Shown: positions 1-64,000 of the stretch, in pieces | Numbering within the stretch: position 1 is the first letter of the stretch | How the letters are laid out: each line of letters opens with the position of its first letter | Assembly (NCBI GenBank): GCA_016866955.1 | Contig: VGKT01000001.1 | Coordinates: 130,556-194,555, forward strand | Length of the DNA stretch: 64,000 bases | Origin: Candidatus Pacearchaeota archaeon | Lineage (GTDB): Archaea > Nanobdellota > Nanobdellia > Pacearchaeales > GW2011-AR1 | Direction of reading: 5' to 3' | Program-made: the position numbers and the translations under genes | Notes under the pieces: generated by a model | The model's input: only the letters and a program-made list of their open reading frames with translations | Databases searched by the model: none | What the model was told of the DNA's origin: nothing

Positions 1-473
1 CCAATCATATTTGCTAATGCTCCTGCATATTCAAGTTCTGGATGTTCACATGGGGCAGGAAGAGAGATAATATATGCTTCTTTCAGTGCAATAGGGTAAG
101 CAATTGATTCAAATTTGAGAAATTCTCCGTTTTGAGTGTGTTCTACTGCTGCTGTGTTCAAATCAATGAAACTCACCGGGTAGTTTTCAGCAAGGCGGGT
201 ATATCCTGCTGCTTCAAACATGTCTTCAGTTGAAGCTCCATCGCTCCCTTCTGCAATAAAGACCCGTGCAGGGCTTTGTTTCTTTGCAAGACAGTATTTG
301 AGGACTGCTTCCACTAATCCTAATTTAGTAATCGTGCCCTCTGGTTGGACTGATGGTTTGAGAATGATGGTTTGTTGCTTAGCAAGCTCTAAATCAAATT
401 TGATAATGTCTAACACGCGTGGAATTGTTTCTTCATACGATTTGAATTTTACTGATACCCCTTTTGCTACCAT
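1..473 (-). CDS. DUF362-like protein, N-terminal part (3' end lies beyond the left edge)
   Basis: Absent from the ORF track because it is open to the window edge. The reverse strand from the ATG at 471-473 reads MVAKGVSVKFKSYEETIPRVLDIIKFDLELAKQQTIILKPSV...VFIAEGSDGASTEDMFEAAGYTRLAENYPVSFIDLN, a layout I associate with DUF362. Confidence 0.55.
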   Translation of the reverse strand, partial: MVAKGVSVKFKSYEETIPRVLDIIKFDLELAKQQTIILKPSVQPEGTITKLGLVEAVLKYCLAKKQSPARVFIAEGSDGASTEDMFEAAGYTRLAENYPVSFIDLNTAAVEHTQNGEFLKFESIAYPIALKEAYIISLPAPCEHPELEYAGALANMI

Positions 474-514
474 CTTGAAACTTCCCCTATTTGTTATTTA
501 AAGATTGTTATACT

Positions 515-1126
515 CTATTCTCCGTCTTCTCGTCTATCTAATTCATTGTTGACGACTGCAATTGTTTGAGAAGCGAAGTACATTCGTTTCCCGATAGATA
601 CCGGAATACATTTTTGTTTTAAACGTTTCCATTCTTTCTGAGGTAATCCTTTGTGATCTCCCAGAATAAAGACGGCATCGTCTTTAATGTCCGCTTTTCG
701 AATATCTTCCCCTTCATTATCAAGCATGTAGATTGTTTTTCCTTTCTCTTTTAATTCTTCAACAAGTTCAAGAAATCCCTTTTTTTCAATCCAATATCCG
801 GGAAATACTTCATATTTTTCTCCTTCTCGATATTTATATAACATTTTCTTGAGAATATCTGAAACGTTCTTCTTGCTTAGATAGATCTTGTCTTCTCCTG
901 TTTTTCCCTCTGTTTTTGGTTTTAATTCTAAATGACGTGAAGGAGTAGGGGGGCCTGCAAAAATCATGTGCAAAGTGGTATCCGTACGAATTTTATGACT
1001 TAAGAAAAATGAAGCAATTACTGAATGAATGGCGATATCAATTCTCCCTGATGCTTGGAGGTCTTCTTTAATGTAATTACCTGCCGTGGGAGCAGTACGA
1101 GAATAATAGAGGAAGCTACGTGCCAT
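515..1126 (-). CDS. trmY: tRNA (pseudouridine54-N1)-methyltransferase TrmY (SPOUT, DUF358/COG1901)
   Basis: 203 aa. GRIDIAIHSVIASFFLSHKIR and AVFILGDHKGLPQKE...IPVSIGKRMYFASQTIAVVNNELDR parallel M. jannaschii MJ1640 as I remember it. Confidence 0.8.
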   Translation of the reverse strand: MARSFLYYSRTAPTAGNYIKEDLQASGRIDIAIHSVIASFFLSHKIRTDTTLHMIFAGPPTPSRHLELKPKTEGKTGEDKIYLSKKNVSDILKKMLYKYREGEKYEVFPGYWIEKKGFLELVEELKEKGKTIYMLDNEGEDIRKADIKDDAVFILGDHKGLPQKEWKRLKQKCIPVSIGKRMYFASQTIAVVNNELDRREDGE

Positions 1127-1158
1127 AATAATAAAGAGATTTGAGGGATTAAAAGGGT

Positions 1159-1983
1159 TTAGTTATACACGAATTGGGGACGAGCGATGATGGTTCCTTC
1201 TTTTACGGTTTTTACGATCGAGATAAGGCGATCGTTATGATAGAGTGCATAATAGGGTGCATCGGGAGCTTTCCCCAGTATATCTTTTGCCATGACGGGC
1301 TTTCCTTTCAAAAACATAGGGACAATAGAGGGTTGGGCTTGTACAAGAGGGAGTACTTTTTGTATGGCCTCAGTTGCAGGAATAAGCATCTTCCGGAGAG
1401 GAGTTTCATCTCCTGCTTTGAGTGCTTCAAGTGCCTTATCCACTTCATAGAGCGTATAACTTGGCTCAGTAAAGATAGAAGCTTGGATCCTTCTGAGTTC
1501 TAACATGTGTGCACCCCCGAGCTCTTCACCTATGTCATGAATTAATTTACGAATATAGGTACCTGCTTGGACAATGGTATGGAAAAGAATGTCCGTGCCT
1601 TCCTGTTCAAGAATATCGAATGATTTAACTTCACGCTCTCTTATTGCCCGCTTGACTCGACTTCGTACAGGAGGAAGTTGGTTTATTTTTCCAATGAACT
1701 GTGTGATAGTTGCATCTAGTTTCTTCTTATCTACCTCTTCGTGTAAACGCATAATGCCCACATAGGTCTTATCTTTATGCATAAACCATTCATTGAGACG
1801 ACAGGCTCTTCCTAATGCGACAGGAAGCACCCCTGAGACCATGGGGTCAAGTGTACCAAAATGTGAAGTCTTTGTCAGATTCAATTTATTTTTTATTAAA
1901 CTAGATACTTGGAAGCTAGTAGGGCCAGAGGGTTTGTCTATAGGGAGGATGCTAAAGTTGAGAAGTTCTTTGAGAGGAACCAT
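1159..1983 (-). CDS. cbf5: Cbf5/TruB-family pseudouridine synthase with C-terminal PUA domain (H/ACA RNP catalytic subunit)
   Basis: 274 aa. It has IDKPSGPTS, the HFGTLDPMVSGVLPV catalytic Asp motif, QLPPVRS and a PUA-like C-terminus. Confidence 0.85.
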   Translation of the reverse strand: MVPLKELLNFSILPIDKPSGPTSFQVSSLIKNKLNLTKTSHFGTLDPMVSGVLPVALGRACRLNEWFMHKDKTYVGIMRLHEEVDKKKLDATITQFIGKINQLPPVRSRVKRAIREREVKSFDILEQEGTDILFHTIVQAGTYIRKLIHDIGEELGGAHMLELRRIQASIFTEPSYTLYEVDKALEALKAGDETPLRKMLIPATEAIQKVLPLVQAQPSIVPMFLKGKPVMAKDILGKAPDAPYYALYHNDRLISIVKTVKEGTIIARPQFVYN

Positions 1984-1993
1984 GATGTAGAGA

Positions 1994-2695
1994 TTAGATA
2001 GTCCCTTTTAAGTATTGTTTTCGCATGTTTTCTGGAAAACGTTCAATAGCATAGCGGAGCATGGTGCGAGGCATTGCCTTATAGTGTTGCTTGAGAAAAG
2101 TGATAAGTGTTGCTTCGTCTCGTTTTCCTACCTCGCGCAACATCCAGCCAACGGCTTTGCGAATAAGATCGTGCTTATCTTTGAGCAAGATTTCTGCAAT
2201 CTTGAGGGTTTCGGTGTATCTTTTTTGTTTGATGAAGTGAAAGGTCGTAATAATCGCAATACGTCGTTCCCAAAGATTTTCTGAACGAGCATATGTATAG
2301 AGTAGCTCTTTTGGTTTGTCCAAGAGCCAGGGGCCTAGAATGCGATCAACAATACAATCGATTAAGTCCCAGTTATTTCCACAAAGATGATAAGTACTAT
2401 AGAAATCAACGATTGCTTTGCGTTCTGTTTCTGTTGTTGCTCGGGGATATTGATAAGATAAGACCATTAGAGCACACATCCGATCTTCGTGAATGGGTGA
2501 ATGTAAGATGGGGATGAGCTCTTCTCGTTTGAGAGAGATGAATTGTTGAGCGATTGCTCGCGTGTCGGGTACAGTCACACCTATAAATTGGTCTCCCTCT
2601 CCATAGTGTCCTGGACCTGTTTTGAAGAAATTCTTGTAAATAGCTATTTTTTCAAGACGTGCATATTTTCTCAGAGCTTGTTGAAGAGGATGCAT
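1994..2695 (-). CDS. DNA alkylation repair protein (AlkD/AlkC-like HEAT-repeat family)
   Basis: 233 aa. FFKTGPGHYGEGDQFIGVTVPDTRAIA, NNWDLID and HDLIRKAVGWMLREVGK are typical of the DNA_alkylation (PF08713) family. Confidence 0.7.
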   Translation of the reverse strand: MHPLQQALRKYARLEKIAIYKNFFKTGPGHYGEGDQFIGVTVPDTRAIAQQFISLKREELIPILHSPIHEDRMCALMVLSYQYPRATTETERKAIVDFYSTYHLCGNNWDLIDCIVDRILGPWLLDKPKELLYTYARSENLWERRIAIITTFHFIKQKRYTETLKIAEILLKDKHDLIRKAVGWMLREVGKRDEATLITFLKQHYKAMPRTMLRYAIERFPENMRKQYLKGTI

Positions 2696-2718
2696 ACAGA
2701 ATCAAGTGCTTTTGTTTT

Positions 2719-2967
2719 TTAAGAAGCTTGTGTTGCTCTTTGTTCTTTGATACTGAAATAAGCGCCAATTACTCGAGAAGGTAATAGATAATGAATTCCC
2801 TCCTCAGTAATCTCCCTTCGTTCAAGTAATCCCTTTGCCACTAGTCTTTCTGATCTTCCTTGTTCTTCATTAGTGAGATTTTTTGCAGAAATCAAAGACA
2901 TGTTATCAAATATTTTACCAATAAGTTTAAACTCTGATTCAGCCACCTCTTCTTCAAGAATACGCAC
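2719..2967 (-). CDS. hypothetical small protein, possibly winged-helix
   Basis: 82-aa ORF abutting the eL31 stop, so apparently in the same operon. LVAKGLLERREITEEGIHYLL looks like a recognition helix plus wing. No firm family. Confidence 0.4.
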   Translation of the reverse strand: MRILEEEVAESEFKLIGKIFDNMSLISAKNLTNEEQGRSERLVAKGLLERREITEEGIHYLLPSRVIGAYFSIKEQRATQAS

Positions 2968-3489
2968 TTATTTCTTCAACGCCATGCGTTGCGGGTGTTG
3001 AGCTTTGTCTACTTTGGTTGCTTTTTGTTGTGACTTGTTATCTTGCTTGATCGATACTTGTTTCGCTTGTGCTGTTGCTTGTTCTTTTTCTTGTTCGTCT
3101 TTCTTTTGTTCAGGAGTTTGTTCTGTTTTTGGTGCTTCCTTTGTTTCTGCTTTCTTTTCTGCTTGTTTATGCACTTTTGCATGACGTGCTTGTGCAAAAG
3201 TGATATGCTTTGGTTGTTGTGCAAAAGTTACTTTTACGATCTCTCCTTCTTTTGTTGCTTTTACAGTTATTTTTGCAGGAGGATTTGCTCGTCCGCGGAA
3301 CCAGAGTTCATTATTGAAGTAGACATCTAACTTTACTTTGTCGACATCGCGATCAGCAACTTTCATATGTTTTGCTACATATGTTTTGATTGTTTTCACT
3401 GCTTTTGCTGTACGATTATATTGTTGTACATTCTTCCAAAATCTGCGTAATGGAATTGTATATTCTCGAGTAGTAAGTGTTTCAGCCAT
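2968..3489 (-). CDS. rpl31e: ribosomal protein eL31 with a long K/E/Q-rich C-terminal tail
   Basis: The N-terminal ~90 aa (REYTIPLRRFW...RTAKAVKTIKTYVAKHMK...VKLDVYFNNELWFRGRANPPAKITV) is canonical eL31. The remaining ~80 aa are low complexity. Confidence 0.85.
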   Translation of the reverse strand: MAETLTTREYTIPLRRFWKNVQQYNRTAKAVKTIKTYVAKHMKVADRDVDKVKLDVYFNNELWFRGRANPPAKITVKATKEGEIVKVTFAQQPKHITFAQARHAKVHKQAEKKAETKEAPKTEQTPEQKKDEQEKEQATAQAKQVSIKQDNKSQQKATKVDKAQHPQRMALKK

Positions 3490-3493
3490 GTGT

Positions 3494-3697
3494 TTATCCT
3501 AAGTGTGACTTCGGCGTTCTGCGTGGAAGTACCTTTAATTTAGTTCTGCGCCAGTGTCGGCGATGTTTGGTTAACTCGGAAGGATGTGTTCGCTTGCCTT
3601 TTCCGAATGCGCGAACAACTGCCCAAAATGGGGCCCATTTTGTGTGGCGTGTATGTACTGCTAATTGTACTTTTTTGTGGTATTCTGCGCGCGTCAT
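3494..3697 (-). CDS. rpl39e: ribosomal protein eL39
   Basis: THPSELTKHRRHWRRTKLKV is the eL39 signature. I chose the ATG at 3695-3697 (MTRAEY...), which lies 1 nt after the upstream stop; the track ORF extends to 3709. Confidence 0.8.
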   Translation of the reverse strand: MTRAEYHKKVQLAVHTRHTKWAPFWAVVRAFGKGKRTHPSELTKHRRHWRRTKLKVLPRRTPKSHLG

Positions 3698-3698
3698 G

Positions 3699-3884
3699 TT
3701 ACTTTCCACCTGCTAAATAAGGTAATGCTCTTTCAACATCTCGATCTAAAAAGTCTACTTCTCCTTCATACAAACGAAATGCTTCGTGAGGAAAAGGTTC
3801 TTGAAACTGAGCATTTATTTTACGTAGGGCAGTTTCATCAAATTGTACTGGTTCACCTGGACGAGCATAGCAAACAACAGACAT
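3699..3884 (-). CDS. hypothetical 61-aa protein, translationally coupled between eS19 and eL39
   Basis: Its ATG overlaps the eS19 stop (TAATG) and its stop lies 1 nt before the eL39 ATG. I recognise no family. Confidence 0.45.
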   Translation of the reverse strand: MSVVCYARPGEPVQFDETALRKINAQFQEPFPHEAFRLYEGEVDFLDRDVERALPYLAGGK

Positions 3885-4294
3885 TACTTCATCACTCCTG
3901 CAAGGAATTCTTTTCCTTTTTCGGTAAGTTGTCTCCCTGCTTTCTTTCCTTTTGCTTTTTCAGTAAATCCTGCTTGTTCAGTTTGTTGGAGTAAGAGACG
4001 AATAATTTTACCGCCTGCTGGTCTGAATACTGCTGGTTTCATACCGCGGTTTTTCTTCCCGCCGTATCTGCTTCGCAGACGATTAACTCCAATGACTCCA
4101 TGAATCGAAATTTGACGAAGAATTGATGCTGCGCGTTTGTGCCAGAAATGTTCTTCAAATGTAGGACGTTCTTTATGAGGGGATGTTTTGACAAAAGCGA
4201 CCCATTCTGGTTGCTTAAATGCAGGCACTTTAGTGAGTGCTTCAGCTAATGCAGCATTATATTTACCAGGTTCATAGGATCGAATATCGAGCAT
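3884..4294 (-). CDS. rps19e: ribosomal protein eS19
   Basis: 136 aa. PEWVAFVKTSPHKERP, WHKRAASILRQI and GGKKNRGMKP...AGGKIIR are eS19 hallmarks. Confidence 0.9.
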   Translation of the reverse strand: MLDIRSYEPGKYNAALAEALTKVPAFKQPEWVAFVKTSPHKERPTFEEHFWHKRAASILRQISIHGVIGVNRLRSRYGGKKNRGMKPAVFRPAGGKIIRLLLQQTEQAGFTEKAKGKKAGRQLTEKGKEFLAGVMK

Positions 4295-4347
4295 GTGTGG
4301 GCTGGGAAAAGGCGGTTTATAAAGGTTATCCCCTTCTAGGAGAAGAT

Positions 4348-4602
4348 TTATCGACGGTGTTTTGTTGGTTCGGTACGTTTTCTGAGAATGATCGTAAAGC
4401 CGATGATGGTATACGTACAGGAAACAGGAAGCTGATTGACCAAAGAATCAGCCATGGTTTTGATTGAGTCTCGCGTTCTTCCTGATGCTTGGAGGGCAGC
4501 AATGCGAATAAATTTATGTGTTTCAAGCATTCGAGTAAGGGTCTGGAGTACTGTTGTTGAGATACCGTTCTTACCAATTTGAAATGTAGCAACTTTATTC
4601 AT
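4348..4602 (-). CDS. YhbY/CRS1 (CRM-domain) RNA-binding protein
   Basis: 84 aa. FQIGKNGISTTVLQTLTRMLETHKFIRI and IIGFTIILRKR match the YhbY pattern. It overlaps the upstream gene by 8 nt. Confidence 0.7.
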   Translation of the reverse strand: MNKVATFQIGKNGISTTVLQTLTRMLETHKFIRIAALQASGRTRDSIKTMADSLVNQLPVSCTYTIIGFTIILRKRTEPTKHRR

Positions 4603-5176
4603 GATTCACTTTGCATCCTCCCGTTGGAAGAGCTTGGAGTATTTCTTCTTTATGGAAGGTCTGATTGAGCTCTAACTCTAATTTCGGAAGCATGTCCTCC
4701 TTTGCAATTGTTCCAGGAGTAAGTACTAAAGACGATTTTGAGGAGGAAGTGTAAGGTACGGCACGTAGTACTCCTCGTTGTTTAGTAAGAGTAAGTTTAA
4801 GCTCTACAATTTGTTCTTGTACTGCCCCTTTAACACCCCAGGTTCCTTGTTTCATGGAAGAAGCCTTATGTACTTGTGTAGAACTAAAGAGATGAATTTT
4901 TACTCGACGTTTTCCTGCTTTCCAAGCGCGACTAAAACAACCGGTAAAAATAGCTGCTTCTTCAATATCTTGGGGAGAAAGTGTAGCAAGCGGTGCGCAA
5001 AGAACAGCAAAAGGGCTTCCAGGAGCAACTGTATGCATCATAAGATAAGTTTCTTTATGTTTACTTACTTCTTGTACTAATGAATCATTTTGGACAGCTG
5101 ATTTGCCTCCAATGACTAATATTCCTCTCCTGGTAATGAACCAGCGATAGCGCTTGTAGTTTTGTACAAATGACAT
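4595..5176 (-). CDS. NFACT-R/DUF814-domain protein (ribosome quality-control-related RNA-binding domain)
   Basis: 193 aa. YRWFITRRGILVIGGKSAVQNDSLV...LMMHTVAPGSPFAVL fits the DUF814 consensus. TATATAAG at 5198-5205 lies 22 nt upstream of the ATG. Confidence 0.6.
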   Translation of the reverse strand: MSFVQNYKRYRWFITRRGILVIGGKSAVQNDSLVQEVSKHKETYLMMHTVAPGSPFAVLCAPLATLSPQDIEEAAIFTGCFSRAWKAGKRRVKIHLFSSTQVHKASSMKQGTWGVKGAVQEQIVELKLTLTKQRGVLRAVPYTSSSKSSLVLTPGTIAKEDMLPKLELELNQTFHKEEILQALPTGGCKVNHE

Positions 5177-5213
5177 ATCATTTTCGCGTAGGCACGGTAT
5201 ATAAGGGTGCTGG

Positions 5214-5801
5214 TTAGAACAAACCAGGTTTCACGATATTAATAATAAACGAATTTCTGCCCAACGGTTGACCTGTTGTGGTGTCTTTGACATCTACTAA
5301 CACTTTCTGAGAACAGCCCTTAGTACCTTTAGGAATTTGAAGTTGAATTTTAAAGAATGCATTTGCTCCATCAAATTCATCAAATTCAAGATCTTGACCA
5401 AAACGAGGGACGAATACACCTTCAGTCTTTGCTTTTCCTAAAACCGCAAGACAATATTTTGTTGAAGAATCATCCAATGTGAGCTGGAGTTTTAATCGAC
5501 CTGCTGTTGCAGCAGCACCATCAGGTGTGCGAGCACCAACGACAATACCAAAGGGATTATCATTTGCTTTGACTGCGGCAGTCTTATCTTTACCAAGCAA
5601 GATAACGACATCTTGTTTGTCATCAGAGAATAATTCTGCAATTTCGCTTTTTACCTTTTGATCAATTTGATCAACAGAATCAGTCGCCGTACCGAAAATA
5701 CCGCGGACTAATCCTAAGCCTAAAATCAACATAGTCATACCCAACACTAATACGACAACAGTCGTAATAGACATCTCAATTGCACCTCGTCTTTGCATCA
5801 T
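5214..5801 (-). CDS. type IV pilin-like protein (class III signal peptide)
   Basis: I chose the ATG at 5801 (MMQRRG/AIEMSITTVVVLVLGMTMLIL). The track start at 5855 is a TTG. A CCTTTATAAA box lies ~25 nt upstream of 5801. Confidence 0.55.
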   Translation of the reverse strand: MMQRRGAIEMSITTVVVLVLGMTMLILGLGLVRGIFGTATDSVDQIDQKVKSEIAELFSDDKQDVVILLGKDKTAAVKANDNPFGIVVGARTPDGAAATAGRLKLQLTLDDSSTKYCLAVLGKAKTEGVFVPRFGQDLEFDEFDGANAFFKIQLQIPKGTKGCSQKVLVDVKDTTTGQPLGRNSFIINIVKPGLF

Positions 5802-5946
5802 TTGTATTCGTAAGTCTGTTTTATAAAGGTTGTTGCAAGGGAGCGCAAGGGGCAATTTTCTGCCCCTTTTTATGAAATTTATTTTTACAATTTTTTATTT
5901 TTATTTTTTATCGACGATTAAAATAAAAGAATATTTTTATAAAGAA

Positions 5947-6017
5947 AGAAATAACATGGCCTCGCGGAGAATCGAACTCCGTTAACACGAGCTTCAGTCG
6001 TGGGCATTCCCATTATG
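5947..6017 (-). tRNA. tRNA-Phe (GAA)
   Basis: Hand-folded cloverleaf of GGCCUCGUAGCAUAAUGGGAAUGCCCACGACUGAAGCUCGUGUUAACGGAGUUCGAUUCUCCGCGAGGCCA. It has a 7-bp acceptor stem, GCAU/AUGC D stem, CACGA/UCGUG anticodon stem with loop CUGAAGC, and a CGGAG-UUCGAUU-CUCCG T arm. No CCA is encoded. Confidence 0.9.
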
Positions 6018-6066
6018 CTACGAGGCCTTTATTGAACGTATAAAGAAGGGGTTTTAAAGATGGTGG

Positions 6067-6249
6067 TTAGAAAAAGGCATATTTTTTTGCACTGAGAATA
6101 ATAAAGAGAGCAAGCGTATATAGTATTGCATCTATTAATCCTGGTTCTAATGAAAAAAGTCCCTCAATAAACCCAGCAAGATAGGGAATTAGGATTATTC
6201 CCCCAATGAGAGAGATAAGTATTTTTACCAACACCTTTCCTCTTTTCAT
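6067..6249 (-). CDS. hypothetical small membrane protein (two predicted TM helices)
   Basis: The 60-aa ORF is hydrophobic. An ATATTTAAAG box (6271-6280 on the plus-strand text) lies ~25 nt upstream of its ATG. Confidence 0.45.
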   Translation of the reverse strand: MKRGKVLVKILISLIGGIILIPYLAGFIEGLFSLEPGLIDAILYTLALFIILSAKKYAFF

Positions 6250-6292
6250 ATCTTTTTATCTCTTTTCCTCTTTAAATATCTATCCTATCAAA

Positions 6293-6715
6293 GGTGAGTC
6301 GCAGAGGAAGACTGATTCATCTTCCCCCGCGTACGCTTGCGCGTAGGGGTTAGGCCAGATTCTGTCGAATCCCGTGTTACCGGACGATTCGTGCCACCAT
6401 CTGTCTCTGCGTGCGGCTAGGGCACTTGCACTCGTACAGGTAGTCGCTTCGGAAACAAAGTTTCCGAGGCGGAAAGCTCTGACGAACTTTCCGTTTCATG
6501 ATATCCTGCAACCATGCTCCCCGCATGGATCCTTGCGATTGCAGGCTCTGTCGTTTCTGTGCTAGAGCTTGACCTCGCGGCCATCCGCCTTTCAACGGAG
6601 TACGTTTTCCATCTCTGTTAAGAGATTTCGAGTGTCCGGACCTTCCTCAGGAAGAACAAGTATACGCCTGTTTGCTGATTGAACAGCACTCCCCGTCGGT
6701 AGCTCCCCGACTCAC
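6293..6715 (-). ncRNA. rnpB: RNase P RNA (archaeal type A-like)
   Basis: The minus strand reads GUGAGUCGGGG...CCUGAGGAAGGUCCGGACAC (CR-I), ...AGCACAGAAACGACAGAGCC..., ...AGAUGGUGGCAC...GACAGAAUCUGGCCUAAC (CR-IV/V). P1 pairs GUGAGUCG with CGACUCAC. The region is GC-rich and its track ORFs are spurious. Confidence 0.8.
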
Positions 6716-6734
6716 GAATAAGGTGATGAGGGAT

Positions 6735-6746
6735 GGTTTTTAAGGG
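6735..6746 (-). promoter_or_regulatory. TATA box candidate for RNase P RNA
   Basis: The minus strand reads CCCTTAAAAACC about 25-30 nt upstream of the inferred RNA 5' end. Confidence 0.4.
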
Positions 6747-6762
6747 TTTGCTATTCACGAAA

Positions 6763-7167
6763 TTACGCTTCTGCTTTAATTAATTTATCACGTGCCTCAC
6801 TAAACTCTTGATATGCTTGTAAATATGCTTCCATTAAACCACTTCCCGCACGTTGTTCAAAATATGATTGATTATTACGAATATGATGATATTTTCCAAA
6901 TAAAACATTATTTCGCTCAATAATATAGGGTGGTTTTAGCCAAGGGTTGTCTTTTTCGTTTGAAAATTGTTGAGGAAGCCCCAAAGTAAATTGATCTGAC
7001 TCTCTCAAACGCGTTAATAGATCTGTCTCGTGGCGTAATTCTGCTGCATTTTCTGATAATAATTGGCATGCTTCTGCTTGTAACTCTTCTTGGTATCTTC
7101 GTTCATCTGCTTCTGAAGCAGCTTTACTTTTTGCACGCCATTCCTTGAACCAATATAAAAAATTCAT
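6763..7167 (-). CDS. hypothetical protein (134 aa, helical/coiled-coil)
   Basis: The ORF sits tightly behind the upstream gene. No recognisable motif. Confidence 0.45.
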   Translation of the reverse strand: MNFLYWFKEWRAKSKAASEADERRYQEELQAEACQLLSENAAELRHETDLLTRLRESDQFTLGLPQQFSNEKDNPWLKPPYIIERNNVLFGKYHHIRNNQSYFEQRAGSGLMEAYLQAYQEFSEARDKLIKAEA

Positions 7168-7168
7168 G

Positions 7169-7447
7169 TTATTTTCCTATGATTGAAGCTAGAATTTCCT
7201 TGAGAGATTCTTTCTTTTTTTGTTGAGGGACTAACTCTGCGGAGTGTACTTTCTGAGTAATATGTGCAAGAAGGCAGGAGGAAGAGCAGAATTGTTTCAT
7301 AGTGGTCGTGTGCTTTCTTGTTTCTGAAAATTTGAACGAACAATCTTCCAATCGACACCAACCTTGATTGAAAGGATACTCGTCAATCTCTGTCGGTCTA
7401 CTTGTTGTCTGACAGTGATCGCATTGATAGATTTGTTGTGCTACCAT
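7169..7447 (-). CDS. hypothetical Cys-containing protein (possible zinc binding)
   Basis: 92 aa with CDHC...C...C and a later FCSSSC. A CTTTTATAGA box lies ~25 nt upstream of the ATG. Confidence 0.45.
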   Translation of the reverse strand: MVAQQIYQCDHCQTTSRPTEIDEYPFNQGWCRLEDCSFKFSETRKHTTTMKQFCSSSCLLAHITQKVHSAELVPQQKKKESLKEILASIIGK

Positions 7448-7501
7448 ATGAAAATAGTATCTATAAAAGTAGTTTTAAAGATTGAGGTGAGAAAGTTATG
7501 T

Positions 7502-7789
7502 TTATCTTGATACTGGTGGGGCTGGTTCTGGAGCTTCTACTACCGATATTAATCCTTCTACTGACCTGTGTATTGTACGTTGATCGATGAAACGAGCTTG
7601 ATCATTGCTCCCAAAATTAAGGACTTTCTCTTCTGAAAAAATCATGTAAACTGCATTATCAAATCTATAACTCTGGGTATTAACGTCAATACCGAGATAT
7701 GTTCCTTCTACTACGTGTGTACAAGGTCTTACGCTACCTTCAAAGACTGCTTTTATCCTTTTTCCTAGGCAAGCTTTAGGAATATCCAT
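7502..7789 (-). CDS. hypothetical protein, possibly Sm-like fold
   Basis: 95 aa. GKRIKAVFEGS...VEGTYLGIDVNTQSYRFDNAVYM loosely resembles an Sm1 motif. A GTTTTATATAG box lies ~25 nt upstream. Confidence 0.4.
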   Translation of the reverse strand: MDIPKACLGKRIKAVFEGSVRPCTHVVEGTYLGIDVNTQSYRFDNAVYMIFSEEKVLNFGSNDQARFIDQRTIHRSVEGLISVVEAPEPAPPVSR

Positions 7790-7854
7790 TATTTTTTATC
7801 AGAAAGTAACTATATAAAACTTTTTTGATTTAAGAAGGAAGGCATTATGCAAGA

Positions 7855-7878
7855 AGCACGGAGGAAGGCAAGAATCCG
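7855..7878 (-). other. 3' half of the 23S pre-rRNA processing stem
   Basis: gaagcacggaggaaggcaagaatc is the perfect reverse complement of 11123-11146 (24 bp). Confidence 0.75.
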
Positions 7879-7881
7879 CGG

Positions 7882-10800
7882 TTACATCTGAACTTTTTCT
7901 TATTTATGTGGCTATTAGTGGTCGCATGCTCACCCCTCGAAATTCTTGGGATTTATACACCGACTCTATCAACGTCATCTTCTTTGACGGCCTATGTTGT
8001 CTCGTCTTGCGGATGGCTTCGTTCTTAGATGCTTTCAGAACTTATCCGTACAATGCGTAGCTGCTCGGCCTGCTTCATAACAACCGATACACCAGAGGCA
8101 TCCGACTACCGTTCCTCTCGTACTAGATAGTCGTTCCACTCAGACAACTGCGCGCCTAATAGATATCATACAAACTGTCTCGCGTATATTCTCAACGATT
8201 ATGTATTTTCGTTGTATGGACTATACCTTCATCTTCACATTTTTTGGATAAGTATGTGAAGAGATCAGCGTCTTACCTGTTTACTCCAGGTCTAGATTTT
8301 CATTGGAACTGACGGTTCCTCATCTAAGTCTCTACGGGGTTATACCATTGCTGGTAAACTTCCCTCGGGGTTGCCATCGTATCATTTAGGATACAAAGGG
8401 TCCACCGACACAGAAATGCATCAACATTTCTGTCCTTCCACTCTTGCGAATAGAAAGTATGAGCTGATTATATTTTTCATGCAATCACTTGCATGCAACG
8501 CCGCTGTTTTTGATAGTTGCGATTCGATACGGGTTTTCGTTGCTTTCTTTAACGTTCTTAACCCAGCTAACGATCCCTTTTAATGCGTGAACTCCGACAC
8601 CCTTGGTTGCTTATGCACAACCAGGATAGGAAGAGCCGACAGCGATGTACCAAACCGCGCCGTCAATATGAACTATCGGGCGCGACAAGCCTGTTATCCT
8701 TGAGGTACCTTTTCTGTCACACACAGGTCCTAGTAAAAAACCATGTGGGGTCGCTAAGCCCGACTTTCGTCTCTGCACCCCGTGCTGTGGGGAGTACAGT
8801 CAGGTAAGCTTTTGCCTTCGCACTCAACATTAGATTTCCAACCTAACTGAGCTTACCATATAGGCCCTGCCGATATCTTTTCGGCAGGGTGCCGCCCCAG
8901 CCAAACTGCCCGCCTGTTGGTGTCCCCTCCCAGGTGAGCAACGGTAATCGATATGGGTAGTGTTACATTGATGCCGAAGCTCCTACCTACGCTATGCATA
9001 CCAATTAACGTTACAACAACAAGTTGCAGTAAAGGTCTACAAGGTCTCCGCTTCCCATTAGGCGTCATCGGCATTTTCACCGATCAGTGAGTTCAGAAGG
9101 TTCTGGTTGGGGACAGTGACCACCACGTTAAACCATTCATGCACGTCACCATTCAGATGACAAGGCATTACGCTACCTTAAGAGCCTCATAGATAGGCCC
9201 GCCGTTTGATGGGTCTTAGCTCCCTTGAAAAGGAGTTTGAAACACCACCACTGGGCAGGTCTCACCGATTATACTAGTCCTTTCGGATTTGCAATCGGCT
9301 ACGTTTTTGATAAACAGTCGGGCGGTCCTTGTTATTGCAATCTACAAATGCCTTTTACATATCAAAGACAATCATAGACACCCCTTCTACCGAAGCTACG
9401 GGGCCAAATATGCCGAGTTCCCTCAACCAGGTTACACCTTTCACGTCTTAGCCTTCTCAGCTAGAGCACCAGTGTTAGTTCTCGGTACAGCTAGACAACA
9501 CAAAGGTATTTTCTTTTCATGGGCTCTAGGAGTCCGTGGGTCGCCTGACATTCATTCACTGCGATCGTAGCATTACGCTCCCGCAATTTCAAATGGCACA
9601 TGCCTTTCGGCATGCCACATATCCCTAAGCAAAAAATACCATATAAGCGTTGTTAGTTCCGGAATATTAACCGGATGTCCATCGTCGTACGCAGTTAAGA
9701 TACAACTTAGGGGCTGACTAACCCTTGGTTAAACGATAGTGCCAAGGAAACCTTGCTCTTTCGACGCTTTCCGTTCTCAGGAAAATCAGATCTTACTTCC
9801 GCCAAGATTCTTATTTCGCGCCGCTCCATCGTGTCTCTCGACAGGACTTCTGCGCAGCGCGAACACCTGTATACCAGAATAGTCTTACGACTACCTCCGG
9901 AGTATCGGTGACATGCTTAGCCCCGTCCATCTTCGACGCCTCGAACCTCAATAGGTGAGCTGTTACGCTTTCTTTAAATGATGGCTGCTTCTAAGCCTAC
10001 ATCCCTAGTGTCTCAGGGTCAAGACAATCTTTGTTACACTTAGCATGCACTGAGGGACCTTAACTCCGGTCTCCCTTGTTCGGGTCTTCGAACGGTACCT
10101 TACGCACCGCCCGCCACTCCTCCAGTATGCAGCACGCACGTTCTGAGTTGGAAGAAAACCCCGTACCGAAACCGGTCTGCAGGTTTTATCCGTACTGTAC
10201 CACGCATGCGAAGCACTGGAAGGCTATACTGAGGCATATTTCTACAGGAACAAGCCATCGCCAGATTAGATTGGCTTTTCACCCCTACTCGCAAATCATC
10301 CAAGTGCATGTACACAACACTAGTTCGAACGTCCATTCTCCTTTCGAAGAACTTCCTTCTGCTCACGAGTAAATCATCTGGCTTCGTGTCTCCCGCCGGT
10401 GACTCACGCCCTTTCGGACTCGCTTTCGCTTCGACTTCATTCATTAATCTTGCCACGAGCGTGAACTCCTTGGCTCATTTTTCAACACGCACGTTACGAC
10501 AGATGTACTGCCGTAACCAGCTGTAACTACGAGATTTCAAGTCTTTTAACCCTCGATTAAGAGTACTTTTCAGCTTTCCCTTACGGTACTGTTCGCTATC
10601 GGACTTGGATCAATATTTAGGGTTGGCGATTACTCTCGCCGTATTCGGACCTCCAATCTAGGGGGCCCTACTCTTTTAGAGCTCGACATACCGATTTCGT
10701 TTACGAGACTTTCACTCTCTACAGTGCTTCATTCCAGAAGACTTCAACTCATCGGCGCAGTCTCCTGCTCCACCACATCTCTGCCGTCGTTTCCAACGGA

Positions 10801-11088
10801 GATTCAGTTTGCCCTCTTCCCTGTTCGCTCGCTGCTACTAAGGGAATCACGTTATGTTTTCTTTTCCTACCGGTACTAAGATGTTTCAATTCCCGGCGTG
10901 CGCATGCTTCTCAGCATGTATGCGTTTTCGCATTCGGAAATCCTGGGCTCAATGCCTGCATGCGGCTCCCCCAGGCTTATCGCAGCTTGCCGCGTCCTTC
11001 ATCGCAATCCAAACCAAGCTATCCTTCTCAATAGTATGTAGTAAGTGAGCTCTCTCATGATAGAGAGATCTCTGATTCTGATGTAACC
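7882..11088 (-). rRNA. rrl: 23S rRNA (interrupted by a 367-nt insertion; about 2,840 nt without it)
   Basis: Minus-strand landmarks include GGUUACAUCAG...GCGAUGAAGGACGCGG at the 5' end, GGAUAACAGGCU and GAGCUGGGUUAAGAACGU. The sarcin-ricin loop AGUACGAGAGGAACGG lies at 8109-8124 and CUGAAAGCAUCUAAG at 8024-8038. The 5'/3' end helix pairs 7882-7890 with 11080-11088. Ends are accurate to about 10 nt. Confidence 0.9.
8185..8551 (-). other. insertion in 23S helix 93 after U2593 (E. coli numbering): candidate ORF-less group I-like intron
   Basis: The flanks AGAACGU | CGCGAGACAGUUUGU rejoin to the conserved H93 sequence. The insert contains GUAGAGACUUAGA and AAGGUAUAGUCC, which resemble group I R and S elements, plus several hairpins. 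Confidence 0.6.
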
Positions 11089-11122
11089 TTCTTTTCTCAC
11101 AATTATTATATTATGGGAAACA

Positions 11123-11146
11123 GATTCTTGCCTTCCTCCGTGCTTC
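11123..11146 (-). other. 5' half of the 23S pre-rRNA processing stem
   Basis: Perfect 24-nt complement of 7855-7878. Confidence 0.75.
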
Positions 11147-11287
11147 ATTGACTATGCTCTGCCAGATACGCAACAGAGTTGCGCACCCTTCAGGTTGATT
11201 GCTCAACCCTAATGTTTATCGTCGTCCCCGACGGCACTTTTAAGGTCTTTTCGTGACCTTCACTTGTGGTGAATATGAGGTGTGATG

Positions 11288-11485
11288 TTACCGATAGCTA
11301 ATCCGGTAATTCCTTGGATCCCAGCTGCTTGCAGTAACGTGAATAATGCGTGCACCTACCTCTGAAAGGGTTTGATGTGCGATGCGTAATGCATCATGCA
11401 TCGCCCATTGATCAAGACGGCCTTTTTCAGACACTACTCGATTGGTTCCTTTCTGTCGTATGGTGACGGTATATTCTTCTGTCAT
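11288..11485 (-). CDS. candidate 65-aa ORF inside the tRNA(Ala)-23S spacer (uncertain)
   Basis: MTEEYTVTIRQKGTNRVVSEKGRLDQWAMHDALRIAHQTLSEVGARIIHVTASSWDPRNYRISYR has a non-repetitive, balanced composition. There is no TATA box of its own, and it could be spurious. Confidence 0.3.
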   Translation of the reverse strand: MTEEYTVTIRQKGTNRVVSEKGRLDQWAMHDALRIAHQTLSEVGARIIHVTASSWDPRNYRISYR

Positions 11486-11565
11486 GTTGTTGTGTGATAA
11501 CGAATCTACTCGAAGAGTAGATCCGGAAGTTTCGATTCTGAGAAGTCTGTTTCTCTTGCGAGAAA

Positions 11566-11636
11566 TGGACCCACCGAGAATCGAACTCGGAGCCCCTGAT
11601 TGCAAATCAGGTGTTTTACCATTAGACTATGGGCCC
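11566..11636 (-). tRNA. tRNA-Ala (UGC) in the 16S-23S spacer
   Basis: GGGCCCAUAGUCUAAUGGUAAAACACCUGAUUUGCAAUCAGGGGCUCCGAGUUCGAUUCUCGGUGGGUCCA. The acceptor stem has the G3:U70 alanine identity pair, the anticodon loop is UUUGCAA, and the T arm is CCGAG-UUCGAUU-CUCGG. The D stem has one mismatch. Confidence 0.9.
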
Positions 11637-11724
11637 ATTAAAGGAAAAAATTCCTTAACGAACTTTTGTCTAAACGGTATTTAAGATTGCCGGTGGCAAT
11701 CATTACTTTGATACCATTCATGAA

Positions 11725-11742
11725 GTAGATGAGCGATCTATA
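11725..11742 (-). other. 3' half of the 16S pre-rRNA processing stem
   Basis: gtagatgagcgatctata is the reverse complement of 13378-13395. Confidence 0.7.
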
Positions 11743-11801
11743 CGTCGCGATGATGACCTGTGAAACCTAAAGCCTGTCACATGATTATAATTTTTTAATT
11801 T

Positions 11802-13248
<1,447 letters not shown>

Positions 13249-13377
13249 ATCATTATGAATAATGATTTGTTACAATGCAATTGAATGCATGGAGAAAAAT
13301 TGTAACGTTCACTCGTCCTCCATTCTGGACGGCTTTGGTTGTGTCAACATCATTTGTTATAAATATTTTATAAGAAG

Positions 13378-13395
13378 TATAGATCGCTCATCTAC
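13378..13395 (-). other. 5' half of the 16S pre-rRNA processing stem
   Basis: Complement of 11725-11742; the duplex extends to about 19 bp. Confidence 0.7.
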
Positions 13396-13499
13396 ATCAT
13401 ACCGTTACCGAGCGTACGTTGCGTTGGTAAAAACCGCAACGAAATTGGTAAGGCACTCATGAATGTTACCATTGTAAGTAGATTGAAGCTGTGAGGGGG

Positions 13500-13513
13500 C
13501 TATATAAAGGTTT
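13500..13513 (-). promoter_or_regulatory. candidate rRNA operon promoter (BRE/TATA)
   Basis: The minus strand reads AAACCTTTATATAG about 105 nt upstream of the 16S processing stem. It matches the box seen upstream of other genes here. Confidence 0.45.
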
Positions 13514-13545
13514 CGTCGGAGAATTAAGATTTTATCGACGAGGAA

Positions 13546-14112
13546 TTAACTCTTGTAGGAAAGGTTACGATACTTCATATCGACTGATTTTCCATCGTGC
13601 AGTAATTCTTTAATGCGCGCTTGTCCCGACGAGTCAATTTTGACTCTTACTTGTAGATTTGAGGTATCAAATTGCGCACCCTTCTCAAAGAAATATTGCT
13701 CAATGCCGTAGTCGATACTAGCTTGATTGCCTGCAACTCGTTTAACAATCCCTTTGATAAACAAACCAGATGTTGGTTTTTCACTCGATACTTTCGTCAA
13801 ACGAGCAATTCCTTCTGCATCATCTTTAAGTGATACATATACTTTGTCTCCTTCTTTTAAAGTAATGGGGCTCGCCCTATCAGCAGTTGAACTTTTTGGA
13901 GGACTAAATTCTATAACTGGGGGAATTGTTCCAATTTCATATCGAATTATAATATACTGTCCGCGAAGTGGATCAAACGGGTCAATGGGTTGTGTTGCGA
14001 GTGTTGCTTCTGCACCTGTAAGCAAAGGTAAACCAAGGTACAAACCAAACACGGCAAGTATTCCAAGCAATATTCCTAATCCTATGATGAGCTTTGTATA
14101 TGCTGGATTCAT
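13546..14112 (-). CDS. GDYXXLXY-domain membrane-anchored protein
   Basis: 188 aa with an N-terminal TM helix. DPFDPLRGQYIIIRYEI contains the name-giving G-[DQ]-Y-x-x-[LI]-x-Y motif. It overlaps the stop of the upstream DUF2157-like gene by 1 nt. Confidence 0.6.
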   Translation of the reverse strand: MNPAYTKLIIGLGILLGILAVFGLYLGLPLLTGAEATLATQPIDPFDPLRGQYIIIRYEIGTIPPVIEFSPPKSSTADRASPITLKEGDKVYVSLKDDAEGIARLTKVSSEKPTSGLFIKGIVKRVAGNQASIDYGIEQYFFEKGAQFDTSNLQVRVKIDSSGQARIKELLHDGKSVDMKYRNLSYKS

Positions 14113-15572
14113 TATTTCTTTCCTGTTTGTGCAAGAAGGGATTTACGCCACTTTTCCAAGAGCCATCCACCGAGTAAGAGAATAACCCCTCCCAATATGA
14201 ATATAAGAGACATGCCCAGATATCCCCTTAGATCCATAATGAATCCAATATATCTTGTAATGATATCCAGTGCGAAGAAACTGATGCCAAGATTTACCAA
14301 TGCTGGATTATTGAAACGTGTTCCATGTCCTAACGTGAGTAAAATCATACCGAGAAGCACGAGGTTGCCTACGATCCAGACAAACCACCCTGTTCCTGAA
14401 AGTTCTCTTCCCCCCCAATAATCGGGAGACCAACGACATTCATTACGTATGGTACAAGATGTTCGATCATTATCATACTTTTCGCATTGATTCACTCGTT
14501 GGATAGGTTGGCTTACTGATGTTGAGGAACAATAGCCATTCGTATCGCTCGTTGCGTCTTCCGCTCCGCCATATCCTTGCCACGTACACGTAAGTTTTGT
14601 GGGTGCGGTGGTGCACTCACTTTTGTTATGGAAGATATAACAAGAAAGTTCTTGACATTGAGTATCTTTCATCGTGCAATGATCTGCGGCTGCAGCACAT
14701 TGTGCGGTAGTGAATTCATAACAGCTTTTTTCACTACATTGTCCTTGTGTTCCGGTGAGAAGAGCAGTCATGAGAATAAATACTCCTAATGCTACGAAAA
14801 TACCCAACGCGCTGAGTAATTCTCGATTATCAATTGCGTTCTTTTTTGTTGTTCCGATAACTCCTGCTGCCACCGTTCCCAACATGCCAAGAGAAAGGAT
14901 GATAAGAAGCACCCCTTGACCTGTTCCCAAGGTAAACCCAAATGCCCAAAGCATTGGTTGAAGTGTTTGAAAGCTCAGAATATATGAAAATGTAAGCAGA
15001 TAGGCAAACGTCCACCACTTGTAGATGTTTGCAAACGCATGATCGCGAGTGCGATGGACTAATGAAAGTCCATAGAGTAATCCCCCCATGAGAAGATAGA
15101 GCAAAGCTAGATACCCTGGAGAAAATTGGAAGTTTGTTGAGTCTTGAAAAGCGATAAACTGATTGAACAACCATGTGCCAACTTCAGTTAAGCCTAAGAT
15201 CAGACTTGCAGGTGAAGCAAACATATATGCGGCAACGAGGACTCCGACGAAAGAAATCAATTGTAAATTCGCCATTCCTTGAATCGATGCATCTGTGGCA
15301 AAAATTTGTGCAATCAAAAAGACGCTTAAAGTGAACAATGCACTTCCTAGCAGAATAATGGCTCCACCAACTTTTGGATACTCATGTTCACGAAGTACCA
15401 CTCCCCCGACATAAGTGCCTGCGGTAAGTCCGACTAAAATGAAAATTTTAAGGAAGGAGGGAATAGCATGCCAGTTCCATGCAAGTAACCAGGCAATACC
15501 TATTGCAATGAGTACTGCTCCGATAACTGCAATTAATTGACTAAACGATGTTTCACCTCGTTGAGAACGCAT
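14112..15572 (-). CDS. DUF2157-like polytopic membrane protein with a Cys-rich extracytoplasmic insert
   Basis: 486 aa. The N-terminal IAWLLAWNWHAIPSFLKIF resembles the DUF2157 AANW motif, with about 10 TM segments. The ~110-aa insert CSEKSCYEFTTAQC...CTIRNECRW carries 16 Cys. Confidence 0.55.
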   Translation of the reverse strand: MRSQRGETSFSQLIAVIGAVLIAIGIAWLLAWNWHAIPSFLKIFILVGLTAGTYVGGVVLREHEYPKVGGAIILLGSALFTLSVFLIAQIFATDASIQGMANLQLISFVGVLVAAYMFASPASLILGLTEVGTWLFNQFIAFQDSTNFQFSPGYLALLYLLMGGLLYGLSLVHRTRDHAFANIYKWWTFAYLLTFSYILSFQTLQPMLWAFGFTLGTGQGVLLIILSLGMLGTVAAGVIGTTKKNAIDNRELLSALGIFVALGVFILMTALLTGTQGQCSEKSCYEFTTAQCAAAADHCTMKDTQCQELSCYIFHNKSECTTAPTKLTCTWQGYGGAEDATSDTNGYCSSTSVSQPIQRVNQCEKYDNDRTSCTIRNECRWSPDYWGGRELSGTGWFVWIVGNLVLLGMILLTLGHGTRFNNPALVNLGISFFALDIITRYIGFIMDLRGYLGMSLIFILGGVILLLGGWLLEKWRKSLLAQTGKK

Positions 15573-15603
15573 TATTGATTTGAGAGAAAGGAGTATTTAA
15601 GGC

Positions 15604-16392
15604 TTACTTCGGAGGAGTCAAGGATTCCCAGTTTTCAATAAAGTCTTGGATTTTTACTTCAGTTTTGATTTTATTTGTTTCACAATACTGTTTTGCCATT
15701 AAATAAAGCATCATACCAAGGGATTTCGCTGATTTGTTATTCCCTGGAAGAATGGTAGTAATACCTTGTGTGAAATTATTGGTATCACAAATAGAAAGAA
15801 CTGGAACGTGTACGCGACGTGCATCTTCTAATGCATTTTTGTCTAACCAAGGATCAGCGATAACGACAAGTTTTGTTTCAAAGAAATTTTCAAGATTTGT
15901 ATTAGTGAGAATACCTGCAGGATATTTTTTAGTGAAGATGCGAATACCGGTGATTTCTGCAAATTTCTGTGCTGCTTTCCATCCAGCTTCTCGTTTACAA
16001 ACAAAAATAATATCTTCCGCTTTAAATTGTGTAAAATATGCAAGAGCTTCACGGATTTTTTGGTCGAGCAAAGCAGTATTGAATACAGCTAATCCATCAG
16101 CACGACGGCGATAGACAAATTCACGCATGTCTGGAGTAATAACTCGTGTCCCTAAGTGAATAGATGCTTTGAGATAATCATCCATTGGCACAAGCGTATT
16201 TTCTGCAACTTCTTCTTCATCCTTTACTTTTTTCTTTAAATCTACATTTTTAACATCTTCAACTGCACTTTCAAGTTTCTTTGCTTTTGCCAATAATGTT
16301 GCAAGTTTTGCTTTCTTTTCTGCAGGAGTAAGGGTTGCTGGCGCTTGCTCAGTAGGAGTTTCAGGTGCATCAGTTTTCTTTGCTTTTGCCAT
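15604..16392 (-). CDS. rps2: ribosomal protein uS2 with ~70-aa K/A/E-rich N-terminal extension
   Basis: The core reads YLKASIHLGTRVITPDM...DGLAVFNTALL...VVIADPWLDKNALEDARRVHVPVLSICDTNN. I chose the ATG at 16392 (MAKAKK); the track start at 16503 is a TTG. Confidence 0.85.
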   Translation of the reverse strand: MAKAKKTDAPETPTEQAPATLTPAEKKAKLATLLAKAKKLESAVEDVKNVDLKKKVKDEEEVAENTLVPMDDYLKASIHLGTRVITPDMREFVYRRRADGLAVFNTALLDQKIREALAYFTQFKAEDIIFVCKREAGWKAAQKFAEITGIRIFTKKYPAGILTNTNLENFFETKLVVIADPWLDKNALEDARRVHVPVLSICDTNNFTQGITTILPGNNKSAKSLGMMLYLMAKQYCETNKIKTEVKIQDFIENWESLTPPK

Positions 16393-16487
16393 TGTAAATG
16401 TGTGTATAAGTAGCGCAGGAGTTGGTCCCAATTGTTGCAGTGGGTACCTGCTAATACGCAATCGTTCAGAAGGAGCGGTATTTAAAG

Positions 16488-18842
16488 TTATTGTATAGGG
16501 CAAGCCACTTCAATGGTCTTACCTTGTAAGGAAAATGCATCTGGAATGATTGTTTCACCTTCTTGTGTTCGTACTTCTTGTGTTGCTTCACTTCCTACTC
16601 GAATGGTAATTGGTACGTTGGAAAGTCTCTCTCCTGCTTCGTTTATGATTTTCACTAAGAATGGTTGTGCAACAACGCGAGGGGCTGCTGAAATATAGAC
16701 TTCTTGTAAAGTACCGAATGGACGAGCACTTGCATGTTCAATAATTCTGACATATCTTCCCACTACGGTTGTGGGGAAGGGAACTCCGACATAACGATCA
16801 CTTTCAAGATTATAGTTTTTAACAAGCGTGTCCCAGATTTTACCATCTGTTGAAACTTGTATTTCAATAAGTAAAGGCGTTTCTGCTTGTGCTACATACA
16901 TATCTAACCGATTCATACAAATTTCTTGATTGAAATCAGCAGTAATTATTTTTGGAAAAGGAGCATCGGGATTGCCATACCATCCTGATGAAAGATTGTT
17001 ATCTACGGCTAGCTGTGCAACGTATGGTCTTCGAGTATCAGAGGCATATATTTCAGGAGGGGAAACAAGCTGAAATTCTCCACAGGCTTGTTGTTGTATT
17101 TTTCGATTTGCTAATTTACTAAGCGTGTCACGTACTTGAACTACTTCAAATACCAATTCGGGAACAACTTCTCGTTCGAAAGTAGGAAGTGTAATAGTAC
17201 CGTTGGTCACGTTGGTCGAATTGGTGACATTTTTGGGACGTTTTTCTTCTTCTTTAGGAGGGGTGGGAGGGGCAGGATCTTCAGGAGCAGGATCTGCTTC
17301 TCCGCACACAAGCTTTGTATTTCTAATCATGTTTTTACCTCCATGAGTCCAGGCCCCCAAGGTAAGCTCTAAATCTTCCATACCCCACGTAGGTAATTGA
17401 TACTCTACTGCTTGTCCATTCACTTCCCAAAATAGTTCATCATAATTCCTTCTGAAATGAAACGGTACCCAGGTATTTGGAAGATAATTTGTTGTAACAT
17501 ACTCTTCCCCTGAAAGAAGAGGAAAACCATACGCAAATCCACCGTCTGCGAGTGTTGCCGAATTTTTCGAGACCGCTGTTTGAGGCGTATCTGATTCTTG
17601 ATTTGCAGTGCGCATTCTATACCCTTCTCCTCCCTTCACTAAGAATAAGAAAAGGTCCATGTAATTTGCCCCTTCAGGAACTGCCTTATATTCCCCAGTG
17701 AGTTCAAGCACTTTATCTGAACAAGAACAAGAAGGACTATAACTGTAGCCCCCGGGCACTTCGAATTCTTCATTTTGTGCTCCGGTTACAGAACATTCAG
17801 TTTGACTTAATTTTTTAAATGAGAGTTCAGGGTCTCCAAAAATCACATTCCCAGTAACACTCAGAAGATGCGAAAAGAACGAGAAACGAGGAGAAACAAA
17901 AGTAACGGTAGGAGTTACTGAGAGGGGAGTTTCAGTAAAAAAAGTTCCCGCAGTAGTAGGACAGGTAACCTGGACTTCAGTCATGGTTTCTTTGGGAGCA
18001 ACGAGCGTTGCTTTTCCATACTGATCTGTTTGATAGGGAGTTGCTTCACCATTAAACGTAAATGAAGCATAAGGAACAACACTTCCTGATGCCCCCGCAA
18101 CAACCGTGAGTTGCGTTAACTGTAAATCTGGAACTTCTGCCGTACTGATGACAATTTCGGATAATTGTCCATAGGCACGGGAAGTACTTGTTTGCGTAAG
18201 ACGAAGATAACGTGCATAAAGCGGATTGAATGAAATATCTTTCTTTTGCTCGGTAATGATTGTTGGAGGAAGTATTTCTTTCCAAACTGCACCGTCAATT
18301 GAAGCTTCAAGAGAAGCAGTAAGGGGAATGTCTTTGATGAAGAAGAAAAGTGTTGCAAAGTCCATGCATTTTCCTTCGCCATTATCAATAAGCAATTGAG
18401 GAGTGGTGCTGCCTGGTTGCCCGAACCAATGTGTCTCTCGTTGTTGATCAACTGCATTTGTTGCAGGATATGCTTGTAACGCAGGAGCTGAAGCGGTTAA
18501 TGGCGTTTCAAACCCATACTCTCCGCAATAGGAAAGAGCAATGGTATTTTGTAATTGGACCAGTTTTCGTTCTCCTTGAACGCATGCTCCTTCTGAACAG
18601 ATGCCTTCGCAGGTATGTTCTGTTGCAACCGGTTCAGTACCTTCGCACGTATACTCTTTGAGTAAAGTGGGCGAAAGACAGACATCAGCATAAAATTCTC
18701 TTCCAAGAGTGCCTGCTTGTTTTACTTCTAATGCTCCCCGTACGGTGGGAAGTCCTCTGGGTTCATTATCAGTACAAGAAAGAGAAGCTGAAACAAAGGG
18801 AATTACTAGAAACAACAATAGAAATAATACTCTTTTTAGCAT
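16488..18842 (-). CDS. secreted surface protein with two discoidin (F5/8 type C)-like domains
   Basis: 784 aa with signal peptide MLKRVLFLLLFLVIPFVSAS. The two domains are NAVDQQRETHWFG...LEASIDGAVWKEI...ARYLRLTQ and AVDNNLSSGWYG...IQVSTDGKIWDTL...GRYVRIIE. It also has a P-rich linker and N-x-T sites. Confidence 0.6.
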   Translation of the reverse strand: MLKRVLFLLLFLVIPFVSASLSCTDNEPRGLPTVRGALEVKQAGTLGREFYADVCLSPTLLKEYTCEGTEPVATEHTCEGICSEGACVQGERKLVQLQNTIALSYCGEYGFETPLTASAPALQAYPATNAVDQQRETHWFGQPGSTTPQLLIDNGEGKCMDFATLFFFIKDIPLTASLEASIDGAVWKEILPPTIITEQKKDISFNPLYARYLRLTQTSTSRAYGQLSEIVISTAEVPDLQLTQLTVVAGASGSVVPYASFTFNGEATPYQTDQYGKATLVAPKETMTEVQVTCPTTAGTFFTETPLSVTPTVTFVSPRFSFFSHLLSVTGNVIFGDPELSFKKLSQTECSVTGAQNEEFEVPGGYSYSPSCSCSDKVLELTGEYKAVPEGANYMDLFLFLVKGGEGYRMRTANQESDTPQTAVSKNSATLADGGFAYGFPLLSGEEYVTTNYLPNTWVPFHFRRNYDELFWEVNGQAVEYQLPTWGMEDLELTLGAWTHGGKNMIRNTKLVCGEADPAPEDPAPPTPPKEEEKRPKNVTNSTNVTNGTITLPTFEREVVPELVFEVVQVRDTLSKLANRKIQQQACGEFQLVSPPEIYASDTRRPYVAQLAVDNNLSSGWYGNPDAPFPKIITADFNQEICMNRLDMYVAQAETPLLIEIQVSTDGKIWDTLVKNYNLESDRYVGVPFPTTVVGRYVRIIEHASARPFGTLQEVYISAAPRVVAQPFLVKIINEAGERLSNVPITIRVGSEATQEVRTQEGETIIPDAFSLQGKTIEVACPIQ

Positions 18843-18885
18843 ACAAAACGATGAGAAAAGAAGTATATAAAGTTAGAGTGGATAA

Positions 18886-19254
18886 TTACTGTTCTTCGGT
18901 TCCAGTTGGTTCTGCTTCACTTACTTCGTCAGGAGCAACAAATCCAAGAGCTTCAGCATCTTCTACAATTTCTTTTTCGACTTGTTGTTCTTTTGCCACA
19001 ATTTCTTCATCAGAAACGCGTTCTTCTTTAACAGAGGTAAGTTTTTCTTTATGTTTACGAGGAAGTGGTCTGCTAATTGCAATAGGCAAGACTCCGGAAC
19101 TCAATTCTTTTTCAGCAATGCGCAACGAATCATATTTCAGTGCTTTCAAATCTTCATCAGAGATCTTTAAAAGAAGAGGAGCATCCATGGCAATTTGCAA
19201 TGCGCGTGCACCAAGAATACGAGCAGTTTCAAATTTGGTAAAGCGTTCTTGCAT
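18886..19254 (-). CDS. rpoK: RNA polymerase subunit Rpo6/RpoK with acidic C-terminal tail
   Basis: The N-terminal RFTKFETARILGARALQIAMDAPLLL...PLRIAEKEL..GVLPI is the Rpo6 signature. The C-terminal ~55 aa are E/V/K-rich. Confidence 0.8.
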   Translation of the reverse strand: MQERFTKFETARILGARALQIAMDAPLLLKISDEDLKALKYDSLRIAEKELSSGVLPIAISRPLPRKHKEKLTSVKEERVSDEEIVAKEQQVEKEIVEDAEALGFVAPDEVSEAEPTGTEEQ

Positions 19255-19265
19255 GGATAGTCTTT

Positions 19266-20081
19266 TTATAGTACCTTTTTAAGTTTATCGTACAGCTCAT
19301 CGTACTTTTCTCCAATGAGTATGGCAGCAGTTTCAAGTTCTTTTTGGGTAAACGGCTTAGCTCCTGTTTTTTGAGCACTATGGATCATGTGTTTCTTGCC
19401 CTGTTTAGTAAGTCCAAAATTACATTTAACTTCTGCTGCTTCGGCTTCTTCACGAGTTGGGTCGATAAAGAGGGCATTGCCCAATTTGAAGAGAGTAACT
19501 GAAAGGGGAACAAGTTCTTTCGCAAGAGGAACTGCTTGTTTCGTGCGATGTTTATAATCTGGGAAACCTGCTTCGGTAACTCCTGGCATTTTTGCTTGTT
19601 TTAAGGCGGCAATTGCTGCAAGCACTGCTGCATCAACAAGATTACCGTCATCATTGAGAGGATAGACGTCAATAATCACTGTCCAGACTTTTTCTCCTGC
19701 TTTAACTACTAATTTATCTAATTCAATCACATGCGATTCACGAATAACTCTATCAACAAGGCGTGGAAGTTCAATTGCATCGAACTTTGGGGGGCCTACT
19801 TCATATCGTGGAGAAGCAAGAGGCAATAAATCGCCTGAGACGAGAAGATTTCCTTTTTCTGGAGAATCAGGATAGGGTTTATCCAAAGTAAGTTTAACTC
19901 CTGCGATAACTTCGGTTTTACCCATACGAACACGTGCTGAACCTTCCGCTGCTTTTGAGACGTCGTATGAAATTTCTACTGCACGATATTCAGTTAAAGC
20001 GCGACCATCAAATCGCTTTCCTTGTTCAACCAATGTTTTCATTGCTTCGAAGGTATTCTTTGAAATATCCATGCCCATCAT
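19266..20081 (-). CDS. rrp42: exosome complex component Rrp42 (RNase PH-like, inactive subunit)
   Basis: 271 aa. GKRFDGRALTEYRAVEI...GSARVRMGKTEVIAGVK. ATGA overlap with rrp41. Confidence 0.85.
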   Translation of the reverse strand: MMGMDISKNTFEAMKTLVEQGKRFDGRALTEYRAVEISYDVSKAAEGSARVRMGKTEVIAGVKLTLDKPYPDSPEKGNLLVSGDLLPLASPRYEVGPPKFDAIELPRLVDRVIRESHVIELDKLVVKAGEKVWTVIIDVYPLNDDGNLVDAAVLAAIAALKQAKMPGVTEAGFPDYKHRTKQAVPLAKELVPLSVTLFKLGNALFIDPTREEAEAAEVKCNFGLTKQGKKHMIHSAQKTGAKPFTQKELETAAILIGEKYDELYDKLKKVL

Positions 20082-20779
20082 TGTGTTGCACCGGCCTTTA
20101 ATGCTTTCTTTTGAACTTCATACACTTCAGCACAGGTTTCATTTGCCATTTCTAATACTTCTGCAACTAATTCTGTAGCAATATTACCATCTAATTGAAC
20201 CAAAGTAAATTGATCTGAATTTGCAATCTTTGCAAGTGGGAAGTCAGTTGCGCCTTCACCTTCGTGGAAATCTTCTTCTTCTTTAGTAAGATCGGCAACA
20301 ACCGTAGTGTCTTGTTTTCCAATCGCTACTGAACAAACTAAATTTTTCATAGGGAGGCCTGCATGAGCAAGAGCCATGGATGCAGCATTAATACCTGCTG
20401 TTCTTGTTCCGGCATCTGCTTGTAGAATATAGATTTGTACATCAATAACGGTACTTGGAAATTCTTTCAAGTCAAGTACTGGAGAAAGAGCATATTCAGT
20501 CATTTTAGAAATTTCTTGTGAACGTCGAGAAGGTCCAGGTTTTTTACGATCATATACTGAAAATGAAAGTAAATCGTAATTAACGCGCAAGGTTGCTTGT
20601 TTTGGATCTTGCATATGTTGTGGATGGAGTAATCGAGGACCATACACTGCAGCAATTGCGATTGTATCTCCGAAAGCAAATAATGCGGAACCGTCTGCGT
20701 TTGGGACAACACCTACTTTTGCAGTCATAGGACGTAATTCGTTTACTTTTCTTCCATCAGATCGTTTAAAGGAAGCCAT
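20078..20779 (-). CDS. rrp41: exosome complex exonuclease Rrp41 (RNase PH)
   Basis: 233 aa. RSDGRKVNELRP...DGSALFAFGDTIAIAAVYGP...DAGTRTAGINAASMALAHAG. Confidence 0.9.
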   Translation of the reverse strand: MASFKRSDGRKVNELRPMTAKVGVVPNADGSALFAFGDTIAIAAVYGPRLLHPQHMQDPKQATLRVNYDLLSFSVYDRKKPGPSRRSQEISKMTEYALSPVLDLKEFPSTVIDVQIYILQADAGTRTAGINAASMALAHAGLPMKNLVCSVAIGKQDTTVVADLTKEEEDFHEGEGATDFPLAKIANSDQFTLVQLDGNIATELVAEVLEMANETCAEVYEVQKKALKAGATQ

Positions 20780-21483
20780 TACTTATTCTCCTGGAACCAA
20801 GATTCCATTTTTTCAGTTAATCCCTCTACAAATGGCTTTTCAGTAATCATTTCGATCGCTTTTCGCGCTTTAAGCATGCCTTCCATATCTTCGCTATAGA
20901 CCCAGCACCAGCCATTTTGACCGACAGCAACATCACATTTAGTGTTGTCTTTAATGAGATTAATCATACTTCCTTCTCTTCCGATAACACGAGGAACACG
21001 ATTTGGACTTACTTTGAATGAGAATCCCCCTTCAAGTTTTCCAAGTCCGGGACCATCAAAACTCAAATCAATACCTCGAGCAGTAATACCTTCAATTTTT
21101 CCGAGCATTAGGTCACCAATAGCGAGGAATTGGTCCATTTCGTTTTTGTTAATAAAATGAGGGGATTCATCAATTGGTAAAAAGGCATTACTTGCCCAGT
21201 CAATATCAATTACCCAACCATTCATGGTGATATTACTGACACGACCAATAACTTGATTACCGCGTCGAGGAACAAAGGCGCCCGTTAATGGGATAACACG
21301 AATAACCATTCCTGCTTCTTCAGCAAGACCATATTTTGCTGCAACTATATCTGCGCCTTGACGACGAGTACCGTCACTTGGTAAATAATCTTCGCCAGAT
21401 ACAATAACTTCGCCAGGAACTACTATATATCGTTTCTTTTGTGGTTCTTCAGAACCTTGAACAGAGATTTTCTTGACAGCCAT
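20779..21483 (-). CDS. rrp4: exosome RNA-binding subunit Rrp4 (S1 + KH)
   Basis: YIVVPGEVI..., an S1 domain (GNQVIGRVSNITMNGWVIDI) and a KH domain (VPRVIGREGSMINLI). I chose the ATG at 21483; the track start at 21591 is a TTG and cannot be excluded. Confidence 0.85.
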   Translation of the reverse strand: MAVKKISVQGSEEPQKKRYIVVPGEVIVSGEDYLPSDGTRRQGADIVAAKYGLAEEAGMVIRVIPLTGAFVPRRGNQVIGRVSNITMNGWVIDIDWASNAFLPIDESPHFINKNEMDQFLAIGDLMLGKIEGITARGIDLSFDGPGLGKLEGGFSFKVSPNRVPRVIGREGSMINLIKDNTKCDVAVGQNGWCWVYSEDMEGMLKARKAIEMITEKPFVEGLTEKMESWFQENK

Positions 21484-21633
21484 AATATAAAACAAACTAC
21501 CCGAAGTATTCGTGTTGTGTGTATATTTCTGTTCTTTTTGTTCTTTAAAAAGATTTTCCCTTCTAAACGTTGTTACTCCCTTAGATGACAAATACTAAGC
21601 TTTATATACCCTCAATCGAGCGCACTATTCCCT

Positions 21634-22080
21634 ATGTCAGCACATACATTTGATACTAAGACACAAGAAGCATACATTCGAGAGAGTTACTTTGCTGCTA
21701 GAATACATGCTCACGAGTTATGTGCCGATCTCCAACAAAAGCATGGTCTTCCTCGTACTCCTCCAAATACGTATAATATCCCATTTACGCAAGTGGTTGG
21801 TGTTCTTGCAGGACGTATGTTTGGTTTTTTACAAGCTTGGGGAAAGACAGGAGAGCAAGCATATTTAACACGAGGGTTTGCCGCTGCACAACGTTTTGAA
21901 CAATATTATGAGTTGGTTGCTCGATCTACTCAAGTGGCACATCGAGAACTAAAGCTCGATCACACGCACCCGTTTGTAATGCATGCGCCTGCTCAAAGCC
22001 CACAGAGAGTGTGTCCCCATACTTCCTGTTATACTGAATTGCATCTTGAACAGTTAGAATTACTTGCTGGTCAAAATTAA
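21634..22080 (+). CDS. hypothetical protein (148 aa)
   Basis: This plus-strand ORF sits between rrp4 and the SBDS gene. GCTTTATATACC at 21599-21610 lies ~29 nt upstream of the ATG. No family recognised. Confidence 0.5.
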   Translation: MSAHTFDTKTQEAYIRESYFAARIHAHELCADLQQKHGLPRTPPNTYNIPFTQVVGVLAGRMFGFLQAWGKTGEQAYLTRGFAAAQRFEQYYELVARSTQVAHRELKLDHTHPFVMHAPAQSPQRVCPHTSCYTELHLEQLELLAGQN

Positions 22081-22084
22081 ACAA

Positions 22085-22759
22085 TTATTCTTTTACTTCT
22101 TCAGATTGCACGGCACCGTGTGTAATGCCATTTAACTTATCATAGAAATCTAATTGCATGCCCGCAGGAATATTCAGTACTGCTTGGAGGCTTCCATTTG
22201 CAAGCCAATCTTCGCTTTCTTTGAAATCTTTAATGAGTCCATAGACTTGTCCTGAGTATTGTGCAGGAATAGTGAGCTTGATGCGTTTAGTATCTAATTT
22301 GATAGGAATAACGAGTTTAAGTTTATCTAAAATACCAGTTAATTGTTGCTCTGCGGGCTTGTTATCAATATGCGCTTTTGCTTCTTCTAATGCACGTTTA
22401 ATACGTTCTTCGGTGTAGGGGCGCCCGTGTTGATCGACTGCGTTTTTAAGAATTAATTGAATAACTTGTTTTACTTTTGCTTCTCGTTCAGCGTCGCGAA
22501 AATCTTGATTTTTCTGAACTTCCCCTTTTTGAATAATCGTAGTGGCAATAGCGTACACATCAGTTGTGTTAAATGCATTCGTTAATTGATCTTGACTAGC
22601 AACCTGACCTTTCTTTAAATCAGAATAAATCTTAGGCATATCTAATGCCGCTTGAATGTTTCCTTTTCCTGCTTGTACTTTAAGGGCTTCATCTAAATCA
22701 ACTTGAATTTCATACATGGTTGATTTTACTTTATATCGTGCGAGGACTTTTGCTCCCAT
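22085..22759 (-). CDS. sdo1: SBDS-family ribosome maturation protein
   Basis: 224 aa. ARYKVKSTMYEIQVD...IYSDLKKGQVAS...VYAIATTIIQKGEVQ, in the typical exosome-superoperon position. Confidence 0.85.
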   Translation of the reverse strand: MGAKVLARYKVKSTMYEIQVDLDEALKVQAGKGNIQAALDMPKIYSDLKKGQVASQDQLTNAFNTTDVYAIATTIIQKGEVQKNQDFRDAEREAKVKQVIQLILKNAVDQHGRPYTEERIKRALEEAKAHIDNKPAEQQLTGILDKLKLVIPIKLDTKRIKLTIPAQYSGQVYGLIKDFKESEDWLANGSLQAVLNIPAGMQLDFYDKLNGITHGAVQSEEVKE

Positions 22760-22871
22760 AACAAGAGGTTTGCTTCTTGTTATATAAAGATTTGTTTAGG
22801 GGGTTCGTTACTCCTGAAGCCGTATACTTTTTCACCATCTTCTTTATATGCAATTTAAGAACTAGGAATAT

Positions 22872-23888
22872 ATGCACATACAGGATCGTCTTTGGGGATG
22901 TGTTGAAGCTGTTCCCCCTGTTGTTAAAGAAATTCTTGCAACTCCTGAAATGCGACGACTAGAAGGCATTGATCAATCAGGGTTGCCTTTGGCTTTTCAT
23001 CCCAAAAATAGATATTCTCGTTTTGAACATTCGGTAGGGGTATATGTTCTTCTTGCAAAAATGGGCGCTTCAGTAGAAGAGCAACTCGCTGGATTACTGC
23101 ATGATGTATCCCATACTGCTTGTTCCCATTTGATTGATTGGGTACAGGGAGATCCTCAAATTGAAAACTTTCAAGATAAGCGACACCCTTCAATCGTTAG
23201 GAAAGGAATGCTTGGACAGACTCTTCTATCTCATGGATATGATCCAGCTCGGATTGCAGATTATTCTCACTTTAGCTTATTAGAGCAACCAAGCCCAATA
23301 GTATGTGCGGATAGACTTGATTATGGCATGCGTGAACTTGCTGATTGGGCTGCTCCAGAACTTGCTCCTTCTTTGACTTCAGCGATAGAGAATCATAAAG
23401 GGCGTATTGTATTTCGCACCGAACGGGCAGCACATCAATTTGGATATAATTTTGCTCGTCTCCAACGAGAATATTGGGGATATGCAGAATATATGGGAAG
23501 ATATCGCTTACTTGCAGAAGCACTTCAGGAAGGGCTTGCTCAACATATTATTACCCTGGATGACTTTGACGGAGTTGATGAAACATTGTTAGCAAAAGTA
23601 GAGAGAGAGGGAAAAGCGTTTCCTGCCATTCGAGAACGATTAAAACTTTTGACTCAACCCCAGATTTTCTTTTACACCCGTGAGAATGAATCCGGACCAG
23701 CATTTCGCTATTTGAAGGTTAAATTTAGATCTGTTGACCCTTCTTATCTTGATGAGCGCGGGCAGGTACAGCAACTGAGCACTACCTGGCCTACTTATGC
23801 TGAGATGTTAGTGCGTGATAAAGAACGTACGGAAAGAGGAATCTGGATTCGATTTACTCGCTCACTTCCAGAACTCCATAAACCTTAA
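22872..23888 (+). CDS. HD-domain phosphohydrolase (COG1078-like)
   Basis: 338 aa. TPEMRRLEGIDQSG...SRFEHSVGVYVLL...LAGLLHDVSHTACSH. CTTTATATG at 22842-22850 lies upstream. Confidence 0.7.
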   Translation: MHIQDRLWGCVEAVPPVVKEILATPEMRRLEGIDQSGLPLAFHPKNRYSRFEHSVGVYVLLAKMGASVEEQLAGLLHDVSHTACSHLIDWVQGDPQIENFQDKRHPSIVRKGMLGQTLLSHGYDPARIADYSHFSLLEQPSPIVCADRLDYGMRELADWAAPELAPSLTSAIENHKGRIVFRTERAAHQFGYNFARLQREYWGYAEYMGRYRLLAEALQEGLAQHIITLDDFDGVDETLLAKVEREGKAFPAIRERLKLLTQPQIFFYTRENESGPAFRYLKVKFRSVDPSYLDERGQVQQLSTTWPTYAEMLVRDKERTERGIWIRFTRSLPELHKP

Positions 23889-23923
23889 ATACGCTCAGGG
23901 AAAGAGAAAAGAAGGAACATTCT

Positions 23924-24649
23924 ATGGATCTACCAACTGAAATGCAACATCAAGCAATGGGATATGACCGAGCAGCGACTATGTTTTCGCCTGACGGACA
24001 TCTCCTTCAAGTGGAATATGCTGAAAAAACGGTTAAATTAGGAAGTAGCAGTATTGGAATTGTATGTAAAGATGGAGTCGTTATTGTTGCTGATAGACGT
24101 ATTCGCGATAAATTAGTTGCTCCTGAAAGCATGAATAAAGTGTTTGAAATTGATTCACATTTAATGGCTTCAGCATCAGGATTACTCTCTGACGCTCGCG
24201 TACTGGTTGAAGAAGGACAAGTACTTGCTCAACAAAATCGTGTGACCTATGGTGCACCAATTGAACCTATCTTGATTATCAAACGTATTGCGGATAGAAA
24301 GCAAATGTATACGCAGTATGGAGGAGCACGTCCGTATGGTGTTGCATTCTTAATTGCAGGAGTACATAATCAAAAACCACAACTCTATACTTCTGATATG
24401 ACCGGACATTATCTTGCATACCGAGCAAACGCTATCGGAGAACATGATGAAAAGATTAAGGAAATTCTTCGTCGAGATCTTGACGGGGATTTAACTATGC
24501 AAGAAGCAATTCCTTTTGCTTTGAAAATATTCAAAGAAGTTTTGGATAAAAATTTTGATATACAGCGTTTTGACGTTGGTATGATCAGTGCAAAAGATGC
24601 TCGTTTAGTGCGCGTGCATGGCGATGCATTGAAGAAATTTGTAAAGTAA
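23924..24649 (+). CDS. psmA: proteasome subunit alpha
   Basis: 241 aa. GYDRAATMFSPDGHLLQVEYAEKTVKLGSSSIGIV...YGGARPYGVAFLIAG. Confidence 0.9.
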   Translation: MDLPTEMQHQAMGYDRAATMFSPDGHLLQVEYAEKTVKLGSSSIGIVCKDGVVIVADRRIRDKLVAPESMNKVFEIDSHLMASASGLLSDARVLVEEGQVLAQQNRVTYGAPIEPILIIKRIADRKQMYTQYGGARPYGVAFLIAGVHNQKPQLYTSDMTGHYLAYRANAIGEHDEKIKEILRRDLDGDLTMQEAIPFALKIFKEVLDKNFDIQRFDVGMISAKDARLVRVHGDALKKFVK

Positions 24650-24692
24650 ACAAGTATAATTAGGATACATTATAAAAAATAAATATCTGCTT

Positions 24693-25148
24693 TTATTCAA
24701 TCTTCACTACGGTAATAGTAAATGTTAATGTTTTGCCTGCAAGTGGATGATTCATATCAAGGGTGATAGAATCTTTGTCAACTGCAGTGATTGCAACAGG
24801 AATGGTATGGCCATCTGGTGTCTTCATGCCTAATTGCATGCCCACTTCAAGTTCTTTACCTTCAGGATGTGGAGGTAATTGAGATTTAGGAATAGTGTGA
24901 GTAAGTTCTCCCTTTTTGTCCCCATATGCTTCTGCAGGAGGAATAGAGAATGTTTTTGATTCTCCTACTTTCATCCCTTTGACTGCTTTTTCGAAACCAG
25001 GAATTACTTGTCCTGCGCCTACAACAAATTCAAGCGGATGAGAATGATCGCCGTGTGTACTCGAGTCAAAGATAGTACCGTCATCAAGTTTGCCTTCATA
25101 GTGTAATGAAACTTTAGACTTATCTTGTACGATAGTTTTTTCTGCCAT
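24693..25148 (-). CDS. FKBP-type peptidyl-prolyl cis-trans isomerase (SlyD-like, with IF insert)
   Basis: 151 aa. VSLHYEGKLDDGTIFDSS...PLEFVVGAGQVIPGFEKAVKGMKVGE...LDMNHPLAGKTLTF. Confidence 0.85.
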   Translation of the reverse strand: MAEKTIVQDKSKVSLHYEGKLDDGTIFDSSTHGDHSHPLEFVVGAGQVIPGFEKAVKGMKVGESKTFSIPPAEAYGDKKGELTHTIPKSQLPPHPEGKELEVGMQLGMKTPDGHTIPVAITAVDKDSITLDMNHPLAGKTLTFTITVVKIE

Positions 25149-25207
25149 ATACTGGGGCTCTGGAAAAACGGTATTTAAAGGTTAGTATAAGAGAAAAAGG
25201 AAAAGAA

Positions 25208-25231
25208 CCGGATGCTCCTACAAGCACCCGG
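25208..25231 (-). terminator. hairpin plus U-tract, candidate terminator after the DUF106 gene
   Basis: The minus strand reads CCGGGUGCUUGUAGGAGCAUCCGG (8-bp stem, one mismatch) followed by UUCUUUUCCUUUUUCUCUU. It lies just upstream of the FKBP TATA box at 25171-25181. Confidence 0.4.
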
Positions 25232-25277
25232 CCATTTTATAATAAGAGTATGGAAAAGAGGCTTATAAGGGTTGCGT

Positions 25278-25808
25278 TTAATAGACTTTCAAGATTTTAC
25301 GATAGATACTTGAGAAAATAATTGCTAAAAGGAAATAGGCCCAAATCCAGCCTATCCCGAGAATCTTTGCAGGGTTTGCGGTGAAATAATCTCCGAACCA
25401 ACGAAAGAAGAGAATGAAGGGGAGGGACGTGTAAAGCACAGGACGCAGGGTGAGAGGCATGGATTCCATGACTAATTCCATTGACTTCTTGGAAAGCTCC
25501 ATTTGTTTAGTAGGATCGGACCTATGTTCTTTGATTTGTTGTTGAATGAGTTTTTGTTCTTCGCGTAATACTTTGAGTGCATTCTGATCGGTTCCGTATT
25601 TTTGAACGAGTGTGGTAATGAGTGTAAGAAGAGCGACAAAGATGATAAACCCAAGCGTGAGATGCCAATTAAATAAGGCCCCTGCAGTTGGATCAAGTAA
25701 TGCATGGACAGTTATCTTGATAATTGGAACGGCATCCCAGAGTCCTGCGGCGACTAAACCGATAACCATAATCCCAAACATAAGGAGCAAAGGATTCTTC
25801 ATCACCAT
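25278..25808 (-). CDS. DUF106/archaeal YidC-Oxa1-like membrane insertase
   Basis: 176 aa with three TM segments and a central charged coiled coil (LREEQKLIQQQIKEHR...). It occupies the usual position next to secY. Confidence 0.65.
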   Translation of the reverse strand: MVMKNPLLLMFGIMVIGLVAAGLWDAVPIIKITVHALLDPTAGALFNWHLTLGFIIFVALLTLITTLVQKYGTDQNALKVLREEQKLIQQQIKEHRSDPTKQMELSKKSMELVMESMPLTLRPVLYTSLPFILFFRWFGDYFTANPAKILGIGWIWAYFLLAIIFSSIYRKILKVY

Positions 25809-25865
25809 TAGAATAAAAAACGTTATTTAAATGTGTGGAAATTTTTTATTCTCAGAATATACGTG

Positions 25866-27263
25866 TTAATTACCCATCATTTTCTTCATGGCTGGATGCA
25901 TATCGACTGCGTGTTGTTGGGCAATATTTTGATAGAATTGATAACTGATAGTAATAGCGAGCAAGATAGACGTACCAGAGGTAAGTGCACCAAGAGAGTC
26001 GGTGATTGCGGCAAGTAAGCCAATAGCAATACCGCCCATAACTGTCAGGGGCATGATATATCGTTTCAAAATCGATTCAAGAACTCGTTCATCTTTTCTG
26101 AAACCAGGAATTTGGAGACCGGAAGCAATAATTTTCTTTGCTTGACTGGTTTCGTCCATTCCCGCGGTCTTGACCCAAAAGACTGAAAATACGGCAGAAC
26201 AAAGTACGAAGAACAGAATATGCGTTCCCATTTGGATGAACATTGTCGTCGATTGTGTATTATTGATGAGTGCCTCTACCACATTTGAATGTCCTAACCA
26301 ATAGGCAAGTCCAGATGTTGCTTGACCGTTACTGAAACTTCCTAACCAGGTTGCTGCACCCAATTTCTTTTCTAATAGGCCTCCGAATAATTGAATATTT
26401 GCTAAAAGCGCGGCAGTGAGAATAACTGGCATGTTAGAAGCATAGAAAAATGATAAAGGCCATTTGACGTTGTATCCTCGAAGACGATCGTAACTCAATG
26501 GAATTTCAATTTTCAAAGATTGTGCCCAAATAACTGCAAGGAAAATAAGAATCGTTACTGCAATCGCAGCAAGTGCAAGAACTGCTTCTCGTGGAGCACC
26601 AGTAATAAGTGCTTGAATAAAGACTAATAATTTTCCTGCACAAGGGGTGTCGCTGAAACTCATTAAACAATTTTCCCCGGTTGGTCCAATGAATTGGAAT
26701 AAACCAGTAAAGAGAACGCGAGCAACTCCTGCAAGAATGAAAAGAGAAACTCCTGAACCGAAGCCCCATTTGCTTGATACTTCGTCCATAAACATGATTG
26801 CTAATCCTCCAATCATGAGTTGAAAGATAACAATTCCTGCAAGAGAGGGGGTTGCTGGCTGGAATCCACCCATTAAAACATACACGAGTGCTTCAAACAC
26901 GATGAAAACTAAAACGCCGAGTTTTTGCAATCCTTGAAAGTATTTTCTACCATCAGGAGTATTGGTGTTAATATTGAGAATGCCTGCTCCAACAAGCAAT
27001 TGCAAGATAATGGAAGCCATCACAATTGGACCAATACCTAAACTAATGATACTTCCAAAATCTGTTCCTAAAATAACTTGTAAATATTCGAATTGGGCAA
27101 GAGAATTGCTCTTTAATCCATAAAGAGGAACATTTACCAGAATGAAGAATGCTGCGAGAATGATAATCGTCCATTTAAGTTTCGTATTAAAATCAACTTT
27201 CTTCTCAGTTGGCTTAGTAACTTCTGGTAGGTTATACAATAACGGTTTAAGGTTGAATGCCAT
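25866..27263 (-). CDS. secY: preprotein translocase subunit SecY
   Basis: 465 aa with 10 TM segments. Typical GIGPIVMASIILQLL and GLQIPGFR motifs. It ends the r-protein operon. Confidence 0.95.
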   Translation of the reverse strand: MAFNLKPLLYNLPEVTKPTEKKVDFNTKLKWTIIILAAFFILVNVPLYGLKSNSLAQFEYLQVILGTDFGSIISLGIGPIVMASIILQLLVGAGILNINTNTPDGRKYFQGLQKLGVLVFIVFEALVYVLMGGFQPATPSLAGIVIFQLMIGGLAIMFMDEVSSKWGFGSGVSLFILAGVARVLFTGLFQFIGPTGENCLMSFSDTPCAGKLLVFIQALITGAPREAVLALAAIAVTILIFLAVIWAQSLKIEIPLSYDRLRGYNVKWPLSFFYASNMPVILTAALLANIQLFGGLLEKKLGAATWLGSFSNGQATSGLAYWLGHSNVVEALINNTQSTTMFIQMGTHILFFVLCSAVFSVFWVKTAGMDETSQAKKIIASGLQIPGFRKDERVLESILKRYIMPLTVMGGIAIGLLAAITDSLGALTSGTSILLAITISYQFYQNIAQQHAVDMHPAMKKMMGN

Positions 27264-27284
27264 TGCGCATGAATGTAGAAGAGG

Positions 27285-27294
27285 CTATATAAAG
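27285..27294 (-). promoter_or_regulatory. TATA box candidate internal to the operon, upstream of secY
   Basis: The minus strand reads CTTTATATAG 22 nt upstream of the secY ATG. Confidence 0.4.
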
Positions 27295-27303
27295 ATTAGG
27301 GAC

Positions 27304-27747
27304 TTATTTCTTTACAACAGCGTCGGTAGTTTGAGCATTTTTGAGTATCAACTTGCTTCCAGCTTTCTCTATTTTTGCGAGAGCTGAAGAGGATGCCTTA
27401 TCAGCATAGATAGTAGTTTTAATTGTTAATTCTCCATCGCCTAAGATTTTGTAGCCATTTAATTTAACTTCTTTCTGACCTACATAGAGACGAGAGAGGT
27501 CATTTAAGTTGATAACTTCCAATTTTGGAGTGGTTGCGCCACGGCGTAACGTTCGATCTTTGCCGAAGTAATGATTGCCTTTGAGAAGATTGATGAAAAA
27601 TGTTTTCTTCTGATCTCCTCGCTTTCCAGTACCTGCTAAACCCTTTCCTCCACGATTTCCTGATCCTCGTGTTCTTTCTTTTGCCCCACGACCGTGTGTT
27701 TGTGACCCGCGTTGTCTTCCTGATTTCTTACGTCGTTTAAATCCCAT
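27304..27747 (-). CDS. rpl15: ribosomal protein uL15
   Basis: 147 aa. Gly/Arg-rich N-terminus RGSGNRGGKGLAGTGKRG, in the expected operon position. Confidence 0.9.
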   Translation of the reverse strand: MGFKRRKKSGRQRGSQTHGRGAKERTRGSGNRGGKGLAGTGKRGDQKKTFFINLLKGNHYFGKDRTLRRGATTPKLEVINLNDLSRLYVGQKEVKLNGYKILGDGELTIKTTIYADKASSSALAKIEKAGSKLILKNAQTTDAVVKK

Positions 27748-28163
27748 TACAACATCCTCCGAACAAGTACGTTAATATCTGTTTTATTATCACCTAAAAC
27801 TCCACCCTTCAAAGGATAATGTAACTTTGACTTAATCCCGCCACGTGGAGGATGAAGACGGAAGAATGGTTTGAGACCGAGTTCTTCAAGAGATTTCTTT
27901 TCAATATCGCCCACAATCTTTATTGCATCGATTTTCTTACCTTTTAACGCTTGACCGCGCTTGGTAACTAATTCCGTTAACGTTGCGTTATCAATTGTAC
28001 CGAATGCTACGAAATTACGTACATGACTAAGTAATTTGTAATTATCATCTGTTTCTTTCAAGAGCACTGCTGCGTATTTTCTTCGTAAACGAATACGACT
28101 CAACGTATCGTTAATTGTTGTAGGTACTTCTACCATGCCCGAAATGCGAATCACAAGTATCAT
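27747..28163 (-). CDS. rpl30: ribosomal protein uL30
   Basis: 138 aa. VIRISGMVEVPTTINDTLSRIRLRRKYAAVL. Confidence 0.9.
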   Translation of the reverse strand: MILVIRISGMVEVPTTINDTLSRIRLRRKYAAVLLKETDDNYKLLSHVRNFVAFGTIDNATLTELVTKRGQALKGKKIDAIKIVGDIEKKSLEELGLKPFFRLHPPRGGIKSKLHYPLKGGVLGDNKTDINVLVRRML

Positions 28164-28939
28164 AGTCTCATATTGTTAGTTTTAATTAATGCGTCAATGA
28201 TGGCTTTCCCAAAATTAAAGGTCGTTCGTGTTTGACCTTCAATATATGAGTATACATCTTCAATACCAGCAAGACGAAGGATTTTCTTTCCCTCATTTCC
28301 AATAACTAAACCAGTACCACGAGGAGCAGGAATAAGCGTAACACGAACAGATCCGCATTTTCCTTGTACTTTGTAAGGAACAGTATGTGGTTGAGTGCCG
28401 ACTTCTTTTGATTCCCAACCTCGTGTAATGCGCACCATATTTAACTTTGCAGCTCGTTGAGCTTTTGCACGAGCAGGTAACGTTTCTTTTGCTTTTCCTA
28501 AACCAAGACCAACATGACCTGCTTTATCGCCTACAACTGCCATAGCTGAAAATGTAACTACATTACCTTCCATCGTCTTCTTCTGTGTTTGACGCCATGC
28601 TCTTCGTTTACCACCGCCAAATTTACCTTTGGCTTGTCCAATTAATAAAAGATCATGTTCCGTCTTTAATAAAATGTCAACAATATGATATTCCAATACT
28701 TTCAAATTTTTATCGAGCACTTCATCAAAGTTTTTGATTTTGCCTTCACGTACTGCGCGTCCTAATGCTGTTTTTGGTACCCAAGCGGCAAGATCTGCTT
28801 CATGTGCTTCACGATCAAGTTCATCACGAGATTTTCTTCGATAGACAGTAGGTTCCACAGCCACGTCTAATTTCTGAACTTCTTCAGGTGTCGCTTCAAT
28901 GAGCGCTTTCGGTTGATGGATATTATCTTTTTCTGCCAT
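28160..28939 (-). CDS. rps5: ribosomal protein uS5 (with ~50-aa N-terminal extension)
   Basis: 259 aa. SAMAVVGDKAGHVGLGLGKAKE...IPAPRGTGLV. Confidence 0.9.
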   Translation of the reverse strand: MAEKDNIHQPKALIEATPEEVQKLDVAVEPTVYRRKSRDELDREAHEADLAAWVPKTALGRAVREGKIKNFDEVLDKNLKVLEYHIVDILLKTEHDLLLIGQAKGKFGGGKRRAWRQTQKKTMEGNVVTFSAMAVVGDKAGHVGLGLGKAKETLPARAKAQRAAKLNMVRITRGWESKEVGTQPHTVPYKVQGKCGSVRVTLIPAPRGTGLVIGNEGKKILRLAGIEDVYSYIEGQTRTTFNFGKAIIDALIKTNNMRL

Positions 28940-28940
28940 G

Positions 28941-29405
28941 TTATAATTTCTCCTTGAGTTTAAGCGTTGCGGCTAAAGCATGTGCTTTTACTTCTTCAGT
29001 TGGAAGAACATCAGCATTGTGCACAAGATTCATGCCTGCATCTACTGCCCCAAGGACTACCGCATACAGACGTGACTTATGAATGTTTCGTTGCATACCA
29101 AAGTCAACAATTACGTCGGGATGTTTTCCTGCAAGGCGTTTACCTAGCATAAACCCAGTAAGATAAGCGGCAGGCAAAGTCTTCAAACTTCCTGCTTTAT
29201 CTTTTGGCCAGCCCTTTGCTAACAAATCTTTAGAAAGAACGGAAGCAACGACCTTATCTTGAGCATTAGTACTCGTAACTACTTGTGCACAGATATATCG
29301 ATTTGTTTTACGAATTACTAAACGAGGTTTTCCTGATTTAAGTAAATTAAATCGTGCTTTGTAATCGGTACGTGCTTGTAATCTGCGTTGACGAACTGAT
29401 CTCAT
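28941..29405 (-). CDS. rpl18: ribosomal protein uL18
   Basis: 154 aa. RRLQARTDYKARFNLLKSGKPRLVIRKTNRYICAQV. Confidence 0.9.
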   Translation of the reverse strand: MRSVRQRRLQARTDYKARFNLLKSGKPRLVIRKTNRYICAQVVTSTNAQDKVVASVLSKDLLAKGWPKDKAGSLKTLPAAYLTGFMLGKRLAGKHPDVIVDFGMQRNIHKSRLYAVVLGAVDAGMNLVHNADVLPTEEVKAHALAATLKLKEKL

Positions 29406-29806
29406 TTTTTCATCTCCATGCGCTCTTTCAAGTGCGCTTTACTTTTATAACGATGTGCACGAATTTCATTACGGTAGAACAAGAACTGGTCTTTGGTAAT
29501 CTTTTCTTGATTCAATAATTCTACCAAATAGGCACGAAGTTTACGAGTAATAGTAATATACTGACGCTTACCGCCCTTAATTTTCTTTTTGATACTTCCT
29601 GCACGGCGACGACTTGTTCGACGAATAACTGCTTTTCTTCCTTGAATATCTCGAATAGAAATTGCGCCATCTACATACAAATCACGCATGTCTTGCTTAG
29701 TTAATGCTTCTGCAATATCACTTAAACGAGCAGTATTGAATACAATACGATCCTTACCAACACCAAAAGTAGCAACTGCAAGAGCTTTCTTTGTATCTAA
29801 TTTCAT
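29402..29806 (-). CDS. rpl19e: ribosomal protein eL19
   Basis: 134 aa. VGKDRIVF...RKAVIRRTSRRRAGSIKKKIKGGKRQY. Confidence 0.9.
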   Translation of the reverse strand: MKLDTKKALAVATFGVGKDRIVFNTARLSDIAEALTKQDMRDLYVDGAISIRDIQGRKAVIRRTSRRRAGSIKKKIKGGKRQYITITRKLRAYLVELLNQEKITKDQFLFYRNEIRAHRYKSKAHLKERMEMKK

Positions 29807-30147
29807 TGCGCTCCTCCTGCTTTCCAGAGCGTAAGTTTACGTTCTTGTACAATTTTCAAAAATTCAACGCGTTTCTTTGCACCGAGTGTACGTGCAAATA
29901 CAATAAGATTCTTACTTGTTGCTTTCGCTAAATCTTGAGCATTACGAATTACAAGAGGGGTCTTTCCATCTACTTGATGTAAGGTTGCACGTGGAGAACT
30001 ATATCCGATTTCAACACGAAGAGGATAACCGAATCTCTTACGACGGATTTTGTTATGTCTTCCGCGAGGTCTGCGCCATTTTTGTAACTTGGTGCGATGA
30101 CTTCCGAGACGCTTATGACGAGTTATGTCTGAACGGAGGAATCTCAT
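29803..30147 (-). CDS. rpl32e: ribosomal protein eL32
   Basis: 114 aa. KWRRPRGRHNKIRRKRFGYP..VEIGY. Confidence 0.9.
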   Translation of the reverse strand: MRFLRSDITRHKRLGSHRTKLQKWRRPRGRHNKIRRKRFGYPLRVEIGYSSPRATLHQVDGKTPLVIRNAQDLAKATSKNLIVFARTLGAKKRVEFLKIVQERKLTLWKAGGAQ

Positions 30148-30686
30148 AGTACTCTCCCTGGTCTTTCAACTAAGAAAATACCATCTTGGAATACACGACG
30201 ATCACGATTACGTACATGTGTTGCACGTTCAATGAGCGAAACAGTACGTCCTGCAGCTTCAATATCTGCAGAGCTAACAGTTACTTTTGGTCCCTTTACT
30301 TCAACAAGTACATTTTTCTCAATACGTGCAAATCGCGGGGTTTTTTCGCCCAAGAAATTGTTAATTACTAATTTACTTCCGTCTACTTTCAAAGTCATAG
30401 GGAAGTGAACATTACATGCTTCTAATTGGTAGACAAATTTGTTTTCAAGACCACGTACTAAATTCTTAACATGTGCGAGCAAAGAACGCATTTCCTTTAA
30501 TTGAATTTTGCTTGCTTTAGAAGCAGTAAAGGTAAGTTCATTTCCTTTTAATGCAACTGCAATTCTTGGACGTGTAAGAAGACGAGTAAGTTCAGTTCCT
30601 GATTTTGAAACAGTAAGGGTTCCGTTCGTAAGACTTGCTGTAATGCTTGCAGGGAATGAATACGATTCGGTGAATGAACGTTTCAT
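30144..30686 (-). CDS. rpl6: ribosomal protein uL6
   Basis: 180 aa with the two-domain uL6 pattern (VYQLEACNVHFPMTLKVDGSKLVINNFLGEK), in the expected operon position. Confidence 0.9.
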   Translation of the reverse strand: MKRSFTESYSFPASITASLTNGTLTVSKSGTELTRLLTRPRIAVALKGNELTFTASKASKIQLKEMRSLLAHVKNLVRGLENKFVYQLEACNVHFPMTLKVDGSKLVINNFLGEKTPRFARIEKNVLVEVKGPKVTVSSADIEAAGRTVSLIERATHVRNRDRRVFQDGIFLVERPGRVL

Positions 30687-30687
30687 A

Positions 30688-31062
30688 TTAGAAGAAATAT
30701 GCGAGTAAGCATCCTCCTTGTTTCTTTTCTATTGCAGTATAATGCGTCATAATTCCTGCAGGAGTAGAGACAATGATAACACCAAAATCTTTTGCAGGAA
30801 GATAACGAGGAACATATTTTTCAACTTCATCTGATTTTACTATAAATCGTGGTTTTATCGCATTACAGCCGTTTAACTTATCAAAAATAATGATAAGTTG
30901 ATTATCTTTGAGTTCGTATGATTTGATATATTTTTTAAGTTTTGCAATAGCAAGAACTGAAATTAATAGTTGAGAATGTCTCTTTACGATTACCTGAGTC
31001 AAACCAGCCTTGCGGGCGTTCATCATTTGGTTTAGCGCATCGGCAACAACGTCGTGACTCAT
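30688..31062 (-). CDS. rps8: ribosomal protein uS8
   Basis: I chose the ATG at 31062 (MSHDVVADALNQMMNARKAG), 1 nt after the uS14 stop. The protein ends ...GGCLLAYFF. Confidence 0.9.
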   Translation of the reverse strand: MSHDVVADALNQMMNARKAGLTQVIVKRHSQLLISVLAIAKLKKYIKSYELKDNQLIIIFDKLNGCNAIKPRFIVKSDEVEKYVPRYLPAKDFGVIIVSTPAGIMTHYTAIEKKQGGCLLAYFF

Positions 31063-31063
31063 G

Positions 31064-31294
31064 TTAATTATATTTCTTAAAGCCGATTTCTGTTGCAATG
31101 TCCCTGAAACATTGTCGGCATAAATTTAGATTATATTGGCTCAGGTGTGCGCCAAATCGACCACATTGTTCGCATTTATATCGTGCGATACCGGTGGTAC
31201 GAGTTTTTGGTTTGCAATGGCGCATACACTTTGCGAGTTTTGCATGTTTTCCCTTCAATTGTTTAGTAATTTTACTCCAGTCGCTTGCAGTCAT
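31064..31294 (-). CDS. rps14: ribosomal protein uS14 (zinc-ribbon type)
   Basis: 76 aa. CEQCGRFGAHLSQYNLNLCRQCFRDIATEIGFKKY. Confidence 0.9.
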   Translation of the reverse strand: MTASDWSKITKQLKGKHAKLAKCMRHCKPKTRTTGIARYKCEQCGRFGAHLSQYNLNLCRQCFRDIATEIGFKKYN

Positions 31295-31295
31295 G

Positions 31296-31805
31296 TTATT
31301 CTATTGCTGTTTTAAAGCCCTCCCTCATAAAATGTGCGATTTCATCTTTAGTAACGTATTGTACTTTGGAAACCTTGCTTCCTTTGATTTTCTTTCGTTG
31401 AACACGAAGACCAGGACGTGCGAATGTAACGGTTACATTCAATCCACGAATACCGATATCCCGTTGATATTCAATGCCTGGAATCTCGATGTATTCAGTA
31501 ATACCGAATGAAAAGTGGTTATCGGAAATTGATTTTTTCTTAAGTTTATTATCGATTGCGCCGAGTAAACGTTTGAGAAGAACAATAGCATCATCATGTC
31601 TGATAGTAACACGTGTTCCAACTTCTAAACCAGGATTTACTTTAAAGTCTGGAATACGTTTTGTAGACTGAATAATTTGTGCTTGTTTACCTGAAATGAT
31701 TTCTAAGAGTTTCTTTGATTTTGTTAAAGCATCTCCTGTTGCTCCTGCTGAAATAACAACTTTTTCAATTGCAATTTTACGCATAGGGTTGAGTGTTACG
31801 CTCAT
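31296..31805 (-). CDS. rpl5: ribosomal protein uL5
   Basis: I chose the ATG at 31805 (MSVTLNPMRKIAIEKVVISAG), giving an ATGA overlap with the eS4 stop. Confidence 0.9.
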   Translation of the reverse strand: MSVTLNPMRKIAIEKVVISAGATGDALTKSKKLLEIISGKQAQIIQSTKRIPDFKVNPGLEVGTRVTIRHDDAIVLLKRLLGAIDNKLKKKSISDNHFSFGITEYIEIPGIEYQRDIGIRGLNVTVTFARPGLRVQRKKIKGSKVSKVQYVTKDEIAHFMREGFKTAIE

Positions 31806-32419
31806 AGTGCTACCACCATACGAGCAGGGATTGTTGCTTGTGTTGATTCGAATTGAACAGTGCATACGCCGTTTTCATAAGAAGTTATTTTTCCTTCTTG
31901 ACCAATATATTTTCCAGCAGTTGCTAATACCTTACTTCCCTTTGTGAAAGAAACATGTTTAACCGGTTTATTTTTTGCATCAAGATATACTGAGTCTTGT
32001 ATTGCATGTTCTTTTTTACCAATAATGTTGGTGCCATCATGTAAATGTAATTGTACTTTACCGCCTGAAATTAAACTACGGCTGATTATTTTTGCAAGAC
32101 GATCTTTTGCTTTTGTTTCGAGAAAAGTAAATCGGCCTGCTAGAGAAAGAGAAACTTGGTAGGTTTTATCTGCTTCAAGAAGATGGAATAATTGGATACT
32201 TTCATTCAATTCAACAACTGTCCGACCATTTACCTTTAATTTTTTTTGTTTAATCATTTCACGCACTTCTTTTGCAGTTTTTGCAAGCCCCAACATATCA
32301 CGAATAGCAATAACTACAGGAATTGCGTTATCAATGTGAGAACGAGCCATTGCTACATACTTTGTGCCCTTACGGACTATTGGAATTTTTCGTGTTACGT
32401 TTTGTCTTGCTCGATGCAT
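31802..32419 (-). CDS. rps4e: ribosomal protein eS4
   Basis: I chose the ATG at 32419 (MHRARQNVTRKIPIVRKGTKYV), 1 nt after the uL24 stop. The track ORF extends further upstream. Confidence 0.9.
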   Translation of the reverse strand: MHRARQNVTRKIPIVRKGTKYVAMARSHIDNAIPVVIAIRDMLGLAKTAKEVREMIKQKKLKVNGRTVVELNESIQLFHLLEADKTYQVSLSLAGRFTFLETKAKDRLAKIISRSLISGGKVQLHLHDGTNIIGKKEHAIQDSVYLDAKNKPVKHVSFTKGSKVLATAGKYIGQEGKITSYENGVCTVQFESTQATIPARMVVAL

Positions 32420-32420
32420 G

Positions 32421-32816
32421 TTAATTCGCTCCTTTCGTAGGTTGAGAAGTCGTTTGAGGTAATCTGCGTTTGTCAGCGTCGTTGAGTTTGACAAGCATCA
32501 GAGCGCGCGGATTGAAAGGAACATTGTACTTACTGCCATCTTTCTTAGAACGTTGCATACCTTCAAGATATACAACTGAATCAGAAAGTGTAACAGAAAG
32601 TACTTTGGCTTGCTTCTTTGCGAAGCTTCCGCGCATGACAAGCACCTCATCCCCTTTCTTGAGGGGAAGACTTCTCTTGCCATACTTTGAGCGTAATTCC
32701 TTTGATAAGTGGGCATTTAAAAAGGTATGCTTAAGATGTAACGGAGCATTGTAACGATATTTACGTTGCTTTGCAGGGCGTTTACTTGACAACCAGGCAG
32801 AGGTAAAGGACTTCAT
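32421..32816 (-). CDS. rpl24: ribosomal protein uL24
   Basis: 131 aa with the KOW motif LKKGDEVLVMRGSFAKKQAKV. Confidence 0.9.
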   Translation of the reverse strand: MKSFTSAWLSSKRPAKQRKYRYNAPLHLKHTFLNAHLSKELRSKYGKRSLPLKKGDEVLVMRGSFAKKQAKVLSVTLSDSVVYLEGMQRSKKDGSKYNVPFNPRALMLVKLNDADKRRLPQTTSQPTKGAN

Positions 32817-33214
32817 AATACGAAAGGTGCTAATTTAGCAACCTCCTTCCAACGTTCATGAATTTCACGAGCGACTGGCCCCTTAATCATGGTGCCTTTA
32901 GGGTTTCCTTTTTCATCTTTTAACAATGCTACCGCGTTATCTTCAAACATAACTCGCTCTCCTGTCAATCTGCGATAGGCCATACGTTGTCGAATAACAA
33001 CTGCATCAAATAAGACTCCCTTCATTTCAGGTTTTCCTGCGCGTACGGATACTTTTACCCAGTCCCCTACTTTTGCGAATTGTTGTCTTCCTTTCTTTGT
33101 TTTACCGTGCACGACTCCTGCAATACGAACAATACGTGCTCCAGAGTTATCTGCTGCAACACATTGACTACCTATGTTCAATCCTCGTGTAACAACTGCT
33201 GAAACTGCTTTCAT
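32813..33214 (-). CDS. rpl14: ribosomal protein uL14
   Basis: 133 aa. ADNSGARIVRIAGV...VVIRQRMAYRR. Confidence 0.95.
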   Translation of the reverse strand: MKAVSAVVTRGLNIGSQCVAADNSGARIVRIAGVVHGKTKKGRQQFAKVGDWVKVSVRAGKPEMKGVLFDAVVIRQRMAYRRLTGERVMFEDNAVALLKDEKGNPKGTMIKGPVAREIHERWKEVAKLAPFVL

Positions 33215-33531
33215 TGTTTGTTTTCTCCTGCCGAACGGATCTTTTGAACCACGACTGCATGAATAATTTTACTGAGAGGTCTGCATTCTTGAACGCGAAT
33301 ATAATCGCCTACTACAAGTTCCATACCTACAGGAATACGAGCATGCACTTTGGAGTGCTTGATATAGAAACGTTCATATTTTCTCATATAAACGGTGCGT
33401 TCAAACTGAATAACTACACGCGTAGGGAATTTTTTAATAATTGTACCTTCAAAGAAACGTCCACGTACTGCTATTGGAGTTACCACCAGGTTTGTAGTAC
33501 TTGCTGTTTTGGTTTGTTTTAGTTTGTTCAT
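33211..33531 (-). CDS. rps17: ribosomal protein uS17
   Basis: 106 aa. GTIIKKFPTRVVIQFERTVYMRKYERF...GDYIRVQECRPLSK. Confidence 0.9.
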   Translation of the reverse strand: MNKLKQTKTASTTNLVVTPIAVRGRFFEGTIIKKFPTRVVIQFERTVYMRKYERFYIKHSKVHARIPVGMELVVGDYIRVQECRPLSKIIHAVVVQKIRSAGENKQ

Positions 33532-33533
33532 GT

Positions 33534-33830
33534 TTAGTCACTAATTGCTGTTTCGGAAAATCCGAGTTTAATCAAGGCAGGCTTGATTTGTTTCACGTGA
33601 TTTCCCTGAAGTTCAATGATACCATCCTTGATGGTACCACCGCAAGCAAGTTTTTCCTTCAAGGATTTGGCGATCTCTTTCAGATCGACATTCTTGTCGA
33701 AACCACTTACTAACGTAGTAAGTTTCCCAAACCGACGAGCAACCGTCGATATGGTTATCTTCTGATCGCCTTTCGCGATCTCTTCAAACACACCGGCTTG
33801 GCTAGGAAGAAAACGTGGATCTATGTCCAT
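33534..33830 (-). CDS. sui1: translation initiation factor SUI1/aIF1
   Basis: 98 aa. RRFGKLTTLVSGF...KEIAKSLKEKLACGGTIKDGIIELQGNH. Confidence 0.85.
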   Translation of the reverse strand: MDIDPRFLPSQAGVFEEIAKGDQKITISTVARRFGKLTTLVSGFDKNVDLKEIAKSLKEKLACGGTIKDGIIELQGNHVKQIKPALIKLGFSETAISD

Positions 33831-34025
33831 TTACGCTTTCTTCGCCTCCTCGTGATGTGCGAGTGTTAACAACCGTGCGCGAGCCCTTTTAAGCTCTTTT
33901 GTTTTGGCGGTTGCCTTGTGAGCAGTTACTTGTCCTTTAAGCAAAGCGAGGGTAATTTCTTGAAGCTTTTCTTGTCTTTCTTTTGAAGACAATTTCTTAG
34001 CATCAACCATACGAAGGATAGCCAT
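33831..34025 (-). CDS. rpl29: ribosomal protein uL29
   Basis: 64 aa, helical and K/E-rich, lying between uS3 and SUI1. Confidence 0.85.
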   Translation of the reverse strand: MAILRMVDAKKLSSKERQEKLQEITLALLKGQVTAHKATAKTKELKRARARLLTLAHHEEAKKA

Positions 34026-34708
34026 TAATTCTTTGCCTCCTTCTTCTTTGTTGTTTTTTTAACAACTTTCTTAACAACCACTTCTTCAACAGGCATCACA
34101 AATTTTGCCTTTAATGCGTCATTTACCACAATTCTATCGTGAATATGTGCATTTGGAGGAAGAATACTTACTTTAATTCCCGAAACTCCCATGTTATTCA
34201 CTGCTTGTGCCATTGCACGATCTACTACTTTTGCAGGTTCTCCGGTTTTCTTCAAATATCCTTGTGAGAATCGCCAGGATTTTGCACGTTCGGAAGGTAA
34301 TCGTCCTGATAAAACAATTTCAGCACCCATTGCCCCTGCGCGCATAATCTCTTGTAACATACGGTATGCAATGATTTTAAATTTAAGTGACCCTTGACGT
34401 TCCATTTGTGTTGCAATTTCGTCTGCAACTAATTGTGCATCAAGACGTGCATCAGGAATTTCACGAATATCGATGTGTGGATTGTCAAGCTTATATCCTT
34501 TCTTAAGAACTTTTGTCAATTCTTCAATTTTTTCTCCGCGTTTACCAATTACTTGACCAGGACGAGAAGTTGCAATTACAATTTTTTCTCCAACAGGTGT
34601 GTATTCGATGTTTACTGCACTGATTTTTCCTTTTCCTAAGTCTGATTTAATGTAATTCTTTACTGCAAGTTCATTTTTCTTAAAGTTTACAAATTTCTTT
34701 TCATCCAT
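34025..34708 (-). CDS. rps3: ribosomal protein uS3
   Basis: 227 aa with KH domain IATSRPGQVIGKRGEKIEEL. The C-terminus is K-rich. Confidence 0.9.
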   Translation of the reverse strand: MDEKKFVNFKKNELAVKNYIKSDLGKGKISAVNIEYTPVGEKIVIATSRPGQVIGKRGEKIEELTKVLKKGYKLDNPHIDIREIPDARLDAQLVADEIATQMERQGSLKFKIIAYRMLQEIMRAGAMGAEIVLSGRLPSERAKSWRFSQGYLKKTGEPAKVVDRAMAQAVNNMGVSGIKVSILPPNAHIHDRIVVNDALKAKFVMPVEEVVVKKVVKKTTKKKEAKN

Positions 34709-35298
34709 TATTTCTTTTCCTCCGCACGTAGAGTGACATTTGTTCTTTTAAATCTCATCCCGCCCCGCTTTGCTGGACGAATACCCCAACTAGCAGTACC
34801 AAGAGTAATAACGGTCTTGTGAATATCTAATCCATTCACAATTGCATTTCCACGTAAACCTTTCAACATGGTGATAAATTGTCCTGCGACTTTAACTGGA
34901 TAACGTCCAGACATGATTCCTGGTTCAGAACGATGAGGGATTTCACCACGCATTGGAATCGCACGCTTAAAGAGCAAGACATCTTCTAGGTCTTTAATCG
35001 CTTGATCAATTGTTTTACGCTTGATAAATTCACAAATGTACATACAATATTTTTTAGAAGCAGACATGCCGATCACTTGAGCAATTGCAAAGTCTTTCTT
35101 TGATACTTTTGCAGGAACTTTCTTTGGTTCTTGAGTAGCTTGTGTAGTCTCTTGTTGAGAAATTGTGGAAGGAGTCTTTGTTTCAGATTGTGCTGATGCA
35201 GGTTTTGCTTCTTTTTTTGGAGCTTTTGCAGGAGCAGGAGCTTTTGCAGGAGCTTTCTTTTCTACTGGTGTATGTTTAGGTACGTAGTCTTTTTCCAT
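34708..35298 (-). CDS. rpl22: ribosomal protein uL22 with ~65-aa A/P/K-rich N-terminal extension
   Basis: The core reads SKKYCMYICEFIKRKTIDQAIKDLEDV...RYPVKVAGQFITMLK. I chose the ATG at 35298 (MEKDY), 1 nt after the uS19 stop. Confidence 0.85.
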   Translation of the reverse strand: MEKDYVPKHTPVEKKAPAKAPAPAKAPKKEAKPASAQSETKTPSTISQQETTQATQEPKKVPAKVSKKDFAIAQVIGMSASKKYCMYICEFIKRKTIDQAIKDLEDVLLFKRAIPMRGEIPHRSEPGIMSGRYPVKVAGQFITMLKGLRGNAIVNGLDIHKTVITLGTASWGIRPAKRGGMRFKRTNVTLRAEEKK

Positions 35299-35299
35299 G

Positions 35300-35707
35300 T
35301 TACTTCTTCTCCACTCCTGAGGACTTAGTTGCACCTAAGCCAGGATTACCATGTTGTACTTTGGTACGTGTTAGTGAGAATTCTCCAAGACGATGTCCAA
35401 TCATACGATGAGTGATTACAAAGTCATTAAATGCCTTACCATTGTGAATACCGATAGTCATACCAACTAAACGTGGTAAGATAACAATATCACGCAAATG
35501 TGTTCTGATTTTCTTTCTTGCATTGAATTGTGTTTCACATCGTTTAATGAATGCTTCATGATTTTGGAAATTGCGCAATACTGAACGACGGCTACGTGAA
35601 GGTATGAATTTTGCTACTTCACGTACATCTAATTTCTTGAGTTCTTCTAACTTCTGTCCTCGATAGAAAACTTCTTTAGACTTTAGGATAACGCCTTCGT
35701 CAGCCAT
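35300..35707 (-). CDS. rps19: ribosomal protein uS19
   Basis: 135 aa. GMTIGIHNGKAFNDFVITHRMIGHRLGEFSLTR. Confidence 0.95.
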   Translation of the reverse strand: MADEGVILKSKEVFYRGQKLEELKKLDVREVAKFIPSRSRRSVLRNFQNHEAFIKRCETQFNARKKIRTHLRDIVILPRLVGMTIGIHNGKAFNDFVITHRMIGHRLGEFSLTRTKVQHGNPGLGATKSSGVEKK

Positions 35708-36402
35708 TATTTGGTTCTCCCTGTTCTACGTGGTCTTATATGGCCTACACGTGCCCCTGGAGGCGCGTTCCGTTTAGCAATCTTAGGTTTGATACGCTTA
35801 CCACGACCAGAACCGAATGGATGGTCAATTGCGTTCATCTTTACTGCAGAGCTACGTGGCCAGAGCTTATTACGTGTCTTCATCTTGTAGAACATACCGC
35901 TTGCTTTGATGAATGGTTTGTTAATTCTTCCGTCCCCTGCAATAACACCGAGCGTTGCACGGCAATCACCAGAAACGATAATTTCCTTTTTATTTGGCAT
36001 AAGAATTGCAATTTTATTATGGTCTAGTTTTTTATTTACAATTGCAGAAGAACCAGCAGTACGAATCATTTTACCACCGTCTCCTGGATTTAACTCGATA
36101 TTGTAAATTTGTTGAGCAGGAACAGCATCACGTAAATAAATAATGGAACCTGGCGTAGTACCTGAACCAATCGTGATATCTTGACCAACGAAGATACCGT
36201 TTGTTGCAGGAATGTAAAAGATTTCATTGCCCCCTTGTACTTTCATCAAAGGTGCTGAATGTGCTGCTGAGTGAATAATGTTAATAACTTTTGCAGGACC
36301 TACATGTTGAGGATATTTTACTTTGTAGATAAAAGCACGCTTAGGTACTCGATATGCTGGGCCACCGTGACCTCGTGCTTGGGAAATAATGCGTTTACCC
36401 AT
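35707..36402 (-). CDS. rpl2: ribosomal protein uL2
   Basis: 231 aa. GKMIRTAGSSA...MNAIDHPFGSGRG. Confidence 0.95.
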   Translation of the reverse strand: MGKRIISQARGHGGPAYRVPKRAFIYKVKYPQHVGPAKVINIIHSAAHSAPLMKVQGGNEIFYIPATNGIFVGQDITIGSGTTPGSIIYLRDAVPAQQIYNIELNPGDGGKMIRTAGSSAIVNKKLDHNKIAILMPNKKEIIVSGDCRATLGVIAGDGRINKPFIKASGMFYKMKTRNKLWPRSSAVKMNAIDHPFGSGRGKRIKPKIAKRNAPPGARVGHIRPRRTGRTK

Positions 36403-36403
36403 G

Positions 36404-36646
36404 TTAGATTACTCCTAGTTTAGCCGCGACATCCATTGCTGGATTCGCTGGTGCGAGACGCACAAAGGCATATTTAACATTATGTTGGATGGAAGTACGT
36501 ACATTGGTAACCTTCACTGAGAATACGGTTTGAATGTGTGCTTTAATTTCTGTTTTTGTTGCTCTTCGTTCGGTTTCGAAAACAAGAGTATTTTCAGTAT
36601 CAATTAATTTGACTGCTTTTTCAGAGGTGATTGGTTTTAAGTTCAT
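36404..36646 (-). CDS. rpl23: ribosomal protein uL23
   Basis: 80 aa. ITSEKAVKLIDTENTLVFETERRATKTEIK. Confidence 0.9.
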   Translation of the reverse strand: MNLKPITSEKAVKLIDTENTLVFETERRATKTEIKAHIQTVFSVKVTNVRTSIQHNVKYAFVRLAPANPAMDVAAKLGVI

Positions 36647-37404
36647 TTGAGTTCCTCCAATGCTGCTTGTGTATATACTGCGATTCTTCCTAGAGGGTAA
36701 ACATGATGCATCATTAATTCTTTTGCTGAAACGACTTCAAGACCAGCTAATGTTTGAGATTCTTTACTTCCTACTACTACTAATGCACCTGCAGAAGATT
36801 TGTATTTTCTACCTCGTAATTTTCCTTTTCCATGACGGACTGCATGAACCTGGAATACATTTTGCATTGCATCACCAAGAATTGTTTGTAGTGCAGCTTT
36901 ACAAGCTCGTACTTTCTTTGGTAATGATTCAAGAATAACAGGAGAAGTAATTTTTGTAAGTGTTGGATAATGTTGTGCAAGGAATGTAGGTTGAGCAGTT
37001 GCTGCAATACCAATTTGTAGAGCGCGCGTGCGTTCCTTTTGATTAATTTTTCTAAATGCTTTTACACGAGAAGCAGCATGCACTGAACGTCCACCACGGG
37101 TATTCGATACTTCTGCACCAACCCAAAGGAATTGTGTACCGCGTCTCCACATTTGCTTACGTGGTAAACGAGAAATACCTTTTCCATAATGTCCTTTCCA
37201 TTTATGACGAGCATGTCGGATAGTACCGGAAGCAGAATGTTTTCTTCCTGCGCGTGGATCAGGACCATATGATTGCATTAAGGAGAATTTTTCTGCTTCG
37301 TATGCTTTTTTTATTAAATCTTCACGAACCGGAGTGTTAAACACTGCTGGTAATTCGATTTGAGATTTTTGCTTTCCATTACTATCGAAAAGTGTTGCTT
37401 TCAT
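36643..37404 (-). CDS. rpl4: ribosomal protein uL4
   Basis: 253 aa, in the expected operon position. GRKHSASGT...HARHKWKG. Confidence 0.9.
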   Translation of the reverse strand: MKATLFDSNGKQKSQIELPAVFNTPVREDLIKKAYEAEKFSLMQSYGPDPRAGRKHSASGTIRHARHKWKGHYGKGISRLPRKQMWRRGTQFLWVGAEVSNTRGGRSVHAASRVKAFRKINQKERTRALQIGIAATAQPTFLAQHYPTLTKITSPVILESLPKKVRACKAALQTILGDAMQNVFQVHAVRHGKGKLRGRKYKSSAGALVVVGSKESQTLAGLEVVSAKELMMHHVYPLGRIAVYTQAALEELK

Positions 37405-38351
37405 TAGTATGAAACCTCCTGGAATTCATATTTACGCTTTGCCGTGTGTTTGGTTGGGCGAAGAGCAGGGGTAAGCAATACTTGTCGTTTAACTGGACCT
37501 TGCACACTTCCTGATACTAACAAATAAGGTGCTTTGATTAAGCCAAAATTAGGGAATCCTGCAGGGGGATTAATATTCTTTTCAGCGATGGTATTAGTGG
37601 TAAGTACATTTAGATTGTAATGTACGCGCGTAAACATACCAAATTGACCTGCATAAGGCGTACGGAAAGTAACACGAGCTGGATGCCAAGGACCTAAGGA
37701 ACCAGGGCGTCTTCGTCCCTTTTCTGACTTGTGTTGTTTCAACGAGATACCATAACGCTTTACTGCACCTGAAAAGCCACGACCAGTTGTTAATCCACGT
37801 ACATCTACGAGTTTAAGTGGATAAATATCTTTTAAGGTAAGTTCGCGATTTAAGAGAGCAGTTACAAATGCAAGTTTATCTGTAGCTTGTACTGCAAATT
37901 CCATCACATCCGGTGTTTTTTTGATATTTGTTTGAGAAGGAAGAGAATAAACAAGAACACGAATATCGTCATACTGTGCAGGAGCAGTAAGAGATTGGGC
38001 TTGTTTTGGAAGATGTAAGACTTTCTTGAGAATTGCGTCTGAAGTTACAACACATTCCTTAGCAACGATGCCATTGTGATAGAAACGAACAGAAGCGATT
38101 TTCATAGAAGGTATTTCAAGCACAGTAGCTGGAAGAATTACCTTTTTTCCGGTGGTCATTGATTTATCAGTCATATCCTTAACTGAAGCCGAAACCATAC
38201 CCACCTTATAGGCGATACAACCGAGAATGCCTTGTGCCTTTGCATCAGTGTGTTTTACTACAGGAGACCAATTAACACGAGGTAAGAGCTTAGTTGCGCG
38301 GCTACGTGGCCAGAATTGCAAGCTTCCTTCGCGTGTTTTGTGTGGGGGCAT
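37404..38351 (-). CDS. rpl3: ribosomal protein uL3
   Basis: 315 aa, first gene of the operon. GSLQFWPRSRA...GFSGAVKRYG. Confidence 0.9.
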   Translation of the reverse strand: MPPHKTREGSLQFWPRSRATKLLPRVNWSPVVKHTDAKAQGILGCIAYKVGMVSASVKDMTDKSMTTGKKVILPATVLEIPSMKIASVRFYHNGIVAKECVVTSDAILKKVLHLPKQAQSLTAPAQYDDIRVLVYSLPSQTNIKKTPDVMEFAVQATDKLAFVTALLNRELTLKDIYPLKLVDVRGLTTGRGFSGAVKRYGISLKQHKSEKGRRRPGSLGPWHPARVTFRTPYAGQFGMFTRVHYNLNVLTTNTIAEKNINPPAGFPNFGLIKAPYLLVSGSVQGPVKRQVLLTPALRPTKHTAKRKYEFQEVSY

Positions 38352-38505
38352 TGTTCGTTGTTATGTGTTTGTATTTTGTTATGCGCGGATGTAGAGTATA
38401 CACCAGCTACCGAAAACGAGACAACTCACTCGATGAAGTACCGAACGTCTAGCAGGACATTCTTTGTGGTAACTCCACTTAGATTCAAAATGCCTTGTTG
38501 GAAGG

Positions 38506-38516
38506 GGTATTTAAAG
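38506..38516 (-). promoter_or_regulatory. TATA box candidate for the uL3-SecY operon (implies a ~130-nt leader)
   Basis: The minus strand reads CCTTTAAATAC, directly after the stop of the upstream gene and ~155 nt upstream of the uL3 ATG. Confidence 0.4.
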
Positions 38517-38527
38517 GTTAGTATGGG

Positions 38528-39898
38528 TTAAGATCGACATCCCTTACATCGTCCTGCTTGGAACGAAGCTGCGGCACAGGGTTTACAGAAGTCTTTTCCA
38601 CATTTGTCACAGGGCTTAATGGATGAAGGGAGGGTTTGTTTGGTACAGGAAGTGCAGGTTTTGAGACAAGAAGTACAACGTTTGTTCCCGGTAAGATAGT
38701 CTAGACCGAAATGCGATGAACATTTTGCCTTGAGACATCCCGGACAGCGGGCAGTACATTTTTTACAGAGATCTTTCCCACAGAGATCGCATTTCTGAAT
38801 ACGACAACGCTTACAAAGCGGTTGGCGACAGAGGTCGCATCCCACGAGACAAGGAAGGCAGGAGAAGTGGCCAGAAGTACAACACCATATCTCACGTAAA
38901 GGAAGAGCGCACGATTCACATGAAAAGAGAGGAAGCGGGGAGAGAAGAGAATAAGGAATGATCAGTTGACGAACGATATCTTTTCCCGTAAGACTGAGTT
39001 CCAATTGATATTCGGGAAAACCATACACAATAGTAGAAACAAGTTTAGTATCTACACCCAGAGAATGCTTTTGTCGTTCGTCTGTAAGAAAGAATTGTTC
39101 TTCATCTTGTAATTTCTTAACAAGATCGGTGCTTGCAATTTGTTTTAATTTTTCTTGACATTGTGCAATTTTAGGAAAGTTATTTTCCTTTAAGGCTTCT
39201 TGCAGTTGGAGTTCTAATTTCATTTTTGTTGTTTGTAATTCTCGACGATGATTTTCATAATGAGCTTTGATGCGTGTATGTTCTTTTGCTAATTTTTCTT
39301 GGAGCTCAGTTGCTGCTTTGGTAATGGTTGATTGAATACCTTCCCGGGTTGCTGCTTTGGCAATTTCATAACTTTGCTTGAGATTTGACGTGTCGAGAGA
39401 AGGAGCAGGGGTTGATTCATAAGTAAATTTATCGATATCAAAAAGCATACGCTGTCCGTTGAGAACGTACAGCTTTTGGAGGCTTTGTTCTTTTTTGTTT
39501 AGATAAGCAACGGTGGTGGCAAACGTGAATTCATAGAGTGGAATGTATGTTACTCCTTTTTTTGTGTGAGAAATAGTAGTATTCTTGAGATTCAGTGTTT
39601 TCTGAACGAATTCGAGTGGATCAAGAAGTGGTTTGAGAAAAGTAAGTGTCGCTTGACCTTTTTGCTCAAGAAATGAAGTCATTGATTTAAGCAAAAAACT
39701 TCCTTTAGTAATGAGATCGGTGTCTGCTTGTTCTTCACCCGGGTTAAAGACTAATCTGAAGGGGGCTTTTTTTCCTGCCCAATTTTCAAATGCTTCGGGA
39801 ACTTTTGTTACTTCAAGAATATTGCCATTCCAGGTTGTCTGAGCGTTGAGACTCTGGAAAAACTGTTCGGTAAACCGAGCGAGCTCACCCATGATCAA
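38528..39898 (-). CDS. SNF2-associated protein: YqhG-like N-terminus, coiled coil, C-terminal multi-CxxC zinc-ribbon array
   Basis: 456 aa, overlapping the SNF2 gene by 14 nt. The last ~125 aa hold about 36 Cys in at least 12 CxxC pairs, including CDLCRQPLCKRC, CDLCGKDLCKKC and CDKCGKDFCKPC. Confidence 0.6.
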   Translation of the reverse strand: MIMGELARFTEQFFQSLNAQTTWNGNILEVTKVPEAFENWAGKKAPFRLVFNPGEEQADTDLITKGSFLLKSMTSFLEQKGQATLTFLKPLLDPLEFVQKTLNLKNTTISHTKKGVTYIPLYEFTFATTVAYLNKKEQSLQKLYVLNGQRMLFDIDKFTYESTPAPSLDTSNLKQSYEIAKAATREGIQSTITKAATELQEKLAKEHTRIKAHYENHRRELQTTKMKLELQLQEALKENNFPKIAQCQEKLKQIASTDLVKKLQDEEQFFLTDERQKHSLGVDTKLVSTIVYGFPEYQLELSLTGKDIVRQLIIPYSLLSPLPLFSCESCALPLREIWCCTSGHFSCLPCLVGCDLCRQPLCKRCRIQKCDLCGKDLCKKCTARCPGCLKAKCSSHFGLDYLTGNKRCTSCLKTCTSCTKQTLPSSIKPCDKCGKDFCKPCAAASFQAGRCKGCRS

Positions 39899-41666
39899 CC
39901 ACCTTTGCTACTTGCACTTTTGCTTGTTGGTAGTCTTTAATTCCCTTTTCGATGAGGTCTCCAATTTTAGTTACTTCTTGTGCAAACACTTCTAAATTAT
40001 TTTTTGAATCAAGAAAAGATTGCATGAGCATTTCTTCAATATTTGCCACATTATCTTTTGTTCGACTATCTAATCCAAGATTGAAAAGAATAATAGGCAA
40101 TTCTCCGATAACGAGACCAATACAACACATTTTGTTAATGATTAAGTCTACTACGTGTTCTTCCATTGTACCTTTCACTGCGAGTGAATAAATATGCATA
40201 TCACGCTTTTGCCCGATACGATCAAGTCTTCCAATACGTTGTTCTACAGACATGGGGTTCCAAGGTAAATCGTAATTGATGAGATTATTACAAAATTGAA
40301 AATTAAGTCCTTCTGCTCCCGTTTCAGTTGAAATCATGATGTGTGCCGATTCTTTGAATTCTTTTATCTTAGCGGTCTTTTCTTCTCTACTTAAGCCCCC
40401 CATGAAATCAACGATATGCAATTTAAGAGGTGCAAGACGTTCGATGATATACCTAAGGGTGGTTGGATGTCGAGTATACATGAGAATTTTCGCATTTTTA
40501 TCTTTTGCATAGATCTCAGTAACGAGTTCAACCAGTTTTTCAATTTTTGAATCCTTTGCTAACTGACGATAATCGTTCAATATACTCCGTGCAATTTCTT
40601 TTGTTTTTTCATGATACTTGCTATTATCCATAATATTTTGGAGCGATTCCATAGCAGAACGACTTGAACTCGTTACTTTAGGAAGCATGGCGAATACAAT
40701 GAGTCTTCCATTGAGTTCATTCCCATCAACGGTAAAATATTTTGTTTTAAGTAAATCAGTTGTGCGCTCATAAATGCTTTTTTCTTCGGGGGTGAGTTCA
40801 ACTGTAACAATTTGCGGAAGACGTTTCATATACACTATCCCGGTTTCATCTCTTCTTCGACGAATCATAATTTGTCTGAGACGAGTTTTCAATTCTTGCG
40901 GATTGAGAGGAAAACGTTTATTTCCTCGATGAAGGAAAGATTGTTTAAATTCTTGAAGTGTGCCGAAGTGTCCTCGTTTGAGGAGATGAGCGAGATTGTA
41001 TAATTCTAATAAATCGTTTTGAAAGGGAGTTGCCGTAAGAACGAGAAACCGTTTCTTTTGCATTCTATCGACGAATTGCCAACGAATAGACGATTTATCC
41101 TTAAGCTTATGCGCTTCATCTACAATGAGCAAGTCCCAAGGAATTTCGTGCGCTTTGTAGTGTCGAAAACGATTTAACCCGAGATTATAGGCTTTGACTC
41201 GATCAATAGAAGCAATAGCGTATTGGACTCCATCCCATGAGTTTTCATTTTCAATGATGCTAAAATTAAGTTCGAATTTTGATTTTAGTTCGGCTACCCA
41301 TTGATCAACCAATGAAGGGGGAGTAAGAATGAGTACTCGTTTTATGAAACCACGTTCGATGCCTTCACGAATAACAATCCCTGTAGTAATTGTTTTTCCA
41401 AGACCTACTTCATCTGCAAGAAGCACCGTGCCATTAAAGTCTCGCAAAATACGAATTGCTCCTTCCCTTTGATGAGGAAGATCAAAGTCCAGGTTCTTTT
41501 TTATTTTTGGATAAGAAAGAATTTCTTTAATTTCTGTTTCTTGCGCAACTTCTTCAGCATCAAGGCGTAATTGAACCAATTCTCGTGATTCGAATTGCTT
41601 ATTCTCAATTTTTGTAAGAATAGTCTCTTCATCCGAAAATGATTCATTGATAATAATGTCCATCAT
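39885..41666 (-). CDS. SNF2/Rad54-family ATPase (minimal helicase core)
   Basis: 593 aa. Motif I is LADEVGLGKTI, motif II LIVDEAHKLK, motif III LTATPFQN and motif VI QRIGRLDRIGQKR. Confidence 0.85.
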   Translation of the reverse strand: MMDIIINESFSDEETILTKIENKQFESRELVQLRLDAEEVAQETEIKEILSYPKIKKNLDFDLPHQREGAIRILRDFNGTVLLADEVGLGKTITTGIVIREGIERGFIKRVLILTPPSLVDQWVAELKSKFELNFSIIENENSWDGVQYAIASIDRVKAYNLGLNRFRHYKAHEIPWDLLIVDEAHKLKDKSSIRWQFVDRMQKKRFLVLTATPFQNDLLELYNLAHLLKRGHFGTLQEFKQSFLHRGNKRFPLNPQELKTRLRQIMIRRRRDETGIVYMKRLPQIVTVELTPEEKSIYERTTDLLKTKYFTVDGNELNGRLIVFAMLPKVTSSSRSAMESLQNIMDNSKYHEKTKEIARSILNDYRQLAKDSKIEKLVELVTEIYAKDKNAKILMYTRHPTTLRYIIERLAPLKLHIVDFMGGLSREEKTAKIKEFKESAHIMISTETGAEGLNFQFCNNLINYDLPWNPMSVEQRIGRLDRIGQKRDMHIYSLAVKGTMEEHVVDLIINKMCCIGLVIGELPIILFNLGLDSRTKDNVANIEEMLMQSFLDSKNNLEVFAQEVTKIGDLIEKGIKDYQQAKVQVAKVVDHG

Positions 41667-41726
41667 ACACCTCTTGTACAGGATTCTTTGGACGGAGGCT
41701 TAAAAGGATTTATAGGGTGAAATTAG

Positions 41727-42455
41727 TTATTCGTCTTGTTCGATGCGTGGGGCAAGTACAAACGAAAGCATTACGTTGCCGGTAGGGAAATCAATACGCA
41801 TTGGGTGATTGTCTGAGAAAGAAAGCGTCACTCGATTTGAAACTTTGGTACCTTTGATAAATTTATTGAGATATTCAAGTGAAAAACGTGCGCGACTAGT
41901 ATCTGAATAAATTTCAATCTCTTCTGAGGAAAATTCTGCTCGTGCAGAGTTAAGACCTGAGGCCTCAACGATAAACTTATTCGGTTCAGCGTTGAATGTG
42001 CACGCATCTGCAACTACTAAACCGTCTTCCACTACTTCTGCAAAAGCATCTGCATCCATTTTGACTACTGATTTGAATTCCCAAGTAGGAAGTTCTTTAT
42101 CATCTGAGTGAATATCAATGAGAGCAAGAGAAAAATCTCTTTTTACTTTATCATGAATAGAAACATTGAGTATATTGTCATTTTTATTGAGCAATAAAGA
42201 GGAACCTGGTTTGCATCGGCGAAGAACTGCTCGAAGATTCTCAAGATTGACCCCTAGAACTTCTTCTCGTTCAAGTTCAAATTGGGAAAATAGTTCAGCA
42301 GGCATTTTGAAATAAACCATGGCGACATTAGCAGGATCGATTGCTGTAACAGAAAGACCTTCCTTTGTTGCTTTTAAACGAACTTCAACTACAAGTTCAG
42401 AGATGATAGTAATTAGATCTGTGAAGAGGCGAGGGTTATCTAGTTTTACATGCAT
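41727..42455 (-). CDS. pcn: DNA polymerase sliding clamp PCNA
   Basis: 242 aa with two-domain PCNA periodicity (…EGLSVTAIDPANVAMVYFKMPAELF… / …FIVEASGLNSARAEF…LEYLNKFIKGTK). A TATA box lies at 42476-42485. Confidence 0.85.
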   Translation of the reverse strand: MHVKLDNPRLFTDLITIISELVVEVRLKATKEGLSVTAIDPANVAMVYFKMPAELFSQFELEREEVLGVNLENLRAVLRRCKPGSSLLLNKNDNILNVSIHDKVKRDFSLALIDIHSDDKELPTWEFKSVVKMDADAFAEVVEDGLVVADACTFNAEPNKFIVEASGLNSARAEFSSEEIEIYSDTSRARFSLEYLNKFIKGTKVSNRVTLSFSDNHPMRIDFPTGNVMLSFVLAPRIEQDE

Positions 42456-42475
42456 ACTCCCGAGGAGAAGAAGTG

Positions 42476-42526
42476 GCTTTTAAGGATTGTTATGCTTGAG
42501 AAGGGAGTACCATAATTCCTATATAC
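42476..42526. promoter_or_regulatory. divergent promoter pair for PCNA (minus) and primase (plus)
   Basis: gcttttaagg at 42476-42485 lies 21-30 nt from the PCNA ATG at 42455. cctatatac at 42518-42526 lies 21-29 nt from the primase ATG at 42547. Confidence 0.5.
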
Positions 42527-42546
42527 TGCAAGAAAAATACCTCTTC

Positions 42547-44100
42547 ATGGGGGAAGCAGAAACAAAAAGTAAGGAAGAACGAGTACGTGCAATAACGCGT
42601 GTGTACTATTCTCGACCAGATATACAAAAAGTGCTCTTGGAATTTGCACAGGATAGAGAGCTCGTGCCTCGATATTTTGAAGGATTTGGCAAAAGACCGG
42701 ATATGTTGCAATATCCAAGTGATATTATGGGTTTGGTGGGAAAAGGAGCAACCAGTTTTCATGGTTCAGAAGAACATTGGATGGATCCCTTATCATTATC
42801 TGTTGATTTAACTCCTGCCCAAATTTCTGGATTGAGAAAAGGATGGGATTTATTGATTGATATTGACTCTCCCTTTTTAGATTGTAGTCGTATTGCCGCG
42901 CAACTTATTATTGCAGCATTAGAGCACCACGGCATCAAACATTATGGAATTAAATTTTCAGGAAGTAAGGGATTTCATTTAATCGTTCCTTGGAAAGCGT
43001 TTCCGAGCGTATATGCTGGACAGGAAACACGCACCATGTTTCCTGAATGGCCGCGAATTATTTCAGAATATTTGATGCATTATATTCGACATGATTATAA
43101 TACTCGAGCTGCAGAAGTATTAACAAACATCTCGGCAATTAGTGAACGAACAAAATTGACTGCGGAAGATTTGTTAGAAGTGTATTGTTTACAATGTACA
43201 AAACCTGCTAAAGAAGATAAGGTACATCTTTTGCGATGCCCTGTTTGCTCTATGGAAATGGAACGGAAACACGTGGCAACAGTACATCGAAAATTAAGAT
43301 GCGTAGCTCCAAAATGTGCAGGAGTGTTTGAAGTTGTTTCTTCAACACCTTATTATTTCTGTGAAACATGCAAAGATCCCTTGTATCCTACACAACCCTT
43401 GGATTCTAATCGTCATCCCACCTTATTTGATGCTCAGAAGCGCGTGAGTGCTGCAAAAGTTGCGGCATTAGATATGGTTTTAGTTGCCCCTCGCCATTTA
43501 TTCCGTGCACCTTATTCTTTACATGAAAAAACATCACTTGCTTCCTGTGTTTTAACAAAGGAAGAGCTAGATACCTTTTCCCCTCAAGATGCACGCCCCT
43601 TGTCTCTTGTTCCCCGCACGTATATTCCCTCATGCAACCCTGAAGAAGGAAAAGGATTATTGATGCGAGCATTACAATGGAAACAAGACACTCAGAGTAT
43701 TAAAGAAAAACAACCAAAACGTCCATTGACTGCTCAAGAACGAGTTGCTTTGACAGGAGTAACTGAGGAAATGTTTCCCCCGACGATACAAAAACTGCGA
43801 ACTATGAAAATGGAAGATGGGAAAAAAAGAGGATTGTTTGTATTGATTACTTTTTTGCGCGCCTGTGGATTTGGAGAAGCATATATCACTGAACAAGTAC
43901 ACGCTTGGAATGCTCAACACCCTAGCCCCTTACGTCAAGCCTATGTGAAGGCACAATTAGAATGGCACTTTAAACAAAAAAAATTAATTTTACCTCCTAA
44001 TTATGAAAATGTTGCCTTTTATCGCGATTTAGGCATTTTAGAGGGAAAACCAACCGTGAAAAATCCGTTAGTGGAAGTACAAGCAGCCTTGCGTCGATGA
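42547..44100 (+). CDS. priS: DNA primase: PriS catalytic subunit fused to a PriL-CTD-like domain
   Basis: YYSRPDIQKVLLEF...RELVPRYF, catalytic LLIDIDSP and KFSGSKGFHLIV, plus Zn motifs CLQC...CPVC. The C-terminus reads FPPTIQKL...RGLFVLITFLRACGF. I chose the ATG at 42547; the track start is a TTG. Confidence 0.8.
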   Translation: MGEAETKSKEERVRAITRVYYSRPDIQKVLLEFAQDRELVPRYFEGFGKRPDMLQYPSDIMGLVGKGATSFHGSEEHWMDPLSLSVDLTPAQISGLRKGWDLLIDIDSPFLDCSRIAAQLIIAALEHHGIKHYGIKFSGSKGFHLIVPWKAFPSVYAGQETRTMFPEWPRIISEYLMHYIRHDYNTRAAEVLTNISAISERTKLTAEDLLEVYCLQCTKPAKEDKVHLLRCPVCSMEMERKHVATVHRKLRCVAPKCAGVFEVVSSTPYYFCETCKDPLYPTQPLDSNRHPTLFDAQKRVSAAKVAALDMVLVAPRHLFRAPYSLHEKTSLASCVLTKEELDTFSPQDARPLSLVPRTYIPSCNPEEGKGLLMRALQWKQDTQSIKEKQPKRPLTAQERVALTGVTEEMFPPTIQKLRTMKMEDGKKRGLFVLITFLRACGFGEAYITEQVHAWNAQHPSPLRQAYVKAQLEWHFKQKKLILPPNYENVAFYRDLGILEGKPTVKNPLVEVQAALRR

Positions 44101-44140
44101 AACGGGGAACATTTTTAAAGAAGGTAGACATTGAGTGGGA

Positions 44141-45976
44141 ATGAATAAATGGTGCGTTTTGAGTAGTATTTTCTTAAGTGTCTTTATATTGAGTCTGGTG
44201 AGTGCTGCTGAAAATGATACACGAGTAGGTGCAGATAAAGCATTTGCCTGTTTGGAAAATCAAGTTGCTACAAAACCCACTTTGGCGTTGGATGAAGCAC
44301 TTTTTAGTGTACTGGCTTTAGGAAGTGGAGATAAAGCTCTGAAAGTTATTGAACAAGAAGAAAAAAAGGAATCTACGGGAAGCTGTTGGCCAAAAGCTGG
44401 ATGCTCTATTAAACAAACTGCTCAAGCATTGCTGGCATTGCGTCAAGCGGGACGAGATACAAAGGCTGCGGAGAATTGGTTGTTAAATAAAAGCGGTATT
44501 GCTACTGATTTAGCATGGTATCTTGAAATTGATACTGAACAACAACGAGCAGCTCAATGTACGATTAAGTATGATGCTGGAACGTATACAGTACGTATTG
44601 GACAGGATATGCGATTATCAAGTAGTGCAGGAAGTTGTTTAACTCTTGCTCCTTCTGGATTCTTATTGCGCGTACATGACAGTTGTTTGAGTAAATCATT
44701 TGATGTTTCGTGTAATGAAACGTTCGTTACTTCCTTAGTCTATCAAAAAGATAAGGGCACTGAAAATGACTGTTTAAACTTAGGAAATCTAACGTGTTTT
44801 GTTTCTGATACGAGTCATTCTTCTGCTTCATTAGGAACAACTCGAGAACAAATAATGGCATATTGCTTTAAACAAGGAACTGCTTGTGATTATGAAGGTA
44901 GTCTTTGGGCAACGTATGCATTGTGGAAACAAGATAAAAATATTAACAAATATTTACCTTATTTGATTGCATTAACAGAAGGACATGAGCGACATTTTGC
45001 AAGTGCATTCCTTTTTGGTTTAACAGGAAATAATGATTTCTTTTCAACAATTGCCCAACAACAGAAAGTACAAGGATATTGGGAATTGACTGGAAGCCCG
45101 TATAATCGATATTATGATACTGCTCTTGCCTTGCTTGGACTAGGAGGGAATGCAGAAGCACAAACAGCAAAAGACTATCTGATAAGTATTCAAACACGTG
45201 AAGGATGTTGGAATAATAATCGTATTGTTGATACTGGTTTCTTGTTATATGCTGGTTGGGGTCGAGTGGCTCGTGGAGGAGGAGGTTCAGGAGGAAGTAG
45301 TGCGTTCTGTACTGAAGCAGGATTTTCATGTGGACGACAAGATGCTTGCCTTGCCGCTGGAGGGCTCGTGAAACCAGGATTTGAGTGTACAGGTTTTGGT
45401 ATTTGTTGTTCGGTTGCAGTGAGTGAAGCAAGTTGTGCTTCCTTATCTGGACGAGTCTGTAGCGCAACACAAACCTGTTCAGGTAAAAGCATTGCTTCTG
45501 CAGAAGGAAATTGTTGTACTGATGAATGTACCACCCAACCAATAGTAGTGGTGGATAGTGCCTGTGACCTTGCAGGGGGAAGCTGTGCTAGCGAATGTGG
45601 AGAAGGACAAGAAGCAAGTACCGAACAATGTACTTCCAGAAGTGATATTTGTTGTATAGAAAGTGGTTCTGGGGAAGAACCAGGAGTGAATTGGATTTTG
45701 ATTTTACTATTGGGAATCTTTATTCTCTTGGTGATTCTCGCAATTATTTATCGTGAAAAAATACGATTATGGTACTTTAGTTGGAGAAAGGGAGCTACTG
45801 CTCCTACCGTTCGTCAAGTTCCTTCCGGTAGAGCACCTCCCCCGATATATCGTCCAGTACAACACCCCGTACAACAACGACCAATTAGTCGACCTTTGAC
45901 TCGTGCTCCCCAAGGAAAACCATTTTCAGCTGAATTAGAAGATACCCTTAAAAAATTGCGAGAAATGAGTAAGTAA
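44141..45976 (+). CDS. secreted, C-terminally anchored protein with prenyltransferase/terpene-cyclase-like alpha-alpha repeats, a Cys-rich stalk and a Pro-rich cytoplasmic tail
   Basis: It has a signal peptide (MNKWCVLSSIFLSVFILSLVSA). Repeats include QTAQALLALRQAG, SLWATYALW, YDTALALLGLGG and DTGFLLYAGW. A GGGSGG linker precedes the Cys-rich 400-510 region, followed by a TM helix (WILILLLGIFILLVILAII) and a P/R/Q tail. Confidence 0.55.
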   Translation: MNKWCVLSSIFLSVFILSLVSAAENDTRVGADKAFACLENQVATKPTLALDEALFSVLALGSGDKALKVIEQEEKKESTGSCWPKAGCSIKQTAQALLALRQAGRDTKAAENWLLNKSGIATDLAWYLEIDTEQQRAAQCTIKYDAGTYTVRIGQDMRLSSSAGSCLTLAPSGFLLRVHDSCLSKSFDVSCNETFVTSLVYQKDKGTENDCLNLGNLTCFVSDTSHSSASLGTTREQIMAYCFKQGTACDYEGSLWATYALWKQDKNINKYLPYLIALTEGHERHFASAFLFGLTGNNDFFSTIAQQQKVQGYWELTGSPYNRYYDTALALLGLGGNAEAQTAKDYLISIQTREGCWNNNRIVDTGFLLYAGWGRVARGGGGSGGSSAFCTEAGFSCGRQDACLAAGGLVKPGFECTGFGICCSVAVSEASCASLSGRVCSATQTCSGKSIASAEGNCCTDECTTQPIVVVDSACDLAGGSCASECGEGQEASTEQCTSRSDICCIESGSGEEPGVNWILILLLGIFILLVILAIIYREKIRLWYFSWRKGATAPTVRQVPSGRAPPPIYRPVQHPVQQRPISRPLTRAPQGKPFSAELEDTLKKLREMSK

Positions 45977-46039
45977 TTTTTCTGAAAGGAGTTTTATTTT
46001 TAGCAGTATCTTTAAATAAGTCAGAAATGTGAGAGAACT

Positions 46040-47224
46040 ATGAAATGGGTGTTTATTTGTATTCTTTTATTTTCATTTGTTTCTGCACATACTTCCTTCG
46101 AACTTGCAGAAGTATACTCTCCTGAACGCACTATTGTGATGGCCTTGCCCGAGACAATTGTCGGGGAGTTAGACGTAAAAAATGTTTTTTTGATGCGTGA
46201 TGCGCATATAGAAGTACCTTGGGAATATGGAGTAACCGTGCGAGGAAAAGCAAGATATATTTGGGGAGTTACTCCTCGTACCCCTGGAAATTATTCGATA
46301 ATGCTTCGTGACGCATTAGTTATTGTGAATGGCACTCCTCGTGTGCAAGATGTACTGTTTCCTTTTATGATACGAGGAAATAGTTCATTGTATTCATTTA
46401 CTCCAGGAGTAATTGATCTAAATCAGAGTACGATACTTACCTTGACTTCACGTGCAAATACACGCCTTACTCTCCCTCTTGAAAGCGAAGGAAAAACAGA
46501 ACTTTCACTTTTACCTGGAACGAATAAGATTAATTTAACAACAACAGGGATTGGATTCAAAGAACATTTGATTCTTGGAGAGTATGATGTGCCTCTTCTT
46601 GGTAAGGAAGAACAGACCTCTCGAATTCTTCCTCGATTTAGCATTTCACCTGGGTCTCTTTCATTTCGAGGAGGGATAGGAAGCACTACCAAGTGGTCGG
46701 TCAATATAACAAATGAAGAATTGAAAGATCAAAAACTTACCTTTGAATGGAATGCCTCGCTTGTTACAGTTACTCCTCGTTCACTTACTTTGCAAGAGAT
46801 GAGTGAACTTACTGTTTCATTAGCACAACCTTTACGTACCTCTTTTACCACGGTAATTATGATTTACTCAGGCAATTATTCTTATCCTCTGACTGTGTCC
46901 ATTCTTCTTACTCAACCCCTTAATGAAACATCTCGTGAACGGAATTATTCTGCATTATTTTGCGGTGAAGTTCCTGGATTCCTCTGTTCTCAAGATGCAC
47001 GATGTGCAGAAGAACCCTTACCGGTAGGAGGACTAGCCCCTGGACAAATCTGTTGTCCAATTGCTTGTACTAGTCCTTCAGAACCTAGTTCCTTAACTCC
47101 TTGGTTACTCTTCCTTGGTGCGTGCGTACTTGCAGGGGGCGCATATTATTATTACAAAGTAAAAAAGACGCCTGATGCATTTGAAGAACGCATCAAAAGT
47201 GCTGAAAAGAAAATACACCCTTAA
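46040..47224 (+). CDS. secreted, C-terminally anchored hypothetical protein (beta-rich, N-glycosylation sequons)
   Basis: 394 aa with a signal peptide. A Cys cluster (FCGEVPGFLCSQDARC...ICCPIAC) lies just before the TM helix. TCTTTAAATAAG lies at 46009-46020. Confidence 0.5.
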   Translation: MKWVFICILLFSFVSAHTSFELAEVYSPERTIVMALPETIVGELDVKNVFLMRDAHIEVPWEYGVTVRGKARYIWGVTPRTPGNYSIMLRDALVIVNGTPRVQDVLFPFMIRGNSSLYSFTPGVIDLNQSTILTLTSRANTRLTLPLESEGKTELSLLPGTNKINLTTTGIGFKEHLILGEYDVPLLGKEEQTSRILPRFSISPGSLSFRGGIGSTTKWSVNITNEELKDQKLTFEWNASLVTVTPRSLTLQEMSELTVSLAQPLRTSFTTVIMIYSGNYSYPLTVSILLTQPLNETSRERNYSALFCGEVPGFLCSQDARCAEEPLPVGGLAPGQICCPIACTSPSEPSSLTPWLLFLGACVLAGGAYYYYKVKKTPDAFEERIKSAEKKIHP

Positions 47225-47231
47225 GTAAAAA

Positions 47232-47747
47232 TTATTTCTTCTTTTTTGATTTCTTTGATTCTTTTTTCTTTTCTGTTGGTTGTTCCTTTACCGGTAGCGG
47301 TTGAGTGGTTTGTTCTTGTTTCTTGAACAAATGAGGAGCAACTTTGTAGAGCTCTTGGGCCATGACATTTTTTTCGTTAAGTAATTTTTTGGAAATAGAA
47401 TCGTAATTATGAAGACGGCTAACTAAGACGTTTGCAAAATGGTTAATTGAAGCATTCGTATAGGTAATTTCTTGAGGGCTGATAATTTCTACATTTGAAG
47501 GCATATATGCAAAGAGCAACCCAAAAAGATGTTCCAATGATTGCGTTTCAAGAGTAACTTCAGCAAATGCTGTAAAGAGATCCTTGGAATCTTTAACTAC
47601 TACCGGTTCATGCATATCTGAGCCAATAACGGCTACTCCTGGTTCTTTGTTAATATTCTGAATAAGTAAATCAAGCGCTCCTGCTACTTCCTCTTTCGGT
47701 CTACCGAGAACTTCTAAAATAATACGGGATTGGACTTTTTCAGCCAT
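47232..47747 (-). CDS. hypothetical cytoplasmic protein with K-rich tail
   Basis: 171-aa ORF ending KKKESKKSKKKK. No family recognised. Confidence 0.45.
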   Translation of the reverse strand: MAEKVQSRIILEVLGRPKEEVAGALDLLIQNINKEPGVAVIGSDMHEPVVVKDSKDLFTAFAEVTLETQSLEHLFGLLFAYMPSNVEIISPQEITYTNASINHFANVLVSRLHNYDSISKKLLNEKNVMAQELYKVAPHLFKKQEQTTQPLPVKEQPTEKKKESKKSKKKK

Positions 47748-47780
47748 AGTATTTCTTTTTGGAAAGGGCTATTTAAACAT

Positions 47781-48452
47781 TCATATTTTGCCCAAAACTA
47801 ATAAGACAAGTATGCCAAAACAGATAAGCGTGAAGAAGGAAATTTTCCAGATGGTTGTTTGCTCGAAAGAAGGTTCTGAAAGAGTATTGAGATAGAGAGG
47901 TGAAAGATTGTTTTGAGGGGGAGAGATAGTATGTATTGCACTTTGAGAGGAAATAGATAAAGGAGTTATTGGTTTTTTTTCCTTTTTTTCCTTTTTTGAA
48001 AGGGGTTCTTTTTGCTCTTCTTCCTTTTCTTCTTCCTGGTTTGATTGAGAAAGAGCAATAGTAAGCGGTTGACAGGTTTCTTCATATGCTGTTTTACCTA
48101 CTTTCCTAAGACGAACACAAAGTTCAGGGTTTATTCCGGTTTGTACGATCTTCAATGTGAAAGAAGTTTGCGTAGGAAATACTCCTTTGAGATAATAAAA
48201 TGTTGATTTTTCCTTTCCATCAACAATTATTTTCGAAAGATTTTGTAACTCTTGTGCTTGGACAAAGAGTTTGATATCGGCAGTTGTAGAGTCCTCGTGT
48301 GAAAGAGTAAGGGTGAAAGAATCGCCCATCTCAATGGAAGAAGGGGCCGAGAAGGATAAGGCAGAGGTAAAAGAACTAATGAAGATAGCCGTAACTACTG
48401 CGAGCAACCAGTTCATGCTGGTCTGTAAAGAGATAGGCTGTGTCTCGATCAT
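47781..48452 (-). CDS. hypothetical secreted/anchored protein
   Basis: 223 aa. The likely start is MNWLLAVVTAIF at 48416. It has an N-terminal signal, an E/K-rich linker and a C-terminal TM helix (ISFFTLICFGILVLLVL). It overlaps the nuclease gene's 3' end. Confidence 0.45.
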   Translation of the reverse strand: MIETQPISLQTSMNWLLAVVTAIFISSFTSALSFSAPSSIEMGDSFTLTLSHEDSTTADIKLFVQAQELQNLSKIIVDGKEKSTFYYLKGVFPTQTSFTLKIVQTGINPELCVRLRKVGKTAYEETCQPLTIALSQSNQEEEKEEEQKEPLSKKEKKEKKPITPLSISSQSAIHTISPPQNNLSPLYLNTLSEPSFEQTTIWKISFFTLICFGILVLLVLGKI

Positions 48453-49116
48453 TGTTCCAGACGTTTCCTACGCCCCATGAGAGATCGGTAGCATCTTGTG
48501 CTGATTCACTCCAAAGCGTTGTATTTCGACAAAGACCTTTGAACTTATAGGTTTTTCTACTTTCATCTTTAAGGTACCATCCATTGATTGTATCTGCATA
48601 ACAAGTACAGGTTATTTGTATTGCTTCTTTTTTCTCATCTATAGCTAAAGCAATGCAACCAAAAAAAGGAGACTTTTTCCAAATTCCTTTACTTGCATCC
48701 ACTGCTTGTTGTTCTGCTCGTGCAAACTTCTTACGTTCTTCTTCTTGAACTAAAAATATTGAAGCAAGCCCTTGTTGTACTAAATCAAGATTAAGATAGT
48801 TCTTTCCTACATAAATACGAGCAAGAAGACGATGATATTTGTCAGTACCCAGAATTTCTATCATTACTTCTGTTCCTTCATATTTTTTCATATAGCTTAT
48901 TGCCTCGAGACTTAAGGGAGACTCTTTTTCAGGAGTATTGATATTTACTAATCGTACTGTTCTACCATCGGTTGTTTTGAAAGTATCTCCATCAATAACT
49001 CGCTCAATTACTACGATTTCTTTTTCAGAATGTTCCTTGATGGTTAATAACGTAAATGTGTTATAGAGGGCAAGGGTACAGACCAATGCAAGAAGAAGCG
49101 CGTATATGAATCGCAT
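48376..49116 (-). CDS. secreted thermonuclease (SNase) fused to a lamin-tail-like domain
   Basis: 246 aa with an N-terminal TM/signal. The SNase part reads VIDGDTFKT..GRTVRLVNINTPE...DKYHRLLARIY...LVQQGLA. The C-terminal part reads GWYLKDESRKTYKF...VWNNDRDTAYLFTDQHELV. Confidence 0.7.
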   Translation of the reverse strand: MRFIYALLLALVCTLALYNTFTLLTIKEHSEKEIVVIERVIDGDTFKTTDGRTVRLVNINTPEKESPLSLEAISYMKKYEGTEVMIEILGTDKYHRLLARIYVGKNYLNLDLVQQGLASIFLVQEEERKKFARAEQQAVDASKGIWKKSPFFGCIALAIDEKKEAIQITCTCYADTINGWYLKDESRKTYKFKGLCRNTTLWSESAQDATDLSWGVGNVWNNDRDTAYLFTDQHELVARSSYGYLH

Positions 49117-49195
49117 AAGAAGAAAGAGGTTTTTTTCTTTAAAAATCCTATTTAGGAAACATTAAAAAGAAACAAATGCTCTTTTACTTGGAGAA

Positions 49196-50311
49196 ATGAT
49201 GGGATACGACTTTATTATTCTTGGTGGAACAGGTATTCAGGGACGCATTTGTGCTCGAGATATGTTAGAATCGGGATATCGCGTGTTGTTAGCGGGACGA
49301 GACCCCTCTTCTATCCGACACTTGCTTACAACCTGGAAAAGGAAAAGTGCGTTTCTAAAGCTAAATTTAGAAGATGCTTCTGCATTACGTAAAGCTATAC
49401 GAAATTCTGGGGCACGCGTCGTAGTAAACTGTGCTGAACTTGAATTTAATGTGCAAGTTATGAAAGCCTGTCTTGCAGAACGTGTCTCATGCACTGATTT
49501 AGGGGGGCTACAACGAATTACTGCACAACAGTTTAAGCTACATAAAGCATTCCAAAAAAAGAATATACTCTGTTTAACTGGTTGTGGTTCTACCCCTGGA
49601 ATCGCGAATGTTCTTGTACGATACGGAGCAGAATATTTTGACAAAGTCGAAACTATTGACTTAGGATTTGCTTGGGATTCTGACCCTAAAGTATTTGTGG
49701 TGCCTTATTCAATACCCAGTATCTTCGCTGAATTCAGAGAAAAGCCAATCATTTTCGAAAAAGGAGCATTTGTGACTAAACCGCACTATACTTTGAGTAA
49801 AACGTTTCCGGTTCTCGGAAAACAAACAGTACGTGGGATCGTCCATTCAGAAGTGTATACGTTCCCTCGATATTTCCCATCGTTATATTCAGTGCGTTAT
49901 TTAGCAGGCTTTCCTGATCATAGTCGTACCTATATTGAAGCACTCTTACGTTTACACGGTGATACTCCTGAAGAACTCCCCCATACGCTGGCGTTACTTA
50001 AACATTTAATACCCCCTAAAGGTTATACTGAACAAGAGATTATTTGGGTTGAAATGAATGGAAAAAAAAGAGAAAGGCGTTTACAACTTCATCTCAAATG
50101 TTTTGTAACTACTCAACCAGGATGGGAAGAGGCAGGCAGCAATATTGACACTGGAAGAACTATAAGCGTACTTAGTCAAATGGTTTTTCGACAAGAAATC
50201 AAAGAATATGGCGTGCATGCCCCTGAAGGTGTTGTTGCCTGGAAACCTTTTTTCAAAGAATTGGCACATCGTCATATGTACGTAACTTGTAACGGAAAAC
50301 GTATTAATTAG
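49196..50311 (+). CDS. saccharopine dehydrogenase-like NAD(P)-binding oxidoreductase
   Basis: 371 aa with the Rossmann motif FIILGGTGIQGRICARDML and a later GCGSTPGIANV. Confidence 0.6.
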   Translation: MMGYDFIILGGTGIQGRICARDMLESGYRVLLAGRDPSSIRHLLTTWKRKSAFLKLNLEDASALRKAIRNSGARVVVNCAELEFNVQVMKACLAERVSCTDLGGLQRITAQQFKLHKAFQKKNILCLTGCGSTPGIANVLVRYGAEYFDKVETIDLGFAWDSDPKVFVVPYSIPSIFAEFREKPIIFEKGAFVTKPHYTLSKTFPVLGKQTVRGIVHSEVYTFPRYFPSLYSVRYLAGFPDHSRTYIEALLRLHGDTPEELPHTLALLKHLIPPKGYTEQEIIWVEMNGKKRERRLQLHLKCFVTTQPGWEEAGSNIDTGRTISVLSQMVFRQEIKEYGVHAPEGVVAWKPFFKELAHRHMYVTCNGKRIN

Positions 50312-50357
50312 TTTTTTGAATAACAATTTTTATATAGTGTGCGGCGGTGATGGCGAC

Positions 50358-51299
50358 ATGAGAGATGACTACGATTTTATTATTATCGGAGCAGGAGTTA
50401 CTGGACTATCTGCTGCAATGTACGCTGCACGACTAGGATTAAAAACGCTTTGTTTAGGGGCAACTTCAAGTTCTGAATTACCGGTAGGGGGAGTCATTAC
50501 AACAACGAATATCGTAGAAAATTATCCAGGATTTATCCGTTTAACAGGAACTGAACTTGCTGAAGCTATTGAAAAACATGCACGTTCATACGACTTGGTC
50601 ACAATCATTAAAGATAAAGTGCAAGCGATAATGAGGAAAGGAATGCATTTCACTGTGCAAGGCAAAAAAGAAACATATTTCTGTAAAACAGTTTTATTTG
50701 CTACTGGAACTAAATGGAAGCAATTAGAGATACCTGGAAGTAAAGAATTCGAGAATAGGGGCGTCGTTTACTGTGCACTTTGCGATGCTCCTCTTTTTAA
50801 AAATAAAGTAGTTTGCGTGGTAGGTGGATCAGATAGTGCAGCAAAGGATGCTTTAGTAGTAGCTGAACATGCCTCTAAAGTTTACCTCATTTATCGAGGA
50901 AAGGAGATACGTTCTGAACCTATTAATACTGCTCGAGTTAAGGCCCACCCAAGGATAGAAATTATTACTGAGACGAACTTGACTGCAATTAACGGAGAGA
51001 AAAGCGTGAGTAATGTTTTTTTAGACAAACCTTACCAAGGGAGTAAAACGCTTGCACTGCAAGGCGTATTTGTAGCTATTGGTCATGTTGCACTTTCTGA
51101 TTTGGCAGTCCCATTAGGCGTTGCATTGAACGCAAAAAAAGAGATTATTATTAATCATAAAACATCTGAAACAAACGTGCAGGGGGTTTATGCTGCAGGA
51201 GATGTAGGTGATAAGCCTTTCAAGCAAGCAATAACAGGAGTATCTGAAGGGTGCACTGCCGCATGGTCTGCATATGAATATATCTCAAAGCAGCGATAG
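50358..51299 (+). CDS. trxB: thioredoxin reductase-like flavoprotein
   Basis: DFIIIGAGVTGLSAAMYAAR, redox pair CALCD, VVGGSDSAAKDAL and GVYAAGDV. I chose the ATG at 50358. Confidence 0.8.
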   Translation: MRDDYDFIIIGAGVTGLSAAMYAARLGLKTLCLGATSSSELPVGGVITTTNIVENYPGFIRLTGTELAEAIEKHARSYDLVTIIKDKVQAIMRKGMHFTVQGKKETYFCKTVLFATGTKWKQLEIPGSKEFENRGVVYCALCDAPLFKNKVVCVVGGSDSAAKDALVVAEHASKVYLIYRGKEIRSEPINTARVKAHPRIEIITETNLTAINGEKSVSNVFLDKPYQGSKTLALQGVFVAIGHVALSDLAVPLGVALNAKKEIIINHKTSETNVQGVYAAGDVGDKPFKQAITGVSEGCTAAWSAYEYISKQR

Positions 51300-51344
51300 T
51301 TACGATTACATGACATTTTTAAACTATAAATACTTAAATTTTTT

Positions 51345-51815
51345 ATGAATAAACGAGGTCTCTCACCTGTTGTGGCAACAGCTCTTTTGATTACAATTGC
51401 AGTTATTTTAGCAGCAATCCTTTTCTTCTGGGCGCGAGGATTGTTAACTGAGCAAAATCAAAAATTTGGAGAAGCTGTTGAAAATTCGTGTGAACGGGTT
51501 ATTTTCAAAGCTGAAGCGTTTGGAGATTCACTCTCTGTTTTAAATCGAGGAAATGTTCCCCTCTATGCTGTGGATGTACGTGTTGAAAATGCTGCTGAAG
51601 GGTCCATAGAATTTGTTAAAGCGTTTCGAGATAGTGCCAGTGGTAAAGAAGTCACTATCCCTCAAGGGTCTACTGCGCGAATAAATATTTCAGGACAAGG
51701 AATCGTACCAGGAAATACCTTATTGATACAGCCGGTTTTGTTAGGAAGTAAAGGAGGACAATCAGAAGTATACGCTTGTGAACGAAAAGCTATGCGTATC
51801 ACGGTTGCATCTTAA
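51345..51815 (+). CDS. archaeal type IV pilin-like protein (class III signal peptide)
   Basis: MNKRG/LSPVVATALLITIAVILAAILFF is the canonical archaeal pilin N-terminus. A TTTTTAAA box lies ~25 nt upstream. Confidence 0.75.
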   Translation: MNKRGLSPVVATALLITIAVILAAILFFWARGLLTEQNQKFGEAVENSCERVIFKAEAFGDSLSVLNRGNVPLYAVDVRVENAAEGSIEFVKAFRDSASGKEVTIPQGSTARINISGQGIVPGNTLLIQPVLLGSKGGQSEVYACERKAMRITVAS

Positions 51816-52317
51816 AATAGTACAACGAGGATTTTCGGCTATTGTTGCAACAGTGCTTATTGTAAGTTTAACGGTTATTATTGGTGCGGTACTGGCAGCG
51901 TATGTTATTCCATTCGTAAAAGATACTCTTTCAGGAAGTACGAGCTGTGTAGGTATTGCAAATTATTATTCATTTACCCAATCTACGGGATATAATTGTT
52001 ATACTTCTTCGCACTATAAGCTCTCTCTTGCTCAACGAGCAGATGGCAAAGGGGCAGAACAGATTGTAGGATTTAATTTAGTATTGGAAAGTGCTGATGG
52101 GGCAGGTACGCTTTTGGAAGCTCGTGCAACAACTGGCCCAACACTTATTTTCTTAAATGGGAGTACAACCTATCCGGGATTGCCAGGGCCTGGGAACATC
52201 AAAACCTACCGTTATAATTCTACTACTCGATATACTCGAGCAAAAGTGTATGCAGTGTTAGCTTCAGGTAAATCGTGTGACCAACAAGAGGGAGTAATTA
52301 CTTTACGCCAATGTTAA
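51778..52317 (+). CDS. archaeal type IV pilin-like protein
   Basis: ...IVQRG/FSAIVATVLIVSLTVIIGAVL. The real start may be the TTG at 51805 (MHLKIVQRG...), since the track ATG at 51778 overlaps the upstream gene by 38 nt. Confidence 0.65.
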   Translation: MNEKLCVSRLHLKIVQRGFSAIVATVLIVSLTVIIGAVLAAYVIPFVKDTLSGSTSCVGIANYYSFTQSTGYNCYTSSHYKLSLAQRADGKGAEQIVGFNLVLESADGAGTLLEARATTGPTLIFLNGSTTYPGLPGPGNIKTYRYNSTTRYTRAKVYAVLASGKSCDQQEGVITLRQC

Positions 52318-52835
52318 TGCGAGGACAGATTTGGGTTGAAACCGTATTGTATACGCTTTTAGGACTGGGATTGATGGGGCTTGTTATGGCATTTGCATTA
52401 CCGAAGATTACTGCTTCACAAGAACGAGCAGTTGTTGAACAGAGCATACAAAGTATGAATGCCCTTTATGGTGCAATTGAAACAGTGCAAACACGAGGTA
52501 CAGGAAATGTTAAAGTGGTGAGTTTTACGTTGCAAGCAGGCAATTTAGTAATTGATGGAACAAATGATACACTCGTTCTTACCTTGCCTGAACAAAAAAG
52601 TAAATATTCACAACCTGGTTCTCCAATTGAACAAGGCCCTGTAACGATTCTCACTGAAGAGCGATCAGGAAGCTACCAAGTTCTTCTCAGCGTTGCATTA
52701 CCTCGTATTAATCTTACCCTAAGTGGTTTAGATGATCAAAAAACATTAACTGCGGTAAGTACTGCGCATCGTATTACTGTGAGTGCTATTGGTACTCAAT
52801 CTGATCGTATGATTGTTTCTTTAGAGACAAGTTAA
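52311..52835 (+). CDS. type IV pilin-like protein
   Basis: M(LM)RG/QIWVETVLYTLLGLGLMGLVMAF has Glu at +5 after the Gly. The ATG at 52317 forms a TAATG overlap with the upstream stop. Confidence 0.6.
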   Translation: MLMRGQIWVETVLYTLLGLGLMGLVMAFALPKITASQERAVVEQSIQSMNALYGAIETVQTRGTGNVKVVSFTLQAGNLVIDGTNDTLVLTLPEQKSKYSQPGSPIEQGPVTILTEERSGSYQVLLSVALPRINLTLSGLDDQKTLTAVSTAHRITVSAIGTQSDRMIVSLETS

Positions 52836-52874
52836 CCAGAAGTTTTAAATACATTTTTACTTTATTACTATACA

Positions 52875-54401
52875 ATGGTGATATCTTTAAATTTAAATCC
52901 GAGCGTACCTAAGCTTCCCCGCATAGAGAATAAACAAGCTGTTGATGTACGATATATGCTTATTCCTCCTTATGCAGGAGCCCATATTTCTTGGAATGCG
53001 GAAACTAATGAATTAGTGTATGATTTAGAAGAACCTGTGTTACAAGATAAAGAAAAAGATGCCCTTAAGCGTATTGAAAATGCGTTGTTCGAATTGATTA
53101 ATATAAATATTACAGTGGAAAATACTCCTGAAGCAACAATCGCCTATTTGGATAAAACTTCTCGTTTATTGATAAGTGAATTAAATATTGCAATTAGTGA
53201 AGAATCATATCAAAAATTATTTTATTATTTATATCGAGATTTTGTAGGTATGAATGAAATTGAAGCATTGCTTAAAGATTATTTTATTGAAGATATTGAA
53301 TGTAATGGAATCGGTTCTCCGTTGTATGTTATTCATAGAGTATATCGTAATATTCGTACTAATGTTGTATTTCATGACCTAGATAAACTTGCAGGATTCG
53401 TAGAAAAATTGGCTCAACGTGCTGGTCGATATATCTCGTACGCTCAACCATTATTAGATGGTAGTTTACCTGATGGAAGCAGAGTCAATGCTTCTTATAC
53501 AAAAGACGTCACTTCTAAAGGCCCAACATTTACTATTCGTAAATTTACTAAAATCCCTTGGACCCCTACTCAATTACTTTCATTTAATTCAATTAGTCCA
53601 GAGATGCTTGCGTACTTCTGGTTATTGATAGAACATAAATCAAGTATTTTAGTTGCTGGAGGAACAGGAAGTGGAAAAACGACGTTGCTCAACGCCCTTG
53701 CATTCTTTATTCCTCCTGAAGCACGAGTAGTTAGTATTGAAGATACTCGTGAAATTAATCTTCCACGTGAGAACTGGTTACCTTCTGTTGCTCGCCCTTC
53801 TGTTGGATCAAGTAAAGTAGGAGAAATTGATTTATTTGCTTTGTTGAAAGCTTCATTCAGACAGACGCCGGATTATTTAATTGTGGGAGAAGTGCGAGGA
53901 AAAGAAGCATTCGTTTTGTTCCAGGGTATGGCTTCTGGTCACGCTTCATTGAGTACTATGCACGCAGACTCGGTAGATACCTTGATTAAACGTCTTGAAA
54001 CTCCCCCTATTGAACTTTCCCCGAGTCTGGTAAATACTCTTGATTGTGTGGCTGTTGCAACGCATGCAGTTATTAATCAAAAAGAAACAAGAAAATTAAA
54101 AGAGATTGTCGAAATTGTAAATGTTAATGGTGATGGTACTGCAATTGTAAACACTCCGTTTATTTGGGATCCTGCGCAAGATAAATTCTTCTTTAGAAAA
54201 CAAAGTAAAGTATTGGAGAAAATATCCACTCGGACAGGTATCCCTTTGGCAACTTTGCAAAATGAACTAGTTATTCGTTCTAAACTGTTATACCACCTCT
54301 ATCAAAAAAAGATTTTTGGATTTGAAGAAATTGGAAAAATAGTAAATCTCTATCATAAAGACCCTGCTGCTGTTTTGGCCCAATATCCCGTCGATGCATA
54401 A
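52875..54401 (+). CDS. type II/IV secretion ATPase (FlaI/PilB/TadA family)
   Basis: 508 aa. Walker A is VAGGTGSGKTTLLNAL, followed by VSIEDTREI, LIVGEVRGKEA and GHASLSTMHA. Confidence 0.85.
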   Translation: MVISLNLNPSVPKLPRIENKQAVDVRYMLIPPYAGAHISWNAETNELVYDLEEPVLQDKEKDALKRIENALFELININITVENTPEATIAYLDKTSRLLISELNIAISEESYQKLFYYLYRDFVGMNEIEALLKDYFIEDIECNGIGSPLYVIHRVYRNIRTNVVFHDLDKLAGFVEKLAQRAGRYISYAQPLLDGSLPDGSRVNASYTKDVTSKGPTFTIRKFTKIPWTPTQLLSFNSISPEMLAYFWLLIEHKSSILVAGGTGSGKTTLLNALAFFIPPEARVVSIEDTREINLPRENWLPSVARPSVGSSKVGEIDLFALLKASFRQTPDYLIVGEVRGKEAFVLFQGMASGHASLSTMHADSVDTLIKRLETPPIELSPSLVNTLDCVAVATHAVINQKETRKLKEIVEIVNVNGDGTAIVNTPFIWDPAQDKFFFRKQSKVLEKISTRTGIPLATLQNELVIRSKLLYHLYQKKIFGFEEIGKIVNLYHKDPAAVLAQYPVDA

Positions 54402-54436
54402 AGAACATATATAAACTGAATTCGTCATGGAGGAAT

Positions 54437-54598
54437 ATGAATCAAGAGCAGGTGATTACTCTTACTAGTTTATTATCTGCTATGCAAGATGCAATTACTC
54501 TTCTTGAGCAAGCAAAGAAAAAAAACGACGTTGAACTTGCTACAAAAACGAAACGATTACTATTAGATTTACAACAACAGGCGGAAAAAACAGTATGA
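54437..54598 (+). CDS. small coiled-coil protein (53 aa, below the ORF-track cut-off)
   Basis: MNQEQVITLTSLLSAMQDAITLLEQAKKKNDVELATKTKRLLLDLQQQAEKTV. A GGAGG lies 4 nt upstream of the ATG. Its stop overlaps the next ATG (ATGA). Confidence 0.5.
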   Translation: MNQEQVITLTSLLSAMQDAITLLEQAKKKNDVELATKTKRLLLDLQQQAEKTV

Positions 54599-55890
54599 TT
54601 GATGAATTACGAACTAATATTGCACAAGCATTGAGCTTGTTACGAACCATACAATCCTATCTTCGCTTACGAGAGCAAGGGGATAAAGCACAACAACGAT
54701 TGTTGGAACAAGGTATCGAAGCATCACGTCTTCAATTACAATTACTTATTAAATCGATTCCTACTTTACTTGCTGAACTTCCTACTGCTCAACCCTTGCC
54801 AAGTGCTAAAGTTGCTTCTTCCTCTACCTTGCAAACTGTAGAAACTGCTACTCAGGCAGTTGTTTTGAAAAAAGAGAATACGGCAGAATACTTGCAAACG
54901 CTCCAGGTCAATGAAGATACTTTGAATAGATTGAAGAATGCTGGACAACCAATTGTGCTTCCTTCTGCATCTAATTATGAACGTTCTCGAGGATATCTCA
55001 AAATCTCCCAACAATTATTTGGAAATATGTCCCGTTCGCTTATCCAAAAGGGGTATTATCGCATATTGGCCTTGACTTTACGTAAATCAAATATGGGTAT
55101 TTTATTTGAAAATTACATTTCTTTATTGCTCTTTAGTACAGTACTCGCATTTTGTGGGGGCATTGTTTTGTATCTTTTCTTTATATTTATGTCTCTTTCT
55201 CTTTCTCCTCCTTTTATTACGGCAGTTACTGAAAATATAGGGGGAAGAGCCTTGGTTCTTAGCTGGATTCCGTTCCTTACTGCACTCCTTACCTATCTTG
55301 CGGTTATTTATTATCCTGGTACCGAACAAGGAGGGGCCACTACACAAATTGAACGAGAATTACCCTTTGCAGTAATTCATATGAGTGCTATTTCAGGATC
55401 AGGTATTGAACCAAGTAATATTTTCAAGATTATTGCTGAAAGTAAAGAATACCCTTATTTAAGTAAAGAAATGCGTAAAATAATTAATCAGATGAATGTA
55501 TATGGGTATGATTTAGTTGCTTCCTTAAATGTCGTTTCGCAAAATACCCCTAGTCAAAAATTAGCAGATTTATTTGCAGGACTTTCTGCAACAATTACTT
55601 CTGGAGGAGGACTTTCAACTTTCTTTGCAAAACGTGCAGAAACTCTCTTATTAGATTATCGTTTGGAACGAGAGAAATTTACTAAGACTGCTGAAACCTT
55701 TATGGACTTATACATTACCTTGGTCATAGCCGCTCCAATGATTTTATTGTTAGTTATAATCATGTTACAATTAAGTAATTTTAGCTTTGGTGTTGGGCCA
55801 GGTTTGTTGACTTTCTTGATTATTGGAGTCATCGCGCTCTTAAATGTGGTATTCTTAAGCTTGTTACAGCTTAAACAACCGGTGAATTAA
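54595..55890 (+). CDS. pilus platform membrane protein, one T2SSF domain (TadB/FlaJ N-half-like) with a ~150-aa cytoplasmic coiled-coil N-terminus
   Basis: 431 aa. LPFAVIHMSAISGSGIEPSNIF...LADLFAGLSATITSGGGLSTFF...LDYRLERE, flanked by TM segments. Confidence 0.75.
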   Translation: MIDELRTNIAQALSLLRTIQSYLRLREQGDKAQQRLLEQGIEASRLQLQLLIKSIPTLLAELPTAQPLPSAKVASSSTLQTVETATQAVVLKKENTAEYLQTLQVNEDTLNRLKNAGQPIVLPSASNYERSRGYLKISQQLFGNMSRSLIQKGYYRILALTLRKSNMGILFENYISLLLFSTVLAFCGGIVLYLFFIFMSLSLSPPFITAVTENIGGRALVLSWIPFLTALLTYLAVIYYPGTEQGGATTQIERELPFAVIHMSAISGSGIEPSNIFKIIAESKEYPYLSKEMRKIINQMNVYGYDLVASLNVVSQNTPSQKLADLFAGLSATITSGGGLSTFFAKRAETLLLDYRLEREKFTKTAETFMDLYITLVIAAPMILLLVIIMLQLSNFSFGVGPGLLTFLIIGVIALLNVVFLSLLQLKQPVN

Positions 55891-55891
55891 A

Positions 55892-56752
55892 ATGAAATTA
55901 CAAAAAATGCATTGGTTAGGAATTATTGCGGGAGTAATTACTCTTCTCGTAGCCATTGGATTTTATATTGCAAGTGAAGATAGAAATCTTGCTTTTTTTG
56001 TAGGAAGTATTGGAATTACGCTGATAGTAGTGCCCTTCATTATAGATATTATTCTACAAACTCAACATGAAGATGAGATTGCTAATATGTTCTTGGAATT
56101 TAGCAGAGGTTTAGCAGAAAGTGTAAGTACAGGAACTCCGGTAAGTAAAAGCATCGTTAATATGCGAAATAAAAATTATGGGGTATTAACTCCGCACATT
56201 AGTAAATTAGGAAATCAAATTGCGTTAGGCATTCCCTTACATACTGCCTTAGAAACATTTGCTCGAGAAGTAAATAATCCGGTTATTACCCGCTCAGTTT
56301 CTTTAATTAGTGAAGCTGAACGAGCGGGAGGAGAGATTGATTATATTCTTGACTCAGTTGCTCGTTCAATAGCAGAAGTTGAAAAATTGAAAAAAGAACG
56401 ACAATCAGCAATTTCGAGTTTAGTAGTGCAAGGATATATCATTTTCTTTGTATTTATTGGAATTATGTTAGTTATGGAATTTAAGATACTACCCTTAGCG
56501 GTGAGTGTGGGACAGATTAGTATGGATGCACAAAATTTAGGGGCAATTGATGCAAGCGCTTCTGAAAAAATCGATCAAAAAACGCTCCCTAATCTTTTCC
56601 TTTCATTGTTAATAGCCCAAGGCTTTTTTGCAGGATTGATCATTGGTAAATTAGCGGAAGGAAAGATAAAAGCGGGCATTAAACACTCATTTATTTTGGT
56701 TGTGGTTGCATTACTTGTTTCAACCGGTGCTCGATACCTTTTGCAGGATTGA
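55892..56752 (+). CDS. pilus platform membrane protein, second T2SSF domain (TadC/FlaJ C-half-like); the 3' end is remodelled by a tandem duplication
   Basis: 286 aa. FSRGLAESVSTGTPVSKSI...LGNQIALGIPLHTALETFA...SLISEAERAGGEID. It starts 1 nt after the upstream stop. Confidence 0.75.
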   Translation: MKLQKMHWLGIIAGVITLLVAIGFYIASEDRNLAFFVGSIGITLIVVPFIIDIILQTQHEDEIANMFLEFSRGLAESVSTGTPVSKSIVNMRNKNYGVLTPHISKLGNQIALGIPLHTALETFAREVNNPVITRSVSLISEAERAGGEIDYILDSVARSIAEVEKLKKERQSAISSLVVQGYIIFFVFIGIMLVMEFKILPLAVSVGQISMDAQNLGAIDASASEKIDQKTLPNLFLSLLIAQGFFAGLIIGKLAEGKIKAGIKHSFILVVVALLVSTGARYLLQD

Positions 56753-56847
56753 TCATTGGTAAATTAGCGGAAGGAAAGATAAAAGCGGGCATTAAACACT
56801 CATTTATTTTGGTTGTGGTTGCATTACTTGTTTCAACCGGTGCTCGA
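56626..56847. repeat. perfect 109-bp tandem direct duplication separated by 4 nt (tacc)
   Basis: 56626-56734 is identical to 56739-56847 (ttttgcaggattgatcattggtaaattagcgg...caaccggtgctcga). The period is 113 nt. Confidence 0.95.
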
Positions 56848-57555
56848 AACTTTATCGGTTCGGCGAGCTAAATAAAACAATTCATTTGATGAAGAAAATG
56901 TCTCAAACGAATAACTATTAGTCGTTAATGCTTTTTCAAACCAGAGGCGCCGAATGGTTTGCATTCTTTTTCCTGAAAGAGAAATAGTCGGAAAACTTGC
57001 AAGTAGATAGGTTGTTTTGAGTAAACGAAGTATTTTTGTGGCGTTTGCATGTCCTTTCTTATCAATAATATCGAGGATTTTATAAGCAAGGACGAGATCT
57101 ACTTCAGGAAACGATGATTCTTGGGTGATGTCTGTTACTTTTGTTTTTCCAATAATTCCCTCACTACTAAAATACGCTTTAACTTTCGCTACATCTTGTT
57201 CATTGATATCATATGCGTAGTACTCAATATCTTTTGTTGCTTGATAGAGTGGATTTTGTCCTGCCCCCAAATCAAGAATTCTTTTCGGAGCGAGCATGGC
57301 AATACGTTTATTTAACAAGGGATAAAAGGGCATTCGTTCTTTGGTTGAAAGATGTTCTTTGGTTGAAGAAATATGGTATCTCCCCGACATCTTCCTTAAT
57401 TCACGACGTATTGTTTTGAGAATGATTTTTTCGTCTTTTTTACTTATTTTTTTTCCATCTGGAAGAAATTTCTTTAGATTTTCAGCAATATATTTATCTG
57501 GAATGCCTTTGAGTTCTTTCTTACTTTTTATTTGGGCAATTAATTCAGAATACAT
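56833..57555 (-). CDS. FmrO-family 16S rRNA methyltransferase homolog (RmtB/ArmA-like, G1405-N7 type)
   Basis: I chose the ATG at 57555 (240 aa). HLSTKERMPFY...KRILDLGAGQNPL, DLVLAYKILDII, ASFPTISLSGKRM and NELFYLARR parallel RmtB as I remember it. Confidence 0.65.
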   Translation of the reverse strand: MYSELIAQIKSKKELKGIPDKYIAENLKKFLPDGKKISKKDEKIILKTIRRELRKMSGRYHISSTKEHLSTKERMPFYPLLNKRIAMLAPKRILDLGAGQNPLYQATKDIEYYAYDINEQDVAKVKAYFSSEGIIGKTKVTDITQESSFPEVDLVLAYKILDIIDKKGHANATKILRLLKTTYLLASFPTISLSGKRMQTIRRLWFEKALTTNSYSFETFSSSNELFYLARRTDKVSSTG

Positions 57556-57573
57556 TATTGTTTGAAGCAAAGG

Positions 57574-57585
57574 GTATATAAAAAG
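57574..57585. promoter_or_regulatory. near-palindromic TATA region shared by the divergent methyltransferase and the second pilin subcluster
   Basis: gtatataaaaag lies 19-30 nt from both the ATG at 57555 (minus) and the ATG at 57604 (plus). aaaggagg precedes 57604. Confidence 0.45.
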
Positions 57586-57603
57586 CTGGTGTGAAAAGGA
57601 GGC

Positions 57604-58296
57604 ATGAGGCGAGGGATCAATCAACTTGAAATGGTCTTGGCATTTCTTATTTTTATTGGGGCAATAGCTGGAAGCGTATTTTTCCTCCAAACTTTTCGAG
57701 CACAAACAGAACAATTTTCACAAGCAGAAGTCTGGGTGGATAGTTTGCAAAAAGCTATGGAAGACGAAGTACTAGTTACTTCTTTTTTATTGAATCGAAC
57801 CTCGATTGGTGCACTAGCAACACTTACTTTTAATATTAGTAATCCTTCACTACCTACCGTGTTGGTAAATGCAAGTAATGCATTAATATCGAGCGAACAT
57901 GCGGAAACGCACCTTTCATTTAATCCCCAAACAAGCACAAATAAAGGATTTATTATACAATCGCGATCACTTATTGAACAAAAAGGATCCTCCTCAAATT
58001 CCCCTATTCCTGGAACCTATCTTTTGAGTGCACCTACCACTCGACAAATAGTTACTGAAACACGTATACGTACCTTACAAGAACAGCTTACTACTTCACA
58101 GGCTGCGACCTTGACCAGTTTGGGTTTACCTCCCTCACTTACTATTCGCCTTGCATTCTCAGCCCCGGGAGTTTCTATTGCTTCAACCCTCGCTCCCCCT
58201 CAAGACCGAGAAGTGCGCACGATTACTCGACGAGTTGAACTTATGACTAAGGAAGGAAACTTTATATTTGGTACTCTCCAGATAACCTTATGGTAA
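57604..58296 (+). CDS. type IV pilin-like protein (large)
   Basis: MRRG/INQLEMVLAFLIFIGAIAGSVFF has Glu at +5. 230 aa. Confidence 0.6.
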   Translation: MRRGINQLEMVLAFLIFIGAIAGSVFFLQTFRAQTEQFSQAEVWVDSLQKAMEDEVLVTSFLLNRTSIGALATLTFNISNPSLPTVLVNASNALISSEHAETHLSFNPQTSTNKGFIIQSRSLIEQKGSSSNSPIPGTYLLSAPTTRQIVTETRIRTLQEQLTTSQAATLTSLGLPPSLTIRLAFSAPGVSIASTLAPPQDREVRTITRRVELMTKEGNFIFGTLQITLW

Positions 58297-58688
58297 GAGG
58301 ATGGTTACGTATTGTTGAAGCAGTAATTGCAATTCTTATCGTTGCATCTTCTATTTTGATTGTATTACAACAAGAGCAGACACGATTTGATGCAAATTTG
58401 TGTGCTCCTCTTGCTCCGTTACTTCAAGAAATTGGACAAACCTCTACCCTTCGTGCGGCCGTACTTGCAAAAGAAGAAAGTACAATCAATGCGTTTCTTA
58501 CTACACACATTACAAATCCTACAATCGCATTTTCATTTTCATTTTGTGCCCCTCAAGACGTATGTAGTTTTACTGGAGAAGATGTTTCTAAAGATAGCGA
58601 TGTTTGTGCAGATGAACGTATTATTACACCCCCTGATGACACTCAAAACATCACTAAATTAAAGGTGTTTCTCTATCGTAGTTCTTAA
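58290..58688 (+). CDS. type IV pilin-like protein (minor pilin candidate)
   Basis: MVRG/WLRIVEAVIAILIVASSILIV. 132 aa, with a 7-nt overlap with the upstream gene. Confidence 0.55.
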   Translation: MVRGWLRIVEAVIAILIVASSILIVLQQEQTRFDANLCAPLAPLLQEIGQTSTLRAAVLAKEESTINAFLTTHITNPTIAFSFSFCAPQDVCSFTGEDVSKDSDVCADERIITPPDDTQNITKLKVFLYRSS

Positions 58689-58723
58689 AGAGAGGTTTAT
58701 AAAGAAGCAGACGGTAGAGACAT

Positions 58724-58972
58724 ATGGTTGACGCTCTTGTTGAGGAATATACTATGCGTAATTATATCCTCTATATTTTTCTCGGATTGTTAGCATTTGT
58801 TCTTATTGTGTGGTGTTTTTTTTATCTCGCAAAAGATCGCACGGTCGAAACACTCCAAGAAACAGGATTTCAATCTCAGAATGTAAGCGATCTTCGTCCT
58901 TCTTCTGAAACGGTTTTTCTCGAAACTCCAACATCTGTCGTTAATGCGCAGAGAGGTTCTGATGAAAAGTAA
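58724..58972 (+). CDS. small single-pass membrane protein
   Basis: The 82-aa ORF may start at 58754 (MRNYILYIFLGLLAFVLIVWCFFYL). No family recognised. Confidence 0.4.
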   Translation: MVDALVEEYTMRNYILYIFLGLLAFVLIVWCFFYLAKDRTVETLQETGFQSQNVSDLRPSSETVFLETPTSVVNAQRGSDEK

Positions 58973-61900
58973 CTTCCTTCCTCTGTTAAGTGTATGTGTT
59001 TTTTTTATAATTAGTTTAGCAAGTGCTGCCCCCCCTTCCATTCTTATCCCCTTCGATAGTGAAAATCATGACACTGCTCCCTTTTATTGGAGAAATCTAA
59101 GTATAACTCAAAACTATCCCCTTCCTGCCCTTTCGAGTACACAAGTAAAATTTGGAACACGGAGTCTCTTCTTTGATGGGACAGATAAAAGTATTGCCTA
59201 TCTAGCACAAGAACGTTCTCTGGAGATGGCAGGTAAAGACTTTACGATCGATTTTTGGTATCATCCTTTGAGCTTACCCGGCAAGACAGATGTTATCGGC
59301 GGAACTCAGATACAACATGATCTTTTTCGACTTATCAACGCACAAGATCGCACCAAGGATTTGTTATTTTACACGCAGAGTTTGCCAGGCTCGAATACTC
59401 CTGGGCGACTCATGCTTGCCCAAATAAACTACCAAGTCTCACCTCCTACGACAGAGAGTGTTCAACTATTAAAATCAAGTCGATCTGAGCAGATGACGCT
59501 CAATCAGTGGAATCATGTTGCACTTATGTGGAAACAGGGCAAGGGATACGCAATCGCTATTAATGGACGAATCTCTTCTAGTAATGGTTGGTATAATGAA
59601 CCCCCTTTTTTGAGTATTTCTTATACTCATCTTTATTTAAGTAGCCCTTATTTTCTCAACTCTCGTCCCCTTCATGGCTATCTTGATCAATTTCGTGTGA
59701 CGATTGGGGAAGCCATTTGGGGCGATACGCCGCAAGGAGGAACGTTTACCCCTCCAACTGTACCGACTGCCCCTTACAATTACACTATCTATCATTGGGA
59801 TCGCGCTTCGGATGGCACGACCAGTACGACCGGTGATTACACCCTTACCGCTCCTGCGGGCGGTCGCGTTGCGCAGATTGAACTCATTGGTTCAGGAGGA
59901 GGGGGTATGCAAACCTGTCCTGCCTTTAGCTGTTTCCTAGGGGGGAATGGTGGCGGAGGTGGAGCATATGGAAATCATACCTATTCATTAGTATCTGGAG
60001 GGCAGTACGCTTTGCACGTAGGGAAAGCAGGGAAAGGGGGAAGTTTAGGTTATTCTAATGATATGACATCAGGTGAAGAAACGTTTATCCAACAAGTAGG
60101 GGTGCCCTCAACGAAGCTTTATGCGGCGGGTGGGAAAGTCGGTGGCGGTGGCAGTGGCGGTGGCAGTGGCGGTGCGGGAGGGACGAGTAATGCCATTCAC
60201 TCTATCTCTGGTCAACCTGGACAGGCAATCCCCAATTATAATGGTGGGGCAGGGGGTAGCTCCGGATCTGGTGCAGCCGGAGGAACGAGCGGACACTTTA
60301 CTGAAATCGCAGGCTATACGAAGCAACTTATTTCTGGAAAGCGTTATGGTGGTGGAGGGGCAGGAGGAGGAGGAACAGATGGGGGCAATGGTGCTGAAGG
60401 ACTTATGGTACTTACGTACACAATAGGAACAGTCGCATTGCCTATCTGTGGAAGTAATGGATGTGAAGTGGGAGAAACTGCAGTGTCCTGTCCTGCGGAT
60501 TGTTCTGTAAGTCTTCCGCCTGTTGTCCCTGTTTCTTCTTGTCCTCTTAATCAAACACTCTTCAAACTCTATCAAGGAGGAAACTCCCATATTGCAAATG
60601 CTTCCACCTCTAATGCTGGAATAGCTGTTTGTTATTCGGATATTTTTGGAGTGAATTATACGGGCGCAAATCCTCATCAGTGTTCCGCAGAGAATGCAAA
60701 TAAACTTATATGGGCTACCGGCACACAGAATGCACACGTTGCTACAGTGACTTCTCTTACGTATGCAACACCGTATTGTTATGGGGATGTTGTGTGCAAT
60801 GCGCGAATAGGAAGTTGTCAAGGATCTGAACGAATTGTTGCACGCCTTCCTAATGGAACCGCTACGAGTAATCTGCATATTGGAAATGCAAGCTTTACAA
60901 CATATAACCGCGTACTCTGCTGTTCAAGTGCCTTTGCGGGAGAAGTATTTGGTATTCCGCAATGGACAACGCCAACAGGCACGAGCATTACATCGGCACA
61001 AGTAAATCAAACCGTTAATTTGAGCGTCACTACTTCGCTTGCTCTTGGAACTTCTGTTGTTGTTCAGATAGAAGAAGATGATGGACTTATTGGAGATGAT
61101 GATGCGATTGTTACACTTCCAGGGATAGTAAGTAATGGTAAAATAAGCATTTCACTCAAACTTAATGATACGTATATTGCGAAAGGAAAAGAGGGAGATG
61201 GAAGTGCAAATGAATTAGTCTTTACAGGAAAAGTAAGTGGAGGGGGGGCAACTTCTTCTGAAGCCTCGTTACTTGTTAGTTTACAGCAAGGAGGAACTCC
61301 GTATTTACTTGAAGGAAATATTACGGGCGTGTATCATGGACAGGTGTATGTAAATGGATCTGGATTGAGTATTAATCATACGTTTTCACGTGCAGGGAAC
61401 CTGCAGGTGAATTGGAGTATACCTGAAGAAGGCATACGACAAACCGGTGACTCATTTGTGTATAACTTGACGACGACTGGACAGAAGACCTTGACTTTAC
61501 ATGTTTCTAATACTTATGGAGGACATGCAGAGTTACAAATTGGTTTCTTGGTGGTGCCGAGTTCAGGAGGAGATGGATTGATGACCTTTATTGATTATCC
61601 AGGATATTATCAAATTGTTAAAACGGGACGTAATTCAAGCACTACGTTTATTGCAGGAGCAAATACCAGTTTTGCGCTTCTTCGCAATAGCAGTTCGTGT
61701 GGGGCGTTTATCTGCTTCGGAGGGATATGTCCAACCACAACCAATAACACGGATGTCTTGTGTGGGGGAACTACTCGAGCAATTAGTTCTACTCCTCAAT
61801 CACATGCCGCTCTCCGATTCACTTGGGAATTAAATCAAGGAGGAACATGGCAATTAATAGAAACAGGAATGGGGCAGATTACCCGATCGATCTCTTTGGG

Positions 61901-62693
61901 AAGTTCTTCCTATTCAACACTACTTAATGATAAACAGATACGTGTGATTACCAATTATACCGTTTCAGGCACAAGTTTGGAAAATACGTTTGTTCGTTCA
62001 TTTACCCTTGGACAATGTCTTGATAATGGACATCAATTTGCAGTGGTTAATTCCAGAAAACAATTTGTCCGATTGGTAGGAACTGTACCAGGAGAAGGGA
62101 CGGCTACGATTCCATTTAATATGACTGCTTGTCGAGGCGAAGATGACCTTAATGGAACGCTGGATGATTGCGTACCAGCTGGTTGGAGCTGCGGTGATAA
62201 CGGTGCATTTATGCCTGTAGTGAATGGAAGTGTAGCTCCGCCTGTCTTTTGTGATGACTTGAAAACGAAGAATACTTGTGAGAACGCACATCTTGTATTC
62301 CCTTCACAAGTTTCCTGTTTAGGAACTTCACAGGGGGCATCGTGTGTCTGGGATCCGATTCGTAATGGTGGAAACGGAGCATGTGGAACGAAGTATACTG
62401 TTCTCTCCCCTGCTGGAGGAACAGACACGTGTACTGAATTCTTTAATCCGGGAAGTACTTGTGTTGAAGGATTACGTGATGTGACCATTGATGCCACCTT
62501 TACTCCTACCAATAATGTGTGTTCGGCATTTCAAAGTGCCTGTATAGACCGAGCAGATACCTTAGTGTGTGGAAGACCAGCATATGAGTTACCGTTCTTT
62601 GGTTGGTGGCAGATGGTGATTGGAGGGTTGGGCATTATTATGCTTTGTCTTTTGCGTCGAATGAAAGCTAGAACCTTTTTAAACTTGAAATGA
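58962..62693 (+). CDS. giant surface protein: signal peptide, LamG-like lectin domain, glycine-rich domain, Cys-knot spacers, C-terminal TM anchor
   Basis: I chose the ATG at 58962 (MKSNFLPLLSVCVFFIISLASA). The LamG-like part reads FDGTDKSIAY...FTIDFWYHP...WNHVALMW. The glycine-rich part reads IELIGSGGGG...GGNGGGGGAYG...GLMVLTY. CGSNGCEVGETAVSCPADC follows, and the protein ends WWQMVIGGLGIIMLCLLRRMK. Confidence 0.7.
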   Translation: MKSNFLPLLSVCVFFIISLASAAPPSILIPFDSENHDTAPFYWRNLSITQNYPLPALSSTQVKFGTRSLFFDGTDKSIAYLAQERSLEMAGKDFTIDFWYHPLSLPGKTDVIGGTQIQHDLFRLINAQDRTKDLLFYTQSLPGSNTPGRLMLAQINYQVSPPTTESVQLLKSSRSEQMTLNQWNHVALMWKQGKGYAIAINGRISSSNGWYNEPPFLSISYTHLYLSSPYFLNSRPLHGYLDQFRVTIGEAIWGDTPQGGTFTPPTVPTAPYNYTIYHWDRASDGTTSTTGDYTLTAPAGGRVAQIELIGSGGGGMQTCPAFSCFLGGNGGGGGAYGNHTYSLVSGGQYALHVGKAGKGGSLGYSNDMTSGEETFIQQVGVPSTKLYAAGGKVGGGGSGGGSGGAGGTSNAIHSISGQPGQAIPNYNGGAGGSSGSGAAGGTSGHFTEIAGYTKQLISGKRYGGGGAGGGGTDGGNGAEGLMVLTYTIGTVALPICGSNGCEVGETAVSCPADCSVSLPPVVPVSSCPLNQTLFKLYQGGNSHIANASTSNAGIAVCYSDIFGVNYTGANPHQCSAENANKLIWATGTQNAHVATVTSLTYATPYCYGDVVCNARIGSCQGSERIVARLPNGTATSNLHIGNASFTTYNRVLCCSSAFAGEVFGIPQWTTPTGTSITSAQVNQTVNLSVTTSLALGTSVVVQIEEDDGLIGDDDAIVTLPGIVSNGKISISLKLNDTYIAKGKEGDGSANELVFTGKVSGGGATSSEASLLVSLQQGGTPYLLEGNITGVYHGQVYVNGSGLSINHTFSRAGNLQVNWSIPEEGIRQTGDSFVYNLTTTGQKTLTLHVSNTYGGHAELQIGFLVVPSSGGDGLMTFIDYPGYYQIVKTGRNSSTTFIAGANTSFALLRNSSSCGAFICFGGICPTTTNNTDVLCGGTTRAISSTPQSHAALRFTWELNQGGTWQLIETGMGQITRSISLGSSSYSTLLNDKQIRVITNYTVSGTSLENTFVRSFTLGQCLDNGHQFAVVNSRKQFVRLVGTVPGEGTATIPFNMTACRGEDDLNGTLDDCVPAGWSCGDNGAFMPVVNGSVAPPVFCDDLKTKNTCENAHLVFPSQVSCLGTSQGASCVWDPIRNGGNGACGTKYTVLSPAGGTDTCTEFFNPGSTCVEGLRDVTIDATFTPTNNVCSAFQSACIDRADTLVCGRPAYELPFFGWWQMVIGGLGIIMLCLLRRMKARTFLNLK

Positions 62694-62704
62694 GTGTGTT
62701 AGAT

Positions 62705-64000
62705 ATGCGGGTGATTCCTTTTTGTACTTATGTCGTGCTCAGTATTTTTTTCTTGAGTATGGTGGGGGCACAACTGACGTTACAAAGCGAAACAGTCCAG
62801 CGCAACCTTACCAGTGGTCAGTTAGTAACGGGACAAGTGGTGCTCAAGAGTACGAATCATCCGGGAGAAACAAGCATTACTTCTAGTTATCCGTATAACC
62901 GAACAACATTGTTATCTTGGATAGAACAAAGTGGATTACTTGAAGGAGTTGACTATACCTGTTCCCTTCCTGGATGTAAAGCACGTACACGAGCAGTTTC
63001 TCCTCTGGCTTCCTCATTTATGCTTTCATCAAATACTACTTTTTTGTTTGGATTTAACGTTACAAAACAAGATACCTTATTAGAGGCATTTACAATGACT
63101 CTTTCTTCTGATGCTCCTGCGTCTTGCGTTACTCCATTCACTCTCACCATTGGTAATGAACGCACCCTCGTAAGTTCTGCGTATCAACCTGATCTTTTAT
63201 GTGGAGACGTTTCGTATGGTTGTTTCAATAGAGACTTGAGTAGTCTATACCAATTAGTTGAAGTTACCTCACAAGGAGTATGTTCTCGTATGCACTTACC
63301 AAGTGCTCCGGCATTTATGTTGGGAGCACGTATACAAAATACGAGCACGAGTGAATCAACACTCTCTATGAAAGTCTATCGCAACGACACTGAATTTGTG
63401 GGCGCTTGTACCTTACCTCCTTTGACACAAGCGATACAAGATGTGCGATGCACCTTTAACCAAAGTTTGCTTGCAGATTCTTATTATGTGTGTGTGAGCG
63501 CTGAACAACCCGATAGCTCATATCAAATACAAGTTGAGGAAACACTTCCAGTATGTGGAACTGCAGAATTGGGTGGACAAACAATTATTGATTTTGAAAT
63601 ATTTGCACAACCCTATGGATATGCTCCTCCTCGAACTATTTCAATACCGCAGGCATTTCAAAATCAGTATGGACAAGCACTTTCTGAATATCTTGACGAT
63701 TACCTTCTCAATACGTATGGACGAATTTGTACGGGAGGATGTACTGTCCCTTTCGGATTGCTGGGTAATGCACAACAAATTACTTTACAAAATGTAAGTA
63801 CTCGTTATAGTTCAAGTGGTCTTAAGACCACCAGTACAACGTTGTATACTGCTGAACAACAAAAACCCACGATAACGGGTAATCTTACTCTTCCTCTTGG
63901 TCCTCTGGGTATTCGTGCTCCTCTCAATCCAGGGACACAAATATTCAAATTACAAGCAGGTCCTACTACGTTACTTTCCCTCCCTCTTTCTATTATTGGA
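62705..64000 (+). CDS. secreted protein, N-terminal 432 aa (continues beyond the right edge)
   Basis: Absent from the ORF track because it is open to the window end. MRVIPFCTYVVLSIFFLSMVGAQ is a signal peptide. The protein is Cys-containing, T/S/N-rich and has no stop through 64000. Confidence 0.6.
   Translation, partial: MRVIPFCTYVVLSIFFLSMVGAQLTLQSETVQRNLTSGQLVTGQVVLKSTNHPGETSITSSYPYNRTTLLSWIEQSGLLEGVDYTCSLPGCKARTRAVSPLASSFMLSSNTTFLFGFNVTKQDTLLEAFTMTLSSDAPASCVTPFTLTIGNERTLVSSAYQPDLLCGDVSYGCFNRDLSSLYQLVEVTSQGVCSRMHLPSAPAFMLGARIQNTSTSESTLSMKVYRNDTEFVGACTLPPLTQAIQDVRCTFNQSLLADSYYVCVSAEQPDSSYQIQVEETLPVCGTAELGGQTIIDFEIFAQPYGYAPPRTISIPQAFQNQYGQALSEYLDDYLLNTYGRICTGGCTVPFGLLGNAQQITLQNVSTRYSSSGLKTTSTTLYTAEQQKPTITGNLTLPLGPLGIRAPLNPGTQIFKLQAGPTTLLSLPLSIIG

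Follow-up and report, generated by a model that had tools for sequence, protein, structure and literature searches.

An IA3-type group I intron with a terminal A in helix 93 of the 23S rRNA gene of a DPANN archaeon

The stretch of DNA analysed here (64 kb, hereafter the window) contains one rRNA operon, in which a tRNA-Ala lies between the SSU and LSU genes. Each of these genes matched its own Rfam model end to end (SSU, 1301.9 bits; LSU, 2068.7 bits), and the LSU exons sum to 2790 nt, versus the 2987 positions of the model. A single group I match was found within the 23S gene when the whole operon was scanned with the Rfam group I model (RF00028). The host gene and its intron are positioned as follows:

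7894..11050, minus strand: archaeal 23S (LSU) rRNA host gene (RF02540, 2068.7 bits, model positions 1-2987)
8185..8551, minus strand: the intron (group I, 367 nt), which follows E. coli U2593 in helix 93

The 23S gene was 77-90% identical to contigs labelled Nanoarchaeota or Woesearchaeota, which places the host among the Woese-, Pace- and 'Nanoarchaeota'; judged by this gene, the host is a DPANN archaeon of that kind.

On the minus strand, the 5' exon ends with ...GGGUUAAGAACGU at 8552, the insertion starts with U8551 and AAAGAAAGC and finishes with GAGAAUAUA at 8185, and the 3' exon resumes with C8184 and GCGAGACAGUUUGU. In the RF02540 alignment, an unaligned block of 371 nt falls exactly in the helix 93 hairpin loop, adjoining the peptidyl-transferase centre. 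The joined exons gave no blastn match to E. coli genomes at E=1e-5; the E. coli rrlH gene was read directly, and since GAACGTCGTGAGACAGTTCGG begins at 23S position 2588, the insertion follows U2593. Sliding of the boundaries is precluded at both ends, since the last bases of the 5' exon (U) and of the intron (A) differ, as do the first bases of the intron (U) and of the 3' exon (C). A preliminary description of this DNA had placed an insertion at 8185-8551 at site L2593 and had called for a check of the boundaries against the archaeal LSU model: the junction reading, the LSU model and E. coli rrlH agree with this placement to the base.

Ten relatives were found to carry a homologous insertion at the same site of their 23S genes, a comparison that the preliminary description had recommended. 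The family used below consists of 11 archaeal copies (the window and these ten, from ten independent contigs with the same architecture), which are 60-82% identical to each other. When a profile was built from the ten relatives, with the window left out, it matched the window only at 8563-8173 (187 bits, E=1.1e-56). With RF00028, the 551-nt stretch around the insertion scored 29.3 bits (E=1.4e-5; model positions 1-253 end to end, with the R and S elements matching) and the whole operon 28.9 bits. The window intron does not reach the gathering score of this model (50 bits), and neither did the archaeal L2593 relatives that were scanned (5 loci); RF00028 is also reported to have found no archaeal introns (PMC6125680). 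A lack of a significant RF00028 hit, which had been put forward as grounds for rejecting a group I intron, is thus a poor test, as the model stays below its gathering score (29.3 vs 50).

The fold was assessed in two ways. The minimum-free-energy (MFE) fold of the insertion (-105.9 kcal/mol, z = -6.3 versus 100 shuffles) independently recovered P2, P3, P4-P6, P7.1, P7.2 and P8. A hand-built fold of 59 pairs was 96.5% paired over the 11 sequences, and in 28 of these pairs both partners had changed; when the 3' partners were slid by 1-3 columns as a control, pairing dropped to 33-42% and 3-5 pairs were changed on both sides. The observed pairing and covariation values were reached in none of 500 shuffles. 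The elements of the 5' half, all on the minus strand, are:

8552..8556, minus strand: 5' strand of P1, AACGU, the last five exon nucleotides (paired with GCGUU in 10/10 sequences that include the 5' exon)
8505..8551, minus strand: insertion in L1 (the P1 loop), 47 nt, with conserved blocks
8502..8504, minus strand: 5' strand of P10, GCG, pairing with CGC at 8182-8184, the start of the 3' exon
8497..8501, minus strand: internal guide sequence GCGUU, the 3' strand of P1 (GGCGUU invariant in 11/11)
8478..8495, minus strand: P2, 7 bp with a GNRA loop (CAUGCAA-GUGA-UUGCAUG; 6/7 pairs changed on both sides, 100% paired)
8463..8468, minus strand: 5' strand of P3, AUCAGC (AUUGGC/GCCAAU in the relative L135, with two pairs changed on both sides)
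8458-8462, minus strand: J3/4, UCAUA, directly after the 5' strand of P3
8335..8408, minus strand: P4-P5-P6 domain, from the fold and the family alignment
Within 8335..8408, minus strand: P4, UCGGUG/CCCCGA
8400-8402, minus strand: J4/5, GAC
Within 8335..8408, minus strand: P5, CCUUUGUAUC/GAUACGAUGG
8343-8356, minus strand: inner hairpin with a GCAA cap, in P6 (GGG/CCC)

U8552 forms a U.G wobble at the 5' splice site. The L1 insertion is about 45-330 nt long in the relatives, and its conserved blocks are GC(U)AACG at 8538-8543 and AUCGCAACUAUCAAAAAC at 8506-8523. Tertiary partners for the L1 motifs CUAAC, ACCAAA and CUAUC were sought by eye in the P7.1a loop, P4, L9 and the 3' tail, and each candidate fails in at least one member; the CGC/GCG hairpin of the MFE fold showed no covariation. 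The P2 and P3 of the Rfam alignment (with the hairpins of a private insertion, described below, as P2, and UUCUGUG paired with ACGCUGAU as P3) include pairs flagged as non-canonical, and were rejected because AUCAGC/GCUGAU is conserved and compensated in the family. The 3' half comprises:

8327..8332, minus strand: 5' strand of P7, G-A(bulge)-GACU (invariant in 11/11; includes the G of the guanosine-binding G-C pair)
8275..8326, minus strand: P7.1 (UAGAU/AUCUA), P7.1a and P7.2, markers of subgroup IA, from the MFE fold and the family alignment
8305-8319, minus strand: P7.1a, GGAAC-CGUCA-GUUCC (5/5 pairs changed on both sides)
8275-8291, minus strand: P7.2, ACCUG..CAGGU
8264..8269, minus strand: 3' strand of P3, GCUGAU
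8232..8262, minus strand: P8 hairpin, UCUUCACAU...AUGUGAAGA (4 pairs changed on both sides)
8218..8231, minus strand: J8/7 (UGAAGGUAU) and the 3' strand of P7 (AGUCC)
8215..8217, minus strand: 5' strand of P9.0, AUA, pairing with UAU at 8186-8188 (ACA/UGU in the relative L069)
8193..8214, minus strand: P9 hairpin, CAACGA-AAAUACAUAA-UCGUUG (5/6 pairs changed on both sides, 100% paired)
8186..8188, minus strand: 3' strand of P9.0, UAU, directly before the last intron nucleotide
8185, minus strand: last intron nucleotide (omega position), A in 11/11 archaeal members
8182..8184, minus strand: 3' strand of P10, CGC, the first three nucleotides of the 3' exon (E. coli 2594-2596)

This fold contains the P3/P7 pseudoknot, the P3-P8 domain, a bulged A in P7 and the guanosine-binding G-C pair of a group I core; the terminal U of the 5' exon pairs with a G of the guide sequence in P1, and P7.1 and P7.2, which are elements of subgroup IA, lie between P7 and the 3' strand of P3. 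The motifs from which a group-I-like core had been proposed (GUAGAGACUUAGA, AAGGUAUAGUCC, GCGUU and four hairpins) are all present, and the proposal is strengthened by the left-out profile and the covarying fold. GACU/AGUC does form P7, with the usual bulged A, GCGUU is conserved as the guide for AACGU in 11/11 family members, and the hairpins are P7.1a (GGAAC..GUUCC), P7.2 (CCUG..CAGG), P8 (UCUUCACAU..AUGUGAAGA) and P9 (CAACGA..UCGUUG). The insertion was also correctly described as ORF-less: the longest ORF overlapping it is 32 aa on the sense strand and 70 aa on either strand (antisense). With sense ORFs of at most 32 aa, no homing endonuclease ORF (LAGLIDADG or other) was found in the window intron, and the ORFs of 50-72 aa in the introns of the relatives had no Pfam match above the curated cut-offs. 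On its covarying fold and family profile, 8185-8551 is a subgroup-IA (IA3-type) group I intron without an ORF.

The commonest introns of archaeal rRNA are those of the bulge-helix-bulge (BHB) type, which can share a gene with group I introns (PMC6125680). Excision by the archaeal tRNA-splicing endonuclease, followed by ligation, might be suggested by the last four exon bases (ACGU), which pair at 3/4 positions with AUAU near the intron end. However, a search in all bulge registers at both junctions of ten members found no BHB motif (central 3-4 pairs at best, with outer helices of 0-1/2), and the group I core is complete and covarying. This reading is already contradicted and is almost certainly wrong.

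Introns of this kind are less unusual than the preliminary description supposed when it called group I introns rare in archaea: a paper from 2018 reported 39 archaeal examples, and ten of these belong to IA3 and occupy LSU/2593 (Nawrocki, Jones and Eddy, NAR 2018, PMC6125680). The published IA3.1 and IA3.4-IA3.12 occupy the same LSU/2593 site in the same hosts (Woese-, Pace- and Micrarchaeota), the P7 strands of IA3.4-8 and IA3.12 (GAGACUU/UAGUCC) are identical to those of the window, and several of the published archaeal LSU/2593 introns are likewise ORF-less, at 306-397 nt (PMC6125680). The relative L135 equals IB4.21 plus IA3.12 in lengths (278 and 318 nt) and in spacing (656 nt). No published entry is 367 nt long, so the window copy is missing from the 2018 table. 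An omega-A departs from the canonical definition of a group I intron. Membership was assigned by homology; by this measure the intron belongs by descent to the archaeal LSU/2593 clade published in 2018, and its kind is already known.

Bacterial L2593 introns (CPR/Patescibacteria, Actinomycetota and others; PMC11270868) share the site and the J6/7-P7 and J8/7-P7 segments; in the bacterial locus nearest to the window (L032) these read CCCGUAGAGACUU and GGUAUAGUCCAUAC. They differ in the guide sequence, which lies 9-11 nt from the 5' splice site, versus 50 nt or more in the archaeal clade, and in P9, which is capped by a GUAA-type loop, unlike that of the archaeal clade. The best bacterial profile score was 79 bits, versus at least 217 bits within the archaeal clade. 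A scan of viral contigs with AATCAGCTCATATCGG gave five matches, all by chance in unrelated DNA.

The Cr.LSU intron of the Chlamydomonas reinhardtii chloroplast, a subgroup IA3 intron likewise located at L2593, contains a gene for a LAGLIDADG endonuclease, whereas the window intron has no ORF. The I-CreI homing-site string quoted in the preliminary description, CAAAACGTCGTGAGACAGTTTGG, does occur in an I-CreI paper (PMC1904291), and the joined exons of the window match this target at 19/23 bases (compared by eye).

One feature sets the window copy apart from the published archaeal IA3 introns:

8409..8457, minus strand: private insertion of 49 nt between J3/4 and P4, made of two abutting hairpins (8434-8457 and 8410-8433) plus one G

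The insertion is missing from 10/10 relatives. To our knowledge, none of the standard group I elements lies between J3/4 and P4. No second copy was found in the window or in 240 loci, and a repeat or mobile element was therefore rejected; we take the insertion to be a tolerated peripheral addition. Neither it nor the long L1 insertion is mentioned in the preliminary description. In addition, J4/5 begins with G in the window but with A in all ten relatives. At columns that are invariant in the others, the window copy has 4 private changes, compared with 9 each in L107 and L226; with no such excess of private substitutions, the window copy is not decaying, as judged by this count. The 49-nt insertion and the shortfall of the LSU exons relative to the model could be taken as signs of a decaying rRNA operon, or of an assembly artefact, with intron debris in it. 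Such an origin is very improbable: it is opposed by the end-to-end LSU and SSU matches with the tRNA-Ala between them, by the count of private substitutions, and by the same architecture on ten independent contigs.

The feature that departs from the group I canon is the last nucleotide, A8185, where a G (omega-G) is expected. The preliminary description was right to read an A at this position: the boundaries are fixed, and 11/11 copies of the clade end in A. By comparison, the terminal nucleotide is G in 85/87 insertions at this site outside the archaea, and also in four other insertions within these archaeal genes, of which one is a confirmed group I intron. The published boundaries also imply a terminal A, because L135 reproduces the lengths and spacing of IB4.21 and IA3.12; the text of PMC6125680, figures apart, does not mention it. 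Placing the 3' splice site elsewhere was considered and rejected. A shift of the boundary by one base to obtain a terminal G is impossible, as the flanking bases differ. Splicing after G8183 or G8181 would remove 2 or 4 nt of the helix 93 loop, and helix 93 is of normal length in intron-free DPANN genes; splicing after G8191 or G8193 (the end of the Rfam alignment) would leave 6-8 surplus nt. Among the relatives, the G nearest to the exon lies at a distance of 2 to 9 nt.

The pairings on both sides of A8185 have been kept. A column pair of P10 changes with exon position 2596: it is G-C in the 6 sequences with C there, A-U in the 5 with U, and unpaired in 0/11. The middle pair of P9.0 is C-G in L069 and U-A in the other 10 sequences. 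These double changes place A8185 at the omega position, with the reservation that each counts as only one change in evolution; the sequences with A-U form a single cluster. P9.0 of the bacterial introns has the same register, directly before the terminal G. Contiguous P10 pairing extends over 3-6 pairs in the archaeal family; among 20 bacterial introns whose guide sequence is clear, it extends over 0-2. In P7, the G-C pair that binds guanosine has not changed. In Tetrahymena, a terminal A reportedly worked only after the G-C binding pair had been changed to A-U (work of Been and Perrotta from 1991), whereas the archaeal clade keeps G-C.

The terminal G has been called universally conserved and essential for the second step (PMC8146996; PMC6545197). 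The hexacoral mitochondrial ND5-717 intron nevertheless has an omega A, and its ligated exons are still seen in vivo (PMC8146996; PMC6545197). It shares the terminal A with the archaeal clade, but is unrelated to it by site and host, which is a mitochondrial protein-coding gene; it also differs from the window intron by a giant P8 insertion with genes and by back-splicing in some taxa.

Self-splicing with A at omega, with the core and P9.0/P10 positioning the 3' splice site, is probably the best explanation of these observations. In such a reaction, P1 would form between GCGUU and the exon end AACGU across the 47-nt L1, and its U.G wobble would mark the 5' splice site. Free guanosine would bind the intact G-C pair of P7 and attack the 5' splice site. 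The 3-bp P9.0 (AUA/UAU) and the G+C-rich 3-bp P10 (GCG/CGC) would then bring in the 3' splice site, and attack by the 5' exon after the terminal A would give GAACGU-CGCGAG and restore helix 93; the ligated exon junction would read ...GGGUUAAGAACGU-CGCGAGACAGUUUGUAUGA. As the terminal nucleotide of the clade is A and not G, the second step must tolerate the A or get other help: it may accept A in or beside the guanosine pocket, lean more on P9.0 and P10, or use a host factor. That splicing occurs, and that the A is handled in this manner, we infer from the sequences.

Two other outcomes would also account for an intact core next to a terminal A. The insertion may descend from a group I intron but have lost splicing, so that mature 23S rRNA would retain it much like an expansion segment. 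An omega A should cripple exon ligation, the window copy has 49 extra nt in the core junction between J3/4 and P4 as well as G at the conserved A of J4/5, and an intron reported as unspliced provides a precedent in the 23S gene of Simkania negevensis, at a different site (L1931). This group I intron, located in domain IV-V of its prokaryotic 23S rRNA, may persist in the mature molecule (Everett et al. 1999, cited in PMC11270868). Retention is nevertheless unlikely: with splice-site pairings maintained by compensatory changes it would not be expected, and P1, P10, P9.0 and the core are kept, with double changes, across copies that are 60-82% identical and all omega-A. The window has only one rRNA operon. 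Moreover, room for 367 extra nt would be hard to find in the helix 93 loop, which adjoins A2602 in the peptidyl-transferase centre.

In the other outcome, which we also regard as unlikely and to the same degree, guanosine would cut the 5' site and ligation by the RNA would fail. Either the 3' site would then be cut by another route, giving a two-piece 23S held together by helix 93, or host enzymes would complete both cutting and joining, as a move in the direction of protein-dependent introns. The intact guanosine pocket and P1 fit this outcome as well as the omega A does, and the proposal of Tocchini-Valentini and colleagues, as summarised in PMC6125680, that archaeal group I introns decayed into protein-spliced introns would give it a context. 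Against it, P10 tracks the exon polymorphism and P9.0 is compensated, which speaks for an RNA that by itself lines up the 3' splice site beside the 5' exon. The junctions also lack a BHB motif that could serve the archaeal splicing endonuclease, and the outcome comes with no candidate host factor. For self-splicing, we lean slightly towards its extension to the whole family, in which the DPANN LSU/2593 introns would be a natural, long-lived ribozyme clade that ligates exons with omega A, leaves the guanosine-specific pocket unaltered and makes up for the A through a strong P10 and a fixed 3-bp P9.0.

A group I intron at L2593 of a DPANN 23S gene is in itself ordinary, its kind having been published in 2018, and Rfam's single group I model misses the archaeal LSU/2593 clade at the curated threshold. 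The notable part is the 3' end, with omega-A in 11/11 copies, an unchanged pocket, and compensated P9.0 and P10. If the RNA carried out only the first step and left the rest to host enzymes, the introns would be a present-day transitional form between self-splicing introns and the protein-dependent ones of archaea, which is the rarer and more radical version. If it were not spliced, ribosomes would tolerate about 300-700 extra nt in helix 93, or would use a broken 23S. If ligation with omega-A is true, the lineage would, within the literature searched, have no predecessor among prokaryotes or in rRNA genes, and only one overall, ND5-717; a spliced clade would be a natural experiment on how far P9.0 and P10 can replace the omega base in 3' splice-site recognition.

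The host gene was identified with Rfam as a full-length archaeal LSU rRNA gene (window 7894-11050, 2068.7 bits), with an SSU rRNA gene at 11802-13247 and a tRNA-Ala gene between the two. A block of 371 nt was left unaligned by the LSU model, in the loop of the hairpin GAACGU...GACAGUUU, and the minus-strand junctions read as follows: 5' exon GGGUUAAGAACGU(8552), intron U(8551)AAAGAAAGC ... GAGAAUAUA(8185), 3' exon C(8184)GCGAGACAGUUUGU. The boundaries cannot slide: the last base is U in the 5' exon but A in the intron, and the first base is U in the intron but C in the 3' exon. Since GAACGTCGTGAGACAGTTCGG starts at 23S position 2588 in E. coli rrlH, the insertion follows U2593 (site L2593). 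The placement at L2593 in 23S helix 93 on the minus strand, made in the preliminary description, was thus exact to the base, and its account of an insertion without ORF also held (longest overlapping sense-strand ORF ≤32 aa). Without the intron the 23S gene measures 2790 nt, about 200 nt below the consensus length (2987 archaeal model positions). The neighbours of the rRNA operon (16488-18842 and 13546-15572, minus strand) encode a 784-aa F5/8 type C (discoidin) protein, a DUF2157 membrane protein and a GDYXXLXY protein, and a ribosomal protein S2 gene is located at 15604-16503. The Rfam 'Plastid-ycf2' match antisense to the tRNA-Ala gene (11565-11636, plus strand; 33 bits, gathering score 65.7) is almost certainly spurious.

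Rfam's single group I intron model (RF00028) was aligned to the insertion end to end, with the R and S elements matched (E=1.4e-5 on a 551-nt stretch), at 29.3 bits, below its gathering score of 50. As the same model recovered no archaeal group I introns in a published survey, where subtype models were needed (PMC6125680), relatives were sought by pattern scans: genomes (one per species) were scanned for the 5' exon with a base other than C after it (at least 120 loci), and metagenomes for GGTATAGTCCATAC (120 further loci listed). Among the matches listed, ten contigs carried the window's exon flank GGGUUAAGAACGU and a clearly homologous insertion at the same site (loci L006, L052, L064, L069, L107, L135, L180, L201, L226 and L231). 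Five of these relatives were scanned with Rfam, and all five host genes scored as archaeal LSU rRNA. The closest to the window among the matches listed was L107 (JACRKE010000028.1 1-1183). Its MAG is labelled 'Candidatus Vogelbacteria' (CPR bacterium), but the LSU rRNA on the contig is archaeal (RF02540, 679 bits) and shares 89-90% identity with the 23S of the window, which makes misbinning probable. Insertions of group I type at L2593 made up about 75 of the 120 genome-scan matches listed (L001-L120); they are very common in CPR/Patescibacteria and were also seen in Acidimicrobiia and other Actinomycetota MAGs.

A profile of the ten relatives, prepared with the window left out, gave a single match in the 64-kb window, at full length (8563-8173, 187 bits, E=1.1e-56); pairwise identity among the eleven sequences was only 60-82% (315 shared intron columns). 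A group I secondary structure of 59 pairs (P1, P10, P2, P3, P4, P5, P6, P7, P7.1a, P8, P9.0 and P9) was hand-written on the alignment of the eleven. Standard pairs were found in 96.5% of cells, against 33-42% when the 3' partners were slid by 1-3 columns, and changes on both sides in 28 pairs, against 3-5 when slid; the fold, drawn from the same eleven sequences, has some advantage over the slid versions, but the margin is still very large. The observed pairing values were reached by none of 500 shuffles. Folded by itself, the window's intron had a minimum free energy (MFE) of -105.9 kcal/mol (z = -6.3), and P2, P3, P4-P6, P7.1, P7.2 and P8 were recovered independently in this MFE fold.

Elements of the window's intron (minus strand, -)
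Exon 8552-8556 and 8497-8501 (-): P1, AACGU with guide sequence GCGUU
8505-8551 (-): L1 insertion, 47 nt, within the P1 loop
8502-8504 and exon 8182-8184 (-): P10, GCG with CGC
8478-8495 (-): P2, 7 bp, GUGA loop
8463-8468 and 8264-8269 (-): P3, AUCAGC/GCUGAU
8458-8462 (-): J3/4, UCAUA
8409-8457 (-): private insertion, two hairpins and one G
8335-8408 (-): P4-P5-P6, J4/5 at 8400-8402
8327-8332 and 8218-8222 (-): P7, G-A(bulge)-GACU with AGUCC
8275-8326 (-): P7.1, P7.1a and P7.2, subgroup-IA elements
8232-8262 (-): P8, UCUUCACAU...AUGUGAAGA
8223-8231 (-): J8/7, UGAAGGUAU
8215-8217 and 8186-8188 (-): P9.0, AUA with UAU
8193-8214 (-): P9, CAACGA...UCGUUG
8185 (-): last intron nucleotide, A

The position of P7.1 and P7.2 between P7 and the 3' strand of P3 assigns the intron to subgroup IA. 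As CAACGAAAA occurs twice, at 8538-8543 (L1 block) and 8209-8214 (P9 5' strand), the MFE fold pairs the L1 copy with the P9 3' strand; this mispairing, absent in the relatives, is probably a coincidence. The end-to-end RF00028 alignment, the family profile match and the covarying fold bear out the proposal that the insertion is a group I intron, an identity that we regard as nearly certain. A BHB intron is extremely improbable, no BHB motif having been found at the junctions.

The earlier remark that group I introns are rare in archaea is out of date, 39 having been in print since 2018 (Nawrocki, Jones and Eddy 2018, PMC6125680). Of the 39, ten belong to subgroup IA3 and sit at LSU/2593 in Woese-, Pace- and Micrarchaeota, several of them ORF-less and 306-397 nt long (PMC6125680). 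The P7 strands of the published IA3.4-8 and IA3.12 (GAGACUU/UAGUCC; LSU/2593) are letter-identical to the window's. In locus L135 an intron of 278 nt is followed after 656 nt by the L2593 intron of 318 nt; the lengths and spacing equal those of IB4.21 and IA3.12 on MNVZ01000017.1. No published entry has the window's intron length of 367 nt, so the window's copy is missing from the published table; it is a further copy of the kind published in 2018, and such an intron is expected in these organisms.

Across the archaeal clade (the window's copy and its ten relatives), the guide sequence is set apart from the 5' splice site by an insertion of 45-330 nt. This L1 insertion was noted in the window (8505-8551) and in L006, L052, L064, L069, L107, L135, L201, L226 and L231, with the conserved blocks (G)CUAAC(G), (U/G)ACCAAA and CGCAACUAUCAAAA, for which a pairing partner was sought and no consistent one found. 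Relatives' introns have short ORFs (50-72 aa) in their P1 and P6 loops (intron positions: L052 84-293; L180 48-239 and 416-568; L006 248-466), and two of these ORFs include a hydrophobic stretch. None of the ORFs had a Pfam match above curated cut-offs or was LAGLIDADG-like, and they may be spurious, reflecting A+T-rich RNA.

Private to the window's copy is a 49-nt insertion (8409-8457) of two abutting hairpins and one G, exactly between J3/4 and P4, which is missing in all ten relatives and has no second copy in the window or the 240 loci. Rfam's reading of these hairpins as P2 and part of P3 is mistaken. As no linker separates the two hairpins, they could stack coaxially with the points of entry and exit next to each other, which might leave the core undisturbed. 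The first J4/5 base is G in the window and A in the ten others. A dead gene is very improbable: judged by its sequence, the window's copy is otherwise not degenerate, with 4 changes of its own at columns where the others do not vary (9 each in L107 and L226).

All eleven archaeal copies end in UAUA (UGUA in L069), immediately 5' of CG(C/U)GAGACAG; the terminal A that had been noted in place of omega-G, the usual last intron nucleotide, was confirmed at 8185 with the boundaries fixed. The comparison set consisted of 87 same-site insertions (200-1000 nt) among the matches listed whose exon flank differs from that of the archaeal copies; almost all lie on contigs labelled bacterial, and 85 of the 87 end in G. 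One exception has a one-base boundary ambiguity, and the other, with a 3' flank unlike helix 93, appears to lie outside rRNA and to match by chance. A second insertion, farther upstream in the L1923/L1931 region, is present in four of the archaeal host genes (L135 1709-1986; L226 2469-2846; L006 1019-2002; L069 about 7447-7769) and ends in the canonical G in every case; that of L135 scored 56 bits with RF00028, above the gathering score. No second insertion was found in this region of the window's 23S gene.

In P9.0, AUA just after P7 pairs with UAU just before the terminal A; L069 has ACA/UGU, changed on both sides, and P9.0 of the bacterial relatives (AUG/CAU, GUG/CAC, AUA/UAU) has an equal register, directly before the terminal G. 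The P10 base three positions before the guide-sequence G follows exon position 2596 without exception: it is G when that position is C (n=6) and A when it is U (n=5). On these pairings, P9.0 and P10 place the A at the omega position. The double changes in P9.0 and P10 are probably one evolutionary event each, as the A-U group forms a single cluster; they should be scored as two events rather than as sixteen sequences. Contiguous P10 pairs number 3-6 in the archaeal clade against 0-2 in 20 bacterial introns whose guide sequence is unambiguous, a comparison that is suggestive at most, the P10-length heuristic having missed most bacterial introns. The clade-wide A at omega, the sole feature out of the ordinary, is supported by covariation in the alignment; it is mentioned neither in the text (figures aside) of PMC6125680 nor elsewhere in the literature searched.

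We consider it likely, from these features, that the group I intron self-splices by the usual route: guanosine would attack at the U.G wobble of P1, the 5' exon would then attack after the terminal A, and P9.0 and P10 would hold the 3' splice site instead of base-specific omega binding. The hexacoral mitochondrial ND5-717 intron is a precedent: it shares the omega A with the window's clade and ligated exons are still made in vivo, and its authors suggested that hydrolysis at the 3' site and circularisation are kept down by the omega A (PMC8146996, PMC6545197). Against splicing with omega A counts the view that a terminal G is essential for the second step (PMC8146996, PMC6545197). Completion of the first step only, giving a split rRNA, or a requirement for host enzymes, is an unlikely outcome. 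In Tetrahymena, Been and Perrotta (1991) reportedly found a terminal A functional only with a matching change in the binding pair, which the window's clade lacks, and this too counts against omega-A splicing; the guanosine-binding G-C pair of P7 is unchanged, and both it and the flanking J6/7 and J8/7 sequences match those of the nearest bacterial introns that end in G. Retention of the intron in the rRNA, as reported for Simkania, is given the same low probability as a halt after the first step, and self-splicing with the 3' site held by P9.0 and P10 is preferred. An inexpensive test of the omega A is possible, and the feature is relevant to 3' splice-site selection by group I ribozymes.

Follow-up and report, generated by a model that had tools for sequence, protein, structure and literature searches.

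Type IV pilus genes and a rapidly changing island of large surface proteins in a Pacearchaeota archaeon

Do a filament machine and the large surface proteins encoded beside it form one contact apparatus, and is such a locus new? The question arises from positions 51345-64000 of a 64,000-nucleotide stretch of DNA (the window) of a freshwater Pacearchaeota (DPANN) archaeon. Five of the proteins encoded in this region begin with class III (prepilin-type) N-termini; alongside them are one FlaI/GspE-type ATPase, a 53-aa helical protein, a FlaJ/TadC platform made as two genes and a pair of large surface proteins anchored in the membrane. The locus is a gene cluster for a type IV filament, an archaeal type IV pilus. 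The compact filament locus proposed in the original prediction is borne out, with ATPase, split platform and all five signal-bearing proteins present and the listed genes at or near their predicted coordinates. The core pilin, ATPase and platform genes run collinearly through nearly every one of 80 genomes from related species. Across these 80 species-level genomes the gene order is kept, as are the 53-aa ORF and, in each of the five pilin-like proteins, the N-terminal class III motif, which puts the gene set far beyond chance. The junctions are tight, as had been described, with overlaps of 11, 7, 4 and 7 nt and one 1-nt gap. Loci of this type are found across Pacearchaeota and Woesearchaeota. 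The pilus cluster is conserved order-wide in Pacearchaeota, and behind it lies a rapidly changing island of large surface proteins. Genes are on the plus strand unless stated otherwise.

The cluster opens with three pilin or pilin-like genes between 51345 and 52835, as predicted. The first, pilA1 (51345..51815, 156 aa), encodes a PilA-type archaeal type IV pilin with the signal MNKRG↓LSPVVATALLI (arrow, presumed cleavage after Gly). It scored 31.9 bits against TIGR02537 (cutoff 20) and 7e-5 against Pilin_N. The motif K/R-G↓(L/V/I)SPVIATVLLI is kept in 60 tblastn-matched loci out of 64 with enough flank, and two cysteines are invariant. The family also matches 8FK7, the pilin of the P. calidifontis type IV pilus (1.8e-12, 50.8 bits), and pilA1 is our candidate for the major subunit. 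The second PilA-type pilin, pilA2 (51805..52317, 170 aa), carries MHLKIVQRG↓FSAIVATVLIV. Its start is likely the TTG at 51805 as opposed to the mechanical ORF start, GTG 51778. Both its Pilin_N (3e-4) and TIGR02537 (16.8 bits) matches fall below cutoff; its motif KKG↓(V/L)S.(V/I)IATVLL is conserved, with tblastn matches in 54 of 64 loci. TATA-like promoter element(s) lie on the plus strand at 51313..51331 and precede the pilA1 ATG by about 15-30 nt (sequence TTTTTAAACTATAAATA). In relatives, the in-frame translation 24-30 nt before the pilA1 start repeatedly reads V/I-F-K, that is, a GTTTTTAAA-like sequence. The pilA1 transcript is likely to have a short leader or none.

The other three class III proteins look different. 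The third gene, pil3 (52311..52835, 172-174 aa), has a bacterial-style RG↓QIWVE with Gln+1 and Glu+5. Of 64 loci, 57 contain the pattern G/A/S-Q-(I/V)-W-x-E and 60 gave a tblastn match. The family search returned nothing beyond a weak, below-cutoff match to ComGE (4e-4), and the pil3 profile gave weak matches, over the N-terminal helix only, to Geobacter and Pseudomonas pilins (E 0.01-0.9). Downstream of the platform lies the second predicted pilin pair (57604-58688), whose motifs are retained in most relatives. p230 (57604..58296, 230 aa) carries RRG↓INQLE (Glu+5) and a conserved C-terminal ...(V/I)(K/T)(I/V/L)W, and a K/R-G↓xxH(I/V)E motif with a hydrophobic helix follows the platform in 44 of 52 loci. 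It had no match in Pfam, NCBIfam, PHROG or PDB, and its profile aligns with the pil3 family within the N-terminal 50 residues alone. p132 (58290..58688, 132 aa) overlaps p230 by 7 nt and carries VRG↓WLRIVE (Glu+6), with KKG↓W(L/I)RI(V/I)E in 45 of 52 loci and two invariant cysteines; it had no family or PDB match. As no pilin globular domain was detectable in pil3, p230 or p132, these proteins are called pilin-like by N-terminal motif and position. We regard all three as candidate minor pilins, p230 as one with an orphan globular part. A TATA-like box on the plus strand (57575..57584, GTATATAAAA) lies about 22 nt upstream of the p230 ATG, in a 48-bp divergent intergenic region shared with a methyltransferase gene. 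GGAGG immediately precedes the ATG, and Y-K (TAyAAr) recurs upstream of p230 homologues.

The motor is encoded between the two groups of pilins. The predicted FlaI/PilB-type ATPase (52875..54401, 508 aa) belongs to the GspE/FlaI/PilB superfamily (T2SSE, 4e-31), is GspE2/FlaI-like and of the hexameric type, and has the P-loop motif GGTGSGKTT; the other catalytic boxes were judged by eye. Its best PDB match, over the full length, was A. fulgidus GspE2 (2OAP, 370 bits), followed by Sulfolobus FlaI (283 bits) and CpaF (158 bits). The score against the NCBIfam FlaI equivalog, the best NCBIfam model for this protein, was 374 bits, under the cutoff of 550. We obtained 7,772 homologues at E<=1e-30, and the top matches, 69-76% identical, are named Pacearchaeota, Woesearchaeota or Nanoarchaeota. 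Next comes s53 (54437..54598, 53 aa), a conserved soluble helical protein. The small ORF noted earlier is real: an ORF of 45-86 aa, mostly 53, occupies this position in 70 of 72 loci, with the consensus M.KE(D/E)I.LLAQLL..MKDA..KLE.A.KKKD...AKKEIL.FQ.QI..LL, and the domain search assigned no family to it. From its 4-nt overlap with the platform gene, s53 is predicted to be translationally coupled to that gene. The two predicted single-T2SSF platform genes are present and align to the two halves of FlaJ. The N-half (54595..55890, 431 aa) has a cytoplasmic coiled-coil-like extension of ~160 aa and one T2SSF domain (4e-16), maps to positions 42-248 of the FlaJ model (555 positions) and is matched by tblastn in 69 of 71 loci. 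The C-half (55892..56752, 286 aa) has one T2SSF domain (1.5e-15), aligns to positions 265-550 and is matched in 68 of 71.

The 3' end of the C-half gene is spanned by a perfect 113-bp tandem duplication (56626..56847; TRF, 2.0 copies, 100% match), which rewrites the last five codons and creates a spurious 40-aa ORF at 56749-56871. Contigs from two samples carry this duplication, and a third contig breaks off within it; its copy number may reflect ambiguous assembly. The earlier gene layout had overlooked a minus-strand gene at 56833..57555, which encodes a homologue of FmrO-family 16S rRNA (G1405-N7) methyltransferases (PF07091 38.5 bits, cutoff 27; PDB 6PI9, 1.8e-12). It lies antisense between the platform genes and the p230/p132 pair and thereby splits the cluster. 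The methyltransferase occupies this position in 32 of 52 loci, and in more distant loci the pilin pair directly follows the platform. It is probably not part of the pilus machine.

Beyond p132 the conserved order gives way to the island. A third TATA-like box (58694-58703) lies about 25 nt upstream of an 82-aa ORF (58724..58972) with one TM helix. This ORF is doubtful as a gene: tblastn matched it in 0 of 80 loci, the closest relative has no gap at this position, and it is dissimilar to the 77-83-aa ORFs of related islands. The small TM protein of the original prediction thus exists as a reading frame and lacks conservation in those 80 loci. From the third box, the large proteins may have their own promoter, and their genes may be transcribed separately from the pilus genes. 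Two operons had been proposed, with promoters near 51316 and 57574; TATA-like boxes were found near both.

The giant protein (58944-62693) has 1,249 aa if read from the first ATG, 1,243 aa if read from Met7, and a C-terminal TM helix, in agreement with the predicted anchored LamG and glycine-rich protein of 1,244 aa. Its head (aa 1-520, 58944..60503) comprises a signal peptide, a LamG/ConA-like lectin domain (aa 93-252; Laminin_G_3 30.6 bits, cutoff 27.6) and a glycine-rich domain (aa 295-492; Gly_rich_2 33.2 bits, cutoff 24.3). Residues 148-491 match the phage family PHROG 863 'tail fiber assembly' (1.2e-9). The LamG part of the AF2 model, of low confidence (pLDDT 60-85), led in Foldseek to ConA-like lectin and toxin receptor-binding jelly rolls. 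What had been the headline feature is not conserved. By tblastn the LamG and glycine-rich head was missing from all 80 related loci, including that of the closest relative with its 91% identical ATPase, and only P0128 among 1.84 billion representatives shares the layout. Close relatives carry 4-5 different genes at this site. The remainder (aa ~540-1249, 60561..62693) consists of a Cys-rich, beta-rich stalk (aa ~540-1208) with many N-x-S/T sequons and a C-terminal anchor of VCGRPAYELPFFGWWQ, a TM helix and RR..K. tblastn alignments of the giant protein in relatives cover only q~480-1249, and a five-member stalk alignment (A1) has many invariant cysteines. C-G-x-P...LPFFG with TM helix and basic tail recurs in at least 20 loci, even where the remainder is unalignable; the AF2 model here (pLDDT 45.9) was too poor for use. 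By these alignments, the giant protein is a chimera in which a head specific to the lineage sits on a stalk and anchor that are conserved.

The second large protein, p877, starts at 62690 in an ATGA overlap with the giant gene and runs past the window end, as predicted. The window (62690..64000) holds the first 437 of 877 aa, with a signal peptide and a large ectodomain. On the full contig (L005) it has a PKD domain (27.4 bits, cutoff 23.5), one TM helix (aa ~760-785) and a cytoplasmic tail of roughly 95 aa. Full-length homologues lie directly upstream of GTPase-OapB-OapC genes in 20 loci and are 25-34% identical (73% in L087). Conservation is far stronger in the tail motif DGKRTGMWEIPLF than in the ectodomain, which points to a possible partner inside the cell.

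Large anchored surface proteins of the same two families adjoin the pilus genes in many relatives: a stalk- or p877-family gene lies no more than 10 kb downstream in 17 of the 20 loci whose flanks are syntenic and in 14 of the 24 whose flanks are not. In the near clade, housekeeping flanks are equally syntenic, so the adjacency by itself is weak evidence of coupling and in part plain collinearity. The large proteins could instead be ordinary envelope (S-layer-like or glycocalyx) proteins, or mere neighbors, varying under phage or predator pressure and mechanistically unlinked to a filament used for generic surface adhesion. This fits their TM anchors, many cysteines and many N-glycosylation sequons, the separate TATA-like box ahead of them and the 10 of 24 distant loci with neither family within 10 kb. 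Cys-rich, C-terminally anchored S-layer-like proteins also often neighbor archaeal pilus loci (PMC4858521). Against it, the linkage survives in the 14 loci that have lost flanking synteny, the p877 tail is strongly conserved, and the heads are lectin-like or tail-fibre-like binding modules, not lattice-forming domains. We judge this explanation rather unlikely, and it is the one that survives best beside our own.

Less probable still, with perhaps a slim chance, is a competence-like pilus serving mainly DNA or nutrient uptake in an archaeon unable to make its own nucleotides. The filament would then cooperate with a secreted nuclease encoded 2 kb upstream. A signal-bearing SNase and LTD nuclease (48376-49116, minus strand) is indeed encoded there and is syntenic in 22 loci, pil3 weakly matches the competence minor pilin ComGE, and pili have been put forward as a route of DNA import in DPANN (PMC7414124). 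The ComGE match is, however, far below cutoff and driven by the hydrophobic helix, the locus has no ComEC, ComEA or DprA-like gene, and the nuclease, on the opposite strand beyond two housekeeping genes, lies within the general synteny of the region.

A reduced archaellum as motility organelle is highly improbable and was largely refuted, as the original prediction had held: the platform halves match FlaJ models and the nearest pilin relative with a solved structure belongs to a 'flagellar-like' pilus, but the FlaI score is well under cutoff, the non-archaellar GspE2 structure matches better with N-domain included, no archaellin domain was matched, the 8FK7 filament lacks supercoiling and is classed as a pilus (PMC10334743), and no FlaH, FlaF, FlaG, FlaC/D/E or FlaX was found from ~15.6 to 64 kb of the window or in the 10 kb past its end.

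A pilus machine together with surface proteins is, as a whole, the best explanation and a fairly probable one. A prepilin peptidase encoded elsewhere would cut the five precursors after the conserved glycine. Processing is assumed, since the TM scan of ORFs >=150 aa and the contig Pfam tables revealed no prepilin peptidase between ~15.6 and 64 kb or in the following 10 kb, the range that also served for the archaellum accessory genes; positions 1-15 kb were covered by the TM scan and rRNA/tRNA scans only. From ~15.6 kb onward the predicted lack of both holds. The ATPase and platform motor would extract pilA1 and pilA2 from the membrane and polymerize them into the filament shaft, and pil3, p230 and p132 (Glu +5/+6) would be low-abundance priming or tip subunits, like bacterial minor pilins. 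The large genes encode glycoprotein-like, C-terminally anchored surface proteins, the first with a membrane-distal head exchanged between lineages; both being membrane-anchored, they are not obviously filament-borne. Pilus and surface proteins together would form the contact apparatus of the cell, with the filament touching a surface or partner cell first and the variable heads providing specificity of binding. A role in host attachment is plausible and, as in the original prediction, an inference.

Parts of this arrangement are known. Type IV pilus-like loci are conserved in cluster-2 DPANN archaea (Hamm et al. 2024, PMC11291902, Fig. 4). Pacearchaeota and Woesearchaeota, the same lineages as here, are explicitly named in that paper, and CpaF/FlaI-type ATPase, TadC-type platform and pilins are common to both. 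Small or coiled-coil proteins there compare, by description only, with s53 and the ~160-aa platform N-extension here. That work is chiefly concerned with Nanohaloarchaeota and with long coiled-coil proteins that resemble viral sigma-1. The minor-pilin-like trio, split platform, stalk/p877 pair and head exchange do not appear in the parts of the paper used here. In the DPANN archaeon 'Ca. Mancarchaeum acidiphilum' Mia14, which has type IV pilus loci and no archaellum, LamG jelly-roll proteins are expanded, some adjoin the pilus loci, and host interaction was proposed (Golyshina et al. 2017, PMC5498576). Mia14 belongs to the Micrarchaeota, its loci lie in genomic islands and, compared by description only, LamG here differs in being a lineage-specific head on a conserved stalk.

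Euryarchaeal-type and System 1/2/4A filaments share the minimal ATPase, platform and pilins (Makarova et al. 2016, PMC4858521; Sivabalasarma and Albers 2026). Their loci also share large adhesin- or S-layer-like, Cys-rich, C-terminally anchored proteins, and a two-gene platform occurs in System 1 (Epd), in many clade 2 loci and in 4A/4B, some DPANN among them (PMC4858521; 10.64898/2026.04.22.720090). Unlike them, the present locus has no EppA peptidase, short Epd-type major pilin or MinD/KaiC-type ATPase. The 8FK7 subunit is homologous to the pilA1 family over helix and globular domain, modestly so (50.8 bits), and each has a Cys pair, which forms an intramolecular disulfide in the solved pilin (PMC10334743). 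Its source is a hyperthermophilic crenarchaeon whose locus has a KaiC/FlaH-like ATPase missing here (PMC10334743). By analogy only, the locus recalls two bacterial cases. One is the type IVa minor-pilin/PilY1 tip complex, in which several low-abundance Gly-1/Glu+5 pilins stand next to a large non-pilin adhesin; unlike PilY1, the large proteins here are membrane-anchored, and there is no secretin, PilMNOP or retraction ATPase. The other is the ultra-small episymbiotic Saccharibacteria, whose pili are needed for host association (cited in PMC11291902; PMC11623550). The term 'uncharacterised system' was therefore too strong for a type that spans Pacearchaeota and Woesearchaeota, with DPANN pilus loci, split platforms and LamG links on record in the literature (PMC11291902, PMC5498576, 10.64898/2026.04.22.720090). 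As comparable DPANN pilus loci have already been published, this one adds detail to a known but experimentally unexplored kind rather than revealing a new system.

The feature at 51345-64000 encodes, with high confidence, a type IV pilus machine. All genes listed in the original prediction are present in the window, and its domain calls (T2SSE, T2SSF, Laminin_G_3) held when profile searches were run. The single ATPase gene of the locus (52875-54401, plus strand like the other pilus genes) encodes 508 aa, matches T2SSE at 4e-31 and contains the P-loop GGTGSGKTT. T2SSF was detected as one domain in each of two adjacent genes, the platform N-half (54595-55890, 4e-16) and C-half (55892-56752, 1.5e-15). 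These align to FlaJ models at positions 42-248 and 265-550, respectively, and thus represent a split platform. Between ATPase and platform lies s53 (54437-54598), a helical 53-aa protein. Its sequence and its place in the gene order are kept in 70 of 72 loci, and s53 is a real component, albeit one without a name.

Three pilin-like genes precede the ATPase, pilA1 (51345-51815), pilA2 (51805-52317) and pil3 (52311-52835), and two follow the platform, p230 (57604-58296) and p132 (58290-58688). tblastn and motif scans of 80 species-level loci revealed conserved class III-type N-terminal signals for all five. With the predicted cut marked by an arrow, these read K/R-G↓(L/V/I)SPVIATVLLI in pilA1, KKG↓(V/L)S.(V/I)IATVLL in pilA2, (G/A/S)↓Q(I/V)W(I/V)ETV.YTLIGL in pil3, KRG↓.SH(I/V)E.IL(S/A)F in p230 and KKG↓W(L/I)RI(V/I)EA in p132. 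pilA1 scored above the TIGR02537 cutoff, and an archaeal pilin of solved structure matches its family; this marks pilA1 as a true filament pilin homologue. pilA2 stayed below threshold in family models, but its motif is conserved; its start is most likely TTG 51805 (MHLKIVQRG↓FSAIVAT) and not GTG 51778. Together with pilA2, pilA1 is the best candidate for the filament shaft. Two extra pilin-like genes were observed upstream of pilA1 in more distant loci (L035, L037, L043, L047-L049, L065-L074), with the signals MNKRG↓QF(F/Y)(L/I)IAA... and KKG↓(L/V)SE(I/M)(V/I)(G/A)YVLLI. The window lineage lacks both, and there pilA1 directly adjoins thioredoxin reductase.

The remaining three proteins, pil3, p230 and p132, carry a Glu at +5 or +6 past the predicted cut, and pil3 has in addition a Gln at +1. 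A Glu at such a position characterizes the type IV pilins and pseudopilins of bacteria. These three count as class III subunits by conserved motif only: profile and family searches detected no relatives of their globular parts, the p230 and p132 family profiles gave 0 matches to PDB sequences, and pil3 (Gln+1, Glu+5) did not match Pfam Class_IIIsignal at E<=0.1. Profile-profile comparison among the pilin families produced alignments at most over the N-terminal helix, and shared ancestry of the globular parts is therefore without support. From motif, size and position we infer that pil3, p230 and p132 are probably minor pilins.

Next to the machine itself, its conservation was analyzed. At least 7,772 ATPase homologues (E<=1e-30; 8,000 candidates scored) were found, the best 120 being nearly all 69-76% identical, and relatives of the ATPase are encoded in 564 stretches of GTDB species genomes. 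Per-gene counts were restricted to those of the 80 related species-level loci with enough flank. Here, pilA1 and pil3 were each present in 60/64 loci, pilA2 in 54/64, the platform N-half in 69/71 and the C-half in 68/71; the p230 and p132 motifs were found in 44 and 45 of 52 loci. Few non-housekeeping gene sets are as well conserved across the group as the locus core. A search for paralogues of the locus proteins elsewhere in the window returned none, and this locus is the sole filament machine seen in the surrounding 74 kb.

The window has a G+C content of ~39% and contains an archaeal rRNA operon (LSU 7894-11050, SSU 11802-13247). Two JGI metagenomes, 3300020193 and 3300020200, contain contigs with genes identical to those of the window. 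ATPase homologues carry the source names Pacearchaeota, Woesearchaeota, Nanoarchaeota or Nanoarchaeia, and at species level the nearest genome, a Pacearchaeota MAG from Lake Baikal (L006), has a 91% identical ATPase. Thus the source belongs to the Pacearchaeota group of DPANN archaea; its environment is probably fresh water, with Lake Tanganyika as the likely origin of the Ga0194121 sample ('M_DeepCast_50m'). Three further genes of the window, all on the minus strand, were recorded. Adjoining the rRNA operon, 14112-15572 encodes a DUF2157 membrane protein of 486 aa; it has ~10 TM segments and an extracellular loop of roughly 110 aa that is rich in Cys. A 784-aa discoidin (F5/8 type C) protein, a further candidate surface-binding protein, is encoded at 16488-18842 between the genes for RNA polymerase Rpb6 and ribosomal protein S2. 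Two kilobases upstream of the pilus locus, 48376-49116 encodes an SNase-fold and lamin-tail (LTD) protein, predicted to be secreted or anchored. Its synteny is kept in 22 related loci, and it bears on the idea that DPANN archaea scavenge extracellular DNA.

Between the platform genes and the second pilin pair lies a gene that the original prediction had passed over. It is antisense inside the pilus locus (56833-57555, minus strand) and encodes a homologue of the FmrO-family 16S rRNA m7G1405 (G1405-N7) methyltransferases, a family of the aminoglycoside-resistance type (FmrO/Rmt/Sgm). The methyltransferase gene and p230 diverge from a common 48-bp promoter region, and the former occupies this position in 32 of the 52 loci with enough flank. 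In more distant loci p230/p132 follow directly after the platform without a methyltransferase gene, and the gene is therefore a later insertion. The 3' end of the platform C-half gene contains a perfect 113-bp tandem duplication (2.0 copies, 56626-56847). It alters the last C-half codons, so that the protein ends in ...GARYLLQD instead of ...GARNFIGSAS, and results in a spurious 40-aa ORF. Contigs from two samples carry this duplication, and another contig breaks off within it. The duplication may be genuine or result from an assembly ambiguity.

Downstream of the second pilin pair, the giant protein (58944-62693, 1,249 aa) contains Laminin_G_3 (30.6 bits, cutoff 27.6) and Gly_rich_2, both above threshold. 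AF2 modelling of its head from a 16-sequence alignment resulted in a mean pLDDT of 50.8, a low confidence overall; the LamG part reached 60-85 and was alone usable, while the glycine-rich part stayed unmodelled. A model of the conserved stalk (5-sequence alignment, mean pLDDT 45.9) was left out of the fold search. In the fold search, the LamG part resembled jelly rolls of ConA-like carbohydrate-binding and toxin receptor-binding domains (Foldseek E ~1e-6). According to the model, the LamG head is a predicted lectin-fold, jelly-roll domain with putative sugar binding. For the glycine-rich part, a phage family with the annotation 'tail fiber assembly' was matched (1.2e-9) and, since this part is unmodelled, its likeness to phage adhesin tips comes from this one PHROG match.

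The LamG/glycine-rich head, the headline feature of the original prediction, is not conserved: 0 of 80 loci, the closest relative included, match it, and relatives align to the giant over residues ~480-1249 only. A word-indexed search returned just five members of the giant family, with four different heads on one Cys-rich stalk with anchor. We also ran an exhaustive HMMER search with the head against 1.84 billion representatives. It gave 388 matches, almost all to the LamG part alone, and the LamG plus Gly-rich layout of the giant recurred in one protein only (P0128). Close relatives (L086 10001-23015, L087 1-15390) have a larger island of 4-5 genes between p132 and p877, the second large protein gene. 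These encode a first stalk paralogue, a 77-83-aa ORF with a bacterial-lipobox-like LAGC/LQGC sequence, a 1,567-1,666-aa LamG/PKD/discoidin protein, a protein of roughly 400 aa and a second stalk paralogue. The window island consists of a non-conserved 82-aa ORF and one chimeric giant only. Based on this differing gene content, the region is a hypervariable surface-protein island. Comparison with related islands revealed no similarity between their LamG giants and the LamG head of the window, nor between their 77-83-aa ORFs and the 82-aa ORF; an origin of the head from those giants was therefore rejected, as was equating the small ORFs.

Members of the stalk family end in C-G-x-P, ~5 residues, LPFFG, a TM helix (often ending ..IY..) and a basic cluster. 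This tail is located at 62568-62693 of the window and in the first large ORFs of L006-L084, and is kept even where the remainder is unalignable. An NCBIfam scan of the giant found no family at E<=0.01 and so no curated CTERM model (PGF-CTERM, CGP-CTERM or similar). The tail with its TM helix and basic cluster is therefore an unclassified motif, and it looks like a sorting or anchoring signal. The second large protein had been predicted to run off the window, and this was confirmed. p877 starts at 62690 with an ATGA overlap and comprises 877 aa on the full contig. It combines a PKD domain with a single TM helix and a cytoplasmic tail (...DGKRTGMWEIPLF...), and this tail (GW.GEQI.YA..K.DGKRTGMWE.P.F) is far better conserved than the ectodomain. 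p877 is conserved full-length in 20 loci, each time just upstream of the GTPase-OapB-OapC genes. In the window lineage (L005 13747-17041, which continues the window past 64000) the last ~10 residues seem frameshifted; ARFIKTPF, the end of p877 homologues elsewhere, is there encoded by an upstream extension of the next GTPase ORF.

Are the pilus and the large proteins linked? A stalk- or p877-family gene lies <=10 kb downstream in 17/20 loci with upstream synteny and in 14/24 without it. In the near clade adjacency proves little, since synteny there extends just as far to housekeeping genes on the flanks (thioredoxin reductase, nuclease, GTPase) as to the large proteins. TATA-like boxes precede pilA1 and p230, where promoters had been proposed. 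A similar box ~25 nt upstream of the 82-aa ORF suggests that the large-protein genes have a promoter of their own. Functional coupling of pilus and large proteins is plausible, with roughly even chances. Thus, of the original reading, the pilus machine stands, and the combined pilus-plus-adhesin apparatus for host attachment is a plausible inference.

A more far-reaching reading would join the five-pilin machine and the two large proteins into one host-recognition device, with the head swapped by recombination among lineages. Here, the Glu+5/+6 trio (pil3, p230, p132) would prime the filament. The filament would be coupled, physically or regulatorily, to the surface protein with the swapped head, through the p877 cytoplasmic tail and the C-G-x-P...LPFFG anchor of the stalk protein; this head would include the glycine-rich part that resembles a phage tail-fibre family. 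If true, the downstream island would be a Pacearchaeota host-range cassette, analogous to phage tail-fibre swapping. We regard this reading as improbable.

The ultra-small archaea of the Pacearchaeota and Woesearchaeota are abundant and uncultured, and presumably live attached to other cells. As the sole filament machine in 74 kb with a conserved core, the locus offers a good experimental handle: pilA1 as antibody and cryo-ET target, and expression markers for attachment. The new details comprise a bacterial-style Gly-1/Glu+5 minor-pilin-like trio and a universal 53-aa ATPase/platform partner. To these are added the conserved p877 cytoplasmic tail, the recurrent C-terminal anchor motif and a head-swapping surface-protein island. 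Each provides a concrete, testable hypothesis on host specificity and leaves unchanged the general picture already proposed for DPANN.

Compared with an archaeal TFF system, the locus contains a secretion ATPase of the GspE/FlaI/PilB family, a two-T2SSF platform (FlaJ/TadC/PilC), here as two genes, and filament subunits with class III signals. A class III signal peptidase (PibD/FlaK/EppA) was found neither in the 64-kb window, where a TM scan yielded no multi-TM candidate ORF, in agreement with the original prediction, nor in 10 kb downstream. These peptidases are often encoded elsewhere in the genome. A presenilin-like SPP 7.5 kb downstream of p877, the sole GxGD-type protease within 10 kb downstream of the window, was rejected as prepilin peptidase because it gave no A24 signal.

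Among known filament types, the split platform fits System 1 or 4A, and the PilA-type pilins, the absence of EppA and the GspE2-like N-domain of the ATPase fit the euryarchaeal type better. The Epd pilus (System 1) has the two-gene platform in common with this locus, an arrangement also found in clade 2, 4A and 4B and hence not diagnostic alone (PMC4858521). In contrast to this locus, where the TM scan showed no such peptidase, Epd has the 9-TM peptidase EppA; its major pilin is ~70 aa with a QxSxE signal, whereas the candidate major pilins here are 156-170 aa and PilA-type. The archaellum reading was rejected. The ATPase scored 374.5 bits against the NCBIfam FlaI equivalog (cutoff 550), and among solved structures it is closest to a non-archaellar protein, GspE2 of Archaeoglobus fulgidus (PDB 2OAP; 370 bits, residues 23 to 501), ahead of Sulfolobus FlaI (283 bits, core only), a ranking that is no more than suggestive of the subsystem. 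As predicted, Pfam searches of ~15.6-64 kb of the window and 10 kb downstream detected no archaellin, FlaH, FlaF, FlaG, FlaC/D/E or FlaX. A bacterial Tad/Flp system does not fit, with CpaF a distant match (158 vs 370 bits for archaeal GspE2), TadA TIGR03819 at 141 bits (cutoff 373), and no Flp-like short pilin, RcpA secretin or TadV peptidase in the locus.

The locus had been put forward as a candidate for an uncharacterised system, which is overstated. Hamm et al. (2024, PMC11291902) describe two type IV pilus-like loci whose conservation extends over cluster-2 DPANN, Pacearchaeota among them, and expanded LamG proteins, some linked to type IV pili loci, were reported for a DPANN archaeon (Golyshina et al. 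2017, PMC5498576). Two-gene platforms, also in DPANN, large adhesin-like proteins and Cys-rich, C-terminally anchored S-layer-like proteins are likewise described for archaeal type IV filament loci (Makarova et al. 2016, PMC4858521; Sivabalasarma and Albers 2026, 10.64898/2026.04.22.720090). In view of these reports, the locus is of a known kind and of modest novelty, and is here well resolved.
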